A stretch of DNA of 64,000 bases from Candidatus Micrarchaeia archaeon. Its GTDB lineage: Archaea; Micrarchaeota; Micrarchaeia; Micrarchaeales; Micrarchaeaceae. Of this stretch, positions 1-64,000 are shown in pieces; positions within the stretch are counted from its first letter, which is position 1, and each line of letters begins with the position of its first letter. The notes under the pieces were generated by a model, which saw only the letters and a list, made by a program, of their open reading frames with translations, did not search any database and was not told where the DNA came from. A program made the translations under genes and the position numbers. The DNA lies in the NCBI GenBank assembly GCA_049966775.1, contig JBMFTZ010000001.1:21167-85166 (forward strand), in the 5' to 3' direction.

Positions 1-1098
1 TATTATATTTGAGAGCAAGGACATAAAATCCATCTGCTCGCCTATCGACCTTGAGAAATCTACTATGAACGCGTCGACAATCGTGAAATTGAGGAATGGT
101 ATGAAAGTGAGCCCCGCAAGCAGGTAGCCAAAGATGTCAACGCCACCAGTTAGGCTGCCAACCAGGAATGACGACGGACCAGATCCGGTCACATACGCAA
201 AGAGCAGAGACAGGAGCGCACCAGCCATTGAAGGACCGCTGCATACAGAGCTCGGTATGCACACCGCAATCAGGTTTGTGTCTATAAAACCGTACGTGAT
301 AGTGGTCAAAAGCGGGTATACGAGGCCAAGACCTAGACCGAAGGCAATCATGGCGCCGCCGAACGTCCTAGTGAACCCGAATGTTCGCATCACCAAGCCA
401 AGTGTAAGGAAGACCGATAGGAAGAGCAGCGAGCCCGAGAGTATCAGCAGCTGCAGCTGGCTTATCATAAGCGCAAACATAAGCCCAGAGTAGGCAATCG
501 GGAGCAGGTTGTCGATTTCGCCAGGTAGCAGGGCCACGTTAAAACCTACCGATAGGTATTCGGGGGGCACGTCCGGCAGGGAAGCAGTAATCGATAGGGA
601 GGGCACTATGCCTGCCATGTAGGAAACCACATATGTAAATTCTGCGGCAGTTGATGCCACTCCATTGAAAAGCGAAAGGTCGCACACTGAGAGCTGGTAT
701 ATGTCGCTTGCTCCGGAGCAGCCGCTCTGCAGCGGCAGCTGGTAGCCCAGAATGTCCACCGCATAGCCCTGCGGCACTATGTTAAGCCCCTTCGGCCCGA
801 AGGCGCCCTGCGGGTTTATGAAGAACAGATACGAGAACGCGCCAAACACGAGTATCATCACTATGGACAACACTGCCTCATATATCTGCACGCGCGCCCA
901 CGACTTTGCGCCATCACTTGCTATTACGGTTGCAAGCATATATACGAGCGCAGCCACCAGCATGACCACAAGCACAGCAATGAATGCTATAGGCAGCCAT
1001 GTCAACGGCGTGAACATAAATCCCAGCAGGGGTGCGCTCATGGGGAACGCTGCAAAGAGGCGCGCAAGCGCAAGCATTGCAAATATGGCGATTACCAT
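1..1098 (-). CDS. polytopic membrane protein, tandem-family paralog 5 (C-terminus cut by window edge)
   Basis: I translated the minus strand by hand. ATG at 1096-1098 overlaps the TAA of the upstream gene (TAATG) and the frame stays open for 366 codons to position 1: MVIAIFAMLALARLF...SWARVQIYEAVLSIVMILVF...LVMRTFGFTRTFGGAMIAFGLGLGLVYPLL...DFSRSIGEQMDFMSLLSNII. It carries both family motifs. It is absent from the ORF track only because no stop lies in the window. Confidence 0.75.
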   Translation of the reverse strand, partial: MVIAIFAMLALARLFAAFPMSAPLLGFMFTPLTWLPIAFIAVLVVMLVAALVYMLATVIASDGAKSWARVQIYEAVLSIVMILVFGAFSYLFFINPQGAFGPKGLNIVPQGYAVDILGYQLPLQSGCSGASDIYQLSVCDLSLFNGVASTAAEFTYVVSYMAGIVPSLSITASLPDVPPEYLSVGFNVALLPGEIDNLLPIAYSGLMFALMISQLQLLILSGSLLFLSVFLTLGLVMRTFGFTRTFGGAMIAFGLGLGLVYPLLTTITYGFIDTNLIAVCIPSSVCSGPSMAGALLSLLFAYVTGSGPSSFLVGSLTGGVDIFGYLLAGLTFIPFLNFTIVDAFIVDFSRSIGEQMDFMSLLSNII

Positions 1099-2180
1099 TA
1101 CAACAGCCTCTTAAGGGTCCTAGACGAACTCAGGCTCTGGGCGCCGAGCAGGTCGCCCAGCACCTCCATGAAATTGTACGATATTATGAACGAAAGCACC
1201 ACGCTTATAACGTAGAAAAGCGACGGTTCCATCACGCTGCGTATGAAGCCTATCAAAATCCCTGAGCCCTTGGTGTTGCTCTCCACGATGCTTTGAAGCT
1301 GCGTGAGGGTGCCAGTAACGGAGCTGAAGCTTGATGCGGAAGCGGAGCCGCTCACAAGCGAACTGTATGATGAGCTGCTTGCGACCGGAGCGGATACAGT
1401 AAACGACGAAGTGAATACGTATAACATGAGGGGCAGCACTATGAAGAAACCGACGAACATCCCCAGGAACGCGCCTCCTGCAGCTCTGGTCCACGGGATG
1501 GTGCGCAGCACAATGCCTGCAAAAAAGAACAGCGGGAAGAGCTTGTATACTATCAACAGCACAAACATCGTGGCAAGAAGCAAGCCGAAGAACGCGCCGG
1601 TTATATTGAGCATCATCTTGATCACGCTGTTCACCACGGTAAGCCCGGCCCATGGCGAGAACGCAACGCCAAAGAATACTGGCTGTATCGTGACCTGCAC
1701 TGAAGCCAGGAACGATACCACCATTTCGTTTATGATAAGCTCTATGATAGGCACCACCATGCCAAGCGAGGTGCTGTAGAGCGCCTCGCAGTCGTACATG
1801 TATATGCCGCTTCCGAACGTGCCCTTGCCTATCGCCAGGAAATTACCGGGTGTTGAGACCGAAGTGACCGCAAACGCGCCCAAGAAGACAAATACTATAA
1901 GCAGCGTTATGACCACTTCGCCTATCTCGCTTTTTGCGAACCTGACGAGCTTATCCACTTTTATCGCGTAGCCGATGGCGTAGAGCATGCCTGCTATGAT
2001 GAGCATTATAAGCATCAATATCAGGGATATGGAAAGCAGCGTCGTTACGGAGGTGCCACCGGGCAGCACATTGCCTCCAGTGAAGAGATTGCTGCAGAAG
2101 GCGGCGGCATCTGCGCCAGATATGCTTGGCGCCGCTAACAGAAGCAGGGCAACCAGCAGCAATACGTTTTTGCGCATCAT
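1098..2180 (-). CDS. polytopic membrane protein, tandem-family paralog 4 (signal peptide plus multiple TM helices)
   Basis: 360-aa ORF. N-terminal MMRKNVLLLVALLLLAAPSISG. Motifs KSEIGEVVITLLIVFVF and VLRTIPWTRAAGGAFLGMFVGFFIVLP. Start/stop overlaps with both neighbours. Confidence 0.8.
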   Translation of the reverse strand: MMRKNVLLLVALLLLAAPSISGADAAAFCSNLFTGGNVLPGGTSVTTLLSISLILMLIMLIIAGMLYAIGYAIKVDKLVRFAKSEIGEVVITLLIVFVFLGAFAVTSVSTPGNFLAIGKGTFGSGIYMYDCEALYSTSLGMVVPIIELIINEMVVSFLASVQVTIQPVFFGVAFSPWAGLTVVNSVIKMMLNITGAFFGLLLATMFVLLIVYKLFPLFFFAGIVLRTIPWTRAAGGAFLGMFVGFFIVLPLMLYVFTSSFTVSAPVASSSSYSSLVSGSASASSFSSVTGTLTQLQSIVESNTKGSGILIGFIRSVMEPSLFYVISVVLSFIISYNFMEVLGDLLGAQSLSSSRTLKRLL

Positions 2181-3571
2181 ACCAGCCTCGCCAATCCCGC
2201 AAGCTCAGTGTCGCCTCCGAGCAGTGAGGAGACTCCGAGCACGGCTGACAGTGTAACCATAAGGTTTATGAGCGGCAGGAAATAGGCGGTCACGCCCATT
2301 ATGCCGTAGATCTGAAAGAGCATGTATGTGGCAGGCATCACGCTGCTCGGCGGGCACATCGCGGGCAGGTAGAAATACGGGGCCACGTTGCCGCTTTCTG
2401 CGGCTGAAAGCAAGCCGGCTCCAACGCTGTAGAAAGGTATGAGCAGCACGCCTACGTCTTCGGCCTCGCCTTCTAGTAAGTTGTCACCTGGGGGCATGCA
2501 GCCTAGATGGCCAAGCGCCTGCTGCACGCTTGGCATTGCGAAGAAGTTGAGGGTATATGTGCTTGTCGAGCTGGAAACACTGTTTGAAGGTATGGAGGTT
2601 ACTGTAGAATAGCCGAAGGCTGTGTTGTAGTAGGCGCTGCTGTTTGCAAGGGAAAGATACTCCATCGCGTATATGGCAGGCAGAAAGACGAGGAAACCCA
2701 ATGCAGCTGCAATCAAGAGACCGCCAATCTTCCTTGTAAAGAACACGGAACGGAGCAGCAGCCCGAAGAATATCAGGAACGGCCATACGTCTATCGCTAT
2801 GACGTTAATGGAGAGCTGCGCCACGAACGATTCGACAGCTGTCGTCATCAATGTCCCTAGCGGCGTGAGGAGCCTGTATATCATCGAGTAGCCTGAAAAC
2901 GGGGTAAACTGCACATGCAGCAGGAAATCGGGCACTGAAAGCGTGCCATACAAGGGTATTACGCACGGGCTCACCCACCCGGGGTAGACGCACACGTTAA
3001 CCTGCGGGCTCAGCTTTGAGAGGAAGCCTATCCACGCATCGAACAGAAAAGCGCCGTTGTAGTCTGCTACCGACTGGTTTGTGAGGTTTGCCATTATCAC
3101 GCTCGTGGCAGCAAGCGGATAATCCAGCTGCGCGGTAAGGCTCGGGCTTGAGCCGAGGTTCACCATGCTGCACAGCCCGCTGAAACCTGTAGACGGATTG
3201 CCGCCCAGGTAAGCACCGAGTATGTTGAACGGGTTTGATGTTGTGGATTCGTAGCCGTTTATGTTGTTGCACATTGTGGTTATAGCATTCGAGTTCATAA
3301 GTTTGGTGCTATTGAGGATTGAGATATAGGTGGAAGCTATCACGTACGCGGAGCCAACCACTATGGCTATGAGTATGGCGGTGCCTATGAGCTGGTAGAA
3401 CTCGTTCGTCGCTCCCGCCTTGACCGTGGGGTTGCCAAGGAGCGCGCCTATTATGTACCAAAGCGCTATGAATGCTGAATCGAGCAACAGGGCCATGAGC
3501 ACAAGCGGCATAAGCATGCTTTTCACTGACGTGAATCCGGCATTGAACAGGAACATGCTTATCGGTATCAT
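2177..3571 (-). CDS. polytopic membrane protein, tandem-family paralog 3
   Basis: 464-aa ORF. Motifs TNEFYQLIGTAILIAIV and LLRSVFFTRKIGGLLIAAALGFLVFLP. Ser/Thr/Asn-rich loops between TM blocks. ATGA overlap with the downstream paralog. Confidence 0.8.
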   Translation of the reverse strand: MIPISMFLFNAGFTSVKSMLMPLVLMALLLDSAFIALWYIIGALLGNPTVKAGATNEFYQLIGTAILIAIVVGSAYVIASTYISILNSTKLMNSNAITTMCNNINGYESTTSNPFNILGAYLGGNPSTGFSGLCSMVNLGSSPSLTAQLDYPLAATSVIMANLTNQSVADYNGAFLFDAWIGFLSKLSPQVNVCVYPGWVSPCVIPLYGTLSVPDFLLHVQFTPFSGYSMIYRLLTPLGTLMTTAVESFVAQLSINVIAIDVWPFLIFFGLLLRSVFFTRKIGGLLIAAALGFLVFLPAIYAMEYLSLANSSAYYNTAFGYSTVTSIPSNSVSSSTSTYTLNFFAMPSVQQALGHLGCMPPGDNLLEGEAEDVGVLLIPFYSVGAGLLSAAESGNVAPYFYLPAMCPPSSVMPATYMLFQIYGIMGVTAYFLPLINLMVTLSAVLGVSSLLGGDTELAGLARLV

Positions 3572-3579
3572 TAAGTCAC

Positions 3580-4740
3580 CTACAGATTGCCCCAGAATGT
3601 TGATGCGCCTTCCACGCCGCTGTTCAGGGCCTTTGCAACACCCATCGCAAGCCCCGCCGTGACTCCTATGTTTATCGCAAACATGAATATTCCCACAAAC
3701 ATGAACTTTGAAATCTCCTCTATTATGGTGTTTGTCACATACGGCGCTGTCAAAACGCTTGATGCCAGTGATCCAAGCTCTGCCAGGGGATTGAGACTTA
3801 TGCCGGCGCTGCTCACGAACGACTGCAAGTAAGATGGAGCAGTGCTCGGGTTGCCCGCTACGAGGCTGCTCGAAGGAAGCTCGGCAAAGAACGCGCTTGG
3901 CGAATAGGGCGTGAAGGTGTAAGCGTATGAAAGGTACTTGTATGAGGGGTTGTTTGCCGAAAATATCCAGCTCACCGCGTAACCGTCAAACCCCACCATG
4001 AGCGGGTATACGAGATACGCCGCTATCGCTATGGCAAGAAACGCGTTTGCGGTGTTCCTGAGGTTGCCGCCAACAAACGAGAGGGAGCGCATCACCAGCG
4101 CCACGGGAAGCACCACTATGAACGCGGTGTACTCAAGCAGAGGCAGCATCACCCACTGCAGGTAGAGGGCGCCGATCGTGGTTATGAGAACCATCGCGAA
4201 AACAGACATGTACACGTCGCTTAGTATCTTGAACACCTTGCCAAGGTTCATTCTCGTAGCGAACGAGACTGACAGGCCATTAAATTTTGCCGCAAACGCG
4301 AGCGGGTTATAGCCGTTTAGTATACTGCCGTACGACACCTCGAATATTGTGCTCTCTATGCTGTATTCAACTGACGTGAAGTACACCTTTGATAATAGGC
4401 TCAATCCGGAATTCATCGTAAGGTTTCCTATGTAATAATCAGCGAATTGGAACGGGCTGAGCGCCGATCCGGTCACTGTGCTGCTCATCGAAGTGGAGAT
4501 GCTGCAGGCGGCGCTAGCCATGCCGAGCAGCACCATAATTATTACTGCGCTGAGGAGCGCCTGGGTGAGCTCGGTTCTTACTGCGCTCGTCACCTTTCCG
4601 CTGAACCTTGAAGGCAGAATCCTAGAAATCGCAAGTATAAACGCACCTATAAGCAGGCTTACCAGTATTACGAGCAGGTTTATGCTAAGCCAGCTGTTCA
4701 CATATGTGGAGCCGCCCAATATCGCACATGCGTTTATCAT
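3580..4740 (-). CDS. polytopic membrane protein, tandem-family paralog 2 (most divergent motif)
   Basis: 386-aa ORF. Motifs RTELTQALLSAVIIMVL and VMRSLSFVGGNLRNTANAFLAIAIAAYLVYP. 7-8 nt spacers to neighbours. Confidence 0.8.
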   Translation of the reverse strand: MINACAILGGSTYVNSWLSINLLVILVSLLIGAFILAISRILPSRFSGKVTSAVRTELTQALLSAVIIMVLLGMASAACSISTSMSSTVTGSALSPFQFADYYIGNLTMNSGLSLLSKVYFTSVEYSIESTIFEVSYGSILNGYNPLAFAAKFNGLSVSFATRMNLGKVFKILSDVYMSVFAMVLITTIGALYLQWVMLPLLEYTAFIVVLPVALVMRSLSFVGGNLRNTANAFLAIAIAAYLVYPLMVGFDGYAVSWIFSANNPSYKYLSYAYTFTPYSPSAFFAELPSSSLVAGNPSTAPSYLQSFVSSAGISLNPLAELGSLASSVLTAPYVTNTIIEEISKFMFVGIFMFAINIGVTAGLAMGVAKALNSGVEGASTFWGNL

Positions 4741-4747
4741 ACCAACA

Positions 4748-6091
4748 CTACGTAAGCTTCATCTTCCCTATGCCCATCTTGCTCAGGCTCATCGTGCCGC
4801 CCAGCATCCTTGCTATCTGGTTCACCACGGCGAGCCCTATCACCAGGTCGAACACGAACAGGAAGAACTGGATCAGCAGGTAGCTTGTCTGGTTCACCAC
4901 AAAGTTTAGAATGCCCACTATGCTGCTTGACAGGGGCGAAAAAAATCCGGCATTTGAGCCGGCGTTAAACCCGTCTATCATTTGGGTACCGATATTCGGA
5001 TAGCCTTGCACTACCGGATTGCCGCCCATGACGAACGTGAGCAAAAAGCCCCCACGTATAAAATACAGGTCATTTTCGAAATATTGCACGACGTAATTGA
5101 TCAGTTGCCCTAGAAGACCGGGCGCCGGGGGTGCCGAGCTCACTGACACGATTTGCGAAGGCAGTATGCTGGACAGATAGTCGGATATGGGCTGGTTAAA
5201 GCCCACGAGCAGCACTGGATACACAAGCGAGGCGCCTATGCCGAGAGCAATAAACGTGCCGCCGATGCCACGCGTGAAAGGCAGCGCCCTGAGTATAATG
5301 CCGACAGGCAGCAGCCCGCCCAGGCCCAGCAACATGACCACGCCCAAGAAGTCGTACTGGAACTGGAACGCGTAGAGCATTGGGAATATGACAAGGGTGA
5401 ACATGTCCTTTATGAATGAGAACACCGCCGCAGAAGAGAGCGTCTCTATGTAGCTGCTAACGTAAATGTTAGCAAGGGAGCCAAACTGGATTGTCAGTAT
5501 GGGCACCGGCACTGGCGGTATCGGCAGCGGGAACCACGTGCCCAATGATATGCTCTTCAGCGCGGCTATGCCCTGCGACACGCCCATCATGGTAGCAAAG
5601 TCGACATACGACTGCGCAAGCCCGTATGCAAGGTAGCTTGTGGCGCCGTTGCACAGCCCCTGGAGGTTTGTGTTAAGGCTGCCCAATATGGATGATGAAC
5701 CGCTCGTTTGCAGCGACGCACTGTTGCCCACAAGCATGTTTGCTATGGCGCTTGCTATGACAATCGATGAGAACAAGACCACTATTATGATTACGCTTTT
5801 CGAAACTTCCCAGAGCTCCGTCCTATACCAGCCTTTCAGCGGGCCGTAGTTGAGCACCTCTCCAGCCATATAGGAAACCGCTATAAGGAGGAATGAGATG
5901 GCAATGCCGATTGCTGCGAGCCCGATGAACGTGGCGAAAGCTGAAGCGCCAAGAGTCATGCTGCATACGCTCTGCGCCGTGGACATGCCGGCAAGCGCGA
6001 GCAGCAAAAGCAGCATAAGCGGGGCGGCATGGCGCATACTGCGAGAGTAGCGTGCTGCAGCCTGCAAACCGCCCGGCCTTCGCTGCGTCAT
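4748..6091 (-). CDS. polytopic membrane protein, tandem-family paralog 1 (signal peptide)
   Basis: 447-aa ORF. Hydrophobic leader LMLLLLLALAGMSTAQS. Motifs RTELWEVSKSVIIIVVL and ILRALPFTRGIGGTFIALGIGASLVYP. Its start overlaps the stop of the small upstream ORF (ATGA). Confidence 0.8.
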   Translation of the reverse strand: MTQRRPGGLQAAARYSRSMRHAAPLMLLLLLALAGMSTAQSVCSMTLGASAFATFIGLAAIGIAISFLLIAVSYMAGEVLNYGPLKGWYRTELWEVSKSVIIIVVLFSSIVIASAIANMLVGNSASLQTSGSSSILGSLNTNLQGLCNGATSYLAYGLAQSYVDFATMMGVSQGIAALKSISLGTWFPLPIPPVPVPILTIQFGSLANIYVSSYIETLSSAAVFSFIKDMFTLVIFPMLYAFQFQYDFLGVVMLLGLGGLLPVGIILRALPFTRGIGGTFIALGIGASLVYPVLLVGFNQPISDYLSSILPSQIVSVSSAPPAPGLLGQLINYVVQYFENDLYFIRGGFLLTFVMGGNPVVQGYPNIGTQMIDGFNAGSNAGFFSPLSSSIVGILNFVVNQTSYLLIQFFLFVFDLVIGLAVVNQIARMLGGTMSLSKMGIGKMKLT

Positions 6092-6306
6092 GTGATCACT
6101 ACATAATGCAAACGATACGCATCTGCTTCACATATGAATGAAATCGCATCGCCTTGAAACCCTACAATAGATGCAACGGCGCTGCTTGCCTCGGGGCATT
6201 CATCAACAGGCATTCCATACCTATTGGGATGAAGCGCCCTTTCTGCTTTTGGAGGGCGTGCTGCAACAATATCTAGCCCGGATTTGCGCGCGACTGCAAG
6301 TTCCAT
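6088..6306 (-). CDS. small soluble hypothetical protein (72 aa), possibly the first, leaderless gene of the paralog operon
   Basis: In-frame ATG at 6306 inside track ORF 6088..6615: MELAVARKSGLDIVAARPPKAERALHPNRYGMPVDE.... An AT-rich TATA-like box (rc TAAGTATATATTATTG, about 6325-6340) sits about 27 nt upstream. The stop overlaps the start of the next gene. There is no homology support. Confidence 0.4.
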   Translation of the reverse strand: MELAVARKSGLDIVAARPPKAERALHPNRYGMPVDECPEASSAVASIVGFQGDAISFICEADAYRLHYVVIT

Positions 6307-6437
6307 CACATCCCTTTTGTTCTGCAATAATATATACTTATCGCTATTATTATTATCGTTATTTTTGGTTCCTGCGATTGATGTTTTGAAGCCCAGCACG
6401 GAGCGATAAACTTTCGCGGGTACCAAGCAGGAAAGGG

Positions 6438-7160
6438 CTATCGCTTGAGTAGTCTGAAGCGCTTCATGTACATCTCGCTCTGCAGCACCGCAAGGAAGGG
6501 CAGTATGAATAGGGAGTTGAATACGAGCATCGCGTACCTCGAGTAAACGGTGCCCGAAGCTGCTATGAACACAAAATCGAACAGCGTGATAAGCGCGATC
6601 GCAAGAAAGAGCCACAGTATGAAATAGTCGAAGCGCCTGAAGAAGAAGGAGACGCTTGCCCTGAAAGACCTTAGCACCTTGTTGTCATCTATCACAATGG
6701 AAGCGGGCGCGTAGAACACGAACGGCGTAACAACAAGTATTGCCACGCTGGTGATTATGCCTGAATAACCGGTGCCGAAGCTTAGCATGTCAACCAGTAT
6801 TATAACGGCGCTCAGCATCAGCAGCACTATGAAAACCTTGCTCGTATACCTTTCAAGGCCCCGCATTACCTCCCTTGTTATCTTTCTCTGGACGCGGCTG
6901 TGCTTTACTACCACGTTTATCGCAACGATTGCGAAGCTCAGGAAGAGGAGCGAGAAAAACAGCGACACGATTACCACCATGGATGAAAGCATGCTCATGT
7001 TGGAGAAGATGCTGCCGGTGCGCAGGAATATGCCGCCCGCATCATTGTAAGTTGGAAAGGCAGCAAATACAGGTATCAGGAACGCTATTACGAAGGCGAG
7101 CGAAAACGATAGTATTAGCTTTATGTTGCCCGCGTATGTGGACCATGCGTAAGAGAGCAC
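6438..7160 (-). CDS. integral membrane protein (about 6 TM), unknown function, operon partner of the pilin-like gene
   Basis: 240-aa ORF with alternating hydrophobic helices and basic loops (KHSRVQRKITREVMRGLERY, FFFRRFDY). It lies directly downstream of 7247..7627 on the same strand. Confidence 0.7.
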   Translation of the reverse strand: MLSYAWSTYAGNIKLILSFSLAFVIAFLIPVFAAFPTYNDAGGIFLRTGSIFSNMSMLSSMVVIVSLFFSLLFLSFAIVAINVVVKHSRVQRKITREVMRGLERYTSKVFIVLLMLSAVIILVDMLSFGTGYSGIITSVAILVVTPFVFYAPASIVIDDNKVLRSFRASVSFFFRRFDYFILWLFLAIALITLFDFVFIAASGTVYSRYAMLVFNSLFILPFLAVLQSEMYMKRFRLLKR

Positions 7161-7246
7161 ATTGGTTATGCCAGCACCTGCCGCTTTTTGGCTAAGCTAA
7201 ATAATAAGGGAAAGAAAAAGATAAAAGCCTTACATCGTAGCAGTAT

Positions 7247-7627
7247 TTAGGTGGCCTTGCAAGCGCTTGCAATGGAAGCGTTGCCCGTTATGACCTGGAG
7301 TATGTACGGCGCTATGACAGCTATGATCACGCCGATGACGCCGCCGAGGATCATTCCCATGCCGTAGCCCTGCACCTGCCCCTTCGTTTGGCCTGGTATT
7401 ACGTGCGCGCCGGCATAGAGGGCGCCTCCAAGTATTATAAGCACAAGGCCGAGTATGAATATGACGCTGACCACACCGTTATATACGCTGCATATCGCAT
7501 TTACTGCAGTAGTTGAGGATTGCCCATACGCAGCTGAAACAAGGCTCAGCAAAAGCAATAACGACATTGCGGGTCCGAGGATTCCCCTCGCGTTGAATAA
7601 CTTGCCGAACAATAAGCCCGTGTTCAT
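7247..7627 (-). CDS. VirB2/TrbC-like (CedA1/TedC-like) two-helix pilin-type protein
   Basis: 126 aa. Long leader ending LLLLLSLVSAAYG|QSS. It continues NAICSVY, then Gly-rich TM1 (VVSVIFILGLVLIILGGALYAG), a short basic loop (HVIPGQTKGQVQG), Gly-rich TM2 (MGMILGGVIGVIIAVIAPYILQVITG) and a short tail. This matches the architecture, and partly the sequence pattern, of Agrobacterium VirB2 as I recall it (..NNICTF..LAVLGIVAIGISWMFGRASLGLVAGVVGGIVIMFGASFLGKTLTGG). Confidence 0.6.
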   Translation of the reverse strand: MNTGLLFGKLFNARGILGPAMSLLLLLSLVSAAYGQSSTTAVNAICSVYNGVVSVIFILGLVLIILGGALYAGAHVIPGQTKGQVQGYGMGMILGGVIGVIIAVIAPYILQVITGNASIASACKAT

Positions 7628-7643
7628 GAAACCACTTCGCCTC

Positions 7644-7673
7644 TTTATATATACTAAAATACATTTAAATATG
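7644..7673 (-). promoter_or_regulatory. TATA-box region upstream of the pilin-like gene
   Basis: On the minus strand there is GTATATATAAAG (7644-7654) about 22 nt upstream of the ATG, and CATATTTAAATG (7662-7673) further up. Either gives a leaderless or very short-leader mRNA. Confidence 0.4.
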
Positions 7674-7836
7674 TATCGGTCGCACTGCTACGTATAAGCT
7701 GCCGACTTTATATTTTTGGCTCTGCAGCACGCGCATGCCATATGCAGAGCGCTTCACTTATGCGCCCCGGCCCACACATATAAATAGGATAATGTTGTAA
7801 TAAAGTTGCATATCGGGTGTGTAATAGGATGATCCT

Positions 7837-9531
7837 ATGAGGATATTGCAGCTTGACGTGGACAACATCACATACGAACTCGTAAAGCCAGAAGCGAGCG
7901 TGTACGAGGATTCGAACGAGAAAAAGGTGAGCGTAGACGATGCAATGGCTCTGCTCGTGAGCGTCGAGAAGGGCGACACGGAGAGCACCGCGGATCTGGC
8001 AGTGAAGGAAGCGGCAGAAACAATGGGCAAGCTGAAGAGGGAGCGCGTTGTGGTATACCCTTTCGCACACCTGAGCAACGACTTGGCTGAGCCGAAAGAG
8101 GCGATGCACATTATTGACTACATGTTCGACGCGCTGAACGGTCGCTTCGAAGCCAAAAAGGCGCCATTTGGCTGGAACAAGGCGCTCTCACTGAGCATAA
8201 AAGGGCACCCCCTGGCTGAGCAATCCAAGAGCTACGGCGCGGAAGGCGCAGGAGCCAAGCAGTATGCTAAGGCGAAGCCGGTGAGCGTAAACACTGCGAT
8301 AGTGAGGAAGAGCGATGTATCGGGCTTGCCCGCCAACGACCATAGAACCATCGGCGAGAAGCTTGACCTTTACAGCTTCCAGGAGGTATCGCCGGGCATG
8401 GTTTATTGGCACAGGAACGGCAACGTTATATTCAGGCAGCTCCTTGATTTTATGAGGGAGCTGCTCGACCACTACGACTACAGTGAGATAAGCACGCCGA
8501 CGCTTGCCAACATCGCACTCTGGCATGTGAGCGGCCACATAGAGCACTACAAGGACAACATGTTCATATTCGACAACAATGGGGAAAGCATGGGCATGAA
8601 GCCGATGAACTGCCCTTCTACAATACTGATATACAAATCGAGGAAATGGAGCTACAAGGAGCTGCCGTTCAGGACAGCCATATTCGACCATGTCTACAGG
8701 AACGAGATAAGCGGAGCGCTTACCGGGCTCTTTAGGGTGAGGGAGCTGACCCAGGATGACGGTCACATATTTGCCAGGGAGGATCAGATAGAAAACGAGG
8801 TGGCGCTGCTGCTCGAACTTGTAAACAAGGTGTACAGCACATTCGGCATGAAGTACAAGGCGAAGCTGTCGACGATGCCTGAAGACCACATGGGCGACGA
8901 GAAGCTGTGGGAAAAGGCGACCGAAGCGCTGAGGAAGGCACTCGATACCAACAAGATGGAATACGAGGTAAAAGAGAAAGAGGGCGCATTCTACGGGCCA
9001 AAGATTGACTTTGACGTGCTTGATTCTCTGGGCAGGTCGTGGCAGTGCGCCACCATCCAGCTCGATTACCAGCTGCCGCTCAGGTTTGGCATCACATATA
9101 CGGGTGAGGATGGAAAGGAGCACACGCCGGTGCTTATCCACAGGGCCGTACTCGGCACCATTGAGCGCTTCATGGGCATCATGATCGAGCATTTCAATGG
9201 AAGGTTCCCCACATGGCTGGCGCCCGTGCAGGTGCGCGTGATAACCATATCAGAGCATGAAAACGACTACGCCATGGAGCTATACAAGGCCCTGAAGAGC
9301 AACCACATAAGGGCGTACCTCGATGACAGCGACCGCACGCTTGAATACAAGATAAGGGAAGCCCAGACGCTAGAGGTGCCTTACATGCTTGTCGTAGGCA
9401 AAAAGGAAGCGGAATCGCATAGCGTGACAGTCAGGCAGAGGTCAGGCAGGCAGGAGCACGGCGTAAGCATAGACGCTTTCATAAAACGGCTATTGGGCGA
9501 GATAAAGGAGAGGAAGCTTGAGAGCGGATAG
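7837..9531 (+). CDS. thrS: threonyl-tRNA synthetase, archaeal type with N-terminal editing domain
   Basis: 564 aa. Class II core motifs (HRTIGEKLDLYSF, FRVRELTQDDGHIF, YGPKIDF, PVLIHRAVLGTIERF). C-terminal anticodon-binding domain. N-terminal MRILQLDVDNITYELV archaeal editing-domain-like start. Confidence 0.95.
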   Translation: MRILQLDVDNITYELVKPEASVYEDSNEKKVSVDDAMALLVSVEKGDTESTADLAVKEAAETMGKLKRERVVVYPFAHLSNDLAEPKEAMHIIDYMFDALNGRFEAKKAPFGWNKALSLSIKGHPLAEQSKSYGAEGAGAKQYAKAKPVSVNTAIVRKSDVSGLPANDHRTIGEKLDLYSFQEVSPGMVYWHRNGNVIFRQLLDFMRELLDHYDYSEISTPTLANIALWHVSGHIEHYKDNMFIFDNNGESMGMKPMNCPSTILIYKSRKWSYKELPFRTAIFDHVYRNEISGALTGLFRVRELTQDDGHIFAREDQIENEVALLLELVNKVYSTFGMKYKAKLSTMPEDHMGDEKLWEKATEALRKALDTNKMEYEVKEKEGAFYGPKIDFDVLDSLGRSWQCATIQLDYQLPLRFGITYTGEDGKEHTPVLIHRAVLGTIERFMGIMIEHFNGRFPTWLAPVQVRVITISEHENDYAMELYKALKSNHIRAYLDDSDRTLEYKIREAQTLEVPYMLVVGKKEAESHSVTVRQRSGRQEHGVSIDAFIKRLLGEIKERKLESG

Positions 9532-9537
9532 TGCAGC

Positions 9538-10887
9538 TCAGCGCCTTTCCCTGCTGGCTCCAAATTCCCTTACTGCGCTATGCGCGGGTACCTCCCTCCT
9601 TATGTAAGCTTCTATGCCCCTTACCATCTTTGCATTCCTGTATGCGTAGTACACAGCGCCTATGGCAAATATGAGCAGCGCCACCGCGAGGCTTTCCACC
9701 CCAAGGTAGAGCATCACGAGCAGTATCGTGGCAAAGCCCGAGAGCGGTATCAAAAAGAAGAGCCTGTGCCTTATCAGCGCCCTCTTGTCCTTCTCGAGCC
9801 TGAGCCAGAGGCTCAGGGCGGAGATGTTTATTATCGCGTATGCCGTCAATATGCCCGCGTTTGACAGCTCCACTATGGTCCTAAAAGAGACGAATAGTAT
9901 GAATAAAACCGCGAGCAGCGAAGACAGCAGTATGGCGTTTATCGGAGTTGAAAATTTGTCTATGTAGGAAAGCTTCTTTGGCAGCTCGCTGTCCCTGCCC
10001 ATAGCGAAGAAGACCCTTGAGACTCCGAGTATGCCAGTAAATATCACGCCCGCGGTGGCCACGACGCCGCCTATCGCCACCGCTATGTCGAGCGCGGTTA
10101 TGTGCAGCGAGCTAATCGCATAGGAGAGCGGCGCGGCGGAGTGCTCGAACTGCTGGTACGGCACAAGCCCCACGGCGCCCAAAGCGATGCAGATGTAGAG
10201 TAGAGATGAGATTATTATGGATACCATTATCGCCATGGGTATGGTGCTCCTGGGATTTTTCACCTCGTCGCCCACTGTTGTCACACGCGAGAACCCCGTA
10301 AATGCGAAGAATATAAGCGCAGATCCAGCAAGCACGCCATTGGCGCCATTAGGCGCGAAATTGGATATGTTTGCAACTTGGAAATGTGCCATCGAGAACG
10401 CCACAAAAAGCGCCAGTACCGCAAGATTTATGCCTACCATTATCGCAATTGTGCGGGCAGAATGCTTTATGCCCAGGATGTTTATTATCGCGAATGCTGC
10501 TATCGCCGCTATCGCATAGTATGCTGGATATATGCTCGTGCCTACGAGCAGGTTGAGATAGCTGCCGAAGCTGAGGCCGACTGCCGCCACGGCTATTATG
10601 TTACCTATGGTCCACATCCACCCGGCGAGAAATCCCGCGCTTGGTGCAAATGCATCCTTGGCGTATTCGTACACGCCGCCTTCCTTTGCCACGTGAAGTG
10701 CTATCTCGGAAAAGCTGAGGCCGCTCAGCACAGACACTATGGCAGCTATGGCTATTGATAAAACAACTGAAGGGCCCGCATCGCCTGCAGCAAGCCCTAT
10801 GATCACAAATATGCCCGCGCCGATTATGGCACCAAGGTTTATCATGAGCGCGTCGAAGAATGTGAGCGCGCGTTTCAGCTTGTACAT
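9538..10887 (-). CDS. APC-superfamily amino acid/polyamine permease
   Basis: 449 aa, about 12 TM. N-terminal LTFFDALMINLGAIIGAGIFVIIG is typical of APC transporters. Confidence 0.85.
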   Translation of the reverse strand: MYKLKRALTFFDALMINLGAIIGAGIFVIIGLAAGDAGPSVVLSIAIAAIVSVLSGLSFSEIALHVAKEGGVYEYAKDAFAPSAGFLAGWMWTIGNIIAVAAVGLSFGSYLNLLVGTSIYPAYYAIAAIAAFAIINILGIKHSARTIAIMVGINLAVLALFVAFSMAHFQVANISNFAPNGANGVLAGSALIFFAFTGFSRVTTVGDEVKNPRSTIPMAIMVSIIISSLLYICIALGAVGLVPYQQFEHSAAPLSYAISSLHITALDIAVAIGGVVATAGVIFTGILGVSRVFFAMGRDSELPKKLSYIDKFSTPINAILLSSLLAVLFILFVSFRTIVELSNAGILTAYAIINISALSLWLRLEKDKRALIRHRLFFLIPLSGFATILLVMLYLGVESLAVALLIFAIGAVYYAYRNAKMVRGIEAYIRREVPAHSAVREFGASRERR

Positions 10888-10950
10888 GATTTGAAATGCT
10901 CAGAAAAAATTATTAAGCCTGCACTGCCTGGCGAAAAAAGAAGGGAAGGC

Positions 10951-11304
10951 CTATCTGCGCACGTCAACCTCTAGAAGGCCTATTATGCTGCCGATGAACA
11001 CGAGCACAGCCCCGACGACAAAGCCGCCGCCGTCGACCATGCTTATTATGGAGGCAACAAGCGCCATGACCAGCCACATCTCGCTGCTTGCCTTCTTCTT
11101 GCCGAGCTCGCTTGCTGTGACAAGCACAAGAGCGCCGAGGAGCAGGCCGATTACCCCGAGAGTTCCGATGAAAACCCCTGAGCGGAACATCGTCAGCATC
11201 ATCGCGCCGACGCCCCCGAGCACAAGCGTGAAAAGCGCACCTATTATTATGAGAACGCCGCCTATGTAGAACAGCATCTTCGGTGCTATAAATCTGTTGG
11301 CCAT
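10951..11304 (-). CDS. small integral membrane protein, unknown function
   Basis: 117 aa, four hydrophobic Gly-rich helices. The overlapping alternative frame 10964..11317 is Arg-rich and implausible. Confidence 0.6.
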   Translation of the reverse strand: MANRFIAPKMLFYIGGVLIIIGALFTLVLGGVGAMMLTMFRSGVFIGTLGVIGLLLGALVLVTASELGKKKASSEMWLVMALVASIISMVDGGGFVVGAVLVFIGSIIGLLEVDVRR

Positions 11305-11358
11305 GTGTATTTTTCACTGTGAAAATCTAAAAAGCTTCCTATCAACTTTCGCTTTAAG

Positions 11359-11443
11359 TGCAGGGAGAGAGATTTGAACTCTCGCAGCCCTAAGGCACAA
11401 GGTCCTAAGCCTTGCGCGTTTGACCAGACTCCGCCATCCCTGC
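11359..11443 (-). tRNA. tRNA-Leu (anticodon TAG)
   Basis: rc reads GCAGGGA-TG-GCG..CGC-CAAGG-CTTAGGA-CCTTG, a long variable arm (TGCCTTAGGGCTG), then GAGAG-TTCAAAT-CTCTC-TCCCTGC-A. The cloverleaf folds by hand. TATA (ATATAAATA) lies about 30 nt upstream. Confidence 0.9.
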
Positions 11444-11648
11444 AAAACACCATTAATGCCTTATTGGCACGTATTTATATTCTTGAAACACATTTATAAA
11501 GAGAACGGAACGCCGCTTGCAAGCGTGCATGATGCAGAGCACAGAGCAGCTGCAGGCGCACGAGAAAAGTATATAAATATGAATTGCATAACGGATAGGT
11601 GTCTATATATCAGGTAATGCAGCTACGGTGCTGCGATAACATGATACT

Positions 11649-12947
11649 ATGATAACTACCAAATATGTGAGGGACAACCTGGAGGCGATAAGGAAGTCGC
11701 TTGAGACGAGAAAGGGCGGCTATCCGATAGAGGAGCTCCTGAAGCTCGACAAGGAGTGGCGCGAGAACAAGGCGAAGCTGCAGGAGCTGCAGTCGAGACG
11801 CAACAAGCTCAGCTTGGGGATAGCGGAGCTAAAGAAAAAGGGCGCCGACGAAGAGGCAAAAGACATGGCAGCTGAAGCGGCGCAGGTGAAGAGCGGCATA
11901 GACGAGCTGGGCGCCGAAACGGAAAAGCAAGAAGCCAAGATAGAATACCTCCTACTCAACCTACCAAACGTGCTGCACGAAACGGTGCCTTACGGCAAGG
12001 ACAGCAACGACAATGTCGAAATAAAGAGATGGGGCGAGCCATCAAATAGGAATGCATTAGGCCACGACGAGCTGCTTAAGAAGCTTGGTCTGCTTGACAC
12101 GGAGCAGGCGGCGGAAGTGGCGGGGGCGCGGTTCTACTATCTGAAGGGGGATCTCGCGCTGCTGCAGCATTCGCTTATGCGCTTTGCGATAGACGAGCTC
12201 ATCAAGAAGGGCTACGAGCTTATAGACCCGCCATTGCTCCTTAAGAAGCAGTACTACAAGGGCGTTACCGCCCTTGGTGACTTTGAGGAGATGCTCTACA
12301 GGGTTGGCGAGCCCGTGGAATCGAAAGGCAAGGGCATCGAGCATGTCGACGAGGATCTCTTCCTTATAGCGACATCGGAGCACCCGATCGCAGCAATGCA
12401 CGCCAACCATGTTTTCGCGGCGAAGGAGCTGCCAAAGAGGTATGTGGGATACAGCCCGTGCTTCAGGAGGGAAGCTGGCGCGCACGGCAAGGATACGAAA
12501 GGGATATTCAGAACCCACCAGTTCTACAAGGTGGAGCAGTTCATCTTTTCAAGACAAGAGGATTCGTGGAAGTACCACGAGGAGCTGCTACACAACGAAG
12601 AGGAGCTGTTCCAGAAGCTTAACATACCATACAGGGTCGTGAACATCTGCACCGGCGACATCGGCATCGTTGCCGCGAAGAAGTACGATATAGAGGCGTT
12701 CATGCCGGCACAGGGCGGCTACAGGGAAGTGACATCGTGCTCGAACTGCACCGACTGGCAGTCGCTCAGGCTGGACATAAAGTACGACGAGGGAAACCAG
12801 AGGAAATACGTGCACACGCTGAATGCAACCGCCATATCTGCGAACAGGGCGATGGTCGCAATAGTGGAGAACTACGCAATGGATAATGGAAAGATAAAGG
12901 TGCCCGACGTGCTCGTGCCGTATATGGGCAAAGATGTTATAGGGTAA
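11649..12947 (+). CDS. serS: seryl-tRNA synthetase
   Basis: 432 aa. N-terminal coiled-coil arm (MITTKYVRDNLEAIRKSLETRK..). Class II motifs (FRREAGAHGKDTKGIFRTHQFYKVEQF, TLNATAISANRAMVAIVENY). Confidence 0.95.
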   Translation: MITTKYVRDNLEAIRKSLETRKGGYPIEELLKLDKEWRENKAKLQELQSRRNKLSLGIAELKKKGADEEAKDMAAEAAQVKSGIDELGAETEKQEAKIEYLLLNLPNVLHETVPYGKDSNDNVEIKRWGEPSNRNALGHDELLKKLGLLDTEQAAEVAGARFYYLKGDLALLQHSLMRFAIDELIKKGYELIDPPLLLKKQYYKGVTALGDFEEMLYRVGEPVESKGKGIEHVDEDLFLIATSEHPIAAMHANHVFAAKELPKRYVGYSPCFRREAGAHGKDTKGIFRTHQFYKVEQFIFSRQEDSWKYHEELLHNEEELFQKLNIPYRVVNICTGDIGIVAAKKYDIEAFMPAQGGYREVTSCSNCTDWQSLRLDIKYDEGNQRKYVHTLNATAISANRAMVAIVENYAMDNGKIKVPDVLVPYMGKDVIG

Positions 12948-13040
12948 GGATGACGCAGCCGCTGGGGCGGCGCGCCATACCTGCATCTTTATCATTTTTG
13001 TTATTGCTTTTGGTTTTTACATTATTTCAGCGGCGAAAAA

Positions 13041-14246
13041 ATGAAGAAGGAATACGATATCAAGAAGGAGCTCAAGAGGCTTTCAAGCATAAGGGGCTCG
13101 GGCACTGAGCTTATCAGCGTTTATATACCGCCAGGATTCAACATTTCTGACGAAATAGGAAGGCTTAGGGACGAATATGGCCAGGCTTCCAACATAAAAT
13201 CGAAGACCACGCGGCTGAACGTGCAGGGCGCGATCGAGCGCATCATGCAGTACCTTAAGCTCTACAAGGAGCCACCCAAGAGCGGCCTTGCTGTTTTTGC
13301 AGGCAACATCTCCAGCATGCAGGCAAATCCCGACATAGAGCTGTTTTCGATAGAGCCGCCGATGCCGATAAAGGCCAACATATACAGGTGCGACTCCACG
13401 TTCCTTCTCGAGCCCATAGAGGAGATGCTCGAGGCCAAGGAGCAGTACATAATAGTGGTGATGGATGGCAGGGAGGCCACAATAGCACTGCTCAAGGGAA
13501 CGCACATAAACGTGGAGAAGAAGCTGCATTCTTTCGCACATGCAAAGGTCAGGAAAGGGGGCCAGAGCGCTGGAAGATATGAGCGCGCGATAAGCGAGAG
13601 CATCGAGGACTTCTACAAGCAGATAGGCGATTCCGTAAACGCGGTTTATGAAAAATACGGAGGCAAGATAAACGGCGCCATCATAGGCGGGCCAGGCCCG
13701 GCGAAGGACAACTTTGTCAAGGCCAAGACGCTAAACTACCAGATAAAAGTGCTGGGCGTGTTCGACACGGGCTATACCGACGAGCACAATGGCATAGACG
13801 AGCTGCTTGAAAAGGCGAAGGAGCTGCTTGCCGAGCAGGCGTCAGTGAAGGAGCGCCGGATCATGGACCGCTTCCTCAACGAGGTGTCAAAGAATGGCCT
13901 TGCGGCATACGGTTACGAGAAAGTGAAGGAGGAGCTTGAAAACAACAACGTGACGAGGCTTATAATAAGCGACGACATCGACCTAGCAAGGGTGTCATAC
14001 AGATGCAATTCGTGCGGCGCCGAGTTCACCGCGATAGAGCAGGGTAATACAAGGCAGCAGAAGCATTCGTGCGGCGGGAGCCTCACCATCACAAAGGAGG
14101 ACGATCCCATCAGGGAGCTTATAGACAAGGCCGACAAGGACGGCATTGAGGTTGTTTTCGTCTCTACGGACAGCCAGTACGGCAATGAATTGCTGCTTGG
14201 CTTCCAGGGCATAGGCGCCATGCTGAAATACAAGCACACCAGATAG
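13041..14246 (+). CDS. prf1: peptide chain release factor aRF1
   Basis: 401 aa. NIKS motif (QASNIKSKTTR), GGQ motif (RKGGQSAGRYER) and a C-terminal Zn-ribbon-like CNSCG...HSCGG. Confidence 0.95.
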   Translation: MKKEYDIKKELKRLSSIRGSGTELISVYIPPGFNISDEIGRLRDEYGQASNIKSKTTRLNVQGAIERIMQYLKLYKEPPKSGLAVFAGNISSMQANPDIELFSIEPPMPIKANIYRCDSTFLLEPIEEMLEAKEQYIIVVMDGREATIALLKGTHINVEKKLHSFAHAKVRKGGQSAGRYERAISESIEDFYKQIGDSVNAVYEKYGGKINGAIIGGPGPAKDNFVKAKTLNYQIKVLGVFDTGYTDEHNGIDELLEKAKELLAEQASVKERRIMDRFLNEVSKNGLAAYGYEKVKEELENNNVTRLIISDDIDLARVSYRCNSCGAEFTAIEQGNTRQQKHSCGGSLTITKEDDPIRELIDKADKDGIEVVFVSTDSQYGNELLLGFQGIGAMLKYKHTR

Positions 14247-14279
14247 TTGGGCTGCTTCTCGCATAAATCAAGCGCCGAA

Positions 14280-15473
14280 TCATACAGAGCATGCGCTGGT
14301 TATTGCCGATATTGAAGTGCCAGTTATAATCGAAAGCACGTACGGCGCCACCATCGCTATGATCACGCCGATGACGCCGCCGAGGATCATTCCCATGCCG
14401 TAGCCGAGCACAGGCCCGCGCTGCTGGCCCGGCAGCACATGACCGCCGGCATAGAGGACGCCGCCGAGGATCATGAGCGTAAGGCCTAGTATGAATATGA
14501 CACTCTCTATTGTGGTGTAAACGGAGCAGATGGCGTTCGTAGCTGCGCCAAGGTTGGCGATCGAGCCTGAGCCAAAGGTGGCCGAACTAGAACCTGAGCC
14601 AGAGCCTGAGCCAGAGCTCGAACCCCCAGTTGGGGGCGTGCCGCCGGAAAACACTGTGGTGGTAGACGTGCTGGTTGATGTTGTAGTGGTGGTGGTAAAT
14701 ATGTATGCTACAACCGCATAGCCGCCAGCCCCGTTAAGCGATCCCGAAACGGTATACGTTCCTGGCGATAAGTCTATGCACTGTGCTGCATAAGTGGTTT
14801 CATACGAATCGCCGCCGTTGTCGTAGAATAACTGGGTGCAACCGGGGGGCACAGTTATGCTCGAGCATTCAAACCAGCCGCATGACAGCGATAACACCAC
14901 GTCTGACGGGTTTGACACCGAGAAGGCCCAGTTGAACGAAGATGTGCCGCCGGACGCCGCGCCGCTCTCCGTAGTGTACGGGACAGACGAGTCAACAGCC
15001 ACGCCGCCGACAGCTATGTCCGAGTGGTCGGAAGCATCACTGCAGACGTTTGACCCCTGATTCCCTGCGCTTGCATAAGTTGAATATGAAGTGGCGTCGG
15101 GCGACCACGTATAGCTCCTTAGCGCGCCGTTGCCATCACCGCCATTGCAGAAGTAATAGTTGGCGCCGCTAGGCAGCGTGTAGCTGGCCGACCTGCTGCC
15201 CGTGGTCCCACCATACCCCACTATTGAAAATACAGATGTAGACGGTGAGCTTGAGCTCGCTGGGCAGCTGTAAGTTGACGAGCAGTAGCTAGAAGGGGCA
15301 GCACAGCCAACATAGCCGCCAACAACGCAGCAGCTTTCATAGCTCGGGCATGTTACGACACAGCCGCTGCCGGGGCATAATATGGTATAAGCGGTGGATG
15401 TATTAGAAACAAGCGAGAGGGCCGCAATGGCAAGCACCACCGATAGCATAATACTACTATAATGCTCGAACAT
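14280..15473 (-). CDS. modular surface protein: N-terminal anchor/signal, Cys-rich head, beta-rich Ser/Thr domain, Thr/Ser/Gly linker, C-terminal VirB2-like two-helix module
   Basis: Track ORF is 14280..15548. The likely start is M26 (ATG at 15473; MFEHYSSIMLSVVLAIAALSLVS). Cys cluster CPGSGCVVTCPSYESCCVVGGYVGCAAPSSYCSSTYSC. Linker TTTTTSTSTSTTTVFSGGTPPTGGSSSGSGSGSGSSS. The C-terminal ~85 aa is closely similar to 7247..7627 (NAICSVY..VIFILGL..LGG.LYAG.HV.PGQ..G...GYGMGMILGGVIGVIIA..APY.L..ITG). Confidence 0.75.
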   Translation of the reverse strand: MFEHYSSIMLSVVLAIAALSLVSNTSTAYTILCPGSGCVVTCPSYESCCVVGGYVGCAAPSSYCSSTYSCPASSSSPSTSVFSIVGYGGTTGSRSASYTLPSGANYYFCNGGDGNGALRSYTWSPDATSYSTYASAGNQGSNVCSDASDHSDIAVGGVAVDSSVPYTTESGAASGGTSSFNWAFSVSNPSDVVLSLSCGWFECSSITVPPGCTQLFYDNGGDSYETTYAAQCIDLSPGTYTVSGSLNGAGGYAVVAYIFTTTTTTSTSTSTTTVFSGGTPPTGGSSSGSGSGSGSSSATFGSGSIANLGAATNAICSVYTTIESVIFILGLTLMILGGVLYAGGHVLPGQQRGPVLGYGMGMILGGVIGVIIAMVAPYVLSIITGTSISAITSACSV

Positions 15474-15570
15474 GCTTCCAGCCTCGCCGAACGCTTTCCG
15501 GCAATATATTAAGCACCGAAAAGATATTAATAATGTGCGCGCATGCATAGGGCACGAGCGCCGTGCGCCT

Positions 15571-16125
15571 TTACGAGAGAGCAGGTGCTATGCCGCACTC
15601 GCCGAGGAACGCCGCATCGCCCTGCATTACGAGCTTGTCTGGCGTTATTATCGTGCTGTTCACGCTGCTGTAGTTTATGAACACGGAAGGCATGCTTTTG
15701 CTCACATTAATGCATTCGCTTACCGGCAGCTGCGTGGAATTGGATGCTTCCCCGAGCGCCTTGGAGCTCGTGAAGCATGCGGTCTGATTGATAACAAAGA
15801 AGTCAATAGTGGAAGCATTCCTGTGGTATTTGGCGCTCGAAACTATGTTCTCCACGATGCTTGTGGCGCAAGGCTCTGTGCTTGCAAACACCGTGCCGTT
15901 ATAGGCGGTCATGTATATCGCTACGCTCTTCGCTGAATGAAAGTTGCTTTCAAATGTGTAGAAGGGCTGCCCCGTGCTTGGATGATAGAAAAAGAGCAGC
16001 AGATCCAGCGCCACGAGCGCCGCTATCGCGTAATATGCAGCAGCATTGCCTTTTTCTGCTTGGCGCGCCGCGGCTCCAGCCTTCACGGCTTTGCCTGCAT
16101 TTCCATTGTTGTTGCTTCTCTGCAT
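15571..16125 (-). CDS. type II membrane-anchored protein with a 4-Cys ectodomain
   Basis: 184 aa. Basic N-terminus, one TM (AAAYYAIAALVALDLLLFFY), then a ~135-aa domain with 4 Cys and several N-x-S/T sites. The domain is homologous to the C-terminal domain of 16132..18189. Confidence 0.7.
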   Translation of the reverse strand: MQRSNNNGNAGKAVKAGAAARQAEKGNAAAYYAIAALVALDLLLFFYHPSTGQPFYTFESNFHSAKSVAIYMTAYNGTVFASTEPCATSIVENIVSSAKYHRNASTIDFFVINQTACFTSSKALGEASNSTQLPVSECINVSKSMPSVFINYSSVNSTIITPDKLVMQGDAAFLGECGIAPALS

Positions 16126-16131
16126 TGCTTT

Positions 16132-18189
16132 TCACCCTAGCAGCTTGCCAAGCGTGCAGCCGCTGCCATACGTCGCATTGCCCTGCGCGGAGAGCATGTT
16201 ACCGTACACGCCTTTGTAAGCGATATAGCTCGGCGAGCCGCTGCCGAGGTGTATTATGGGCGTGCCCGCAGCTAGCAGCTTGTTGAAGCACTGCACTCCC
16301 GAAAGCGATGCGTTGGCAGAAATGCACGAATAGTTCTGCGCTGCGAGTATCGCCACGCTCTTGCCTTCACTCTGCAGCGACTTCTGCAGCGAAGCTGCGC
16401 ACAGAAGCTGAGCCGCATTGAACGAGCCCGAATCGTTGACTATTATGGCAGCGCTGTGCGCGCTGTGGAGCCTGCTCGCAAACATCGAAAATGGTAGGAA
16501 CGCGTTAGCGCTCTGCGCCGCTGCGAACGTCGCATATGTATAGATGAGCACCAGTATGAACAGCACTATGAAAACGATGCTCCACGAGCGCCTCACCCGC
16601 CTGTTTAGCTTTATCTTCTTTCTCTTTTTGAACCTTGCATATGTTAGCGAGTATACGAGCAGCACTATTATTACGCCTATTATGAACGATAGAAGCGCCG
16701 CATATGCTGGCGATGCGGCGATCTTGGCGCTTACCGAACCGGTTGGGCTGTATAGCATGTAGCTTACTATGCCCCCGTCAAAATCCTTTACCAGTGCACC
16801 GAAAGTGAACGGCGTGCCGGAAAATGCGGCTATGCCTTTGCTCACGGCACTCTCGTTGGCAAGCATCGCCTGCAGCGAGGAGCTGCTCACGCCCTGCATG
16901 AGCTCAAGGGCAATGCCCTGCTGCTCCGCGGAGAGCTTTGCAAGCTCTGGTGGCACATGCCTGAAATCCAGCTGGTCCCTTATCGCGGCGACAGATGCGC
17001 TGCTTATGCTGGAGTTGAGCGGAGCGTAGAGCGCGTCAAGCTTCGAATACAGCCCGGTTACGTTAGAGATGCTGGCAAGCAGCTCTGTATTAGCAAGCGC
17101 TATGCTCTGGTTTATGCCCAGCTTCTTTATTGCTGCAAAAGTGGCTACTAGTTTAGACACGCTCTCATTTAGCGTTGCATTGTTTATTCTCGACAGCAGC
17201 GCCTGCGCATTGAAAAGCGTGGAGTTGTATTTTGGCATTGTCGCATTGAGGAAAGCGTCAAAAGCGGCGGTTTCCTTAGCCCTCACTACAGGCGCTATAT
17301 ACGCATATGCGAGGTTTGAGGCGTTTGCGCTGAGCTGCATGATGCTCGCATTGGAAAGCGGCAGCATCGAAAGCTGCTGCACCGTGTTCTGCATGCTTTG
17401 CAGCAAAGTGGAATTGAAAGTGGTGTATTCGCACATTCCTATGTCGACGCAGTACCACGGTTCCTGCGTTGGCGCCAGATAGCTTGGGCACGAAGAAAAG
17501 TTTGAAGCGGAGAAGTTCTGCGGCACTGGAAATATCGGGTTCTGAGGCAGCACCGTTGCTATGTGAGAGATGTTGCTGAGGGCGTTTTTCATTGCGGATA
17601 TGCTCGCATAAGGATCGACAGAAGCGTTGTGAAGAGCATTGTAGAACGCGCTGTAGTTTGCCACGAGGTTGCCGTATTTCGCAGAGAAGTTCATTATGCC
17701 AAGGCCCATTACGCCTGTCGGTCCACCGTAATCGGGGAGCCAGTATGAGCATATCGGCACGGTCTGGCACGAGAAGCAGCCGTTTGTGGCGTTGCACGTA
17801 TAATAGTTAAGCCCTGTTTCTATGCGGCAGTCGTCAAGCGGCGGCGCGGCCTGCGCCTCGTAATTGCTCATTGAAGCATTGAGAGATGCGAGCACTGACT
17901 TGCTCGGCGCATACACACTCAGCACATAAGGCCTAAGCGCCTTGTATATCTGCGTTGCGTTTGTGAGCATTGAGTAGTTGCCATGAGTGGCATTTACGAC
18001 AATGAAAGAGATGCCGTGCTGCATTATCGTGTATGCATTGCCGCCAATGCTTTCATTATGCATCGAATAGGAGCTTATCGTCGAATTGGGCATGTATATA
18101 TGAAGGTACTGCACAAGCGACGCATTGGCGCCCAGTGCGGTAGTTGCGAGGAGTGAAAGCATAATTGCAGCAAGAATTTCAACGCGCAT
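16132..18189 (-). CDS. large sequon-rich surface glycoprotein with two TM helices and a C-terminal 4-Cys domain
   Basis: 685 aa. Signal peptide MRVEILAAIMLSLLATTALGANAS. By my count roughly 25-30 N-x-S/T sequons. TM hairpin around ARFKKRKKIKLNRRVRRS. The C-terminal ~125 aa resemble 15571..16125. Confidence 0.8.
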   Translation of the reverse strand: MRVEILAAIMLSLLATTALGANASLVQYLHIYMPNSTISSYSMHNESIGGNAYTIMQHGISFIVVNATHGNYSMLTNATQIYKALRPYVLSVYAPSKSVLASLNASMSNYEAQAAPPLDDCRIETGLNYYTCNATNGCFSCQTVPICSYWLPDYGGPTGVMGLGIMNFSAKYGNLVANYSAFYNALHNASVDPYASISAMKNALSNISHIATVLPQNPIFPVPQNFSASNFSSCPSYLAPTQEPWYCVDIGMCEYTTFNSTLLQSMQNTVQQLSMLPLSNASIMQLSANASNLAYAYIAPVVRAKETAAFDAFLNATMPKYNSTLFNAQALLSRINNATLNESVSKLVATFAAIKKLGINQSIALANTELLASISNVTGLYSKLDALYAPLNSSISSASVAAIRDQLDFRHVPPELAKLSAEQQGIALELMQGVSSSSLQAMLANESAVSKGIAAFSGTPFTFGALVKDFDGGIVSYMLYSPTGSVSAKIAASPAYAALLSFIIGVIIVLLVYSLTYARFKKRKKIKLNRRVRRSWSIVFIVLFILVLIYTYATFAAAQSANAFLPFSMFASRLHSAHSAAIIVNDSGSFNAAQLLCAASLQKSLQSEGKSVAILAAQNYSCISANASLSGVQCFNKLLAAGTPIIHLGSGSPSYIAYKGVYGNMLSAQGNATYGSGCTLGKLLG

Positions 18190-18223
18190 GTGGTCGCCCT
18201 TTCCATATATTATTGAGTAGAAA

Positions 18224-18233
18224 TATTTAAATA
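18224..18233 (-). promoter_or_regulatory. TATA box (palindromic TATTTAAATA) for 16132..18189
   Basis: TATTTAAATA lies about 40 nt upstream of the ATG at 18189. Confidence 0.5.
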
Positions 18234-18344
18234 CGTGTTGCCAAAAGGCGACGATAAAAATCCGTATTTAAGGAAGAAGCGCGGGCATAGATTCAAGAGA
18301 AGGCTCGGCAACAAATAGGCATTGAGGATTGAAAACAGAATCAA

Positions 18345-18395
18345 AAAGGATCAGAAAAACCTAAAAGAGAAAGAAAAAAGAAAGAAAGAAAGGCA
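18345..18395 (-). terminator. oligo-T-rich terminator region after the S-layer-like gene
   Basis: The plus strand is a purine tract (aaaagagaaagaaaaaagaaagaaagaaagg). On the minus strand this gives several T-runs immediately 3' of the stop at 18403, which is the archaeal intrinsic-termination style. Confidence 0.45.
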
Positions 18396-18402
18396 AGCAG
18401 GT

Positions 18403-21400
18403 TTAGCTGCTTGCTGCCTTTGCATATAGCTGCTGTATGAATGCGTTTGCCGCTGCGGTTGTCTGGTTGGCGTAGTAGCCCGCTATCAGTATGCGGTTTG
18501 TTCCATACGCCTGGTCTATCTGCGTTGTGGGCGTCATTGAGATGTTGTATGCCTTCTGCAGCTGTGCGCTCAGCGTGTTGACGTAGCCGCTTCCCACCAG
18601 TATCAGGTTGCTCGCCGGGTTTGCCTGTGAATCAAGCACTACTAGCGGGCTTGTTGGCAAGCTGCTCAGCAATACTGGCTGGTCTGACGTGCTGACTGAC
18701 GGAGTTGCCGTTATGTTGCTTATGCCCGATATGGAGTAGTGCGATGCCTGAATGCCCGATGCTGTTATGTTGGCTATGCTTACGTTCGGTAGGTTTGTTG
18801 CTTCACCTATAGTGTAGCCTGGGCCTGATGTTGGGTATATCTTGTAGCTCTTTGTTATTGTGGTTGTTGATGGACCTGCCGCGAACTGGAGCATGTCTAC
18901 GCTCTTCGCAAGGTTCAGTGTTACTGCTGTTGTGCCAATCGATGCCACTTCGCTGCCGCGCTCTGTTATGAAGCCCTGAGGCACATTGAATGGGCTGTTG
19001 TAAGTGTATCCTGAAGGCGTGTATGTGACGTTGTTAGAGAGCGATGACGGTGTTCCTGAAGGCGCTGTTGCATTGAGGTAGTACAGAGGCGTTGCAGAAA
19101 TGCCTCCCGTAGAGTTGGTTATGCCCACTGTTAGTGTGTCTGGCGCCGAGTTTACTCCTGGTACGGGATATTCTGGTATAGAGTAAGTGAAGTACTCATT
19201 CCTTACTCCTGGCGTTGACACGCTTGTTGGTGCCAAAGTGAATGTCTGCTGAAGCTGCCCGGGCTGCTGGTATGTAACGCTTGATCCTGAAGTGAGCAGG
19301 TCATAATTCTTTCCTGCCTGGGTGTACATTATTTCTGGTGATGAGTATGGAGACAGTGTTGCAAGAGTTAAGTAGTTGCCTGACGTGGGTGCGTTTGATG
19401 ATGTATATTCACCAGCGGATAATCCATTCACGTTTATCACATCCATAACATTGGCTGTGAACCCTGGATTTGGCACTGCTGCATGAGAGCTGAGGTACAT
19501 GTTTATGTTTGTGACGTTGTTGAATGGGGCCGACACTGGCAGATAGTAATAATAGTCACCAGCTGGGCTGGCCGTATCGAATGTTGCTGTTTGTGTTGTC
19601 AGGGAGTTTTGCGTTGTGTACCCTGTTACTGCCACAGTAAGTGGGTATGTGCTGGATACAAAGCTGTTTGCTGGCGCGGCTGACACTACTTCTACCACAA
19701 TGGCGTTCGCGCCGGATAGCGAGCTTGATATATAATTTGCAGTTTCTGTAAGCTCATACGGGTTAAGGTTGTATGTTAGCGTTGAGGTTCCTGCTCCTGC
19801 CACCGTGAATGCGTTTGGTATCTGGCTTGTCACTGTGAAGAGGTTTGCCGGCTCTGTTATTGCTGTGTCGTTTACTCCGTAGCTTGAACTACTGCCTGCA
19901 AGGTTCTGGTATGTCACGCTGCTTTGTGTTGAAGTCGCAAGCTGCAGTGCGTCGAAGTCAGTAGATCCCGGGCTTAATGTCTGGCCTAGGAATGTGAGCT
20001 TCCATACCGCTGGGCTTGTCATGAGCTCCATGCTATGGTCTGGAAGTAGAGTCTGGGAGTTTGCGCTTGTGCCATATATTGTTATGCCCTGAAGCTCGTT
20101 TGCAGAGCCACTGCTGGTTGCGTTTGTTGTCCACTGAAGCTGCACGTCGTAGTTGGGGTTTGCGCTGTTGAATGCACTGCCGCTTGAAAGGTTTACTATG
20201 TTGGAGAACAGCTGTATGCGCGCCCACCTCTGGTACGAATACAAACCTGCGAATGTCTGACCCACTTTCACATAAAGCGTGTGGCCGCTGACATTGAACT
20301 CAGTTGTGTTGAACCTTCCTATTGATGTCTCGTTTGTCAGTACTCCGTTGTAGTAAACGCCTATTGCCGCTGGTGTTCCGCTAGGATAGCTAAGGTCCTG
20401 CAGCTTGACCGTGAAGTTGCCTGCCGATATAGAGTGGCTTACATTTACGATTGTTGACGGTGTCATCGCTTGCGCCAGTGAGATTTTGCCTCCTGTGACG
20501 AAATTGCCTGAATTGACGGTTATAGATGGCGGACTAAAGTTGTATGTGGTATAGTTTGCGCCTAAAAGACTGAAGGCCTGGTTTGTGGGCGCGTTGCTTG
20601 TCTTCACATTTATTGGGGAACCGAATATTACCTGGTATGCGAGGTTGGCGTCAACCAGCGCAAGGCTCTTTGCATTTTGGTCGTATACTGGGAATCCTGT
20701 AACCCAAAGGCTTTCTGTTTCACTTGTTGGGCCGCTGCTTGATAGAAGTCCTGCTGGCGCTACTTTGAGTATGTTGTCATATGCTGGGTTGGTGCCCGAT
20801 GAAAATGACGAGAACGCAACGCCACCTCCGTTCTGTGTTGCAGTAACGCTAGTTGCAAGCGGAACGCCTATGTTCACGTAGGGGCTTTCTGCTGTATATG
20901 GTGACGACGCAACTATTGAATATTGCTCAGGATAAACGTATGGGCTGCTAGAACCCTGCAAGGACTTTGTTGAAGTGGCTGCACCTGGATTCTGCGGTAC
21001 TGCTCCGTTGAGCACCGAGCCTATCAGCGCGCTGAAGCCGTATGTTCCGCTTGATATCGCGGTTCCTGACTCGTTGAGCCAAACCTGCGGGTTTACAAGC
21101 GCGTGGCTTGACGAATTCGACACTGACACAACGTGCAGCACGCTTGCCGCCTGTGTCGCATTGACACTCGCGGTTACAGGCACGCTAGTGAATGCAAGGT
21201 TGCCTATCGCAGCTGCGATGTTTGCCGCTGCAACGCCGTCGCTTGGCTTGGCAGCGCTTCCCACAACGATCTGCACCTGTGGCGCTCCTGCGTTGCTTAT
21301 TATTGGCACGTTCTGGAATGTTACAGGGCTTGCGAACGCAAGGCCGAGTCCTAACAATGCCGCGCCTGCTGTTATCGCGGCTATCTTCTTTGCATTTATG

Positions 21401-21408
21401 CTATTCAC
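18403..21408 (-). CDS. S-layer-like surface protein
   Basis: 1001 aa, GTG start with AGGTGA 5 nt upstream. Signal peptide AAITAGAALLGLGLAFA. N-terminal QIVVGSAAKPSDGVAAANIAAAIGNLAF and C-terminal NLILVGSGYVNTL...RILIAGYYANQTTAAANAFI resemble archaeal S-layer N/C-terminal domains. Very Ser/Thr/Asn-rich with many sequons. Strong TATA. Confidence 0.7.
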   Translation of the reverse strand: MNSINAKKIAAITAGAALLGLGLAFASPVTFQNVPIISNAGAPQVQIVVGSAAKPSDGVAAANIAAAIGNLAFTSVPVTASVNATQAASVLHVVSVSNSSSHALVNPQVWLNESGTAISSGTYGFSALIGSVLNGAVPQNPGAATSTKSLQGSSSPYVYPEQYSIVASSPYTAESPYVNIGVPLATSVTATQNGGGVAFSSFSSGTNPAYDNILKVAPAGLLSSSGPTSETESLWVTGFPVYDQNAKSLALVDANLAYQVIFGSPINVKTSNAPTNQAFSLLGANYTTYNFSPPSITVNSGNFVTGGKISLAQAMTPSTIVNVSHSISAGNFTVKLQDLSYPSGTPAAIGVYYNGVLTNETSIGRFNTTEFNVSGHTLYVKVGQTFAGLYSYQRWARIQLFSNIVNLSSGSAFNSANPNYDVQLQWTTNATSSGSANELQGITIYGTSANSQTLLPDHSMELMTSPAVWKLTFLGQTLSPGSTDFDALQLATSTQSSVTYQNLAGSSSSYGVNDTAITEPANLFTVTSQIPNAFTVAGAGTSTLTYNLNPYELTETANYISSSLSGANAIVVEVVSAAPANSFVSSTYPLTVAVTGYTTQNSLTTQTATFDTASPAGDYYYYLPVSAPFNNVTNINMYLSSHAAVPNPGFTANVMDVINVNGLSAGEYTSSNAPTSGNYLTLATLSPYSSPEIMYTQAGKNYDLLTSGSSVTYQQPGQLQQTFTLAPTSVSTPGVRNEYFTYSIPEYPVPGVNSAPDTLTVGITNSTGGISATPLYYLNATAPSGTPSSLSNNVTYTPSGYTYNSPFNVPQGFITERGSEVASIGTTAVTLNLAKSVDMLQFAAGPSTTTITKSYKIYPTSGPGYTIGEATNLPNVSIANITASGIQASHYSISGISNITATPSVSTSDQPVLLSSLPTSPLVVLDSQANPASNLILVGSGYVNTLSAQLQKAYNISMTPTTQIDQAYGTNRILIAGYYANQTTAAANAFIQQLYAKAASS

Positions 21409-21454
21409 TTGCTCACCTAAACATTTTTTGTTGTTCTATTAGTCAATTGAAAAG

Positions 21455-21464
21455 TATTTAAATA
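21455..21464 (-). promoter_or_regulatory. TATA box (TATTTAAATA) for the S-layer-like gene
   Basis: The perfect palindromic TATTTAAATA lies about 50 nt upstream of the GTG start at 21408. Confidence 0.55.
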
Positions 21465-21660
21465 CATATGTTACGTATAATAATTTTTTTATAAATAAAC
21501 TTTTATACTTCGCCATTTGTCAAATTTCCCATCTTTTATTGACATAGCCCTCCGACGCAAGTTCGCTGATACACGTTATGTGCGTTATGCTGCTGCACAC
21601 CCGCGCGCATGCTTCCAGACGCGCCGGCCATGCCAGTCAGGGCACCTATAATATAGTATA

Positions 21661-21680
21661 ATAGGCTTAAATAGGCTTAA
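21661..21680. repeat. tandem direct repeat 2 x ATAGGCTTAA
   Basis: ataggcttaa ataggcttaa, read directly. It overlaps a TATA-like TTAAATAGG on the plus strand and abuts an A5 (T5 on minus) run. Confidence 0.9.
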
Positions 21681-21689
21681 AAACCTTTC

Positions 21690-21945
21690 TGGTTCGTGCA
21701 GCAACCCCAACCAAAGGGCTGACTGACTTTCTGCCGGAAAACCAGATTAACCGGGGCACCATGACATAAGGCAACACCGCGGGACCAAGCAGCCCGCTTC
21801 CCGCGCTAAAGCTTATCCCATGCCTGGTGTGAGCATACGGTTTGGAAGGCAGCAGACGCGCGCACCAGGCCTGCAAGAGTGTGCGCATTCGCCTGAAGAA
21901 AGGCGGCCTGCATCGCCCGCCTACGGATGACGCATTCCGATACTC
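21690..21945. ncRNA. candidate structured RNA, class and strand unresolved
   Basis: GC-rich block in an otherwise AT-rich ~540-nt noncoding gap. Hand-found helices: 21688-21694/21740-21746, 21757-21760/21826-21829, 21766-21770/21812-21816, 21778-21784/21799-21805, 21842-21850/21932-21940 (8 of 9 bp), 21860-21865/21881-21886, 21890-21894/21901-21905. The only ORF here (73 aa, minus) looks spurious. Confidence 0.4.
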
Positions 21946-21957
21946 AAAGCCCAGGAT

Positions 21958-22281
21958 TCAGCTGCATATGCCGTTCGAAGCCTGTGAGGAAAGCTTTGCC
22001 ATGTTGACCTTGAGGTTGTAACGCGCAAGAACACCGCTTGAATTATACGCTCTTATCGCGGTGATTGCGCTGCTGCTGCCGTTGTAGGCCATGCCTATGA
22101 AAGAGAACACCTGCTGCTTTGTAGGATTTGAAGGTATGTTAAAGCAGCCTGATTGCACGATTGTGGTGCTTACCCGGCGCTGGGGCGCGATCCTGCCGAT
22201 GGCGAAAAGCGCCAATGCTGCTACCACCATCACAGCCAGCGCAACCGTAATGTAAGCGAGTGATTTAGCCTTGCCGTTCAA
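21958..22281 (-). CDS. small N-terminally anchored secreted protein
   Basis: 107 aa. MNGKAKSLAYITVALAVMVVAALALFAIG, then a Ser/Asn-rich domain with 2 Cys. Confidence 0.55.
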   Translation of the reverse strand: MNGKAKSLAYITVALAVMVVAALALFAIGRIAPQRRVSTTIVQSGCFNIPSNPTKQQVFSFIGMAYNGSSSAITAIRAYNSSGVLARYNLKVNMAKLSSQASNGICS

Positions 22282-22420
22282 TCTGAACGCCCCTTATTTC
22301 GCTTCTAGCAGTGAAGGCATTCAGCTGTTCGCCAGAGCCTGCTTTCCAGTGCGCCAGGTTCTTCTGCAATAAGCGTATGTGGTGCAAAACTTTTATATTG
22401 GATTGCAAATAAATTCCGTG

Positions 22421-23293
22421 ATGGACGTATCAAAAAGCGCGCAGACGCGCGCGCGCTTGTACAACCTTATAAAAGAAGGCTATGCGTCTGCGCTGCTGCT
22501 AAGGCCGGAATTGCTCGAGCATAAGGAGAGCGCCAGGCTTATGGACAGGCTTGAGGAGCTGCTCGACAGGAACGGCTTTACAGTAGTTGCAAAATACAGG
22601 CTTGAGCAGAGGCGCGAGTTCATCGACGCGCACTACATGGGCGTTTCTGAGAGCGGGATGACAAGCAAGCTTGCCGAAAGCGGCATAAAGATACTGCTGC
22701 TGCTGGGCTACGAGAAGCTGAACATAGCGGATGTAACTGAAAGGCTTAAGGCATATCATTATATTAGTGACACAGATGCGCAGGCGGTTGCGGGGAGCAT
22801 GCCGCTCCTGAAGAGGCTCGCCGCGGAGCTATTGAATAGCGGGCGCAAGGACATGAATGGGATGGTCACGCTTCTTGGCATTTTTGACAGGGAAGAGCGC
22901 GGCGCCGCCATAAGGGCTCTCGAAGCGCTGGGCTCGGCGCTGCTTAACGTGGAATACAGGAACATAGGCAGCGCGCTAGAGCTATGGGTCGTGTGCAGCA
23001 AGGAGGGCAACGCAAGCTCAAGGCTTTATGCACTGAGGGGCGGCACCGATCCGCTCCTTGCAAACCCAAACAGTATGCGCGGAGCCCTGAAAGAGGTAAG
23101 CGAAGGCAAGAGCCTGGCGTGGAATCTGCTCAACAGGGGCGTTGTCTGCCAGATTGTGCATACGGAGCCCAGCGCCGAGGGCATAATAGACATGCTGGAA
23201 AGGTTCGCCAAGCACGGGCTTATGAGCGCGGGTGACATGGATGCGCTTGCTGAAAAGCTTAATAATCTGCTTGGCAAAGAATCAATGCGGTGA
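22421..23293 (+). CDS. nucleoside-diphosphate-kinase-like protein with a large insertion or partial duplication
   Basis: Track ORF is 22379..23293; ATG at 22421 fits a TATA (CTTTTATATTGG) about 26 nt upstream and would be leaderless. NDK-like blocks: ALLLRPELLEH.., RLEELLDRNGFTVVAKYRLEQRREFIDAHY, LRGGTDPLLANPNSMRGAL, CQIVHTEPSAEGIIDMLERF. About 100 extra residues lie between them. Confidence 0.5.
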   Translation: MDVSKSAQTRARLYNLIKEGYASALLLRPELLEHKESARLMDRLEELLDRNGFTVVAKYRLEQRREFIDAHYMGVSESGMTSKLAESGIKILLLLGYEKLNIADVTERLKAYHYISDTDAQAVAGSMPLLKRLAAELLNSGRKDMNGMVTLLGIFDREERGAAIRALEALGSALLNVEYRNIGSALELWVVCSKEGNASSRLYALRGGTDPLLANPNSMRGALKEVSEGKSLAWNLLNRGVVCQIVHTEPSAEGIIDMLERFAKHGLMSAGDMDALAEKLNNLLGKESMR

Positions 23294-23297
23294 CAAT

Positions 23298-23762
23298 ATG
23301 CGCGCTTACATAGAGATGGAGGCTGGATCGAGGGTAAAGCACGTCTTCAACGAGAAGAAGAAAGAGCTGCTCATGCATAGATTGCTTAAGGAACCGCTCA
23401 TAGAGCCTTTCTGCTACGGCTTCATAAAGGGCACAAAGAGCGGGGACGGCGACGCGCTTGACGTGTTCGTTATGAGCAGCAGGCACATAAGTGCTGGCGA
23501 TGAGGTGGACGCCGAGCCGATAGGCGTACTCTACTCAGAGGACGAGATGGGCGAGGACAACAAGATCATCGCGGTCGAGAAATACGACAAGTCATATGGC
23601 GGTATGCTGGACATATCGCAGGTAGACAAGAGGCTGCTCTATGCGCTGCTCTACCAGATAGAGCACAACAAGGACGGCCTTGAAGGTAGGTTCACAAAGA
23701 TAAAAGGCATCGGCAACGCGAAAGAGGCCAAAGACGCGATAGAAAAGGCTTCGGCGCAATAG
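23298..23762 (+). CDS. ppa: inorganic pyrophosphatase (family I)
   Basis: Start at ATG 23298, just after the upstream stop; the track ORF begins at 23232. Motifs EMEAGSRVKHVF, PFCYGFIKGTKSGDGDALDVFVM, DEMGEDNKIIAV. Confidence 0.85.
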   Translation: MRAYIEMEAGSRVKHVFNEKKKELLMHRLLKEPLIEPFCYGFIKGTKSGDGDALDVFVMSSRHISAGDEVDAEPIGVLYSEDEMGEDNKIIAVEKYDKSYGGMLDISQVDKRLLYALLYQIEHNKDGLEGRFTKIKGIGNAKEAKDAIEKASAQ

Positions 23763-23904
23763 CACTTATGGCAATTTCACGAAGTTGTCCGTTGCCGCTA
23801 TTCTGTATGCATTTGTTCATATATTTTTGTTAATTGATGCATACGTTTTAGGAAAAGAGCAAAAAACAAGAAGTAATTTAAAGACGGAATAAAAAACCAG
23901 ATAG

Positions 23905-24717
23905 ATGGAAAGCATAAAGGTAAAAGGCGTAGATCTAACCATAGAGATGAAGCTCAAAGACACAAAGAATGCAACTGCAAGGCTCAGGAATGGAGTTATA
24001 CTTGTTACGCTGCCGGTGCGCCTTGGCGAAGAGCACAGGAAAGAGATATACGAAAAGCTCAAGTCAAGAATGATAAGAAGAATAGAAAAAAGAGGCATAA
24101 GCGAATTCCAAAGCGGTGGCATTGAAATCAAGGACGGCCAGTCTATAAGCGCAATGGGAAGAAGCTTCACAGTCAGCATAAGGCATTGCAATAACAAGCG
24201 CTATTCCGGCGCAAGAGTGAGGGGCAACGAGATAGAGATAAGGCTTGCGAGCGTTGTTGGCAAGGAGCTTGAAGGCAGGGTTGCTTCCATGCTTGCGATA
24301 AAGGCAATCTCAAGGGCTTTGCAGATGAGCATTGAAAAAAGAGTAAGAGAGCTCAACGCGGCGCATTTCAAAGCCCAAATAAACAGGGTGCGCATAAGGG
24401 ACAACACAACGCTATGGGGCAGCTACAGCATGAAGAGCGGGAACATAAGCATCAACTTCAAGCTTCTTCTTGCTCCTTCCGATATGTTGGACTATGTGAT
24501 AATACACGAGCTTGCCCATACAAGAGTGCACAATCACAGCAGGAGATTTTGGGCCCTTGTTGCAGGCGCAATGCCTAACTACATGGAAAAGAGAAGATGG
24601 CTCAGGAGGAACGGTGGCCTGCTTGGCATGGCGGCAAGCGCAGGGGCAAGCGCTGCCGGAGCGGGGCCCAAATGCCTGGGCGGACCAGAAAACACGGTAG
24701 AGCACAGCAAGATATAG
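23905..24717 (+). CDS. YgjP/DUF45-type (M48/SprT-like) metal-dependent hydrolase
   Basis: 270 aa. LDYVIIHELAHTRVHNHSRRFWALVAGAMPNYMEKRRWLRRNG contains the HExxH motif and is typical of DUF45. Confidence 0.8.
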   Translation: MESIKVKGVDLTIEMKLKDTKNATARLRNGVILVTLPVRLGEEHRKEIYEKLKSRMIRRIEKRGISEFQSGGIEIKDGQSISAMGRSFTVSIRHCNNKRYSGARVRGNEIEIRLASVVGKELEGRVASMLAIKAISRALQMSIEKRVRELNAAHFKAQINRVRIRDNTTLWGSYSMKSGNISINFKLLLAPSDMLDYVIIHELAHTRVHNHSRRFWALVAGAMPNYMEKRRWLRRNGGLLGMAASAGASAAGAGPKCLGGPENTVEHSKI

Positions 24718-24773
24718 ATACTTTTCTGGTCATATTTAGCTGATTCTCAAAGTTGTGCGGATGTGTGCTTTCA

Positions 24774-27482
24774 ATGCGTTATTCAGAAGCTAAGAAGCTC
24801 TTCGACCTGAGCAACAGGTATGTTTTCATAGCGGCAGTGGTAATCATACTTGCCATTGGCGTATTCGAAAGAACCGGCATGATGAGATTCCAGGGCTTGT
24901 ATGAGCCGGACGGCTTTTATTACTACAGCATAATAACGCAGACCATCGCAAACCATTATATAAGGCCCCAATACTCGGCGCTTTCGGGTTTCCCCACACA
25001 CAACATCGTCGCAGAATCACCAGGGCTTGAGTATATTACAGTGATACCGTACATGCTACTTCATTATTTTGGGATCACTGCGCTTCAGATAATGCGCATC
25101 ATGCCCATTGTGTTTGCGCTGCTTGAGATTATCACGGCATATTACCTTACAAGGTTCATCGTTGACAGCAGGCTGGCTGGGCTTCTCGCCATGTTCTTCA
25201 TCGCGGTGTCTAGCGGGAACATAGCAAGAACCGCCGCGCTTGTATACAGGGGGGACAGCTTCATAAGCCTCTTCTTAATGCTCGCACTTCTCTTCATGCT
25301 TATGGCGCTGCGCGATGCAGACATGCTGTATAGGGAGAAGAACGCGCTGAGGCGCCGCATGCTTAGGGAGCACGTAGGCAGCGAGCTCGTGCGCATGCAC
25401 CAGCGCGACGAGAGGGAGCTCGGGCGCAGGCACAGGGCGGAGCTTGCCGTTATAAGCGGTCATGAAAGCACCGAGGTGGAGAAGCTGAGGTCGCTGCACG
25501 AGGAAGAGGAGAGAAAGCAGCTAGAGATGCATCTTGAAGAGGAAGAAGCGCTTTACGGGCGCACCGCAGATATGCACGCGCGTGAAGCCAGGGAGCGCGC
25601 GCCAAGCATATGGAAGCCTATTTCATACCTGCTCATATCGGCGTTCATGCTGAGCATGGGCGTGGTGATATGGACAGGATCGCCGTACATTGTCGTGGTT
25701 TACATGTTCGCCATATTATTCATGCTCGTCTATGCGTTTCTTGCAGGCGACGAGCACCTGCTGCTTTCTGATGTGCTTCTCAGCGTTGGCCTGCTTGTGG
25801 CGTATCTGCTTGAAAGGCTTTTCATGCTCATGCACTTTGCTCCGGCAGGCATTACGCTCACGGGCAGCAAGTTCTTCGTTTTCTACGCGCCGCTTCTTGT
25901 GGGCACGATTGCTGCATGGTATCTTGTAAGCAGGAACTTCAGGATCGCAAGGGATCCAATAAGCAGGCTGTCGCTGCTCGGCATAATAGCGGTGATAGTG
26001 CTCGCACTCTCCTTTACGGTATTGCTCCCGTTCGTAAACGCGATGACAAGTACCGTCGGCATACACCTCATACCGCTCCCTTCAAGCATAACAAACACGA
26101 TCACATACGCGGTGGGCCAGACAACGCAGGAGCTCCAGAGGCCCACATGGGCCTTCCTGTTCGGCAGCTTCCATGTGCAGCTGGTGCTTGCCCCGCTCGG
26201 CATAATACTCTTCCTGCTTGTTGGCGGCAGGGTGGGCGCCACAAGAAAGCATAAAGCGGGCGTATACTTCAACTTCAACGAAGGCATGCTTGTGATGCTC
26301 GCATACTTCACTGTCACAGCGTTCCTGCAGTATGCAGCGATAAGGTACAACGCGCTTTTCTCTATACCTATCGCGATATTCGCCGCGTACGGCACGTACG
26401 CGCTCTGGGCGCTGCTCAGGGGGAGATTCCTGACCCAGAAGGTGGTGATAGCGTTCGTGACTGTGGTTTTCGATATAGCAATAGCCTACGAGCTGGCGGC
26501 GAAGGTGTACCCGCTATTTGCCACGGGGCTCGCAATGCTTGTGGTTAGTGCGGTGATGGTAAACCTGCTGCTCGTATATGTATTCGCATACAGTATCTAT
26601 GCAACGGTGAAAAGCAGGCTCAGCCTGCAGAGCGTGTTCATCGGGCTTATGGCAGCGCTGCTCGTGATGAACTTCTATTCGACGTATGTGCAGAGCATCT
26701 CTTCAAGCCAGGCTGACGGCATCAACGCGCAGTTCCTGCAGGCCATGGCTTGGATGCGCAGCAACACGCCAAGCAACGCAACGGTGCTCACCATGTGGCC
26801 CGACGGCTCTGTTGTCGAGGCGTGGGCGCATAGGCAGAGTTATACAGATAGCGTTGGCGGCGAGAACGCTTCCAGGATCTACCCGTTCGCCAGCTTTCTC
26901 TTCAACATGACTCCCGCGAGCCTCTCTTATATAGGCAGGGTGCATCCCGATTACATCGTGGCAAGGAGCTTCTGGTTCGACGAGCTGGGCGGCGTCGCCG
27001 TTGAGGGCCTCGTGCAGAACGCGAGCGCGTACGGCTATGACATACTAACGTCGCTCAAGACGAACAGGAATGCTACAGCAAGCTTCTATCTCTTCAACTC
27101 TTCGCTCTACAGGGCAGAGATGATAATACAAAACGTGAACGGCACAACCAAGCTTTATGCATACATAGGGCCGTCTTCATCTACGCTGCTTGCGCCAATA
27201 GCAAGGGTGCTCTTCTACAACGTTTCGAGCTATACCTACTCTATAGTGAACACGAGCACGAGGCCCGCGGCAAACGAAACGCTCATGGTATCATACTCCC
27301 AGAGAGGCATAACAGGCGCCACAATATTAGGGCAGAAGCTCTTTGGAAGCAACATCTTCAAGCTCGTCTATCTATGCGATTATGAAGGCTGCCCGTACAA
27401 CGGCTCCATAAGGATGCGCGACGTCTACATGAACAACGACACGCGCATCATTGCTGTGTATTACAACGTTTCCACAACATGA
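24774..27482 (+). CDS. STT3/AglB-like GT-C oligosaccharyltransferase candidate with a charged coiled-coil insertion
   Basis: Track ORF starts at 24753 (TTG); ATG at 24774 is more likely. Many TM helices. First-loop YEPDGFYYY. WWDYG-like MWPDG at 26793-26807. Large C-terminal sequon-rich soluble domain. Glu/Arg-rich insert at about 25320-25605. Confidence 0.55.
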   Translation: MRYSEAKKLFDLSNRYVFIAAVVIILAIGVFERTGMMRFQGLYEPDGFYYYSIITQTIANHYIRPQYSALSGFPTHNIVAESPGLEYITVIPYMLLHYFGITALQIMRIMPIVFALLEIITAYYLTRFIVDSRLAGLLAMFFIAVSSGNIARTAALVYRGDSFISLFLMLALLFMLMALRDADMLYREKNALRRRMLREHVGSELVRMHQRDERELGRRHRAELAVISGHESTEVEKLRSLHEEEERKQLEMHLEEEEALYGRTADMHAREARERAPSIWKPISYLLISAFMLSMGVVIWTGSPYIVVVYMFAILFMLVYAFLAGDEHLLLSDVLLSVGLLVAYLLERLFMLMHFAPAGITLTGSKFFVFYAPLLVGTIAAWYLVSRNFRIARDPISRLSLLGIIAVIVLALSFTVLLPFVNAMTSTVGIHLIPLPSSITNTITYAVGQTTQELQRPTWAFLFGSFHVQLVLAPLGIILFLLVGGRVGATRKHKAGVYFNFNEGMLVMLAYFTVTAFLQYAAIRYNALFSIPIAIFAAYGTYALWALLRGRFLTQKVVIAFVTVVFDIAIAYELAAKVYPLFATGLAMLVVSAVMVNLLLVYVFAYSIYATVKSRLSLQSVFIGLMAALLVMNFYSTYVQSISSSQADGINAQFLQAMAWMRSNTPSNATVLTMWPDGSVVEAWAHRQSYTDSVGGENASRIYPFASFLFNMTPASLSYIGRVHPDYIVARSFWFDELGGVAVEGLVQNASAYGYDILTSLKTNRNATASFYLFNSSLYRAEMIIQNVNGTTKLYAYIGPSSSTLLAPIARVLFYNVSSYTYSIVNTSTRPAANETLMVSYSQRGITGATILGQKLFGSNIFKLVYLCDYEGCPYNGSIRMRDVYMNNDTRIIAVYYNVSTT

Positions 27483-27527
27483 CACCAAGGCAGCGCGCTT
27501 TAATAAATATCGCAGTGATATTAGATT

Positions 27528-29084
27528 ATGCTCGGGTATGTGCTGCCGTTGCTCATAGACACTTCGTTCTCGTGGGTGCGGATGTTCATCGCACTCGGCC
27601 TATCGATGGCACTCGGCATCGGCATAGGCATATACGCGGCGATAAACCAGAAGGCTGAGAAGGTTGTCATACCTGTTGTTGACATACTGCAGACCCTGCC
27701 CATACTCGCGTTCTTCCCGTTCGTGATCTTCGTGATAGTGGCAACGCTGCCCGGCTTCATAGGCATAAACGCGGCCGTAATATTCCTGATAATAACAAGC
27801 ATGCTCTGGAATATAATATTCGGCGTGTACGAGGCGGTGAAGAGCCTGCCCAAAGAGTTCATGGAGCTCGCCGAGCTTTACGGCATGAGCGCATCCGACA
27901 AGCTCAGGAAGATATTCATACCTGCGAGCATGCCAAAGGTTATGGAGCAGTCGACGCTCTCGTGGGCCATAGGGCTTTTCTACCTTGTTACAAGCGAGAT
28001 ATTCTCAACATCGAACGCAAATTATGCGGTAAAGCATGGCATTGGCGTCGCGCTGACAGCGCTCGCAATAGGAAGCAACTTCGCGGAATACGCGGTGGGC
28101 ATACTCATCTTCATAGCGTTCGTAATAGCGACAAGGCTTCTCTTCTTCGCGCCATTGGAGAGGTACGTTAACAGGTATAACGAGGGCAGCCCAAAGCTCG
28201 GCGCGGTAGGAAGGGCTAGGATGCTTGTATCGAGGCTGGGCCATGCGCACATGCTTGCTCTACACAGGCACAGGATGCACAAGGTCGCGCTCGCCCATGC
28301 AGTCACAGCGGCGCAGTTGCAGCGCACGCCCATCGTGAAAAAGCGCTTAGGCGCGGAGCGCATCACATACGCGCTACTTGCAATATCAGCTATAGCGGCG
28401 CTCATCTTGAGCAAGCAGCTCATGCGCGACGAGCTCTTCGTGCTTGCTTCGCTCGCCGCTTCTTTCGTGCGCGTGTGGCTCGCGTTCGTAGCGATAGTGG
28501 TAGTGGCAGTGCCCATAAGTGTATACCTGATCTTCATGACAAAGAAGCCTGGAGCCTATGTGCTCCTCTTCCAGGTTATTGCTTCAATACCGGCTACGAT
28601 ACTGCTGCCACTGGTTGTGCTGAGCCTAAGGAACGCTCCGATGCACAGCGAGCTTGTCGCCTTCGTGATATTCTTCCTTAGCGGCATCTGGTATGTGGTG
28701 TTCAGCATACTCTCGCACAGGGCTTATATACAGCAGAGCGTTTTCGAGGTGAAGAAGATTTTCGGCGTTAAAGGCGTGCAGGCATGGAAGAAGATATACA
28801 TATACGCAATACTTCCCGGTTTACTCACCGGCGCCGTAACCGGCATAGCAGCGGAATGGAACGCGAGCATAGTGGCAGAGTACTTTACCACCACGGCCAT
28901 AGGCAGCGGCGCCGTAGTAACTTCAGTATCGATCGGCATAGGCAAGCTTCTGGATACCGCGCTTGATTCGGGCAACATGCCGCTCATGGTGCTCGGGCTG
29001 GTAAACCTGACTGTGATGATTATTGTAATAAATAGGTTTGCATGGAAAAGATTTTATGACAGGATAGGCGCAGTGTACAGATAG
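27528..29084 (+). CDS. ABC transporter permease, fused double permease (NitT/TauT-like)
   Basis: 518 aa. Two permease halves, the first with an EAA-type loop (LPKEFMELAELYGMSASDKLRKIFIPASMP; the second half reads VFEVKKIFGVKGVQAWKKIYIYAILPGL). Confidence 0.8.
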   Translation: MLGYVLPLLIDTSFSWVRMFIALGLSMALGIGIGIYAAINQKAEKVVIPVVDILQTLPILAFFPFVIFVIVATLPGFIGINAAVIFLIITSMLWNIIFGVYEAVKSLPKEFMELAELYGMSASDKLRKIFIPASMPKVMEQSTLSWAIGLFYLVTSEIFSTSNANYAVKHGIGVALTALAIGSNFAEYAVGILIFIAFVIATRLLFFAPLERYVNRYNEGSPKLGAVGRARMLVSRLGHAHMLALHRHRMHKVALAHAVTAAQLQRTPIVKKRLGAERITYALLAISAIAALILSKQLMRDELFVLASLAASFVRVWLAFVAIVVVAVPISVYLIFMTKKPGAYVLLFQVIASIPATILLPLVVLSLRNAPMHSELVAFVIFFLSGIWYVVFSILSHRAYIQQSVFEVKKIFGVKGVQAWKKIYIYAILPGLLTGAVTGIAAEWNASIVAEYFTTTAIGSGAVVTSVSIGIGKLLDTALDSGNMPLMVLGLVNLTVMIIVINRFAWKRFYDRIGAVYR

Positions 29085-29098
29085 CGCCGCGTGTTACG

Positions 29099-29839
29099 AT
29101 GCACATGCTCGATGTTGAAAACGTCTCTTATTCAATAGGGCAGGCAAACATAATAGACGGCATAGGCTTCAGCGCTGACAAGGACGATTTCGTTTCGGTA
29201 ATAGGCCCTTCTGGTTGCGGAAAGAGCACCCTGCTCAGGATTATGGCGGGGCTTATCAAGCCCAGTAGGGGCAGGATACTCTACAACGGCGCAGAGGTGC
29301 TGGGCCCCAACCCGGAGATATCGTTTGTATTCCAGGATTTCGGCCTACTACCATGGCTCACTAACATAGAGAACGTCAAGATAGGGCTGTCGCTGCTGGA
29401 TCTAAGCGAAGAAGAAAAAAGGAAGCGCGCCGCCGCCATATTTGGCACCATGGGCTTGGAGGGCTTCGAGAACGCGTATCCGAACATGCTCAGCGGGGGT
29501 ATGAAGCAACGCGTTGGCATTGCGCGTGCGCTTATCTCAAACCCCAAGGTGCTGCTGATGGACGAGCCGTTCAGCTCGCTCGATGAGCTAACCGCAGAAA
29601 CATTAAGAACAGACATAGTTGGCATGCTAAAAAGCACAGATGTGCCAGTAAGCTGTGTGCTAATGGTAACACACAACGTCGAAGAGGCTGTGGAGCTCTC
29701 GAGCAAGATCGTGATACTGTCGCAGAGGCCATCGATTGTGAAGGAGGTAAAAGAAGTCAATATGGGCTATCCGAGGAACAGGCACAGCCAAGAGTTCATG
29801 GACATGGTCGATTACGTCTATAGCGTGCTTACTAGATGA
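29099..29839 (+). CDS. ABC transporter ATP-binding protein (nitrate/sulfonate/taurine type)
   Basis: Walker A GPSGCGKST, signature LSGGMKQRVGIARAL, Walker B LLMDEPFSSLD. Confidence 0.9.
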   Translation: MHMLDVENVSYSIGQANIIDGIGFSADKDDFVSVIGPSGCGKSTLLRIMAGLIKPSRGRILYNGAEVLGPNPEISFVFQDFGLLPWLTNIENVKIGLSLLDLSEEEKRKRAAAIFGTMGLEGFENAYPNMLSGGMKQRVGIARALISNPKVLLMDEPFSSLDELTAETLRTDIVGMLKSTDVPVSCVLMVTHNVEEAVELSSKIVILSQRPSIVKEVKEVNMGYPRNRHSQEFMDMVDYVYSVLTR

Positions 29840-29899
29840 TTCACAGCTCCAAACGCTTTTGCAGCAAACTGCGCGAGTTATGAAAGCGCATATGCTATC

Positions 29900-30397
29900 T
29901 CACTGTTTTGCCGGCAGGGACCACACGTCATTGCTCCTGCTGTATGAAACTAGCTTGAGGCGCAAGCCCCACTTGAGCAGCAGGCCCCTTAACAGCTCAA
30001 TGTTTGTAATGTCATCTGCATAGAGCGTTATGTTCCTGCTTTTCAGTGCCGCGGCAAGCTCTGACGAATTGCGCGGACCTTGCGAAAGCACCGCAAAAAC
30101 GGTCTTGAAAGGGTCTAGACCGGAAAGCGCCTTGCCCAATACCTGAGTGACGTTGCGCGGGTTGAGGCTTGCCCCGAGCGCAGTGAGCTCCACGATGCCG
30201 TTTTCCACCGTGCAAAGCTGGAGCATCTCCGCGGCATCGAGCAACGGCAGCAGCTTGTCCACCTCCTCTTTGGCTTCCTTGGCAAGCTTTGATAGACTGA
30301 GGGAGTTGCCATTCTCCTTTACGAGCTCTACGATGCCGCGAACCTCGCTTATCCCTACATTAACAGGAAATTGCCCCATCTTCTCCACATATTCCAT
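29900..30397 (-). CDS. AAA-associated (NitT/TauT ATPase C-terminal-like) winged-helix domain protein
   Basis: 165 aa. NVGISEVRGIVELVKENGNSLSLSKLAKEAKEEVDKLLPLLDAAEMLQLCTVENGIVELTALG matches, from memory, the stand-alone/fused AAA_assoc_C domain of this ABC family. Confidence 0.5.
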   Translation of the reverse strand: MEYVEKMGQFPVNVGISEVRGIVELVKENGNSLSLSKLAKEAKEEVDKLLPLLDAAEMLQLCTVENGIVELTALGASLNPRNVTQVLGKALSGLDPFKTVFAVLSQGPRNSSELAAALKSRNITLYADDITNIELLRGLLLKWGLRLKLVSYSRSNDVWSLPAKQ

Positions 30398-30821
30398 GAC
30401 CCTGGCATTATGCCTGCAAACCGCGCAGGCTTCCAGCGCCTATTCCGCAATGTATGATTACCTGTTCAGCAACTACTGCCCCATCTGCATGGGGCCTTAC
30501 ACTCTTTTCCTGGGCGCGGCTTTTCTATTGCATGAAGCAGCGCTCTCATTCACGCACCAACCATCATTCTATTTATGGGATTTTCCCCGTCATACACAAC
30601 CGGCACTTTCAGCCTTGTTGCGGGGCATACCTTAATACATCTATATCCCACTTTTGTATTTTTATGCGTTGCGGTGGACCCGTATGCCAGGATGTTGACT
30701 TTTATATTATGGCAATCTACACCCTTTAAATGTTCCCAATTATTTCACCCGTGCATGCTGCACCAGATGGCACCCCTGTGATGCTTACCACTTGCGCGCT
30801 TTGCGCCAAGCGCCAACGCCA

Positions 30822-31571
30822 TCAGAGCTGTTCCATGCTTGTATAATCTTCTGCTATTTTCTTGTTACCAAAGTCGCTTGCGGCCTTGTAAATCTCGCCT
30901 TTTTCCAGGCCTTTCATGCATATTAGTAGCTGGTTGCCGAGATTGTATACACTTACTACGCCAACATTGAAATAACCTTTGAGCCTGCCCAAATAGCCTT
31001 CGGAATAGGCCGTGCCTGGGCCGCGTATGTGGTTTACTGCCAGGATGCCCTTTTGCCTAAGCGCCTTGTAAGCGCTTTGCACAAACTGCTCGCTCAGGAA
31101 CGCGCTAGGCATCATCGCGTTTACATATGCGTCAAGTATGATAAGATCGTAGGCGTTGCTCGCTCTCTGCACAAACTCTGCGCCGTCGCCTATGATTATA
31201 CGCGCCTTCAGGCTGCGCGGGAGTAACACCTTTGATATGCTTACTATGTTTGGATCTATCTCTACAACGTCTATGCTTATGTCATGGTAGAGCGTCTCAA
31301 GCTGGTATGGCACGGTGCCGCCGCCGAGGCCGATAACAAGCACATTTGCGCTGCTGAAAACACGCGGCAGCGGCATGAAATAGTCCCAGTAGCCTAGCGT
31401 GAACAGCGTGCCATCCCTTATTCTGGAAAAGGTAATTCCGTTATACAGCAGCTTGCGTTCCCCGTTGCGCTCGCGCACCTCTATATATGCTGAAGGCTCG
31501 CGTATCGAGGCTATTAGCCTGCCCTTTAGGAGCGCGTCTATACCCTCGATGAGTTTCATATGCACTACCAC
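30822..31571 (-). CDS. spermidine-synthase-family / SAM-dependent transferase
   Basis: 249 aa. VLVIGLGGGTVPYQL, DVVEIDPNIV, IIIGDGAEFV, YDLIILDAY. Confidence 0.7.
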   Translation of the reverse strand: MVVHMKLIEGIDALLKGRLIASIREPSAYIEVRERNGERKLLYNGITFSRIRDGTLFTLGYWDYFMPLPRVFSSANVLVIGLGGGTVPYQLETLYHDISIDVVEIDPNIVSISKVLLPRSLKARIIIGDGAEFVQRASNAYDLIILDAYVNAMMPSAFLSEQFVQSAYKALRQKGILAVNHIRGPGTAYSEGYLGRLKGYFNVGVVSVYNLGNQLLICMKGLEKGEIYKAASDFGNKKIAEDYTSMEQL

Positions 31572-32074
31572 GGCACATCCTTGAGCCTGAGCCTGTGGGC
31601 GCCCACGTTTGTAACGAGGTGAAGCAGCCCGGTGAGCACTATTATGAACACGTACCCGTATATGTCCGGCAGGTGGCCCAGCGGCATGGAAAAAAGCACG
31701 GCAAAGACGAAGAAGCTGTACTGGTCCATTACGGGAAGGCTTGCCCCCTCGCGCATGCCCAGCCTGCGCTTGACAAAGCTGCCCAGAAGGTCTCCGAATA
31801 TGGCTCCTGCAGACATGAGCACCGCTATGGCAAGCATGTAATTGCGGAACGGGTATTCCGCTAAACCAACCACGATGCCGCCCGCAAGCATCGCAATTGT
31901 GCCCCTTACTGTCTTGTGATCCCCGAATATGCGCTTGCCGAGGAAGCTCTTGCCCATGTCAAGAGGCGCTCCGCCGCCGAAAAGCACAGGGGCGCCGTTT
32001 GCGATGTAGGCTGGTAGTATGTAGAGCAGCGGGTATGCGAATACCGTGTATAGAAACGCATATGGCACATGCAC
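31565..32074 (-). CDS. carS: CDP-archaeol synthase (CarS, DUF46)
   Basis: LYILPAYIANGAPVLFGGGAPLDMGKSFLGKRIFGDHKTVRGT. The track ORF extends to 32251 with an Arg-rich overlap into alaS. GTG at 32074 (or 32068) directly after the alaS stop is more plausible. Confidence 0.8.
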   Translation of the reverse strand: MHVPYAFLYTVFAYPLLYILPAYIANGAPVLFGGGAPLDMGKSFLGKRIFGDHKTVRGTIAMLAGGIVVGLAEYPFRNYMLAIAVLMSAGAIFGDLLGSFVKRRLGMREGASLPVMDQYSFFVFAVLFSMPLGHLPDIYGYVFIIVLTGLLHLVTNVGAHRLRLKDVPW

Positions 32075-32076
32075 AC

Positions 32077-34722
32077 CTATACCAGCTTGCCTTCGGCTAT
32101 GCGCGCCGCGCCGCCGCCCCTGAATGACTTTCCTGCGCTTGCTGCAAATCTTTTGAGCTCTTCCACGGCGCTCTTGCCGCAGCCCGATACCGCCACCACT
32201 TCGCCCTGCTTGTTGTACAGCACGGCAACGCCGCCTGCAAGATCCGCGCACTTAGTCGCTATCTTCCTAAGCGTGAGCCTGTCGTATTCGAGCTCCTTTA
32301 CCACGCTCTTGCCGTTCGCTGCAAGCTCACCGGCGACATAATCAGAAAGCTTATCTGCCAGCTCTTCGTAGCGGGCCCTATAGCGTTCCAGCTCACTGAG
32401 CTTTGCCTCTATGCCAGCGCTCAGCTTGTCCCTGTCTATGCCCGCAAGCTTTGCAAGGCTATCTATGCCGTGCATCACGCCGGCTATGTAATCGAGCACT
32501 GCGGGTCCTGCCACATACTCCAATCTGTCTATCCCGTCGTGTATGCGGTACGAGCCTATGATCTTTATTATGCCAAGGCTTGATTCCAGCCCCTCAAGAT
32601 GCAACCCGCCGCATGCCTCTGCGTCTATAAGCTTGCCGTCCAGGTCGTATATCTGCACTATCCTGAGCCGCTTTGACGGCACCCCGTGGCCCTGGTAGAT
32701 GGAAAAGCCGAATGCGGCTTCTGCCTCGCTCCTCTCCATCTCCTCGACTTTGACGCGTATGCCGTGCATTATGTAGGAATTGGCTTTCTCTTCTATTTCC
32801 TGGACCTGCTCGCTAGAAAGCCTTTCATAGTGCGCTATGTCGATATGCGCCTTGTCGGAGCTTTTTCGCGCGCCCTCCTGCCAAGCGTGGCTGCCAAGAA
32901 CGCTGCGCACGGCAGCGCTAACGATGTGCGTTGCGGTGTGGTGCGCCATCAGCCTGAGCCTGCGCTCCCTGTCTACGCTGCAGTGCACTGTGGCGCCGCG
33001 CTTGAATTCCGGCTTCCTTGAAAGCACGTGCGCTATCACGCCGTTCGCCTGCTGCACATCCACAACTGCGTAGTCGCCGATGCTGCCGCGATCGGCCTCC
33101 TGACCGCCGCCCTCCGGGTAGAAAGGAGTAGCGTCAAGTATCACGATGACACCTTGCACCGAAAGCACCTTTGCATCACATTCCGAATAGCCCTTGTAGT
33201 AAAGCTTCTCAGTGGGCTTAATGCCTTCAATGCTAAACTCGAGCCTCTGCTCCTTCTGCCTTGCCGCGAAGTCGCCCTTGATGATGCGCTCGTACGCGTT
33301 GTCAGGCATGCTGATGCTCACGTGCCTCTGCTCCGCTGCCCGCTCTATCATGTCGGGGGTTATCCCGTTGCTTTCGTACAGAACGGAAAGCCTCTCCGCG
33401 GTGATGGGCTCCTTCTTTTCAAGCATCGATGCGATGAGCTTTGAGGCGGCGCCCTTCGTTGCGTCGTAGCGCTTTTTCTCGATATCTATGACCTTCTCTA
33501 TGTCGCTCAGGTCCGTGCCTATGCTCGGATATATGGCGCTCAGGTCCTTCACGTGTAGCTCCATCACTTTCATCAGATCGAGGCTTCCGTACACATCGAT
33601 GAAATCAAAAACGCGCCTCAGGAGTATGCGCAGGTTGTAGCCGCCGCCCACGTTGCTGGGAAGCGCGCCATCGGTCACCGCGAAGAGCAGCGACCTCGTG
33701 TGGTCTGCTATGGCGTAGGCAGCCTGCATCGGCCTTATAATTGAATGGTATTCTTCGGCGCTTATGCCGGCCTTGCTTATTATCTTTGCCTCGGCGTCGC
33801 TCCCGCCAGAGCGCTCTGCAAGGTCTATCGTGCCCAGCACGCCCGCTATCTTCGCGTAAAGCCTTTCGTCAGGCTTTATGCCCATCGACTTGTATATGTA
33901 GTGCAGCTCGTTTCCGAGCGCGGCGTCGTAAGCCGTCTGCGCTCCGCTGTAATGCCAAAGCAGGCGCTCGAATCCCCAGCCCACGTCCACCACCTTGCCC
34001 TTGAGCTCTTCAATCCTGTTGTTGCTGTAGCTGAACTGCGTGAACACGCTGTTGACGAGCTCCAGCCCGTGCGCGAAGCTTTCCAGGCAAGGCCCGAATT
34101 CCGAAAAATCGCCCATGGCCCATACGTCTTCTATGTATGTTATGTCCTTCTTGTCTATGCCGAGGAGCGACGTAAGCACCTTAAAGTTGAGCTCTATGGT
34201 GCGATCACGCCAATAGCCCTCCTTGGGATAGTTGAAGGCGGTCTGGTTCGCCATCATGAACGAAGTGAAATGCCTGCCCGTTACGCCGGTATTTGGTATG
34301 TCGTTGAAGCGCAGGCACATCTGCGGAACGAGCAGCGGGTTGGCCGGATATTCGAAACTCATCACCCCGTTCTCGATTCGCTGGAAATCCTGTATGCCAG
34401 CTATGGTAAAATAGAGGTCCTGACGCCACCTGCTTACGACAGGATAGCTTTCTATTATGGCGTGCCCGGCGTCGCCAAAAAGCTTCGAGAAGCGCTTCCA
34501 GAACTCCGCGTAAGAAACGCTCTTCGGCTTCTCTTTCATGAACGAATACGGTTCGTGCGAAGGGTCGCCGCATAGTTCCCTATCTGGATCTGCAGTCCAG
34601 AAATTCTTGCCGCATATCTTGCACTTCTTTCTCATGAAGCCCTGCTCCTTGAACAGGTTCGTTGAATAGTACTTATCCGGTTCTTTCGAAAACTCCTCCC
34701 TGAGCGAATCCTTGCTAAGCAT
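32077..34722 (-). CDS. alaS: alanyl-tRNA synthetase (archaeal type)
   Basis: MLSKDSLREEF..KCKICGKNFW archaeal N-terminus. Editing-domain HHTATH motif. C-terminal DHHA1-like domain. ATG at 34722 overlaps the TGA of the upstream gene (TGATG). The track ORF starts at 34791. Confidence 0.95.
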   Translation of the reverse strand: MLSKDSLREEFSKEPDKYYSTNLFKEQGFMRKKCKICGKNFWTADPDRELCGDPSHEPYSFMKEKPKSVSYAEFWKRFSKLFGDAGHAIIESYPVVSRWRQDLYFTIAGIQDFQRIENGVMSFEYPANPLLVPQMCLRFNDIPNTGVTGRHFTSFMMANQTAFNYPKEGYWRDRTIELNFKVLTSLLGIDKKDITYIEDVWAMGDFSEFGPCLESFAHGLELVNSVFTQFSYSNNRIEELKGKVVDVGWGFERLLWHYSGAQTAYDAALGNELHYIYKSMGIKPDERLYAKIAGVLGTIDLAERSGGSDAEAKIISKAGISAEEYHSIIRPMQAAYAIADHTRSLLFAVTDGALPSNVGGGYNLRILLRRVFDFIDVYGSLDLMKVMELHVKDLSAIYPSIGTDLSDIEKVIDIEKKRYDATKGAASKLIASMLEKKEPITAERLSVLYESNGITPDMIERAAEQRHVSISMPDNAYERIIKGDFAARQKEQRLEFSIEGIKPTEKLYYKGYSECDAKVLSVQGVIVILDATPFYPEGGGQEADRGSIGDYAVVDVQQANGVIAHVLSRKPEFKRGATVHCSVDRERRLRLMAHHTATHIVSAAVRSVLGSHAWQEGARKSSDKAHIDIAHYERLSSEQVQEIEEKANSYIMHGIRVKVEEMERSEAEAAFGFSIYQGHGVPSKRLRIVQIYDLDGKLIDAEACGGLHLEGLESSLGIIKIIGSYRIHDGIDRLEYVAGPAVLDYIAGVMHGIDSLAKLAGIDRDKLSAGIEAKLSELERYRARYEELADKLSDYVAGELAANGKSVVKELEYDRLTLRKIATKCADLAGGVAVLYNKQGEVVAVSGCGKSAVEELKRFAASAGKSFRGGGAARIAEGKLV

Positions 34723-35588
34723 CAAAGCACCTTTTGAGGCCACCACACCTTGCACTCCTTGCCGTAAAAGCCACAGAACCTGCACTTCCAACTCTCTTCC
34801 TTGGGCACCGGCAGCGCCTCGCGCTCGCCGTTCCAGTATTTCATCACGTATTGCAGTATTCCGGCCATCTCCGCGCCGTCATATTTGAACTTGTAAACCT
34901 TTATCTCTTTGCCTGTGAACTGGTTTATGTAGCGTATTGTCAGCACGTCGCTCACCTCGGGCAGCGCCTTGATCTCTTCGAAGTACGCAACCGCTATGCC
35001 CTCCATGCTGCGCACGCGCTTCTCCACCTTGAGCGCGTCCAGCTGCCTCATGAACTCATCTGTGAGCACAAGCCTGCTGGCGTGGTACGCACCCTCGAAG
35101 TTCCTGAAATCATAGCTGCTGTCCTTTATGTCCCTGAGCAGCTTGTGGTAGAGCATCACCTGGATTTTGTGGGTGAGCTGCTGGGCCGAAGAGGGTATGT
35201 TATCGTTAGAGCGCGTCTTGTCCTCGACGATCCCCACCATGCCCCCCTTGAGCTCGAGCATGTCTATCTTGCCGACGAGCTTGTAGCCATTTGCGGAGCC
35301 GTAGACTTGCACCTCCCTTGTCTTGCTGTTCTCTTCAAGCGCCTTGAGCGCCATGTAGCTGGTATATATGCTCTTGTAGAGCGCATCCGCATAGCTTTTG
35401 GGCTGCAGTATTATCGGCACGTTGACCTCTTCTTCTAGCTCCTCGTGAAGCGCGCTGCCCTTCCTTATGCTCTCGTTGATGCGCTTGCCGTACCTGTAGT
35501 TCAGCTCCATCTGCAACTCACACCAGTACTGCGAAGCTATGTCAGTTATGCTGATGCTGCTCTTGTGCAGCTTTTCGAGCACACTCAT
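34722..35588 (-). CDS. Cas4-family PD-(D/E)xK nuclease with 4-Cys cluster (orphan, no CRISPR context)
   Basis: 288 aa. N-terminal Cys (QYWCELQ). GKIDMLE...IVEDKTR (D..ExK). C-terminal CRFCGFYGKEC. Confidence 0.7.
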   Translation of the reverse strand: MSVLEKLHKSSISITDIASQYWCELQMELNYRYGKRINESIRKGSALHEELEEEVNVPIILQPKSYADALYKSIYTSYMALKALEENSKTREVQVYGSANGYKLVGKIDMLELKGGMVGIVEDKTRSNDNIPSSAQQLTHKIQVMLYHKLLRDIKDSSYDFRNFEGAYHASRLVLTDEFMRQLDALKVEKRVRSMEGIAVAYFEEIKALPEVSDVLTIRYINQFTGKEIKVYKFKYDGAEMAGILQYVMKYWNGEREALPVPKEESWKCRFCGFYGKECKVWWPQKVL

Positions 35589-35819
35589 TTATACACCATT
35601 TCTTGTCACGCCTTTCAGCCCGCCTACTTGTCTTCATCGCAAAAAGCTCAGCGATCACCTTATTCATCACACCATATTATTTCTGCAAAAGCGTATAAAA
35701 AGCATTCCTTTTGGAACCGGCGCGCAATGCGAAATTGCTTTACGCTAGCGCCCAAAAAAATCAGGCAGATTTTTGTATCTTTCGCGCGCATCTTATGTGG
35801 AGAAGCGAAAGGTGAAAAG

Positions 35820-36101
35820 ATGAGGTTCATAAGACACGAAAGGGACCATCCGTTTGTAGTAAAGCTTGGCGATCTGCCTGGATTTTCCAATATCGCGGGC
35901 GACGCGGAAAAAACGAAGAATTACGAGGTGCACCTCTGCGCCTGCGGCCTTTCAGGGCACAAGCCCTTCTGCGACGGCTCACACGCGCACGTGCAGAATG
36001 AGGAGCAGGGCAAGATCTTCGCCTACGACAAGGAGAAGCAGAGGATTGACGCAACCAAGGAGCTTTCCGAGCTTGCCGAAAAGGTGCCAAACGAGTACTA
36101 G
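35820..36101 (+). CDS. CDGSH iron-sulfur domain protein
   Basis: 93 aa from the internal ATG at 35820. CACGLSGHKPFCDGSH matches the C-x-C-x2-S-x3-P-x-C-D-G-S-H signature. The upstream part of track ORF 35445.. is antisense to the nuclease gene. Confidence 0.85.
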   Translation: MRFIRHERDHPFVVKLGDLPGFSNIAGDAEKTKNYEVHLCACGLSGHKPFCDGSHAHVQNEEQGKIFAYDKEKQRIDATKELSELAEKVPNEY

Positions 36102-36117
36102 CACCGCTGGCGGTTTT

Positions 36118-36225
36118 ATGCGATGCATCGTATGCGGCTGCGAGATGACGTGCATACGCGCCTGCCATCTGAAGTGCATGAATTGCGGCGCAGAAGCGGA
36201 CTGCAGCGATTGGATAGAAGAGTGA
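36118..36225 (+). CDS. tiny zinc-ribbon protein (35 aa)
   Basis: MRCIVCGCEMTCIRACHLKCMNCGAEADCSDWIEE has two CxxC pairs. It lies 16 nt after the CDGSH stop and 4 nt before the next gene. Confidence 0.45.
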   Translation: MRCIVCGCEMTCIRACHLKCMNCGAEADCSDWIEE

Positions 36226-36229
36226 GCAT

Positions 36230-36760
36230 ATGCAGGCTTGGCTCGAATGCAACGACCTTTTCATAAGGGCCAAAAACGCCCTCTACGGCCGCGCGCTTGA
36301 TCTCTTTGACGAGGAACTGAAAGAAGGCAATATCGCGGTCAACGGCAAGTTTGTTAAATTCGAGGAAAATGGGATGCAGGGCAGGAACGAATACCTGATG
36401 CTAAACATGCTGCAGAACAAAGATGACATTGCGGATTTTTTCGAGAAAAATCAAAAAGATGCGGGCGAGAAATTGGTTAATAGGGTTTCCGCATTCATAG
36501 AAAAGATCAACACAATAGAGAGGCTTGTGGCGCTTAGCAAGGTCTTTGATGAGTGGGCCGAGGAGGCGTTGCTTATGGTGAAAGAGGACAGCGCAGAGGC
36601 GCTGGTGCGCAAGGGGATCGATGAGCAGCCCATCAGGAATGATGCAATAGCCGCATTGCTTGACATAGAGGTAAGCGCAAAAGAAGGCGATCGCTCGCTC
36701 TCAAATGATGAAGTTGCCCTGCTTGAAAGCACGATTTCGTACAGGCGAGGCACTGCCTAG
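36230..36760 (+). CDS. acidic helical hypothetical protein
   Basis: 176-aa ORF in an operon-like position. I recognise no family. Confidence 0.55.
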   Translation: MQAWLECNDLFIRAKNALYGRALDLFDEELKEGNIAVNGKFVKFEENGMQGRNEYLMLNMLQNKDDIADFFEKNQKDAGEKLVNRVSAFIEKINTIERLVALSKVFDEWAEEALLMVKEDSAEALVRKGIDEQPIRNDAIAALLDIEVSAKEGDRSLSNDEVALLESTISYRRGTA

Positions 36761-36780
36761 GCGGCGAGCGCGACAGTGCG

Positions 36781-37026
36781 CTATCTTTTGCCCTTCTCGA
36801 AATCGAGCCACCTCTGGTAGAGTGTGGCGTCACGCTCCTTGAGCCTGTCCAGCACTTCGCTGCGAATCTCGCTGCTCGTCAGCATGTCCCTGCCGCTGAA
36901 CTTCTTCTCCACGGAATCCGCTATGGCCCTCGCAGAATCTACGTCGAGGCCGTTCTTTACCAGTGCCACCGTTATTTTCTCTCTTACGAATTCCTCCTCC
37001 CTGCCGTCAGTTTTTTTCACTCTCAT
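36781..37026 (-). CDS. stand-alone ATP-cone domain protein
   Basis: MRVKKTDGREEEFVREKITVALVKNGL...SSEIRSEVLDRL is the ATP-cone pattern. Start at M8 of the track ORF. Confidence 0.75.
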   Translation of the reverse strand: MRVKKTDGREEEFVREKITVALVKNGLDVDSARAIADSVEKKFSGRDMLTSSEIRSEVLDRLKERDATLYQRWLDFEKGKR

Positions 37027-37115
37027 GCTTTCACCCCAAATATGCAACGAAACAAAATATTAAACAACTTTGCGCTACATATTTAACCCTGTTTGCGCAT
37101 ATTGATACTTCAGTG

Positions 37116-37736
37116 ATGAACCTGGCAGGCATAATAAGCATTGCTCTCTCACTTGTGGGCAGCTCCTATGCTACAATAAGCGTGCTCGTGAAGGATTACG
37201 GCTATGCGGCAATATTCTTGCTCATGCTTCTAGAAGGCTCTTCAGTGCCGGTGCCAAGCGAGGTGGTGCTACCGCTCACCGGCCTGTTTGCACGGCAGGG
37301 TCTGTTGAGTATCTACTGGGGCGTGCTGGCCGCTCTGCTCGGAAGCATTGTGGGCCTGGCGGTCGACTATTATATTGGCTACTTCATAGGCAAGGACATC
37401 GTATATAAGCACCTTAAAAGGCTGCACATAAGGCAGGAGGCGCTAGACTCGTTTGACAGGTGGTTTGAAAGGAACGGCATGGCGGCCGTTTTCATATCCA
37501 GGCTTATACCTGTGCTTCGCACGCTCATGAGCTTCCCAGCGGGGTTTGCAAAGATGCCTCCACGGGAGTTCTTCGCCTATTCTGTGGCTGGCTCCCTCAT
37601 ATGGGACATTGTGCTCGCCCTCTACGGCTACTACGCGCTGGCATCAAGCAATGCGGTTCTCCTCATGGCAAGCATTGGTGCGTTCGCGCTTGTGCTCTAT
37701 GTGATATACGCTATCGCTAGAAAGCACCTCAGATGA
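37116..37736 (+). CDS. DedA/SNARE-associated family membrane protein
   Basis: YGYAAIFLLMLLEGSSVPVPSEVVLPLTG and FISRLIPVLRTLMSFPAG. ATG at 37116; the track ORF begins earlier, overlapping the divergent gene. Confidence 0.8.
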   Translation: MNLAGIISIALSLVGSSYATISVLVKDYGYAAIFLLMLLEGSSVPVPSEVVLPLTGLFARQGLLSIYWGVLAALLGSIVGLAVDYYIGYFIGKDIVYKHLKRLHIRQEALDSFDRWFERNGMAAVFISRLIPVLRTLMSFPAGFAKMPPREFFAYSVAGSLIWDIVLALYGYYALASSNAVLLMASIGAFALVLYVIYAIARKHLR

Positions 37737-37782
37737 TTACAGACAAAACGCATATAAGCGTTGAGATTGAAAATCTACTGCT

Positions 37783-38139
37783 ATGAAAACAGGCACGCGC
37801 TTTGAGGACCGTAGCGCAGCAAAGGCCAGAAGCGCATCAAAGAATATAAGGCGGGCCGCAAAGATGCAGAGGCTTCTGGAGCGCATCGCGTACTATTCAA
37901 TCTTTATAGACTTTGGGATAACCATAGTCACGCTGATATCAATAAACGAGCACATAAGCCTGCATTCGATAACGCTGCTTCTGAACATCATGCTTTCCGC
38001 AGTTGTAATAGTGTCGATGGTGCTCTTCGCGATAATCTTCTTCCTCTCGCACTATGATAAGATCATAGACAGGTTTGCCCTTAGATATGCAAATAACACC
38101 GGCTCCAAAAAAGAACGACGGCGGGGAAGGCGCATCTAA
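37783..38139 (+). CDS. small two-TM hypothetical protein with basic termini
   Basis: 118-aa ORF with two hydrophobic helices. No homology recognised. Confidence 0.4.
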   Translation: MKTGTRFEDRSAAKARSASKNIRRAAKMQRLLERIAYYSIFIDFGITIVTLISINEHISLHSITLLLNIMLSAVVIVSMVLFAIIFFLSHYDKIIDRFALRYANNTGSKKERRRGRRI

Positions 38140-38157
38140 ATAGCATGCAGAAGTTTC

Positions 38158-38563
38158 TACTTTTTTCAATCGAGAAGGAGCCGTCATCCTGCGGGTATCT
38201 CAGCGACTTGTACCTATCGATTGACCTGAAACGAGGAAATCCCGCTTTTACTTTCCTGCCACGCCTGCTCTCGTTCACTCTTCTGAAGAAGTTCTGGAAC
38301 GCCCTCTGGAGCCTTATGAATACATCCTGTCTTGTCTGTGAATAGAGTTTTGAAAACTCTTTGTTTTCTTTTATCGCCTCGTTCATGTACCTGTTGAGAG
38401 TCGATATGTTTACCTTTGAATTTGTGTCCTTTTTGTATTCTTCTCTGGTCTTCTCGAGAATTTTGTTGTAGAGCTGTTGCGCAAGTGCCAGCATATTGTC
38501 TATCTCTTTTCGCCTTTTTTCGTCAGGATAGACGGCGAATTTGTATGCTCTTATGCACTCCAC
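38158..38563 (-). pseudogene. IS200/IS605-family TnpB (OrfB) N-terminal fragment
   Basis: MECIRAYKFAVYPDEKRRKEIDNMLALAQQLYNKILE...SQTRQDVFIRLQRAFQNFFRR...GFPRFRS..YKSLRYPQDDGSF is the TnpB N-terminal pattern. Only about 135 aa remain, with no RuvC or Zn-finger part, and the tail runs into the neighbouring gene. Confidence 0.7.
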
Positions 38564-38630
38564 AATATTATACTAAAATCAACATTTATATACTTATCTG
38601 CAAATGCTTAAATGCAGCCGCGCGATTCAT

Positions 38631-38650
38631 CCACGACTTAAAAGTCGTGG
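38631..38650. repeat. 9-bp-stem palindrome upstream of the TnpB fragment (possible IS left-end hairpin)
   Basis: ccacgactt-aa-aagtcgtgg, read directly, about 70 nt upstream of the tnpB start. Confidence 0.5.
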
Positions 38651-38702
38651 TATTCTTGCCCTACGAATAAAGACAAAAAGAAAAATAAAACAAACACCTG
38701 TC

Positions 38703-39086
38703 TTATGCCTTGTAGTAGGACAGTATTACGCCAATGAAGGCGATTATGAAGCCTATCAGTGCCAGCGCGAGATAGCTAGCGTTTGCAAATGTCAGCGCAA
38801 CAAGCGTTAGGCCTGCTACGACTGTGGCAAACAGGTCTGCAGTGCATCCGGACAGCTTCATTTCAACTTTGCTTGATGCTAGGTACGTAAAGCTGTAGAA
38901 GAACAGTATCACTGAAGTAAGCACTGCAAGGCTCGCAAACACTGGCAGCCAGAACGCGCCAGTACCGCTGAACAGTACGTTCATACCTACTGCGCCGCTT
39001 ATCAGTTCGTACACAACGAATAGGTAGAACAAGCTACCTATGAACTCCAATGCGAAAACCCCTCCATTAGCTGATTTCTTCGCCAT
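38703..39086 (-). CDS. four-TM hypothetical membrane protein
   Basis: 127-aa hydrophobic ORF. Confidence 0.6.
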   Translation of the reverse strand: MAKKSANGGVFALEFIGSLFYLFVVYELISGAVGMNVLFSGTGAFWLPVFASLAVLTSVILFFYSFTYLASSKVEMKLSGCTADLFATVVAGLTLVALTFANASYLALALIGFIIAFIGVILSYYKA

Positions 39087-39225
39087 TTTTTTTCACCACT
39101 AGATACTAAAAAGTATAGCTTTTTAAATCTAACTACGCTATTTGACACTAAAAGTAAAATATAGGGACACTTGTAAACTAAAGTGTCACGCACCTTTGAT
39201 ACCTTTGCACCACTTGGCGATCATA

Positions 39226-40683
39226 ATGTATGCCAAAGATTTAGGCAGTAGAGAAAAATTCATAATAATAGCAATAGCAGCTATCAGCCTGCTCGCAATA
39301 ATATTATGGTACTTGCTAATAGGCGCTGGCTGGGATCTTATAGCGCATATGCTTAATGCGAAAAGCATGATGGATCTGCATTTATACCATTGCATGGCTA
39401 ATCCAAATTGCGGCATCATAAACGGCAAAAGAAGCTTTTATTATTCAACGTATTTCGAACCCCAGAGGGCGCCAATGGTAAGCATCATGTTAATGCCTCT
39501 CTATCTTATTTTTGGGGATTGGAGCACGCTCGCGTATGCGCTCCTGGTTTTCTCATGCTACCTTGCTGCAATATATTATATAGCTAAGAATTTTGGCATA
39601 AGCAGGATTGCCGCATATGCGGCCATGGCAAGTCCGTACTTTGTTCTGTTCTTGTTCGTAAATGGGGCGGAATTGCTCTCTCTAGTATTTGTAATTATCG
39701 CGCTTGCTTTTCTAAGCAGGAAAAGCGCATATTCTGGACTTTTTCTCGGCCTTGCATTTGTAAGCAAATATACGACCATGCTGCTTCTTCCTATGCTGCT
39801 GTTGCTGATAAAGCCAAAAAAGATAGCATTAGCGGTAATACTTGCGCTCGTACCATCATTGCCCTGGATTGCATTCCAGCTTATATTCATGCATGGCGCC
39901 TTGGCAAGCTATCTGATGTCTATCCAGCTTGCTGCTGATAATTTTACATATTCAGGATTGAGCGTCAAATATTTGATGGTCGTTATAAGTTACCCTCTGC
40001 TTATACTCGCCGCCGCGCTAATTCTACTTAGGAAACACGTTCTAAAAGTTTCAAGAAATTTAAGCCTTAATCTTAAAAAAATGCTCCACAGCCTAAAGAC
40101 AAAAACGGAAACAAACACCCGAGTGCACATATGGGCGATAGCGGCCATGTTCGTGGCCCTTTCAATAATCGAGTATGCGATATTGATAAACTCTGCGCCA
40201 TTTGCACAAGCAAGGCTTGGATACCTGCTGGCTTTCTCGCTCTCTCTTTTCGTTGCGCTCGCCTTTACATATGCGCTCAGGAATAGGAAGGATGCAAGGA
40301 AAATAGAGGTAGGATTTGGGTTTGCATTTATTATATTTTTGGTTTTATGCTATGCTTTTTTCGTAATTAATGCGAACGCTGACAAAGTGTACTCGGTTAG
40401 AAATGTAAATATCACTGATAGTGTGGCAAAGCTTTATGAGCTTGGATATGGCGGTTGTAGGGTTGTATCAAATGATTGGATTTATCTTCTTTACTATGGA
40501 GTTAATGCGTTCCCGCAGTATTATCCGAATTCCACAAACATGCAGTATCCGATAATTGTATTCTATAACGCAAGCGCGCTCACGAGCAATGCCAGCATAC
40601 AGGGGATTAATTCATCTTCGGTCGTGTACAGTTCAAAGAGCTTCTCGATCATGCTGCCAAAAGGTTACAAATGCTACAAGTAA
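39226..40683 (+). CDS. GT-C-fold membrane glycosyltransferase candidate (PMT_2/ArnT-like)
   Basis: Polytopic N-terminal region with FLSRKSAYSGLFLGLAFVSKYTTMLLLPMLLLL and a C-terminal soluble sequon-rich domain. ATG at 39226; the track ORF starts with TTG at 39142. Confidence 0.45.
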   Translation: MYAKDLGSREKFIIIAIAAISLLAIILWYLLIGAGWDLIAHMLNAKSMMDLHLYHCMANPNCGIINGKRSFYYSTYFEPQRAPMVSIMLMPLYLIFGDWSTLAYALLVFSCYLAAIYYIAKNFGISRIAAYAAMASPYFVLFLFVNGAELLSLVFVIIALAFLSRKSAYSGLFLGLAFVSKYTTMLLLPMLLLLIKPKKIALAVILALVPSLPWIAFQLIFMHGALASYLMSIQLAADNFTYSGLSVKYLMVVISYPLLILAAALILLRKHVLKVSRNLSLNLKKMLHSLKTKTETNTRVHIWAIAAMFVALSIIEYAILINSAPFAQARLGYLLAFSLSLFVALAFTYALRNRKDARKIEVGFGFAFIIFLVLCYAFFVINANADKVYSVRNVNITDSVAKLYELGYGGCRVVSNDWIYLLYYGVNAFPQYYPNSTNMQYPIIVFYNASALTSNASIQGINSSSVVYSSKSFSIMLPKGYKCYK

Positions 40684-40709
40684 CTACAGCATAGTTCACG
40701 CCGGACAAG

Positions 40710-40783
40710 CGCCCTTGCCGGGATTTGAACCCGGATTACAGGCTCCGCAAGCCCGCGTTCTATCCAAGTTATACTACAAGGGC
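40710..40783 (-). tRNA. tRNA-Arg (anticodon GCG)
   Basis: rc reads GCCCTTG-TA-GTAT..GAAC-G-CGGGC-TTGCGGA-GCCTG-TAAT-CCGGG-TTCAAAT-CCCGG-CAAGGGC-G. The cloverleaf folds by hand. Confidence 0.9.
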
Positions 40784-40829
40784 ACGCACATAGTATTTAA
40801 ATTTAAGCACATATATTAAGATAACCTTT

Positions 40830-41903
40830 TTGGATGGTAAAGTGTACCATACATACCTGACGATACTGATACCTGCGATAGTAACCTTTGTTGTAACAGT
40901 AATTGCTATCCTGTTTGTAAAAGGGTACATGCTAGAATCAGGCGTTGTGTCTATAGACCATAACAAGAAAAACAAGCCGATTGTGCCTAGCAGCGCGGGC
41001 ATTGCGGTGGCATTTGGATTTGCTACCGGATTGCTCATTTATATATTCGGAGCCAGCTTTCCAACACCAGCGCACCCGTTTTATGTACCTGTGGCATCAC
41101 TTGTCTACATATATGCGACCATACTCGCCGTGATACTGATATCGCTAGGGGGATTGCTCGACGACATTAACGTAAAGAGCAAGATGGTAAAGACCACAGG
41201 CATGAAGGATATAAGGAGAGGCCTGAAGCAATGGCAGAAGCCACTGCTCTCATTCCTGGGTGCCATGCCATTGATGGCTGTCAACGCAGGCAACGCCTTT
41301 GTGGATGTGCCATTTGTGGGAATGGTTAATTTTGGTGTATTCTATCCGCTTGTAATAATACCTCTTGCCGTGATTTTCGCCGCAAACGCCTTCAACCTGC
41401 TCGGCGGGTTTGACGGCATTGCTGGGGGCTCTGCATTGGTGATGATGCTTGGCTTTTTCATATATAGCACGTTATACGGCACCTATACTGGAGCGCTAAT
41501 ATCTGCCATAACGATAGCCGCGCTCGCCGCTTTCCTGATTTTCGGGGTGTTCACAAAGAAAAGCGTCCTTCCGGGGGATAGTTTTTCTTATACGGTAGGC
41601 GCCATAATCGTGGCTCTGATGATTATCGGCAACATGGAAGCATTTGGCGTGATAGTCTTCATACCATGGTTTGTAGAATTTATACTTCATGCGAGAAAAA
41701 AGTTCAACACGACAGATTTAGGCGTGCTACAGCCTGATGGCACCATGAAACCGCCATACGGCAAAAAGATATACAGCTGGACCCACCTGATAATGAATTT
41801 CAAGCGCTGCAAGGAACGGGAAGTTTCGGCATACATGTGGCTTATTGAAGCGGGCTTTGTCGTGCTCGCGTTTGCATTAAAGCTTGCCCACCTACTTATC
41901 TAG
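40830..41903 (+). CDS. UDP-GlcNAc:dolichyl-phosphate GlcNAc-1-phosphate transferase (MraY/WecA/AglH family)
   Basis: 357 aa, polytopic. GGLLDDINVKSK and ANAFNLLGGFDGIAGG motifs. TTG start in the track. Confidence 0.85.
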   Translation: MDGKVYHTYLTILIPAIVTFVVTVIAILFVKGYMLESGVVSIDHNKKNKPIVPSSAGIAVAFGFATGLLIYIFGASFPTPAHPFYVPVASLVYIYATILAVILISLGGLLDDINVKSKMVKTTGMKDIRRGLKQWQKPLLSFLGAMPLMAVNAGNAFVDVPFVGMVNFGVFYPLVIIPLAVIFAANAFNLLGGFDGIAGGSALVMMLGFFIYSTLYGTYTGALISAITIAALAAFLIFGVFTKKSVLPGDSFSYTVGAIIVALMIIGNMEAFGVIVFIPWFVEFILHARKKFNTTDLGVLQPDGTMKPPYGKKIYSWTHLIMNFKRCKEREVSAYMWLIEAGFVVLAFALKLAHLLI

Positions 41904-42225
41904 CGCTAACTTTATGCACACCGAACGCTGCGTACCTACGCAACTTTTTGGGGCTTTTAAGAAGAACCACACCGTTGAGCCGGCCATGCTTTGAATTTAC
42001 AAGCTCTATATCGCTGCATTTTATTAAGCTTCTCCTGCCAGCATGATTAGCATAGACCGATGCACCATTTACTATATCTTCAACAGTTTCTTCCAGTTCC
42101 TTCTCAAAGCTTATCAGCGCCTTCTCGTTTACCCGCTCGGCACCCGCTTCTTTAAGGTATTCCTCTATATCATAAAGGCTGAATCCTCTCTTCTTAGCAG
42201 CACAAACCAAGCGAACACACCCCAA
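41896..42225 (-). CDS. archaeal histone with a basic C-terminal tail
   Basis: EAGAERVNEKALISFEKELEETVEDIVNGASVYANHAGRRSLIKCSDIELV aligns with the HMf-type histone fold (AGAERV...HAGRKT.K..DIEL). There is an extra ~35-aa Lys/Arg-rich tail. Confidence 0.8.
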   Translation of the reverse strand: MGCVRLVCAAKKRGFSLYDIEEYLKEAGAERVNEKALISFEKELEETVEDIVNGASVYANHAGRRSLIKCSDIELVNSKHGRLNGVVLLKSPKKLRRYAAFGVHKVSAR

Positions 42226-42301
42226 TGCAGATTAATATAAAAGTAACATTTTTAAATAAAGCCCTATTTAAACGATTAGTGGCACTCCTATATGTGATTC
42301 C

Positions 42302-43156
42302 ATGCGCGCAAGATTCGGATTCCATCTCTCGATAAGAGGCGGTGTGCTTAGTGCGGCAAGCGAGGCGGCGCGCAAAAATTATAGGGCGTTCCAACTTTTT
42401 GTCTCAAACCCTAGATCGTGGAGCGTAACGCATTCACCATCAGAGCAGGCAACGCGCTTCGCGGAATCGAATAGCACGCACAACATCATGGCTTTTGCAC
42501 ATATGCCTTACTTGTGCAATCTCTCATCCCCAAGAAAAAACATAGCTGCGAAAAGCATCGAAAGCGCAATAGAAAACATCAACGAGTGCAACGCGCTCAA
42601 TGTGAGATATCTTGTATTCCACATGGGGTCGCACCTGGGCGCTGGCAGAAGCGTAGGCATGGCAAATATAATAAAAGCGCTCGGAAGCATATTGGACAGG
42701 AGCAAGCATTGCGATTTGCTGCTCGAAAACTCTGCAGGCTATAACAATAGCATGGGCTCTAAAATAAATGAGATGGCAGAAGTGCTAGAAGCCATAGATT
42801 CGAAAAGATTGGGGATATGCCTTGACACGTGCCACCTTTTTGCAGCCGGCTACGACCTCAGGGATGAAAAGGCTGTGGCAAGGCTGGATGGTGAGTTCAT
42901 GAGGCTCATAGGTGCCAAAAAGCTCAAATTGGTGCACTTAAACGATTCGCGGTTTGGACTTGGCAGCGGCCTTGACAGACACTGGCACATAGGTCGGGGT
43001 TATATAGGCAGAGCGGGTTTCATAAACGTCTTTAAGAGCAAGGTGCTTGGAAACGGTCCCTTTATTATGGAAACACCTTATGAGAACGAACGCTCTGAGG
43101 AGATGAACCTATCGGCTGCGCTGAACTTCTATAGGGAAGCCAATGCTTTAGAATAG
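42302..43156 (+). CDS. nfo: endonuclease IV (AP endonuclease family 2)
   Basis: 284 aa. GFHLSI, YLVFHMGSH, LLENSAG, CLDTCHLFAAGYD, VHLNDS. Confidence 0.9.
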   Translation: MRARFGFHLSIRGGVLSAASEAARKNYRAFQLFVSNPRSWSVTHSPSEQATRFAESNSTHNIMAFAHMPYLCNLSSPRKNIAAKSIESAIENINECNALNVRYLVFHMGSHLGAGRSVGMANIIKALGSILDRSKHCDLLLENSAGYNNSMGSKINEMAEVLEAIDSKRLGICLDTCHLFAAGYDLRDEKAVARLDGEFMRLIGAKKLKLVHLNDSRFGLGSGLDRHWHIGRGYIGRAGFINVFKSKVLGNGPFIMETPYENERSEEMNLSAALNFYREANALE

Positions 43157-44161
43157 GACATAAAACAGGGCAATGAGCGCTGCGGGCACAGTGACATTGT
43201 CGTCAAAACGCGAGCTTACGCTTTCTACAAAAGCGACCACAATGGCCAGCACAATGCTGAGTACAGCTCCTTCGCCGATAGCGTAGAACGAAACGGCGCC
43301 CACAAGAGCGAAAGCCAGGAAGCCTCCAAGCGTTTTTCTACTAACATATGGCAGCTTTGCGAAGCCGAAACGCATGCCGAATATTGTGGCGAGCGCATCA
43401 CCAATGAACAGTATCGCAATTGACACTTCGAGAAATGCAGCGCCACTTATAAACCCGACAAGCATGGCGGTACCTGCTAGTATGTATATCGCACCAGAAC
43501 CGTACGTGCTACCCCGCCTTTCAAAACGCCTAAGCATGGAGTACAAGGCACCGTGGCGCTTTAGGTTAGGCAGTGAATTGTTTAGGGCATACGCTGCTAT
43601 GATCAATACGACAAGCATAGGCACGCCCATCCTGCCGAGGGCGAGCACAAGCATTACTATGACTCCCAACCCTATCTGCAGGACATCCCTGCTTGTCTCT
43701 ATGCCAACTTCATACGTTTTTTTGTTTCTATTGCTTCCTTTGGCAGCAGCGCTTTCCCTGTACATCTGCCCGTATGCGGTGCCTATCCCGAAAACGCCTA
43801 TGCCATAAGCAAACCTGCCCATGGCGCCATAAATGAACAACCCGTATATGAGCAGGAGCATAAGCCCAATGAAAAGGCAGGGCCTGCTAACGTAGGAATA
43901 GGCCAGCATAAACGCGATCAGCACTGTGCCGATCGAAGCCACGAGCAGCGGATAATAGTAACCGTTGTAGAAGCCGCCGCCGGGCACATTATATGCTCCA
44001 AGAAACAGCAGCATAAATATGGAAGTAAGCACGCCAAGGGCGAGCGCCGCGCCAAGCAGATAGCGCCTGCCTGCATTGCGGCGCATGAATATCATGCCGA
44101 TAATTACTGATATTGCCACAAGCTGCAGGAGCGAAAGCCCTAGCAGCACAAAATAATACAT
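43148..44161 (-). CDS. polytopic membrane protein, dolichol-kinase / CTP-transferase (CdsA-like) family
   Basis: The C-terminal half, FIGDALATIFGMRFGFAKLPYVSRKTLGGFLAFALVG...FDDNVTVP, resembles dolichol/phytol kinase family motifs. Confidence 0.6.
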   Translation of the reverse strand: MYYFVLLGLSLLQLVAISVIIGMIFMRRNAGRRYLLGAALALGVLTSIFMLLFLGAYNVPGGGFYNGYYYPLLVASIGTVLIAFMLAYSYVSRPCLFIGLMLLLIYGLFIYGAMGRFAYGIGVFGIGTAYGQMYRESAAAKGSNRNKKTYEVGIETSRDVLQIGLGVIVMLVLALGRMGVPMLVVLIIAAYALNNSLPNLKRHGALYSMLRRFERRGSTYGSGAIYILAGTAMLVGFISGAAFLEVSIAILFIGDALATIFGMRFGFAKLPYVSRKTLGGFLAFALVGAVSFYAIGEGAVLSIVLAIVVAFVESVSSRFDDNVTVPAALIALFYVLF

Positions 44162-44169
44162 CGGCCCAC

Positions 44170-45522
44170 TTACGGCTTGATTCTATTTATCATCCTTGGG
44201 AATGGTATCGCATCCCTTATGTGGTCAAGGTTAAGCAGCCACTTGAGCACGCGCTCGACGCCCATGCCGAATCCGGCGTGCGGCACAGAGCCGTACCTTC
44301 TTAGGTCTATATACCACGAGTAATTATTGACATTCATTTTCAGCTCGTTCATGCGCTCCAGGAGCTCTTCCAGCTTCCATATCCTTTCGCTTCCTCCTAT
44401 GATCTCTCCATGCCCATGCGGCGCCTGCAAGTCGGCGCAGAGCACTGTCCGGGGATCTTTTGGATTCACTGGCATATAAAAAGCCTTTATCTCCTTTGGC
44501 CAATTGTAGATAAATATTGGTTTGTCCTCATCGCTCGTTAGCAGGCGCTCTTCTTCAACGCCAAAATCGTCACCCCATTTTATCTTGCTGCCTTTCTGAT
44601 TCAGTATGTCTATCGCTTGCTCGTAGCTTATGCGCTTAAATGGCGACCTCACCTTCTTGATGCTTTCAACATCCACGTTTAGCTTGTGCAGTATTTCCTC
44701 ATCGTTCTTGGCAAGCTTGGACGCTATGCCGCTTACAAGCGATTCCTGAAATTTCATGTTGCGCTGGTTGTCAAAATACGCCATTTCAGGCTCAAGGTGC
44801 CAATATTCCGCAAGGTGCTTTGTTGTTCTGGATTTTTCAGCCCTATAGGATGGCGCAAACGAATATACCTTTTCCAGCGCGTATATCAGCGCCTCTACGT
44901 AAAGCTGTGAAGATTCTGTAAGGTATGCTTTGCTGTCAAAATAGTTGACTTCGAAAAGATTCGCCCCTGTTTCCCCTCCTGCAAGTGTTATAAGAGGGGG
45001 GGTCACCTCATAGAAGCCGTTCTTGTCCATGTGCTCCCTTATGTACCTGAAAAGGTGCGATCTTGCCTGCATTATATACTTCATCTTCTCGCTCCTGAGC
45101 CACAAGTGCCTCACATCAAGCAGGAACTCAGTGCTCTGGTATTCCGTTATTGGAAACTGCTCGCCGCTGTGCAGTACCATGAGATTGCTCACTTCGAGCT
45201 CCTTGCCGCCTGGAGCCCTTTCGTCACTTTTTACAACCCCCTCTAGCACTATGCTTGATTCAAGGTACGCTTTGTCTATGCTCCCCCACTCCTCACTGCT
45301 TACCTTGCTCTTGTCTACTACGCACTGCATGGTGTCGCTTACATCCCGCACTACGCAGAAGATCTTGCCGCCGCTGCTCCTCTTCCTGTATATCCATCCC
45401 TTTACCAGCACACGCTTGCCCACGCTTTTCATTGCTTCGCTTATGTGCTTGCCCTTTGAGTATACATCCAGCATATTTATCACGCGCCCTATTTTGTCAA
45501 ACATGCTTTTTATACTTTTCAA
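44170..45522 (-). CDS. asnS: class IIb aminoacyl-tRNA synthetase, most like asparaginyl-tRNA synthetase
   Basis: OB-fold N-terminus (RVLVKGWIYRKRSSGGKIFCVVRD). Motif 2 FAPSYRAEKSRTTKHLAEYWHLEPEMAYF is AsnRS-like. C-terminal HAGFGMGVERVLKWLL..IRDAIPFPR. An AspRS assignment is not excluded. Confidence 0.65.
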   Translation of the reverse strand: MKSIKSMFDKIGRVINMLDVYSKGKHISEAMKSVGKRVLVKGWIYRKRSSGGKIFCVVRDVSDTMQCVVDKSKVSSEEWGSIDKAYLESSIVLEGVVKSDERAPGGKELEVSNLMVLHSGEQFPITEYQSTEFLLDVRHLWLRSEKMKYIMQARSHLFRYIREHMDKNGFYEVTPPLITLAGGETGANLFEVNYFDSKAYLTESSQLYVEALIYALEKVYSFAPSYRAEKSRTTKHLAEYWHLEPEMAYFDNQRNMKFQESLVSGIASKLAKNDEEILHKLNVDVESIKKVRSPFKRISYEQAIDILNQKGSKIKWGDDFGVEEERLLTSDEDKPIFIYNWPKEIKAFYMPVNPKDPRTVLCADLQAPHGHGEIIGGSERIWKLEELLERMNELKMNVNNYSWYIDLRRYGSVPHAGFGMGVERVLKWLLNLDHIRDAIPFPRMINRIKP

Positions 45523-45530
45523 CTTAGCTG

Positions 45531-47375
45531 CTATATCACTAATATTATAAGCGATGCTATTATAAATGCGCTTGCTATCAGGAGCGGCACCAGCACTTTT
45601 GCTATTTCGTAGACTGATCCAAGTATCGCGCTGATGCGCTCCCTAGCGTTCGGACCCCATATCCTAAAGTTCTTTATCGCATGCATATTATGGGCTACGG
45701 ATGCGATTTCCATGTTTGATAGCGCCTCTTTTAACGCCCAGTCAACATTCTTCATTATCGCGCGATGACTCGAGTATACGCCGAGCACGTTCGAAGCATC
45801 GAGATCCAAGGTGTTTACCGCGTGGGTGTCAGTAGTGCATACTTCTGCGTCCATGCCAAACTCTTTTTTAATGTGGACCACTAGCTCTTCACGGAGCTGC
45901 GGTTGCATGTTGTTGGCATTGAACTGCAGCAGGGCATACTTGAAGCCGTTGAATCCAAATAGGACCACGTTTAGGTTGCCGTTTGCAAGATCCTTCGGCC
46001 TCCCAAGTGCATCGAACAGGTCTATTGAAGAAGAGCCTATTTTGATACTGCGCGTCCTGTGCGACGGCTTGGAAATGCGGTCTATTGCGCCGATGTACTC
46101 CTTTGCAGCATCAGAGCCCATCGATACCCCTGAAAGCTCGCTCTTGCTAGCGCTTTCGTAGCGGGAGTTGTGGGCATCTATTAGGGCTACGCCGCTAAAC
46201 ATGCGCTCCAGCTTGCTTTTCAAAAGTCTTGCAACACCAGGATCTATGTCTTCCGTCACTTTCGGCGCCCTGCTCAGTATCGCAAGCGAGGAATCCCCGA
46301 AAGAGAGCACTGACACCTTTGAATTGCCGTATGCGCTTGAATAAAAGGCAGCCTCGCTCGAGCCACGCGCCCTACTGCATTTTTCCACTGCAGAATTTAG
46401 CACCCCGCTAAGCAGTGCAAGTTGCGATGGTGCAACCGGATTGTTGTCTATATTTACTGCGGTGTGCATGATAAAGGTGGGCGCGCCATACGCAGAATGC
46501 GCGCGCCGCTCTAGCAGATACGGAAAATTGCTGCCCCCCAAAGTGCCCAGCGGACCGTAGTGCACCTCTGGTATGAAGAGTATGGCTTTTATCGCGGAGC
46601 CGTGCTTGAAAACAAAGGTATCGGTGCCGATCTCAGCGCTCACGCCTATGTTCGAGATACCTAGCGGGGGATTGACATCTATATTGAAGAGCCAGTTCTG
46701 CACAACCTGGGACATTGTATCTATCGCTTGCATACCCATGTTCTTCCGGAACGGCCTGTTGAATATGTACAGTATCATGTAGCTCATTACCAGGAATATG
46801 AACATGGCAGCATAGAGCTTGAAAAGAAGCACACGCAGCGGAACCGAAAACGTGAATATGAACTTGCTATAAGGCACGTATATGAGCACATTCAGGGTTG
46901 GCTGCACCAGAGACAATGTCAGGCCGCCTTTCTGCTTGCCGAGCAATATCTTTGTTATGAAAAACCACCAGCCAAATATGCTCGCGTCGCCAACGAGGAT
47001 TATGACAGACGAGATCGCATAGCTATGGCTGAGCGCGTAGATGGCGTTGCCCAGCAGCATGAACACAGCATAGCTACCGGCACCCACAAGCGCTATGAAA
47101 AGGATATGCTTAAGCTGTACGTACCTTTTCGCCGCCTTGAATATGATCGTGGTAAACAAAGATGGCACGACCAACACGAGCGTGCCTGTTATTACACCGA
47201 TTACTATCTCGCTTGACAGCTTGTATGCTACTGTTCGACCCATTATAGCTACAGCGCCCAAACCTGCGGCAAAGCCCACTATGAGGAGCACTGCAAGCAG
47301 GATGTATGTCGGCGGAATGCTTTTTAAAAAAATGCTCTTGTTTTTGAGTGGGTCTTCAGTACTTTTGGGCATCAA
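45531..47375 (-). CDS. membrane protein with N-terminal ~7 TM region and a large C-terminal soluble domain (DUF2070-like?)
   Basis: 614-aa ORF. The family assignment is from memory only. Confidence 0.6.
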   Translation of the reverse strand: MMPKSTEDPLKNKSIFLKSIPPTYILLAVLLIVGFAAGLGAVAIMGRTVAYKLSSEIVIGVITGTLVLVVPSLFTTIIFKAAKRYVQLKHILFIALVGAGSYAVFMLLGNAIYALSHSYAISSVIILVGDASIFGWWFFITKILLGKQKGGLTLSLVQPTLNVLIYVPYSKFIFTFSVPLRVLLFKLYAAMFIFLVMSYMILYIFNRPFRKNMGMQAIDTMSQVVQNWLFNIDVNPPLGISNIGVSAEIGTDTFVFKHGSAIKAILFIPEVHYGPLGTLGGSNFPYLLERRAHSAYGAPTFIMHTAVNIDNNPVAPSQLALLSGVLNSAVEKCSRARGSSEAAFYSSAYGNSKVSVLSFGDSSLAILSRAPKVTEDIDPGVARLLKSKLERMFSGVALIDAHNSRYESASKSELSGVSMGSDAAKEYIGAIDRISKPSHRTRSIKIGSSSIDLFDALGRPKDLANGNLNVVLFGFNGFKYALLQFNANNMQPQLREELVVHIKKEFGMDAEVCTTDTHAVNTLDLDASNVLGVYSSHRAIMKNVDWALKEALSNMEIASVAHNMHAIKNFRIWGPNARERISAILGSVYEIAKVLVPLLIASAFIIASLIILVI

Positions 47376-47387
47376 AACACTTGACAG

Positions 47388-48113
47388 CTACTTTCCAAAC
47401 CTTCGCTCCCTCTCGCCGAAGTCTTTTATGGCGCTCACTAGGTCATTCCTATCAAAGTCGGGCCAGTATTTTTTTGCAAAGTAGAGCTCAGAATAGCCCG
47501 TTTGCCATGGCAATAATCCGGATAGGCGCATCTCACCTGAGGTCCTTATGACAAGATCCACATCAGGAACCTTGGACGTTATGAGGTGCTTGACCAGCGC
47601 TTCTTCGCTAGGCGGCTCCTTAGAAGTTGCGTAGCCCTTTAGGGCGTGCACTAGGTCGTCCCTTCCGCCATATCCGATAAGCAGATTTATGGTAAATGTT
47701 TTGTATGTTCTGGTCTTCTGTTGAAGAGAGGCAAGCGCCATTTTCACATTTGCTGGTATCAGGCTTAGATTGCCTATAACATTGATTCTTGTATCGTTTT
47801 CCTTGAGCATTTTCAGTATATCTTTGTCGTTTGCTGCTTTGACGTATATATTGTAAAGTATGCTAAGCTCCCTCTTGCTTCTATTATGGATGTTTTCAAC
47901 CGAGAGAGCCCATACGGTGAGCATCTTTATCCCGAGCCCCTTGGCCCATATGCTAAATTTTATGAATTTCTTTACGCCAAGATTATACCCGCGAAAAAAG
48001 TCAAGCCGGTGCTGCCTTGCCCATCTCCTATTGCCATCTGGTATGAGCGCCACGTGGTATGGCACCTTTCCTTCTATACTGTTATGTGATCGCATATGCG
48101 CACCAATATTCAT
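47388..48113 (-). CDS. uppS: undecaprenyl/di-trans,poly-cis-prenyl diphosphate synthase (cis-prenyltransferase)
   Basis: HVALIPDGNRRWA signature, and the RTSGEMRLSGLLPWQ C-terminal motif. Confidence 0.95.
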   Translation of the reverse strand: MNIGAHMRSHNSIEGKVPYHVALIPDGNRRWARQHRLDFFRGYNLGVKKFIKFSIWAKGLGIKMLTVWALSVENIHNRSKRELSILYNIYVKAANDKDILKMLKENDTRINVIGNLSLIPANVKMALASLQQKTRTYKTFTINLLIGYGGRDDLVHALKGYATSKEPPSEEALVKHLITSKVPDVDLVIRTSGEMRLSGLLPWQTGYSELYFAKKYWPDFDRNDLVSAIKDFGERERRFGK

Positions 48114-48237
48114 AAGCCATATCTGCCTTCTTGCCGGGCTTTTTGCTGCTTTAAATAATGCAAATTAATATGAGTAATATACAAATATTAATATTGAATA
48201 GGTATAAATATAAATGCGGTGCGCTCCAGCGGTCACT

Positions 48238-49476
48238 ATGGTACGTACATCTCAGTCTGCAAATGGCTTGTATGAAGTAAAGCGCCTAGACGACTTGATG
48301 GGCAACGACAATGCGATAAAGCAGATGGAACTATACGCTTCTGACATAAGAAGCGGCAAGAAGCGCAGGCCGCTCCTGCTATATGGCCCATCTGGCACCG
48401 GGAAGACCACGGCCGCACTTTTGCTTGCGAATATGGAAGACTGGAACGTAATAGAATTCAATGCCAGCGACTACAGGGACAGCGAATCGATAGCGGCAAA
48501 ACTCCTGCCTGCTGCCACTTCCACTACGCTTTTCCACAGACATAGCCTCATCCTGCTTGACGAGATAGACGAGCTTGCAATGCACTTCGACAAAGGCGCA
48601 AGCTCCGCTGTGCTCGAGCTCATAGAAAAATCAAAGCACCCGATAATATTCACAGCTAATGACAGGTGGAGCCAGAAGATATCCTTCTTAAGGGAGAAAG
48701 TCGATTATGTCGAATTCCTTAAGATAAGCAATGATGACATTCGCAGGCTCCTCGAGGCACTAGCAAAGAAGAACTCCTTACGCATAAGCGCCGAAAACAT
48801 AAAAGCGATTGCTTACATGTCGAATGGTGACGCAAGAAGCGCGATAAACGATCTATTTACTATAGCCGGCCTTGACGGCGACGCGACAGAGCTTCTCGGA
48901 GTGAGGGATAGGAAGATTGACATCTTCAACTTCCTGGATCACGTGTTTTTAGCCAACAGCTTTGCAGGGCCGCTCCGGGCGCTGGCTGAAGTGGATATTC
49001 AGAACGACATGCTACTCAACTGGCTGGAGGAGAATATACCCGCAAGATATGTACATAGCGAAGACGTATCCAGCGCATACAACGCGCTTGCTGCTGCCTC
49101 AATGTTCTACAACTGCGCCTCTAGGAGCCAGTATTATACGTATTGGAGGTATGCAAATTCGTTCATGTCGAGCGGAGTGGCGCTTGCCAAAAGGCACAAG
49201 CCGGACACAATGCACAGGTATACTTTCCCGCGGGTGATTAAGCAGCTGAGCGCCACAAAGTCGGGCAGGGGTCGCGCAATAGTAATAGCGGCAGAGCTTC
49301 AGCACACATTCCACTCAAGCAAGCGCCATATAATCAACAACGAGATGCACATGATAGCTAATGAGGCAAGGTGGGCGCGCAAGAACGGCATCAGCGATGG
49401 TGAGATCCATGACAACATGACGTACATGTACGGCCTGACCACTGACGAGCAGGATTATATAATAGAAAATTTCTGA
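48238..49476 (+). CDS. rfcL: replication factor C large subunit-like AAA+ protein
   Basis: LLLYGPSGTGKTTAALLLA (Walker A), LILLDEIDEL, sensor region TANDRW. The track start at 48214 abuts the TATA (GTATAAATATAAATG), so ATG 48238 is likely a leaderless start. Confidence 0.7.
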   Translation: MVRTSQSANGLYEVKRLDDLMGNDNAIKQMELYASDIRSGKKRRPLLLYGPSGTGKTTAALLLANMEDWNVIEFNASDYRDSESIAAKLLPAATSTTLFHRHSLILLDEIDELAMHFDKGASSAVLELIEKSKHPIIFTANDRWSQKISFLREKVDYVEFLKISNDDIRRLLEALAKKNSLRISAENIKAIAYMSNGDARSAINDLFTIAGLDGDATELLGVRDRKIDIFNFLDHVFLANSFAGPLRALAEVDIQNDMLLNWLEENIPARYVHSEDVSSAYNALAAASMFYNCASRSQYYTYWRYANSFMSSGVALAKRHKPDTMHRYTFPRVIKQLSATKSGRGRAIVIAAELQHTFHSSKRHIINNEMHMIANEARWARKNGISDGEIHDNMTYMYGLTTDEQDYIIENF

Positions 49477-49500
49477 TGCTATGCACAAGCACAGCACGGA

Positions 49501-50892
49501 TCACGCTTCTTCTCCGATTAGGTCGAGCAAGCGTGCAAGCACGCGCTCCATGCCGGCTTCGCTGGCCTTGATGCTCGCGGCTTCCATGTGGCCGCCACCG
49601 CTAACCGCGCCGCCTGTTTCAACGCGCAACCTGTTTATTTTTGCTAATATATTAATGCTGGGACCGATCTCCTTGCTAAGCCTTATTGATGCAAAATTCC
49701 CATAATGCACTATCGTTATGGTATTCGGCCCATTTAGCGTTTCAAACTTTCGCTGCATGGCTGAGCTGAAGCGGCCAGGCAGCGGGTAATCATTGTCGGG
49801 GCTCGAAATGTGCTTAAAATCCACAACATGCACGGTTATGGAGCCGACATTGTGCGTTTTCACCGCGCGTAGACCCGCATCTATGGCTTCAGACATGAGG
49901 TTTTTAGCGTGTGTATACACGCTTTCGAGCTCTTCACTGCTGCTTATTATGGAATCTATCCGGCTAGGCGACACGCCCTTGCCGCTGGGCTTGGTGGACG
50001 TAAGGTAATCAAGCACAACCGCTATCTTTTCGGCAAGCGAACCCACAGTGAAGTCTGCAAAGCTGCTGAAATCGCTTATGAATGATGCTTTTTCGAACAC
50101 GCTTAATTCTAGTCCTGAGATCAATTCCGCGAATACCGAGGCAAGCGCACCTGCCGTGAAATTGGAATCGCCACCAAAATCCCACGGATTGATGTAGTGC
50201 GCAGGCTTTACAGATTCGAAGCCAACGTATGGCATGTGATGGTCCAGCATTATAATATCGCAAGCATCGCGCGCCTGCGTAATGCCGCTTTCGCTCTCTT
50301 GGTTGGTTCCAAAATCAATGATCAACACTATTGGCTTCTCGACGCTTTTGCAGCCTTCGAAGAAGATCCGGTCAAAGTAGAAGTCCTCAATGGTATAAGC
50401 TATGCTCCGGTTCATGCGCCAGCTAATTACCGGCTCGATGCCCAAAATTTCACTGATATGCATTGCAGCTTTATAGAGTGCAGTGGCACCGCTAGCCCCG
50501 TCGCCGTCATTATGGAAGCGCACCACAATTGGAGCACCGGAGAGCAGAGCCTTTAGGAACACTCGAGCTGCGGCGTCAAGTGGTCGTAACATAGCCACTG
50601 CGGCGCTCAGCACTGTCCCGCTATAGCGCTTTTTAAGCGCTCGAATGTTTTTTGAACTGTATATGCTTTCAAGCATTTTGGCCATCATTTCTTCATAGAT
50701 TTGCACCACGCCTGCGCCTGAATCCACGGTTACCATACCTGAGTCGCTAACTTCGACCAGGTCCCCAACTTCGACCTTGTCACCGTTTCTCTTGCGGTAT
50801 AGCACATGCGAAGAGACTATTGTACACAGGTCATCGGAGGGATTCTCTTCGTATTTTACTGAGGTAAGAATACCTTTGTTTTTTTCAAGCAT
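49501..50892 (-). CDS. DHH/DHHA1 phosphoesterase (archaeal RecJ/GAN-like)
   Basis: VRFHNDGDGASGATAL, LIIDFG, IIMLDHHMP, GGGHMEAASI. Confidence 0.8.
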   Translation of the reverse strand: MLEKNKGILTSVKYEENPSDDLCTIVSSHVLYRKRNGDKVEVGDLVEVSDSGMVTVDSGAGVVQIYEEMMAKMLESIYSSKNIRALKKRYSGTVLSAAVAMLRPLDAAARVFLKALLSGAPIVVRFHNDGDGASGATALYKAAMHISEILGIEPVISWRMNRSIAYTIEDFYFDRIFFEGCKSVEKPIVLIIDFGTNQESESGITQARDACDIIMLDHHMPYVGFESVKPAHYINPWDFGGDSNFTAGALASVFAELISGLELSVFEKASFISDFSSFADFTVGSLAEKIAVVLDYLTSTKPSGKGVSPSRIDSIISSSEELESVYTHAKNLMSEAIDAGLRAVKTHNVGSITVHVVDFKHISSPDNDYPLPGRFSSAMQRKFETLNGPNTITIVHYGNFASIRLSKEIGPSINILAKINRLRVETGGAVSGGGHMEAASIKASEAGMERVLARLLDLIGEEA

Positions 50893-50904
50893 GAGAATCT
50901 ACGC

Positions 50905-51957
50905 TCACTTTACACTGCCATAACAGGCGTCCATTGCTGTGCTGTTGAGTATATAGCCGCAGTAAGAGGACTGGTTGTATTCGTATGCAAGCGTATATAT
51001 GCAATTGTCCTTGTATGTTTCATTGCTTATGGTAAGGCATTGGGATACGTTGTCTTCCTTAAGCGCCTCATCGCTTGCATATGAATATTCGCAAATGTCC
51101 TTAAGGTAACTGGGCACATTGCTGCAGATAGCAGATTCGTTGACTGTGACATTTGCGGTACGATTTGCGAACATGCCTTTGCATATTTCACTGGTAATGC
51201 CCGTGGTGAAAGAGCACAGAGAGCTGTTTTTGGTCTCGTTTGCAAGCTGCAGGTAGCAGTACTGCCTTGGGGTAATGTTGAGGCTTGAAAGCTCCATTCC
51301 TACCCCTAGCGGGTAATTCGAATTCTGCGGCAGCATGTACGATTCCACAGTGCTATTGACAACATCTGGCAGGTAGCCACAATAGCTCTGATTTTTATAC
51401 AGTATAGCGCGCCTATAGTAGTATAGGTATGAGCACTCAGCAGAAAGCGTCGAATTGCTTATATCGCTGCATCTGCCTATGCTGCTGAAGTTAGTGCTCT
51501 TGGCGTAATTGTATAAACATTCTGACCTGTACGGCTCTTCCAGCGTTTTGCACGCCGTCTCGTTTGAAGTGCTGTTTGCTACAGTATATGCGCATTCTTC
51601 ATACGCTTGCGTATTGTTTAGATAGCCGCATAGCGCTATGCTGTCTTTGGCGCTCGCTATTCCTAGTATGCAAGCGTATTCATCGCTTTTGCTCGATATA
51701 AACTTGCAGATGGTAGCATTGCTGGTGGAGCCAGCAAGGTTGGCGAAGCAGCTGTCCCTCTGCTGCGATAGCACTATGCTCCTGCATTCCTGCAACGCGC
51801 CCTTCCTCTGACCTAAGAGTAGTATTGCAGCTACAATAAGAAGTATTACGGCAACTGATAGGTATAGTATCCGCTTATCCTTTTCGGTGAGCACTATCGA
51901 ATAGCCTTTTTCCTGCTTGCTACCGGCAGCGCTACTGCTCTGCTTTCCACCGAACAT
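50905..51957 (-). CDS. N-terminally anchored protein built of about 10 Cys-pair repeats
   Basis: 350 aa, one TM (LSVAVILLIVAAILLL). There are then repeated ~26-30-aa units C-x(10-12)-C-x(12-16), e.g. CRSIVLSQQRDSCFANLAGSTSNATI, CKFISSKSDEYACILGIASAKDSIAL and CSNVPSYLKDICEYSYASDEALKEDNVSQ. Many sequons. Confidence 0.7.
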   Translation of the reverse strand: MFGGKQSSSAAGSKQEKGYSIVLTEKDKRILYLSVAVILLIVAAILLLGQRKGALQECRSIVLSQQRDSCFANLAGSTSNATICKFISSKSDEYACILGIASAKDSIALCGYLNNTQAYEECAYTVANSTSNETACKTLEEPYRSECLYNYAKSTNFSSIGRCSDISNSTLSAECSYLYYYRRAILYKNQSYCGYLPDVVNSTVESYMLPQNSNYPLGVGMELSSLNITPRQYCYLQLANETKNSSLCSFTTGITSEICKGMFANRTANVTVNESAICSNVPSYLKDICEYSYASDEALKEDNVSQCLTISNETYKDNCIYTLAYEYNQSSYCGYILNSTAMDACYGSVK

Positions 51958-51966
51958 TTGCTCTGC

Positions 51967-52692
51967 CTACTCCCCTGCAAATATCCTAAAACCGTCTTCT
52001 GTTATCTCGTATGGGGACAGCATCCAGCTGTGGTTGCTGCCACGCATTTTAAGCACCTCCATTGTGGGTATCCTCCGATCTTCCTGACCATTGGCGTATA
52101 GCGCGATGATCCCGTCGAAGATAAAGAACTCCTGAGTAAACTTCAGATTGGTTCTTTCTGTCGAGGATATGTCTGAAGTTATGATGCTCGTTATGCCTAA
52201 TCTTCGGAGATTTGACACCAGCGCAATCATCGATTTTCTGTACACGAACGGATCGCCGATCATGAGTTTTATTATTGATATCGAATCTATGGCTATTACC
52301 TTTGCACCGTTCTCCTTGACTATCGCCTCTATATCTGAAAGCATATTGCCGAAAGAGTACATCTGAGAATCAGAAGGGGTCGTAACCCGCAGGGCTGGAT
52401 CCTCGCCATCAACAATAAGCGCTTTTCTTGATATCAGCTCATCAATATCTGGGAACTTGGCAAATGTGATTTTCGCATTTCTTACCACCGTACTTGGCTG
52501 CTCTTCCAGCGCTATGAACGCTGAGGGTATACCGCTCTTGGCACAATGGTAAAGGATCTCGAAACTCATAAGTGTTTTGCCCGTACCCGGACCTCCTGCG
52601 ATTAGCACCTGGTTGCTTACGGGTATGCCGCCGAAAAGCAGATTGTCGAGCCCTTCTATGTCGGTTTTGATCCGCTCTACCTGGTCTTCCAT
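51967..52692 (-). CDS. KaiC/RecA-superfamily ATPase (single KaiC-like domain)
   Basis: MEDQVERIKTDIEGLDNLLFGGIP..IAGGPGTGKTLMSFEILYH (Walker A), VIAIDSIS (Walker B-like). ATG at 52692; the track ORF extends to 52746. Confidence 0.85.
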   Translation of the reverse strand: MEDQVERIKTDIEGLDNLLFGGIPVSNQVLIAGGPGTGKTLMSFEILYHCAKSGIPSAFIALEEQPSTVVRNAKITFAKFPDIDELISRKALIVDGEDPALRVTTPSDSQMYSFGNMLSDIEAIVKENGAKVIAIDSISIIKLMIGDPFVYRKSMIALVSNLRRLGITSIITSDISSTERTNLKFTQEFFIFDGIIALYANGQEDRRIPTMEVLKMRGSNHSWMLSPYEITEDGFRIFAGE

Positions 52693-52972
52693 ACTATCAC
52701 AGACATGGGATATATAGTAAATCACAAATAAAAACTTATCTAACACACAGGTCCGATTCTCCGCGCGGGCATCTTGTAAAGTTATAAGTATTAAAAACCT
52801 TTACACGAGCGGGTCTTTTCCGAAAGCTCACACTTTCGGTATCCCCACTCAATCAATATGGCAACTTTTACCCAACAATTTCAGATACGTCTTGTTTTCC
52901 TATGTTTTACAGTTGTTTCTTCTGTTGCAGGGCCAACTTTTCAATATCTACACCGCCTTTGCAACAGACAAC

Positions 52973-53212
52973 CTATTTGGGGTATTCACTTCCATGTGTA
53001 TGAGCATAATCATCGCCAAAGGCAGATTCCTTTATTTCAATGCCATTTGCCGAGGCAATTTTATAGATTGCAGTTTTTATTATTCGCTGCGTCTTCAGAT
53101 TTTTGAACACCTTGAACCCGTATTTCGAAACTAAGACAATATGCTGCCGATTGTACCTATGACCATAGGTATCTTCACTCAGGTTTTTATTTTTATAGTT
53201 CACACTATACAT
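52973..53212 (-). pseudogene. IS200/IS605 TnpA (Y1 HUH transposase) N-terminal remnant
   Basis: HIVLVSKYGFKVFKN and IEIKESAFGDDYAHTHG resemble the TnpA blocks (HIVF.TKYR..VL; IEI.E..V..DHVHLL). It is truncated before the catalytic Tyr helix. A 7-bp hairpin ccgaaag-ctcaca-ctttcgg lies at 52820-52839. Confidence 0.5.
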
Positions 53213-53387
53213 GATTACACTTCGATGGCAGAACACCGGCAATAGCAGATCCTGCTGCGCACTGCCACCAAGAAAATATTGACAGGAAAAGATATGATTA
53301 TTGTGCCAATTCATCCCCAACAAGATTGGGGGGATTCTTGGCTAACATATTAAATACCTGATAAACAAACTATAAAATGCCAGTGAT

Positions 53388-54107
53388 TTGATGAGAAAGA
53401 GAGTAGTATATGCAGGGCTTCTGCTGCTAGTGATAGCGATAGCTGTGCTTGCCGTATCAAATGGGGAAGCCCAGAATGCCATAAAGAAAAACATCAGCAT
53501 AACTAATGTAACAGTACTTAATGACAGCTTTTACGCAATGCCTTTGCACGCCATTAATACTACGTACATAACCTACGTTTCGGTGGATGCTAACAATGCG
53601 CTCAATGAATATTTATTCAATGCCAGCACGTTTGGCCTGTGGAAGACTGCCATGCTTGGCAATAGCTCTGCAAGTGGCATTCACTATGCAAGGCTGCTGG
53701 ATATCGGGAACAGATCGCTTATATATACCAACAACGCTGTGATGAGCGCCATACTGCAGCAGAACTCTAGCAGCGCATATGCTTATCTGGTGGTAGACAA
53801 CACGCCTGGAAGCAATTCATCTGCGATGAAGGTGCCTGTCAGGATTATGGTGCTCCCAGCTTCGGAAAGCATGCTCTTCCCGTATGCTGCAGGGGATGTT
53901 ACTGGTGTTATAATACTGCTTGCAAGCATCGTAATAATCATTTATGGGCTTATAAGGAAACAGAAAGCTTACGCACAGCAAGAGGGTAGTACCGCAACTA
54001 GCACCAAGGGCGCGTCTGACGAGAGCGCATACATAGAAAACCTGTACAAGAGCATAGAATCCAAGAAGAAAAGCAGAAAGGGTAAACGGGCTGATAGCAA
54101 TGGATGA
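53388..54107 (+). CDS. bitopic surface protein (N-terminal signal/anchor, C-terminal TM, basic tail)
   Basis: 239 aa with several N-x-S/T sites. C-terminal VTGVIILLASIVIIIYGLIRKQK. Confidence 0.65.
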   Translation: MMRKRVVYAGLLLLVIAIAVLAVSNGEAQNAIKKNISITNVTVLNDSFYAMPLHAINTTYITYVSVDANNALNEYLFNASTFGLWKTAMLGNSSASGIHYARLLDIGNRSLIYTNNAVMSAILQQNSSSAYAYLVVDNTPGSNSSAMKVPVRIMVLPASESMLFPYAAGDVTGVIILLASIVIIIYGLIRKQKAYAQQEGSTATSTKGASDESAYIENLYKSIESKKKSRKGKRADSNG

Positions 54108-54786
54108 ACTAAAAGAGAAGATTGCTGGGGAGATAGCACTGTCTGAGAGCCCAGGCAGCACGATGAAGAAATGGAGGGAGCTTTTTGGAATAACACAGAC
54201 AGAGCTTTCAAAACAGATAAAGATATCCGCCTCAACGATAAGCGACTACGAGAGCAATAGAAGGCTGAGCCCTGGCGTAGGCGTGATAAGGCGCTTTGTG
54301 GACGCCCTCTTCACAATAGACGAGAAAAGAGGAAGCGGCGTGATTAACAGCTTTAACAAGCTCAGCAACGAGGAGACACCGCCATTTTACCAGATACACG
54401 ACTTTACCGCGCCGCTAAGCGGGGTTGACTTCAATAGGATTATAGAGGGCAAGGTTGTGGCCAACCCTTCGTATCTTGACAGCATAAAGCTCTTTGGCTA
54501 CACGCAGCTCGACAGCCTTAGGGTGATACTCGAGATGTCTCCCGCAGAATATCCCAAGCTTTTCGGATCAACGACAGAGCGCGCCTTCATATTCGAGCAC
54601 GTGTCCACGGGCAGGTCTCCCATGGTTGTGATAAGAGTGGCGCCAATAAAGCCGAAGCTCGTAGTGCTACATAATCTCGCCAACGTAGACAAGCTGGCGG
54701 TGAAAATTGCACAGGTGGAGCATATACCGCTGCTCACTACAAAGCTCTCTCTTGAAGAATTGTATAACAGGTTAGGCAAGATATGA
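54100..54786 (+). CDS. XRE-type HTH transcriptional regulator (archaeal COG1395-like)
   Basis: MKKWRELFGITQTELSKQIKISASTISDYESNRR HTH plus a C-terminal domain. 8-nt overlap with the upstream gene. Confidence 0.8.
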   Translation: MDELKEKIAGEIALSESPGSTMKKWRELFGITQTELSKQIKISASTISDYESNRRLSPGVGVIRRFVDALFTIDEKRGSGVINSFNKLSNEETPPFYQIHDFTAPLSGVDFNRIIEGKVVANPSYLDSIKLFGYTQLDSLRVILEMSPAEYPKLFGSTTERAFIFEHVSTGRSPMVVIRVAPIKPKLVVLHNLANVDKLAVKIAQVEHIPLLTTKLSLEELYNRLGKI

Positions 54787-54797
54787 CCGCGCGCAGC

Positions 54798-55529
54798 TCA
54801 GCCCCATACGTCAGCCTTTAGCTTCGATCTGTCTATCCCGAGAGCTTCGGCCGCATCATTCATGGCTTTGACAAAGCCCAGCGGACCGCATATGTACACT
54901 GTGCGTTCCGCGAAATCTGGCGCATATTTCTTTATCATATTGGCATCTATATGACCCTTTTCCCCGCTCCAGCCGTCGCCTTCCTGCGGCCTTGTAACCG
55001 TTACGGCTAGTTTGAGCTTTAGCGCCTTCTCAAGCTCACCGAGCTCTGCTTTCCTTATTATCTCTGTAGGGTACTTGACACTGTATATAAGCACTATGTC
55101 GTCATCCATGGCAAGATCGCGTATGTGCCGCAGCATTGACATAAATGGCGCTAGGCCAGTACCACCAGCCAGGAAAAGAACCTTTTTATCGACACCGGGA
55201 ACGAACCTGAATTGGCCATAGGGGCCTGTGATGTAATACAGGTCTCCTTCCTTGGCGGTGTCAAGATGCGAAGTAAACCTGCCATGGATCATGCTTATGA
55301 AAAATTCCAAATAGGGCTGCGATGGCGATGAAGCAATGGAAAACGCCCTGCTTATCTTTTCGCTCGTAGTCGGGTTCGCGTATTCTACCATGACAAACAT
55401 TCCTGGATCGAATGCTATCTTTGCGCCGTCCTTGGCACTGAAGCGGAAGAGCGTCACCTCCGGAGTTTCTTTGCTTATATATGTTATAGTATAGGGTTTT
55501 TCTTTTATCTGCACTGGAACAGTTGCCAT
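54798..55529 (-). CDS. ferredoxin-NADP reductase-type FAD/NAD(P)-binding oxidoreductase
   Basis: RAFSIASSP (RxYS-type FAD motif) and LFLAGGTGLAPFMSML (NAD(P) motif). Confidence 0.8.
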   Translation of the reverse strand: MATVPVQIKEKPYTITYISKETPEVTLFRFSAKDGAKIAFDPGMFVMVEYANPTTSEKISRAFSIASSPSQPYLEFFISMIHGRFTSHLDTAKEGDLYYITGPYGQFRFVPGVDKKVLFLAGGTGLAPFMSMLRHIRDLAMDDDIVLIYSVKYPTEIIRKAELGELEKALKLKLAVTVTRPQEGDGWSGEKGHIDANMIKKYAPDFAERTVYICGPLGFVKAMNDAAEALGIDRSKLKADVWG

Positions 55530-56330
55530 TTATTCACCTACACCGTTTTGAACACCTTCCGCATTAACAAAATTTATTATCTGCAGATAAACCTCTTCGG
55601 GATTATCGTAATGCGGGTTATGCCCTGAGCCCTTTATAAATTTTAGAGTACTACCATTTATGTGTTTTGATATCACACCCGAAAACTTTGGATCTATCAC
55701 ATTGTCGCTTTCTCCCCAAAGTATGAGTACTCTCGCATGAATGCCGCTAAGGCGTTCTGCACTCAGTTGCTCTTCACCGAAGTCGTTGTCCACAATACTC
55801 TTCAGCACGTACTCTTTGTTGTTATTGAGCCGCATTGCAGTGCTTACCATCTTTTGCTTGTACTCTTCAACATTTCCATCGCGCAGAATCTCATCAAAAT
55901 TCTCTTTTATGCCCGCTGGATCCTCTAATACAAGACCTTTCAAAGGATTTGCATGCGCGTAGTAGGCCCCAATCCAACCACCGTAGGAATGGCCAAATAT
56001 ATACGGCTCGGTGTGAATGGCCTTATTTATAAATTCACCGATACTGTTGCTTTGCGCAGAAACTGTATATTGTATGTGCGGTGCCGATGATAATCCATGG
56101 CCCAAAAGATCGATAGTATATATGTCAAAATTTTCATTAAAATAAGCAAATAGTCGCTGCCATACCATCAGGTCTGCGCCAAAACCGTGCAGAAAAAGAA
56201 TTGGTGCAGAATCGCCGGCATGGTGCATAAAATGTATGTATCCCAGCTCGGTATCTTGGTAGCCTTCCTCAAAATCTTTTGAATAATCCACGTCATCACT
56301 TGCCATAGAAAAAGTGTATAGGCCTGTCAA
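55530..56330 (-). CDS. alpha/beta hydrolase
   Basis: PILFLHGFG, nucleophile elbow FGHSYGG, C-terminal GSGHNPH. The start may instead be M9 (56306). Either way it overlaps the E3 stop. Confidence 0.85.
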   Translation of the reverse strand: MTGLYTFSMASDDVDYSKDFEEGYQDTELGYIHFMHHAGDSAPILFLHGFGADLMVWQRLFAYFNENFDIYTIDLLGHGLSSAPHIQYTVSAQSNSIGEFINKAIHTEPYIFGHSYGGWIGAYYAHANPLKGLVLEDPAGIKENFDEILRDGNVEEYKQKMVSTAMRLNNNKEYVLKSIVDNDFGEEQLSAERLSGIHARVLILWGESDNVIDPKFSGVISKHINGSTLKFIKGSGHNPHYDNPEEVYLQIINFVNAEGVQNGVGE

Positions 56331-57660
56331 GTGCTGCCTCTGCTGCTTCCTGAACTGCTTCGCTATAGGTAGGATGCGGATGTATGGTATCCGCTATATC
56401 CTCGACGCTAGCACCCATCTCAATGGCCAATGCGGCTTCCGATATCATCGAATCGGCCTCATCTGACACTATCTCTATGCCCTTGACAGAATTACTTGAA
56501 TCATATGCTATCTTAACGAAGCCGTCGGTAGTGCCGAGCGCTATGCTCCTGCCAAGCGCCGTAAGAGGAAACTTCTTTACACTTATACCTTCCTTTTCTG
56601 CGATGTCCCCCGCTATAGCTATCACGGGATCGGAGAAAATCACAGCGGGCACTACAACATTGTCGTATACGGAATTTAGGCCGCTCGCAACTTCACCTGC
56701 AATTACGCCCTGGCGTATCGCCTTATGCGCCAGCATGGGCTCGCCTATCACGTCGCCAACCGCGAGTATATCTGGATTGCTTGTACGAAGCGCACTGTCC
56801 ACCTTTACGAAGCCCCTTTCGTCAAGCTGCACATGGGCATTTTCAAGGCCCAAATCCTGGGTGTACGGCTTCAGCCCAACCGCAACCACAACGATTTCAG
56901 CATCTATCACAGAACCATCGCTGAGGGTGAGCTTACCGGCCTCATAAGACCGCGGCGTGGAAGCTGTATATATCTTTATCCCGAGCGCGTTCATCTTCTT
57001 CTTTATTACTGAAACCGCGTCTCTATCAAAGTGAGAAAGCACATCTGACCTCGCTATTATGCTCACGTTAGTACCAAGCTTGACGTAAAGCGTGCCTATC
57101 TCGACAGCAACATATCCTGCGCCTATAATGGCCATAGACTTCGGTATGAAGTCAAGCATCAGCGCCTTCTTGTAATCTAGTATTGAGCCATTGAATTCAA
57201 AGCCGTTTAGCACGGTCGGATCAGAACCGGTGGCGATTATCGCCTTCTTAAATTCTATTGAAGTGCCGTCCGTAAGTTGGAGGGTATGCTCCCCTACAAA
57301 TGTTGCAGTGGCATGGATAGTCTCTACGCCGTGCGAATCGCACAAAAATTTGACTCCGTTCTCGAGCTTGCTTGAAACCGAAAGGCGCCATGAAAGCATC
57401 TCTTTCGGGTCTACGCTTATGGAATTCGTGTGGATGCCAAACTTTTCAGAATGCTGCGCCTTATAGTATATATCGGATATTTTTATTAGCGTTTTTGAAG
57501 GTATGCACGCATAGTTGAGGCAGTGCCCGCCGAGCTTCTCCTTCTCTATGAGCACAACACTTTTGCCGCATTCTGCCGCGCGTATCGCCGCAACATAGCC
57601 GCCTACGCCTGCACCTATCACTGCGATATCGGTATTTTCAGGTGTAAATCCCATTACCAT
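56296..57660 (-). CDS. lpdA: dihydrolipoamide dehydrogenase (E3)
   Basis: GAGVGGYVAAIRAAE, redox-active LGGHCLNYACIPSK, C-terminal HPHPTYSE. Confidence 0.95.
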   Translation of the reverse strand: MVMGFTPENTDIAVIGAGVGGYVAAIRAAECGKSVVLIEKEKLGGHCLNYACIPSKTLIKISDIYYKAQHSEKFGIHTNSISVDPKEMLSWRLSVSSKLENGVKFLCDSHGVETIHATATFVGEHTLQLTDGTSIEFKKAIIATGSDPTVLNGFEFNGSILDYKKALMLDFIPKSMAIIGAGYVAVEIGTLYVKLGTNVSIIARSDVLSHFDRDAVSVIKKKMNALGIKIYTASTPRSYEAGKLTLSDGSVIDAEIVVVAVGLKPYTQDLGLENAHVQLDERGFVKVDSALRTSNPDILAVGDVIGEPMLAHKAIRQGVIAGEVASGLNSVYDNVVVPAVIFSDPVIAIAGDIAEKEGISVKKFPLTALGRSIALGTTDGFVKIAYDSSNSVKGIEIVSDEADSMISEAALAIEMGASVEDIADTIHPHPTYSEAVQEAAEAALDRPIHFFYGK

Positions 57661-57678
57661 CCAAACACCAGCACCAAA

Positions 57679-58914
57679 CTATAACATATCTAGGAACTCT
57701 GGATCCTCCAGGTATTTTATCAGCGAATTCCCGAATTTTACGGCCTCTGCGCCATCCACAACCCTGTGGTCGAAGCTTATCGAGAAAGGAAGCACCTTCC
57801 CAACCACTATATTGCCGTTCTTGACGACAGGCATATCGCGAATTAGGTGAATGCCAAGTATTGCGACATCTGGATAGTTGATCATCGGCACGGAAAGGAA
57901 GCCGCCACCAAGGCTGCCTATGTTTGTTATGGTGAAGGTGCTGTCCCTCATCTCGTCAAGCGTTATGGTGTTGTCTCGTATTTTCTGTGAAAGCTGCTGC
58001 ACCTCCTTGGCTATGTCTATTATGCTTTTCTTGTCGGCATTTTTTACAACGACGACTTTGAGGCCGTCTGGCGCTTCCGCGGCAAGACCTATATTGTAAT
58101 AGTTCTTTCTTATTATCTCCATCTTATCCTTGTCGTAGCTGGAATTGAAGTTTGGATTTTCCTTTAGCGCTTCTATGGTGGCTTTTATTATGAAGGGCAG
58201 GTAAGTAAGCTTTGTTCCAAATTCCTTTTCCATGCGCTCCTTCTCCCTATCCACTATGTTGTACAGGCTTGTAGCGTCAAGTATGTCCATGTGTACGGCC
58301 CTTGGGATGGTCCATGATGCTTCCATGTTTCTCGCTATCGCTTTTCTGGTTGCCGAAAGCGGAATCCGCTCCACCTCGCCGCTATGCTGCGCTTCGAGCG
58401 ATTCAGAATAGCCTTGCGGCCTCTGCTGCGCTTGCGGTGCTACCTGACTTGACACTGATGCGAGCGCCCTTACGTCAGATTCAAGTATCCTGCCGCCAGG
58501 GCCGCTGCCTTTCACTTTTGCAATGTCGACATTCAAGTCTCTCGCAAGCTTACGCACGGCAGGCGTCGCAATTACAGTCTGCTGTGGAACCGAAACTGGA
58601 ACCGGTTGCGGTGGCTGCTGGATTGCACCTGCAGCGCCTGACTGGCCTGCGCTTGGTGTCTGGATATTCCTGAGCTCTTCTGGCGTGCCGACAGCCGCGA
58701 CAAGGTCTCCGAGATGCACATCTGTGCCTTCCTTTGCAACAATCTTCACAGCGCCATCGATAGGCGCCGGAATGTTTACAACCGCCTTGTCGGTCTCTAT
58801 CTGAAAAAGGGGCTGGTCCTCGCTCACATGATCTCCGTCCTTAACGAGCCACTTTACTACGTGGCCTTCTGTAATGCCCTCGCCAACATCCACGAATCTT
58901 ATCTCTTTTACCAT
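57679..58914 (-). CDS. dihydrolipoamide acyltransferase (E2)
   Basis: Lipoyl domain IETDKAV, subunit-binding domain ATPAVRKLARDLNVD, catalytic SFDHRVVDGA. Confidence 0.95.
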   Translation of the reverse strand: MVKEIRFVDVGEGITEGHVVKWLVKDGDHVSEDQPLFQIETDKAVVNIPAPIDGAVKIVAKEGTDVHLGDLVAAVGTPEELRNIQTPSAGQSGAAGAIQQPPQPVPVSVPQQTVIATPAVRKLARDLNVDIAKVKGSGPGGRILESDVRALASVSSQVAPQAQQRPQGYSESLEAQHSGEVERIPLSATRKAIARNMEASWTIPRAVHMDILDATSLYNIVDREKERMEKEFGTKLTYLPFIIKATIEALKENPNFNSSYDKDKMEIIRKNYYNIGLAAEAPDGLKVVVVKNADKKSIIDIAKEVQQLSQKIRDNTITLDEMRDSTFTITNIGSLGGGFLSVPMINYPDVAILGIHLIRDMPVVKNGNIVVGKVLPFSISFDHRVVDGAEAVKFGNSLIKYLEDPEFLDML

Positions 58915-58935
58915 ATCATCATCTTTCAGCTTGCA

Positions 58936-59901
58936 TCATGATGAGAGCAGCTTGTCTATTGCTATTGATATCTTGCTCTCGTTTGGGGTATAATACTGCT
59001 CATAGCCAGGGAACGGATATGGGAAGCTCGGCCCGGCGACGCGCATGACCGGAGCTGAAAGCTCAAACATCGCCTTCTCTGCTATCCTGGCTGCAACTTC
59101 AGCGCCAACCCCAAAGCTAAGCGGCGCCTCGTGCACTACAAGCGCCCTTCCGGTCTTCTTAACGCTGTTCAATATTGCTTCCTCATCTAACGGATTTATG
59201 GTGCGCAGGTCTAATATGTCTGCAGAAACATTCTTCTTTTCAACTGCGCTCTGCACCACAGGCACCATTGTTCCGTATGTTATTATGCTAAGCTGGTCCC
59301 CTTCTTTAACCAATGCTGCTTTGCCTATTGGCACTTCGTATGCGTCTTCCGGAACGTCCTGCTTGAACAGCCTGTACAGCTTGGTGGGCTCTAGGAATAC
59401 CACAGGATCATCCATATGCGCCGCCCTCAGGAGCAGCCCTTTCGCGTCGTACGGGCAAGAAGGCTCTACCACAACAAGCCCACCCACATGGGCATAGAAA
59501 GCCTCGGGGCTTTCTGAATGGTGCTCAAGCGCCTTGACACCGCCACTCACTGGGGTCCTTACCACCATGGGCACCTTGAACCTGCCGCGCGACCTGCTCC
59601 TGAACCTCGCAGCGTGGTTTATGAGCTGCTCGAAAGATAGGAACATGAAGCCCGCGAACTGTATCTCAGGTATAGGCCTAAGCCCCGCTATTGCCATACC
59701 TATAGAAGCGCCGAGTATTGCAGATTCGGCAAGCGGCGTATCTACAACACGCTCTGGGCCGAACTTGTCATATAGCCCATCGGTAACCCTAAATACGCCG
59801 CCGTCTTTACCAACGTCTTCTCCGAGTATTATTGCGTTTTCATTTTCTTCTAGTATAAGCCCAAGGGCGTTGTTGAGCGCCGAAACCATGTTCATCTGCA
59901 T
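58936..59901 (-). CDS. 2-oxoacid dehydrogenase E1 beta subunit
   Basis: 321 aa. ILGEDVGKDGGVFRVT, RVVDTPLAESAI, HHSESPEA. Confidence 0.95.
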   Translation of the reverse strand: MQMNMVSALNNALGLILEENENAIILGEDVGKDGGVFRVTDGLYDKFGPERVVDTPLAESAILGASIGMAIAGLRPIPEIQFAGFMFLSFEQLINHAARFRSRSRGRFKVPMVVRTPVSGGVKALEHHSESPEAFYAHVGGLVVVEPSCPYDAKGLLLRAAHMDDPVVFLEPTKLYRLFKQDVPEDAYEVPIGKAALVKEGDQLSIITYGTMVPVVQSAVEKKNVSADILDLRTINPLDEEAILNSVKKTGRALVVHEAPLSFGVGAEVAARIAEKAMFELSAPVMRVAGPSFPYPFPGYEQYYTPNESKISIAIDKLLSS

Positions 59902-59919
59902 TTTATCACCTTCTAATGC

Positions 59920-60990
59920 CTACTGGTAGAAGCCATTGCCTATCGCGTCGTCAAGCTCCTCCTTCAGCGTCTGTGGTATATAGCTATACACATTGTCAAA
60001 CATGCTCCTTGGATCGGGCTTAAAGGCTTCGGCCTTTGCAACAGCTTCATCGATCTCTGCCTTCTGCTCCTCAGCCATCTCCTCTTCGAGCTTGCTACTC
60101 CACAAGCCCTTCGACGTAAGGTACTTGCTGAGCCTGAGCAACGGGTCTTTGGCTTTCCACTTTTCTACCTCTTCGTCAGACCGGTACTTTGTGGGATCGT
60201 CTGAAGTGGTGTGCATGCTAAGCCTGTATGTGACACATTCTATCAATGATGGCCCATCATGCGAATTGGCTATTGCGTCCTTTGTGGCCTTGTACACCGC
60301 TATCACGTCATTGCCGTCAACTTGCAATATGCTCTTGAAACCCGCAGCAAAGCCTTTCTGCGCAAGGGTCTCCGCAGCGCTCTGCCTGCTCCTCGGCACC
60401 GATATTGCCCACTGATTGTTTTCTATTATTACTACGAGAGGCAGCTTGAACACGCCGCTAAAGTTGAGCGCCTCGTAGAACTCGCCTTCCGATGTGCCGC
60501 CATCACCCACATATGCTACCACCGCCCTGTCCTGCTTCTTGTACTTGAAAGCGTAGGCTATGCCGGCCGCATGTGGCATCTGCGTGCCAACAGGCACCGC
60601 AACGGTAAGACCGTTGACACTTTCTGGTATGGCGCCACCCTCTTCCATGCCGCGCCAGTATACGAAGAACAACTCCAAAGGCAAACCCCTTACAAGGTAT
60701 ACACCGTGCTGCCTAAAATTCGGCACGAAGAAATCGCTGGCCCTCATCGCGAACGCGCTTCCTATTTGCGTTGCTTCTTCTCCTATGAGCGGCGCGTACG
60801 TAGCGGCCCGGCCCTGCCTCTGCAGGCTTAAAACCTTTGCATCTAGGGCCCTGGCAAAAGACATGCTTTTGTACATTTCAACAAGCTTCTGATCGTCAAC
60901 ATCGCTGGGCACAAGCGACTGGTCGATGTTGCCATTTTCATCAAGTATCTGCATATAGCTTACTGAGCCGCTGAATACCTGCTTCATCAT
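59920..60990 (-). CDS. 2-oxoacid dehydrogenase E1 alpha subunit (TPP-binding)
   Basis: 356 aa. YVGDGGTSEGEFYEALNF, IIENNQWAIS, YRLSMHTTSDDP. Confidence 0.95.
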   Translation of the reverse strand: MMKQVFSGSVSYMQILDENGNIDQSLVPSDVDDQKLVEMYKSMSFARALDAKVLSLQRQGRAATYAPLIGEEATQIGSAFAMRASDFFVPNFRQHGVYLVRGLPLELFFVYWRGMEEGGAIPESVNGLTVAVPVGTQMPHAAGIAYAFKYKKQDRAVVAYVGDGGTSEGEFYEALNFSGVFKLPLVVIIENNQWAISVPRSRQSAAETLAQKGFAAGFKSILQVDGNDVIAVYKATKDAIANSHDGPSLIECVTYRLSMHTTSDDPTKYRSDEEVEKWKAKDPLLRLSKYLTSKGLWSSKLEEEMAEEQKAEIDEAVAKAEAFKPDPRSMFDNVYSYIPQTLKEELDDAIGNGFYQ

Positions 60991-61113
60991 TCAATCACGC
61001 TATACTATGAGCTGATTTATTTATTAACATTTCTAATTGCACCGCATAATTCACTACAATAATAGATATATATAAAAAATAGGGCTACAATAGTTGTATG
61101 CGATGGTGTCTAT

Positions 61114-61392
61114 ATGGGATACATAGAAAGCAATGTTGATGAGGAAACTGCAAACCTTTCGAGGGCCAGGCAGTCGCTTATAGAAGAGCTCCAAGCACAG
61201 ATGTGGTATGATGAGCGCATCAGCGCCACAAAGGATAAGAGCCTCAAGGCGGTGCTCGCCCACAATAGGGATGACGAAAAGGAACACGCTACACTGCTTC
61301 TGGAATGGCTAAGGAGGCATGACGCTCCGCTAGACAAGGAGCTGAAGGAAATACTCTTCAAGAACAAGGAGCTAAAAGACCTTTGGGACTAA
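61114..61392 (+). CDS. half-ferritin (EncFtn-like) two-helix protein
   Basis: 92 aa. ELQAQMWYDERI ... HNRDDEKEHATLLLEWLRR gives a Glu plus ExxH metal-site pattern, like encapsulated ferritins. No recognisable C-terminal encapsulin targeting peptide. Confidence 0.5.
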   Translation: MGYIESNVDEETANLSRARQSLIEELQAQMWYDERISATKDKSLKAVLAHNRDDEKEHATLLLEWLRRHDAPLDKELKEILFKNKELKDLWD

Positions 61393-61458
61393 CACGGGTT
61401 GCGGCGATACCGGTGCTGCTGAAGCCAGTATTGCCGATGCCAGTATCTATAAAAATGC

Positions 61459-62709
61459 CTATAGGTACGCCTTTGGCTTATATGTGGTAGCTATTCCTAT
61501 GCTGGATATTATGTTTGTAAAGAGTATGAGCATGAACACCATATCAACGAAGTATGGTATGCTTATGCCCAATGCAAGCGGCAGCGTAGCGACTATCGCT
61601 GGCGATAACCCACGCGCGACATCGAAGCTCACAAGGCGCTTTTCTATTCGCTTTTTCTTCGCTCCCCGGGACATGAAATTTTTGAGTAATGGAGCAAATA
61701 AAACTCTGAAAGGTATTATGAGTAGAGACAACACAAGCGCAATGCCTATGCTTAATGCGGTTACCTGCTGCACGTTGAACAGCAGGCCTATATAAACGAA
61801 GAAGAAGGTGCTTACGAAAAACACTATCTCCTTTTGATAGGTTATCACGTGCCCTACGTCATTGCCTATTGCAAAATATTTCGCTATAATGTCTTTGCTC
61901 GTTATCGCTTTCTTTTCGTAAACACCTAGATTGTAGAACAGAAGGCCGAACACAAACACGGTTATGGCGCCATTTAGGGCAAGCTGGGTGGCTATGCCAT
62001 ATGTTGCTATTATCATTGTAACGGTAAGTATCCATCTGTAGCCCCGGCTATAATACTCGAACCTGCGCATTATGTACAGCCAAAAAAGGGCGGATACGCC
62101 GCCAAGCACCACAGAGCCCAGTATTATGGTAAACACAAAAGAGCCGATATAAGAGGCTGTTATTATTTTCGAGTTTACCATGAAGCCGAGGAGCAGTATG
62201 GGCACGATAAGCTCAGCTATGTCGGTAACCACGCTTTCATACATGAGCGATACCTTTAGTCTCTTTGGGACTTTTACCACGTCTATGAGCACGGGCACTA
62301 TTATGGTGCTTGGACCAGATACCGCAAAGCCGAATATAAATGCTTCGATGAGGCTCCACCTGAATATATAGAACGCGATTATTGAAAGTGTGGTACCTAT
62401 GGTGACTTGCGTTAGGAATGTGAACGCTGAAGCTTTTCCTACTACGCTTTTGAGTTCTTTGAATTTTATGCTCATTCCTATGTCAAAAAGCACGAACGCA
62501 ATTGCTATCGCGGTAACATACGGCGTCAATTCTGCCACAATGCTCTGCGGGCCCACATTAACGAGCTTGAGAACTGGCCCTATAAGTAGACCTATAAACA
62601 TCAGGGGCAGCACATCCGTAAACTTTAGCTTGGCGAAAAGGGCGTTTATAATAAATCCGAGAAAGGCAATAGCTGCTACTGCAATGAACAGGATCCCAAC
62701 GCCTAGCAT
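61459..62709 (-). CDS. monovalent cation:proton antiporter (CPA family, Na+/H+ exchanger-like)
   Basis: 416 aa, about 12 TM. LMFIGLLIGP.., VLFDIGMSIKF, and VTDIAELIVPILL with a conserved Asp in a TM helix. Confidence 0.75.
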   Translation of the reverse strand: MLGVGILFIAVAAIAFLGFIINALFAKLKFTDVLPLMFIGLLIGPVLKLVNVGPQSIVAELTPYVTAIAIAFVLFDIGMSIKFKELKSVVGKASAFTFLTQVTIGTTLSIIAFYIFRWSLIEAFIFGFAVSGPSTIIVPVLIDVVKVPKRLKVSLMYESVVTDIAELIVPILLLGFMVNSKIITASYIGSFVFTIILGSVVLGGVSALFWLYIMRRFEYYSRGYRWILTVTMIIATYGIATQLALNGAITVFVFGLLFYNLGVYEKKAITSKDIIAKYFAIGNDVGHVITYQKEIVFFVSTFFFVYIGLLFNVQQVTALSIGIALVLSLLIIPFRVLFAPLLKNFMSRGAKKKRIEKRLVSFDVARGLSPAIVATLPLALGISIPYFVDMVFMLILFTNIISSIGIATTYKPKAYL

Positions 62710-62856
62710 GAAACCACCAATAGCTAGGGTTATTTGGAAGCAAATACTTAAATTATTAACTTACAGGAGCGAGAGATTCTTGCGCAAGCGGATTCGTCAA
62801 TCAAAGAGTGCGAGCTAAATTATTTATATTTAAGTGCGCTTGAATCAAACGATTAC

Positions 62857-63096
62857 ATGACCTATCAAGCAACAAAAGATAAGGAGGGCAACAAAAACAA
62901 GGAAGCGGTTGATGTCAATCCATTGAGCAGTAGCGAGTTGATCGGCTATCATCGCCATTTTGAAGCACCCAAACCAGGAAATGGGCTAGGTGCCGCAGAG
63001 ACCGGCACGAGGAGCAGGAATAAAAAAAATGGGGAGAAGGAAGATTTAACTGAAGAAGAGGCACTTCTGCGGGACTTCCACGAAGACCGCATCTAA
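62857..63096 (+). CDS. hydrophilic hypothetical protein
   Basis: 79-aa ORF, Lys/Glu/Asn-rich. No homology recognised. Confidence 0.3.
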   Translation: MTYQATKDKEGNKNKEAVDVNPLSSSELIGYHRHFEAPKPGNGLGAAETGTRSRNKKNGEKEDLTEEEALLRDFHEDRI

Positions 63097-63305
63097 TTTT
63101 TTCCTTGTTATTTATGTTGTCTTATTATGGCAGCAGGCCACAGCAGCATTGAGAGTGTACATTTGGGACCTTAATACCGGCACGCGGGAAGCGCGCACAA
63201 TATGCCACATGCGAGCTCCCTGTGCTATTTGGTAGGTATCTGAACTGCGAATGCATCCTGACCCGCTTGGAGTTTTGCCGCTTAAATTTGCTTCTGCTTC
63301 TTGAT

Positions 63306-63328
63306 AAAACTTCTTCCCAAGAAGTTTT
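63306..63328 (-). terminator. hairpin plus T4 immediately 3' of tRNA-Ala
   Basis: aaaacttctt-ccc-aagaagtttt is a perfect 10-bp stem. On the minus strand the 3' arm ends in TTTT. Confidence 0.4.
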
Positions 63329-63329
63329 G

Positions 63330-63441
63330 TGGACTCGGCGGGGATCGCACCCGCGACCTTCCGCTTTTTTGGTTCTTGCTTAAGCTTCTTCTGAAGAAGC
63401 TTACTTGCAAAGCGGACGCTCTACTACTGAGCCACGAGCCC
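63330..63441 (-). tRNA. tRNA-Ala (anticodon TGC) with a 40-nt canonical-position intron
   Basis: rc reads GGGCTCG-TG-GCTC-AGTAGTA-GAGC-G-TCCGC-TTTGCA[intron]A-GCGGA-AGGTC-GCGGG-TGCGATC-CCCGC-CGAGTCC-A. The G3:U70 Ala identity pair is present. The intron (about 63366-63405) lies between nt 37 and 38. UUUG/CAAA can form the central 4-bp helix flanked by 3-nt bulges (CAA, AAA). Confidence 0.8.
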
Positions 63442-63507
63442 TTCGTTAACAAGTATTAAGAGAACAATGTATAAATATGCAGCGCTACTGCACTTGCGCT
63501 GCCTGCG

Positions 63508-63888
63508 CTATTTCCTCGCGCGCCTTTTGCTGCCCTTGCTCGCCGGCTTGCTTTTGCCTCGCTTTTTGCTTTGGGCTTTCTTCAGCGCTTTGGCGCCGCG
63601 CGAAGTTTTTGACAGCCTCACTGCACCCTCGCCGGTGGTAAGCCTCTCTATGGCTTCAAGCCCCCTCTCGCCAGGATGCTTTATGTCCTCTTCCATGATC
63701 TGGCCTAGGAGCTTGTCCACATTCCCAGTGCGCGCGGATTCTGAATCGCGCTCTATCTCGCTTATCAGGGCGCTTTCAACATCACTCCTCTTTATTATCC
63801 TGCTTATGTTGCTGAGTGCCCTTATACGCTCAAGCTCTGCCGCATACTTGCCCTTTGCGTGCGCGCTTGCCTGAGGCTTCTTCGCCAT
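63508..63888 (-). CDS. hypothetical protein with Lys/Arg-rich termini
   Basis: 126-aa ORF. Basic N- and C-terminal tails (KKAQSKKRGKSKPASKGSKRRARK) and an acidic helical core. The antisense ORF 63467..63874 looks like a shadow. Confidence 0.5.
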   Translation of the reverse strand: MAKKPQASAHAKGKYAAELERIRALSNISRIIKRSDVESALISEIERDSESARTGNVDKLLGQIMEEDIKHPGERGLEAIERLTTGEGAVRLSKTSRGAKALKKAQSKKRGKSKPASKGSKRRARK

Positions 63889-64000
63889 TGCACTACCTCA
63901 CATGGTATCTTTAATTTAATAGGAAGATTATTAAGGCTTGTGCATCAGTGAGGTTGTCCAATAATTAGCACAGTTCCACTATTCTGAAATGGATAAAAAC

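Follow-up and report, generated by a model that had tools for sequence, protein, structure and literature searches.

A candidate modular VirB2-type pilin with an adhesin-like head, and an associated T4SS-like operon, in Micrarchaeota

Pilins of the TrbC/VirB2 family (PF04956), such as A. tumefaciens VirB2, RP4 TrbC and F TraA, are small secreted proteins with a cleavable leader, two long hydrophobic helices and a short basic loop, and their genes accompany those of a VirB4-class ATPase and of polytopic membrane proteins. VirB2, TrbC and TraA undergo leader processing and, in some cases, C-terminal processing, and some bacterial conjugative pilins (TrbC, TrhA) are cyclised. To our knowledge, no VirB2-family pilin described so far carries a large folded ectodomain, and none was found in the searchable literature. 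Among type IV pilins, Streptococcus sanguinis PilB and PilC are modular, with a lectin or vWA module grafted onto the pilin.

T4SS-like systems have so far been linked to archaeal DNA import in Crenarchaeota alone (Ced/Ted). These import systems consist of the pilins CedA1/TedC together with CedA/TedA and CedB/TedB (Beltran et al. 2023, PMC9905601); the same paper states that the leader of VirB2/TrbC/TraA pilins is cleaved, describes a signal-peptidase-type leader in TedC and places a lumen-facing Arg in the T-pilus. In bacteria, the Patescibacteria (CPR) possess a chromosomal, relaxase-less T4SS-like system with tandem, divergent VirB2-like pilin genes, and these pilin arrays were proposed to diversify host-surface interactions (PMC12102498).

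We analysed a 64,000-nucleotide stretch of a Candidatus Micrarchaeia contig (the window), in which an initial annotation had described a pilin-like two-helix module fused behind a Cys-rich, beta-rich ectodomain and a linker. On balance, we consider it somewhat probable that the product of this gene is a VirB2-type pilin of modular build, which belongs to a chromosomal, T4SS-derived (Ced/Ted-like) apparatus conserved across Micrarchaeota and displays an adhesin-like head on the pilus or at its base. The reading frame, the sequences quoted in the annotation, the N-terminal hydrophobic segment and the Cys cluster are all present (translation and hydropathy, Table 1). The gene is annotated at NCBI as ACP5UH_00180, with a product given as 389 aa, and an identical product (P0121) comes from a Candidatus Micrarchaeia MAG. 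From the N- to the C-terminus, the 397-aa protein consists of a signal peptide, an 8-Cys cluster, a beta domain, a 50-aa Thr/Ser/Gly linker and an 88-aa two-helix module, and hydropathy shows exactly three hydrophobic segments (residues 4-28, 314-347 and 353-389). An alternative in-frame ATG at 15548 would give 422 aa; the start at 15473 is favoured because it aligns with the N-termini of the orthologs and is preceded by a TATA-like box and, 9-12 nt upstream, a GAGG, which are putatively the gene's own expression signals. The leader cleavage site is putatively placed near residue ~30.

Table 1. Features of the fused gene and its surroundings, by position in the window.
Feature	Position	Strand	Description and basis
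Conserved operon downstream of the free pilin	1..7160	-	Polytopic membrane proteins of 240, 447, 386, 464 and 360 aa and the start of a 362-aa homolog
Free 126-aa VirB2-like pilin	7247..7627	-	Paralog of the fused module; homologs, PF04956 in the family, AF2
Whole fused gene	14280..15473	-	Candidate 397-aa modular VirB2-like pilin; ORF listing and translation
C-terminal VirB2/TrbC-like two-helix module	14283..14546	-	Residues 310-397; conserved Cys pair C316/C395
Thr/Ser/Gly linker, 50 aa	14547..14696	-	Residues 260-309, enclosing TTTTTTSTSTSTTTVFSGGTPPTGGSSSGSGSGSGSSS; 80% S/T/G; ends at the conserved ..NLG-A junction
All-beta ectodomain, ~180 aa	14697..15236	-	Invariant Cys at residues 109, 144, 212 and 232; no Pfam family
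Cys cluster	15264..15377	-	CPGSGCVVTCPSYESCCVVGGYVGCAAPSSYCSSTYSC, residues 33-70, 8 Cys in 38 aa; sequence
N-terminal Sec-type signal peptide/hydrophobic leader	15384..15473	-	Residues 1-~30; hydropathy (residues 4-28) and alignment with ortholog signal peptides
Putative expression signals	15482..15512	-	AT-rich TATA-like box 15503-15512; GAGG 15482-15485
Two upstream genes	15571..18189	-	685 aa and 184 aa; downstream of the S-layer gene, kept together with the fused gene

The C-terminal module had been described as closely similar to the mature part of a 126-aa VirB2-like protein, and this holds: residues 311-396 align to positions 7507-7256, i.e., to the free 126-aa ORF from residue 41 to its end, with 69.8% identity over 86 aa (tblastn E = 9.4e-31), which is far beyond chance. 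The free protein, which is probably the major pilin, belongs to a family of 152 homologs that are essentially all from Micrarchaeota. A leader, two long hydrophobic helices and a short loop with a basic residue are found in the AF2 model of the free pilin and in the hydropathy of the fused protein; in the model, a signal helix is followed by long helices at residues 38-73 and 81-114, separated by a seven-residue loop (74-80). A conserved Cys pair flanks the hairpin.

The VirB2-like identity proposed in the initial annotation was supported through the homologs and not through the window proteins themselves. PF04956 is matched at E<=0.01 by 28 of 60 free homologs (best 1.3e-8), and of ten that were tested, eight exceed the 27.9-bit gathering score, at 28.0-35.4 bits, with alignments that span positions ~4-98 of the 98 in the profile. 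Those above the gathering score include P0002, at 72% identity to the free pilin of the window, and P0003 and P0005 (76% and 66% identical) reach 20-22 bits. No PF04956 match was obtained, even at E<=10, with the fused protein, with its C-terminal 107 aa or with the free pilin of the window, whose sole Pfam contact was PF18895 (T4SS_pilin, E 0.62). Sequence searches of the PDB returned no relevant match for the free pilin, for the fused protein or for the family HMM in a 2026 copy, which should contain the conjugative pilins of archaea and bacteria whose structures were solved in 2023; a relationship to CedA1 or TedC was likewise not found by phmmer and by the family HMM against all PDB chains. 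With Foldseek, the hairpin model gave non-significant helical-hairpin matches in the PDB (best E 0.57), simple hairpins carrying little 3Di information. The matches of the homologs support placing the module in a VirB2/TrbC-like family. A PGF-CTERM/archaeosortase-type sorting signal was rejected as an identity for the module, which is 88 aa long, has two helices and a highly conserved polar loop, and ends in ..ACSV with no basic tail.

The free pilin gene is the first of an operon, whose genomic context was read via the homolog P0004. The gene order, from the pilin through five or more polytopic proteins to proteins of 362, 420, 278 and 277 aa, is kept in ~50 Micrarchaeota loci. In the window, the 362-aa homolog runs off the edge; in relatives, the operon ends with a 502/505-aa CedB/VirB4-like ATPase, a position that in the source genome lies beyond the window start. 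The ATPase contains DUF87 (4.3e-19), AAA_10, TraG P-loop and TrwB domains, and its best NCBIfam matches are CedB (8.5e-20), CedD and VirB4-like, all far under the equivalog cut-offs (e.g., 70.9 vs 700 bits for CedB); it is thus a member of the VirB4/CedB class and not an ortholog. The five polytopic proteins have no meaningful Pfam or NCBIfam match, with one marginal contact to holin_5 (E 0.01, 16 vs 100 bits), and an hhalign comparison of the pilin profile with the 447-aa protein, which would have shown whether a VirB6-like protein begins with a VirB2-like part, as CedA does, was negative. Neither plasmids (tblastn) nor viral contigs contained relatives of the pilin family; hence, the system is chromosomal, and a conjugation system of a mobile element was rejected.

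Like Ced and Ted, the Micrarchaeota system is, in this reading, a chromosomal, 'domesticated' T4SS derivative with a VirB2-like pilin, polytopic proteins and an ATPase whose best NCBIfam match is CedB, and its pilin has a signal-peptidase-type leader, as does TedC. It differs in that the family HMM detects no similarity to CedA1 or TedC in the PDB and its ATPase falls well short of the cut-off for CedB, in that the operon is much larger (~10 conserved genes), and in that its pilin fusions and arrays are unreported for Ced or Ted. Compared to the TrbC/VirB2 systems, with which it shares the leader, helices and loop of the pilin as well as the ATPase and polytopic proteins, the Micrarchaeota system lies on the chromosome, extends across the phylum and lacks relatives on plasmids, its hairpin is bracketed by the Cys pair, and the module of the fused protein stands behind a ~300-aa extracellular head and a linker. 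The conserved basic residue of its loop parallels the lumen-facing Arg of the T-pilus. In modular type IV pilins, and in the VirB5 and PrgB adhesins, a polymerisable or machinery-docked pilin part similarly bears a bulky adhesive module, which turns the filament into an adhesin; however, VirB5 and PrgB are separate proteins and not pilin fusions, and the type IV pilins differ from the helical-hairpin, lipid-associated VirB2 type found here, where the graft is N-terminal and made via a long flexible linker. The Patescibacteria are, like Micrarchaeota, ultra-small episymbionts, and one of them, Ca. Southlakia, cannot grow epibiotically without the system, but they are bacteria and their arrays consist of small pilins, with no fused ectodomains or adhesins reported.

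We surveyed how often the module occurs free or fused and found 115 distinct module-bearing ORFs in 66 loci. Sixty-five of these are free, and the 50 extended ones comprise 34 N-extended, nine internal, five C-extended and two tandem multi-module proteins, the last holding 4x and 7x modules. For hairpins in tandem or internal positions, it is difficult to envisage polymerisation of the classical pilin kind, which speaks against the modular-pilin reading. The extensions, found at the N-terminus, at the C-terminus or at both, are Cys-rich, which fits the extracellular location of both ends in VirB2-type pilins. The ectodomains of the N-extended ORFs belong mostly to unrelated families or are singletons, and ten large fused proteins from other loci, searched against Pfam, gave almost nothing beyond weak Ig-like and InlB B-repeat matches. 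Within the ATPase operon, many fused genes stand immediately 5' of the free pilin, and in seven loci (L017, L022, L026, L030, L039, L046 and L066), the free pilin gene is directly preceded, on the same strand, by between one and four large fused genes. The fusions therefore appear to be a common, phylum-wide class tied to the pilus operon.

Syntenic orthologs of the fused gene were found in L001 and L007 (280 aa), L008 (220 aa) and L013 (at least 200 aa, at a contig end). The order 685-aa gene, 184-aa gene, fused gene and aRF1 is shared by L001, L008 and the window, and in L013 the S-layer gene precedes the 685-aa, 184-aa and fused genes; the L007 contig ends before the 685-aa gene. The orthologs and the window protein have in common the signal peptide, the Cys cluster, the linker, a PPNLG-A.NAIC junction (PPN[LI]G.A.NAIC as a motif common to the orthologs) and the module, whereas the middle domain is missing, is Ig-like or is the beta domain of the window. 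The fused modules of the window and of L001 share 83% identity and the free pilins 79%, and the head is replaced. On these alignments, the head of the fused pilin is exchangeable cargo. The pattern CP..C...C..Y.S.C of the Cys cluster is kept in the L001, L008 and L013 orthologs, and similar Cys-rich leaders occur in P0041, P0060, L027, L029, L031 and L055; the cluster is a putative small disulfide-rich head common to the orthologs and to short N-extended pilins. The AF2 confidence of the cluster is low (pLDDT 47-62).

The initial annotation had described a Ser/Thr/Gly/Tyr-rich domain of ~230 aa; the folded beta domain is smaller, at ~180-190 aa (residues ~80-259). The AF2 confidence of the beta domain is high (pLDDT >94), and alignments of its homologs begin at residues ~61-78. 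A homology search with the full 397 aa found the protein's own entry and P0122 only, with low-complexity candidates dominating. A phmmer search of 1.84e9 representatives with the beta domain returned 51 matches, 27 of them at E<1e-10, with relatives in surface proteins of cultivated DPANN archaea (Nanobdella aerobiophila MJ1_0774, Nanoarchaeota YN1_2240) as well as in MAGs. At least 13 relatives bear class III, type IV pilin-like N-termini, with a signal of the form …G/A|QSAxEYL… in P0122, P0128, P0129, P0141, P0142, P0145 and others; hence, the same domain is carried on a VirB2-type module here and on archaeal type-IV-pilin-like N-termini elsewhere, which is reminiscent of the modular type IV pilins. 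In the fused protein of the window, the leader is of the ordinary kind and lacks the class III motif, and an archaeal type IV pilin identity was rejected. As had been suggested in the initial annotation, the ectodomain was compared by Foldseek. The search of BFVD gave 29 matches at E<1e-3 with TM of 0.5-0.57, many to phage minor tail proteins, a likeness of one predicted model to another, but there was no significant match in the PDB (best E 2.6e-3 at TM ~0.35); likenesses to HutD/bicupin and collagen-binding domains were rejected as too weak. The adhesin-like character that had been proposed is in line with these results: the ectodomain looks adhesin-like, resembling predicted phage minor tail proteins, and, as judged from its homologs and its invariant cysteines, it is a new, probably disulfide-bonded beta domain common to surface proteins of cultivated Nanobdellota and of Micrarchaeota.

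If the fused protein is indeed a modular pilin, it would be exported by Sec and its leader removed, and the C-terminal hairpin would insert in VirB2 fashion with both termini outside and the short basic loop inside, as hydropathy and family topology suggest. The Cys cluster, the beta domain and the Thr/Ser/Gly spacer, which is probably glycosylated, would be exposed on the outside. Because the hairpin is 70% identical to the free pilin and retains its polar signature residues, it may be recognised by the same machinery, and it would either be co-assembled with the 126-aa pilin as a minor or tip subunit or be docked at the pilus platform. By homology, the hairpin family may polymerise into a pilus; the fused protein could only be a minority or tip subunit at most, since a bulky head on every subunit would block homopolymer packing. 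The head would then stand out past the S-layer, where it would act in receptor binding or adhesion and probably serve to recognise host or partner cells.

A static anchor, in which the hairpin is a reusable membrane tether under the S-layer, related to pilins by common descent only, and the fused proteins stay in the membrane without polymerising, seems to us possible but rather unlikely. It would account for a module that terminates many large secreted proteins with mostly unrelated ectodomains and almost no Pfam domains and that also occurs internally and in tandem, and for a gene that adjoins an S-layer gene and two glycoprotein-like genes and not the pilin operon; moreover, no report of a Micrarchaeota pilus, and no paper tying this phylum to VirB2, VirB4-type pili, T4SS or pilin fusions, was found in the searchable literature. 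Hydrophobicity would suffice for such a tether, yet the P-G-x-x-[KR]-G-x-x-Q-G-Y loop and the Gly/Tyr signature are retained: in the 34 N-extended modules, C46, Y49, G67, Y71, P78, G79, G83, Q86, Y88, G91 and G96 are kept at 0.76-0.97, and position 82 stays basic (R in 0.68 of the fused modules, K in 0.86 of the free ones). This signature, and a between-genome conservation of the module on a par with that of the free pilin, imply a constraint beyond that of a membrane anchor. The helices, at 34-36 residues, exceed a simple membrane span, and simpler anchors are available, since other beta-domain proteins use a single-span C-terminal TM with a basic tail (P0138, P0143, P0147) or pilin-type N-termini. 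The initial annotation had held that a module common as a C-terminal anchor on unrelated surface proteins, like a sorting signal, would refute its reading; the module is indeed that common, but the frequent position of the fused genes, 5' of the free pilin within the operon, and the loop signature generalise the fusion idea and do not point to a generic sorting signal.

It is improbable, in our estimate, that the protein is a pro-protein, with cleavage at PPNLG|A releasing a soluble or S-layer-associated ectodomain and an ordinary pilin, the module serving as a carrier for export or membrane targeting. The PPN[LI]G-[AGP]-A.NAIC motif does stand immediately before the module in the syntenic orthologs, at a position that matches the signal-peptidase site of the free pilin (AYG|QSS..AVNAIC), and leader and C-terminal processing have precedents in the VirB2, TrbC and TraA pilins. 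However, a normal N-terminal signal peptide is already present, the junction motif is not general in other fused families, C-terminal and internal fusions would be left unexplained, and no protease gene is evident in the operon. That the gene is an artefact, in which mis-assembly or a frame fusion joined a pilin gene to one for a surface protein, is extremely improbable. The domain combination has a single exact copy among the 1.84e9 representatives; but independent assemblies from other samples contain syntenic orthologs with the same N- and C-terminal parts in a continuous frame, 33 further N-extended module ORFs occur in other genomes, and neither a frame break nor a discontinuity in GC content is seen. 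The mis-joining that the annotation had considered was not borne out, and mis-assembly was rejected via the orthologs, which share the architecture.

The modular-pilin reading bears on host recognition and attachment in DPANN archaea and on their exchange of material with the host. Throughout the phylum, Micrarchaeota have a chromosomal T4SS-like operon, and the repeated fusion of its pilin module to large surface domains that change quickly points to an apparatus for cell contact that has not been described. Should the fusions enter or cap a pilus, they would be the first modular (cargo-bearing) pilins of the conjugative-pilus superfamily and a natural analogue of engineered pilus display, and they would provide testable candidates for host specificity, e.g., in the cultured Ca. 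Micrarchaeum harzensis system (strain A_DKE), whose operon is locus L054. The beta domain is, by prediction, similar to phage tail receptor-binding domains. More tentatively, and with less assurance than for the gene itself, we suggest that a T4SS-derived pilus, with modular VirB2 pilins that bear large, rapidly exchanged adhesin heads at either end and with tandem poly-pilins, may serve Micrarchaeota as an organelle of host recognition and transfer; if true, the archaea would have an equivalent of what the essential T4SS and the pilin arrays are in CPR bacteria.

In the source genome, the fused gene lies 7 kb from the pilin operon and sits next to the S-layer gene, which counts against the modular-pilin reading. 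As the initial annotation had described, it is the last of a three-gene string, after the 685-aa (16132-18189) and 184-aa (15571-16125) genes. The products of these two neighbours matched nothing meaningful in Pfam or NCBIfam; the 685-aa protein carries 29 N-glycosylation sequons. Upstream of the string, the S-layer protein is 1001 aa long and matches PF05124 (E 1.8e-20).

The fused gene encodes a protein in which a Cys-rich head is joined, through a linker, to a C-terminal VirB2-like two-helix module (see the table). The N-terminal anchor or signal and the dense Cys cluster described in the initial annotation were both found, as were the low-complexity linker and the further Cys residues; the ectodomain, however, had been put at about 230 aa, and its folded beta domain is only about 180-190 aa. 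A tblastn search of the window with the fused protein gave a single other similar locus (7507-7256, 69.8% identity over 86 aa, E = 9.4e-31), corresponding to the free pilin from residue 41 to its end, which bears out the proposed similarity to nearly the whole mature part of that protein. The fused gene closes a run of three genes on one strand (685 aa, 184 aa, fused gene), which lies downstream of a gene for a 1001-aa protein with an S-layer domain (PF05124, E 1.8e-20), in the order reported initially. A longer in-frame start at 15548 would give 422 aa, but it is the ATG at 15473 that has GAGG and an AT-rich TATA-like box upstream and that agrees with the N-termini of the orthologs.

Positions of the fused gene, the free pilin and associated features (window coordinates unless a locus of a relative, L, is named)
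Feature	Location	Strand	Size	Basis or remark
Fused protein	14280-15473	minus	397 aa	ORF translation
Hydrophobic leader	residues 4-28			hydropathy segment
8-Cys cluster	residues 33-70			sequence
Ser/Thr/Gly/Tyr-rich region	after Cys cluster			six further Cys
Linker	residues 260-309		50 aa	80% Ser/Thr/Gly
Module of fused protein	C-terminal		88 aa	two hydrophobic segments, residues 314-347 and 353-389 (hydropathy)
Cys pair, fused module	14283-14546			C316/C395
Loop position 82, fused protein				R352
Free pilin	7247-7627	minus	126 aa	Cys pair C46/C123
Loop position 82, free pilin gene	about 7382-7384			
685-aa and 184-aa gene pair	15571-18189	minus		between S-layer and fused pilin genes
Operon genes 1-5 after free pilin	6438-7160, 4748-6091, 3580-4740, 2177-3571, 1098-2180	minus		sixth gene continues past window start
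Pilin-to-ATPase genes	1-7160 (window)	minus		
Pilin-to-ATPase genes	L001:10559-20378			
Fused ortholog	L001:1151-1993	plus	280 aa	TTG start required
Four-module ORF	L030:~8700-10600	plus	632 aa	
Seven-module ORF	L036:~3300-5600	plus	758-781 aa	
C-extended pilins	L012:10094-10330, L019:10109-10354			
ORF after ATPase	L049:13831-14181	plus	116 aa	

A fused gene fills the corresponding syntenic slot in four relatives (L001, L007, L008 and L013). The order is 685-aa gene, 184-aa gene, fused gene and aRF1 in the window, L001 and L008, the L007 contig ends short of the 685-aa gene, and L013 has the S-layer gene followed by the 685-aa, 184-aa and fused genes. All aligned orthologs have a signal peptide, a related Cys cluster, an S/T/G linker and the module, with the motif PPN[LI]G-x-A-x-NAIC at the junction. 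The middle domain is a beta domain of about 180 aa in the window protein and an Ig-like domain of about 110 aa with a YTYTW motif and a weak SprB-repeat match in L001 and L007 (280 aa each), and it is missing from L008 (220 aa) and L013 (at least 200 aa, ending at the contig edge). Between the window and L001, the module is 83% and the free pilin 79% identical, and the head is replaced. Because the orthologs keep their ends and the module and differ in the head, an assembly artefact mis-joining two genes, initially raised as a possible refutation, is excluded, and the alignments show domain swapping at an orthologous locus. In three public assemblies, gene callers cut the L001 ortholog to 64, 129 or 212 aa; hence, fused pilins are likely under-annotated in databases.

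The 685-aa and 184-aa genes lie between the S-layer and fused genes in the window, L001, L008 and L013; L051 has a 184-aa homolog without a fused gene. The two proteins carry 29 and 7 N-glycosylation sequons, respectively, the larger one also has C-terminal hydrophobic segments, and neither matches a family in Pfam or NCBIfam. The S-layer protein, with 22 sequons and no Cys, contrasts with the fused pilin, which has one sequon and 16 Cys in total.

An exhaustive phmmer search with residues 29-259 of the fused protein against 1.84 billion representatives returned 51 relatives of the head domain at E<=1e-3 (27 at <=1e-10), aligned over residues ~61-259 and sharing four invariant Cys; the domain has no Pfam model. 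Its carriers include the cultivated DPANN archaea Nanobdella aerobiophila (MJ1_0774) and Nanoarchaeota YN1_2240, together with Nanoarchaeota and Micrarchaeota MAGs. At least 13 have archaeal class-III (type IV pilin-like) N-termini (e.g., ..QSAMEYL.TYGWA..), some further ones carry a single-span anchor or a conserved motif at the C-terminus, and the window protein is the sole one found with a VirB2-like module. The AlphaFold2 model (27-sequence alignment) is an all-beta domain with pLDDT >94 and a low-confidence Cys cluster. As to the adhesin or lectin fold for which a Foldseek check had been proposed, the PDB gave no significant match (best E 2.6e-3 at TM ~0.35), but BFVD gave 29 at E<1e-3 (TM 0.5-0.57), many of them actinophage 'minor tail proteins' and one annotated as CenC-like carbohydrate-binding. 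Taken together, the carriers, anchor types and fold matches mark the head as a mobile, extracellular and probably ligand-binding module, mounted by DPANN archaea on filament-type anchors. Two motifs recur at the C-termini of carriers, '...Y.Q.I.IENSC' or '...AYPPNG[VI]MP....' (P0135, P0140, P0144, P0148, P0149, P0151, P0156, P0158, P0163, P0168; P0125, P0131, P0134, P0136, P0154), and could serve DPANN surface proteins as additional signals for sorting or anchoring.

A hypothetical protein in a Candidatus Micrarchaeia MAG has exactly the sequence of the free pilin, which has 152 homologs at E<=1e-3; those with an organism name come from Micrarchaeota, in some cases under the label 'Marsarchaeota'. 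When each GTDB species was scanned through one genome, 65 pilin loci emerged; 63 belong to Micrarchaeota, among them loci in the complete genome of Ca. Micrarchaeum sp. A_DKE and in one Mancarchaeum MAG; PLSDB plasmids and IMG/VR viral contigs held no relatives. The other two, L031 (DATLRT010000039.1, 'Acidiferrales bacterium') and L052 (JAVYSI010000063.1, 'Methanothrix sp.'), bear Micrarchaeota-type operon genes and are therefore probably mis-binned contigs rather than cases of horizontal transfer. The evidence for VirB2 membership is mixed. The window's free pilin has no Pfam match (PF18895, T4SS_pilin, at E 0.62), and of the 60 aligned members of its family, 28 match PF04956 (TrbC/VirB2 pilin) at E<=0.01; eight of ten tested homologs, one of them 72% identical to the window's pilin, exceed its gathering score (27.9 bits) across nearly the entire profile. 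In the AlphaFold2 model built on the family alignment (mean pLDDT 79), a signal helix is followed by a pair of long helices, at 38-73 and 81-114, with a 7-residue loop between them; neither Foldseek against the PDB nor HMM searches of PDB sequences gave a significant match, and such searches discriminate simple hairpins poorly.

The pilin is followed by an operon whose gene order is kept in about 50 Micrarchaeota loci (tblastn with window and L001 proteins). In a close relative (L001-L003), same-strand genes of 213, 428, 388, 465, 355, 362, 420, 278 and 277 aa precede a 505-aa ATPase with DUF87, AAA_10 and TraG P-loop domains. The complete L049 ATPase (502 aa) matches DUF87 (4.3e-19), AAA_10, TraG P-loop and TrwB; in NCBIfam it scores best against CedB (8.5e-20), CedD and VirB4-like conjugal ATPases, in each case far short of the equivalog threshold. 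The polytopic operon proteins match no Pfam or NCBIfam family, and one of them, compared by profile for an N-terminus resembling the pilin, gave a negative result. The description that fits the operon best is that of a chromosomal, lineage-specific apparatus derived from a T4SS, an analogue of the archaeal Ced/Ted systems (PMC9905601), yet not an ortholog of them. The approximately ten conserved genes between pilin and CedB/VirB4-like ATPase, mostly for polytopic membrane proteins of 213-465 aa, are a whole uncharacterised machine. Directly after the L049 ATPase, a small ORF weakly resembles DsbA-like thioredoxins (PF01323, E 0.0012, below cut-off); if it is truly DsbA-like, an operon disulfide oxidoreductase would be in keeping with the Cys pair of the pilin and with ectodomains rich in Cys.

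A module tblastn across all fetched loci, followed by ORF reconstruction, yielded 115 distinct ORFs with a module, spread over 66 loci: 65 free (about 120-160 aa), 34 N-extended (26 with more than 140 aa ahead of the module; proteins up to 1081 aa), nine with the module internal, five C-extended and two tandem. In seven loci (L017, L022, L026, L030, L039, L046, L066), one to four large fused genes, nearly all encoding N-terminal signal peptides, share the strand of the free pilin(s), lie directly 5' of them and head the conserved ATPase operon. The ectodomains of the module fusions, nearly devoid of Pfam domains, fall into one larger cluster and a few small families, with many left as singletons, the window head among these.

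A static two-helix membrane anchor is the main rival to an N-extended pilin. The module does recur at the C-terminus of many surface proteins, literally the pattern initially named as one that would refute the pilin idea, but it does so inside pilus operons. Across 121 distinct modules, a non-hydrophobic signature (C46, Y49, G67, Y71, the loop P78-G79-x-x-[K/R]82-G83-x-x-Q86-G87-Y88, G91 and G96) shows conservation of 0.76-0.97 among the 34 N-extended modules, near the free set, with C123 kept less strictly (~0.68). Since a pure transmembrane tether would not need this conserved polar loop, its retention argues for a common partner, which could be the assembly machinery, neighbouring pilins or lipid, and we consider the static anchor rather unlikely; a cleaved pro-protein appears more improbable still. 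Position 82 shifts by class, being K in 0.86 of free, R in 0.68 of N-extended and R in 100% of internal modules; in the T-pilus, a basic residue faces the lumen (PMC9905601). The Cys-rich extensions at either terminus fit a topology with both ends extracellular, as in VirB2-type pilins. The Cys pair flanking the hairpin, kept at 0.67-0.88 in free and fused modules and at 1.0 in tandem ones, may form a disulfide clamp between these ends, reminiscent in effect of the cyclised TrbC/TrhA pilins.

The analyses directly show the architecture of the fused protein, the paralogy of its module with the free pilin, their conservation, the linkage to the operon, and the family and fold of the head. For the N-extended pilin, we propose that Sec would export the protein with cleavage of the leader, the hairpin would insert N-out/C-out and a glycosylated spacer would extend past the S-layer. 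The CedB/VirB4-like machinery would recognise the module, and the protein could co-assemble as a minor or tip subunit, or dock at the platform, the head binding a surface ligand of a host or partner. The fused proteins are concrete candidates for DPANN host recognition, with the testable prediction of a conjugative-type pilus with cargo-bearing subunits. Conceptually, they come closest to the 'modular type IV pilin' described for Gram-positive bacteria, which belongs to another filament superfamily. VirB2-like pilins are already known in archaea (Ced/Ted, PMC9905601), as are arrays made up of small VirB2-like pilins in CPR bacteria (PMC12102498). We found no paper on a T4SS-like operon or VirB2-like pilins in Micrarchaeota, nor on a VirB2-family pilin fused to a large ectodomain, in a literature coverage that is incomplete and in which absence is no proof.

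Two further forms of the module were observed. In the 'poly-pilins' of L030 and L036, a signal peptide and an ectodomain are followed by four and seven complete tandem modules, respectively, each with its own Cys pair and separated by short S/G/T linkers; these may be polyprotein precursors, pre-assembled pilus layers or membrane proteins with 8-14 TM segments. In the C-extended pilins (L012 and L019; proteins P0029, P0068, P0083), the leader and the module are normal, and an S/T or poly-Gly linker connects the module to a small Cys-rich domain behind it.
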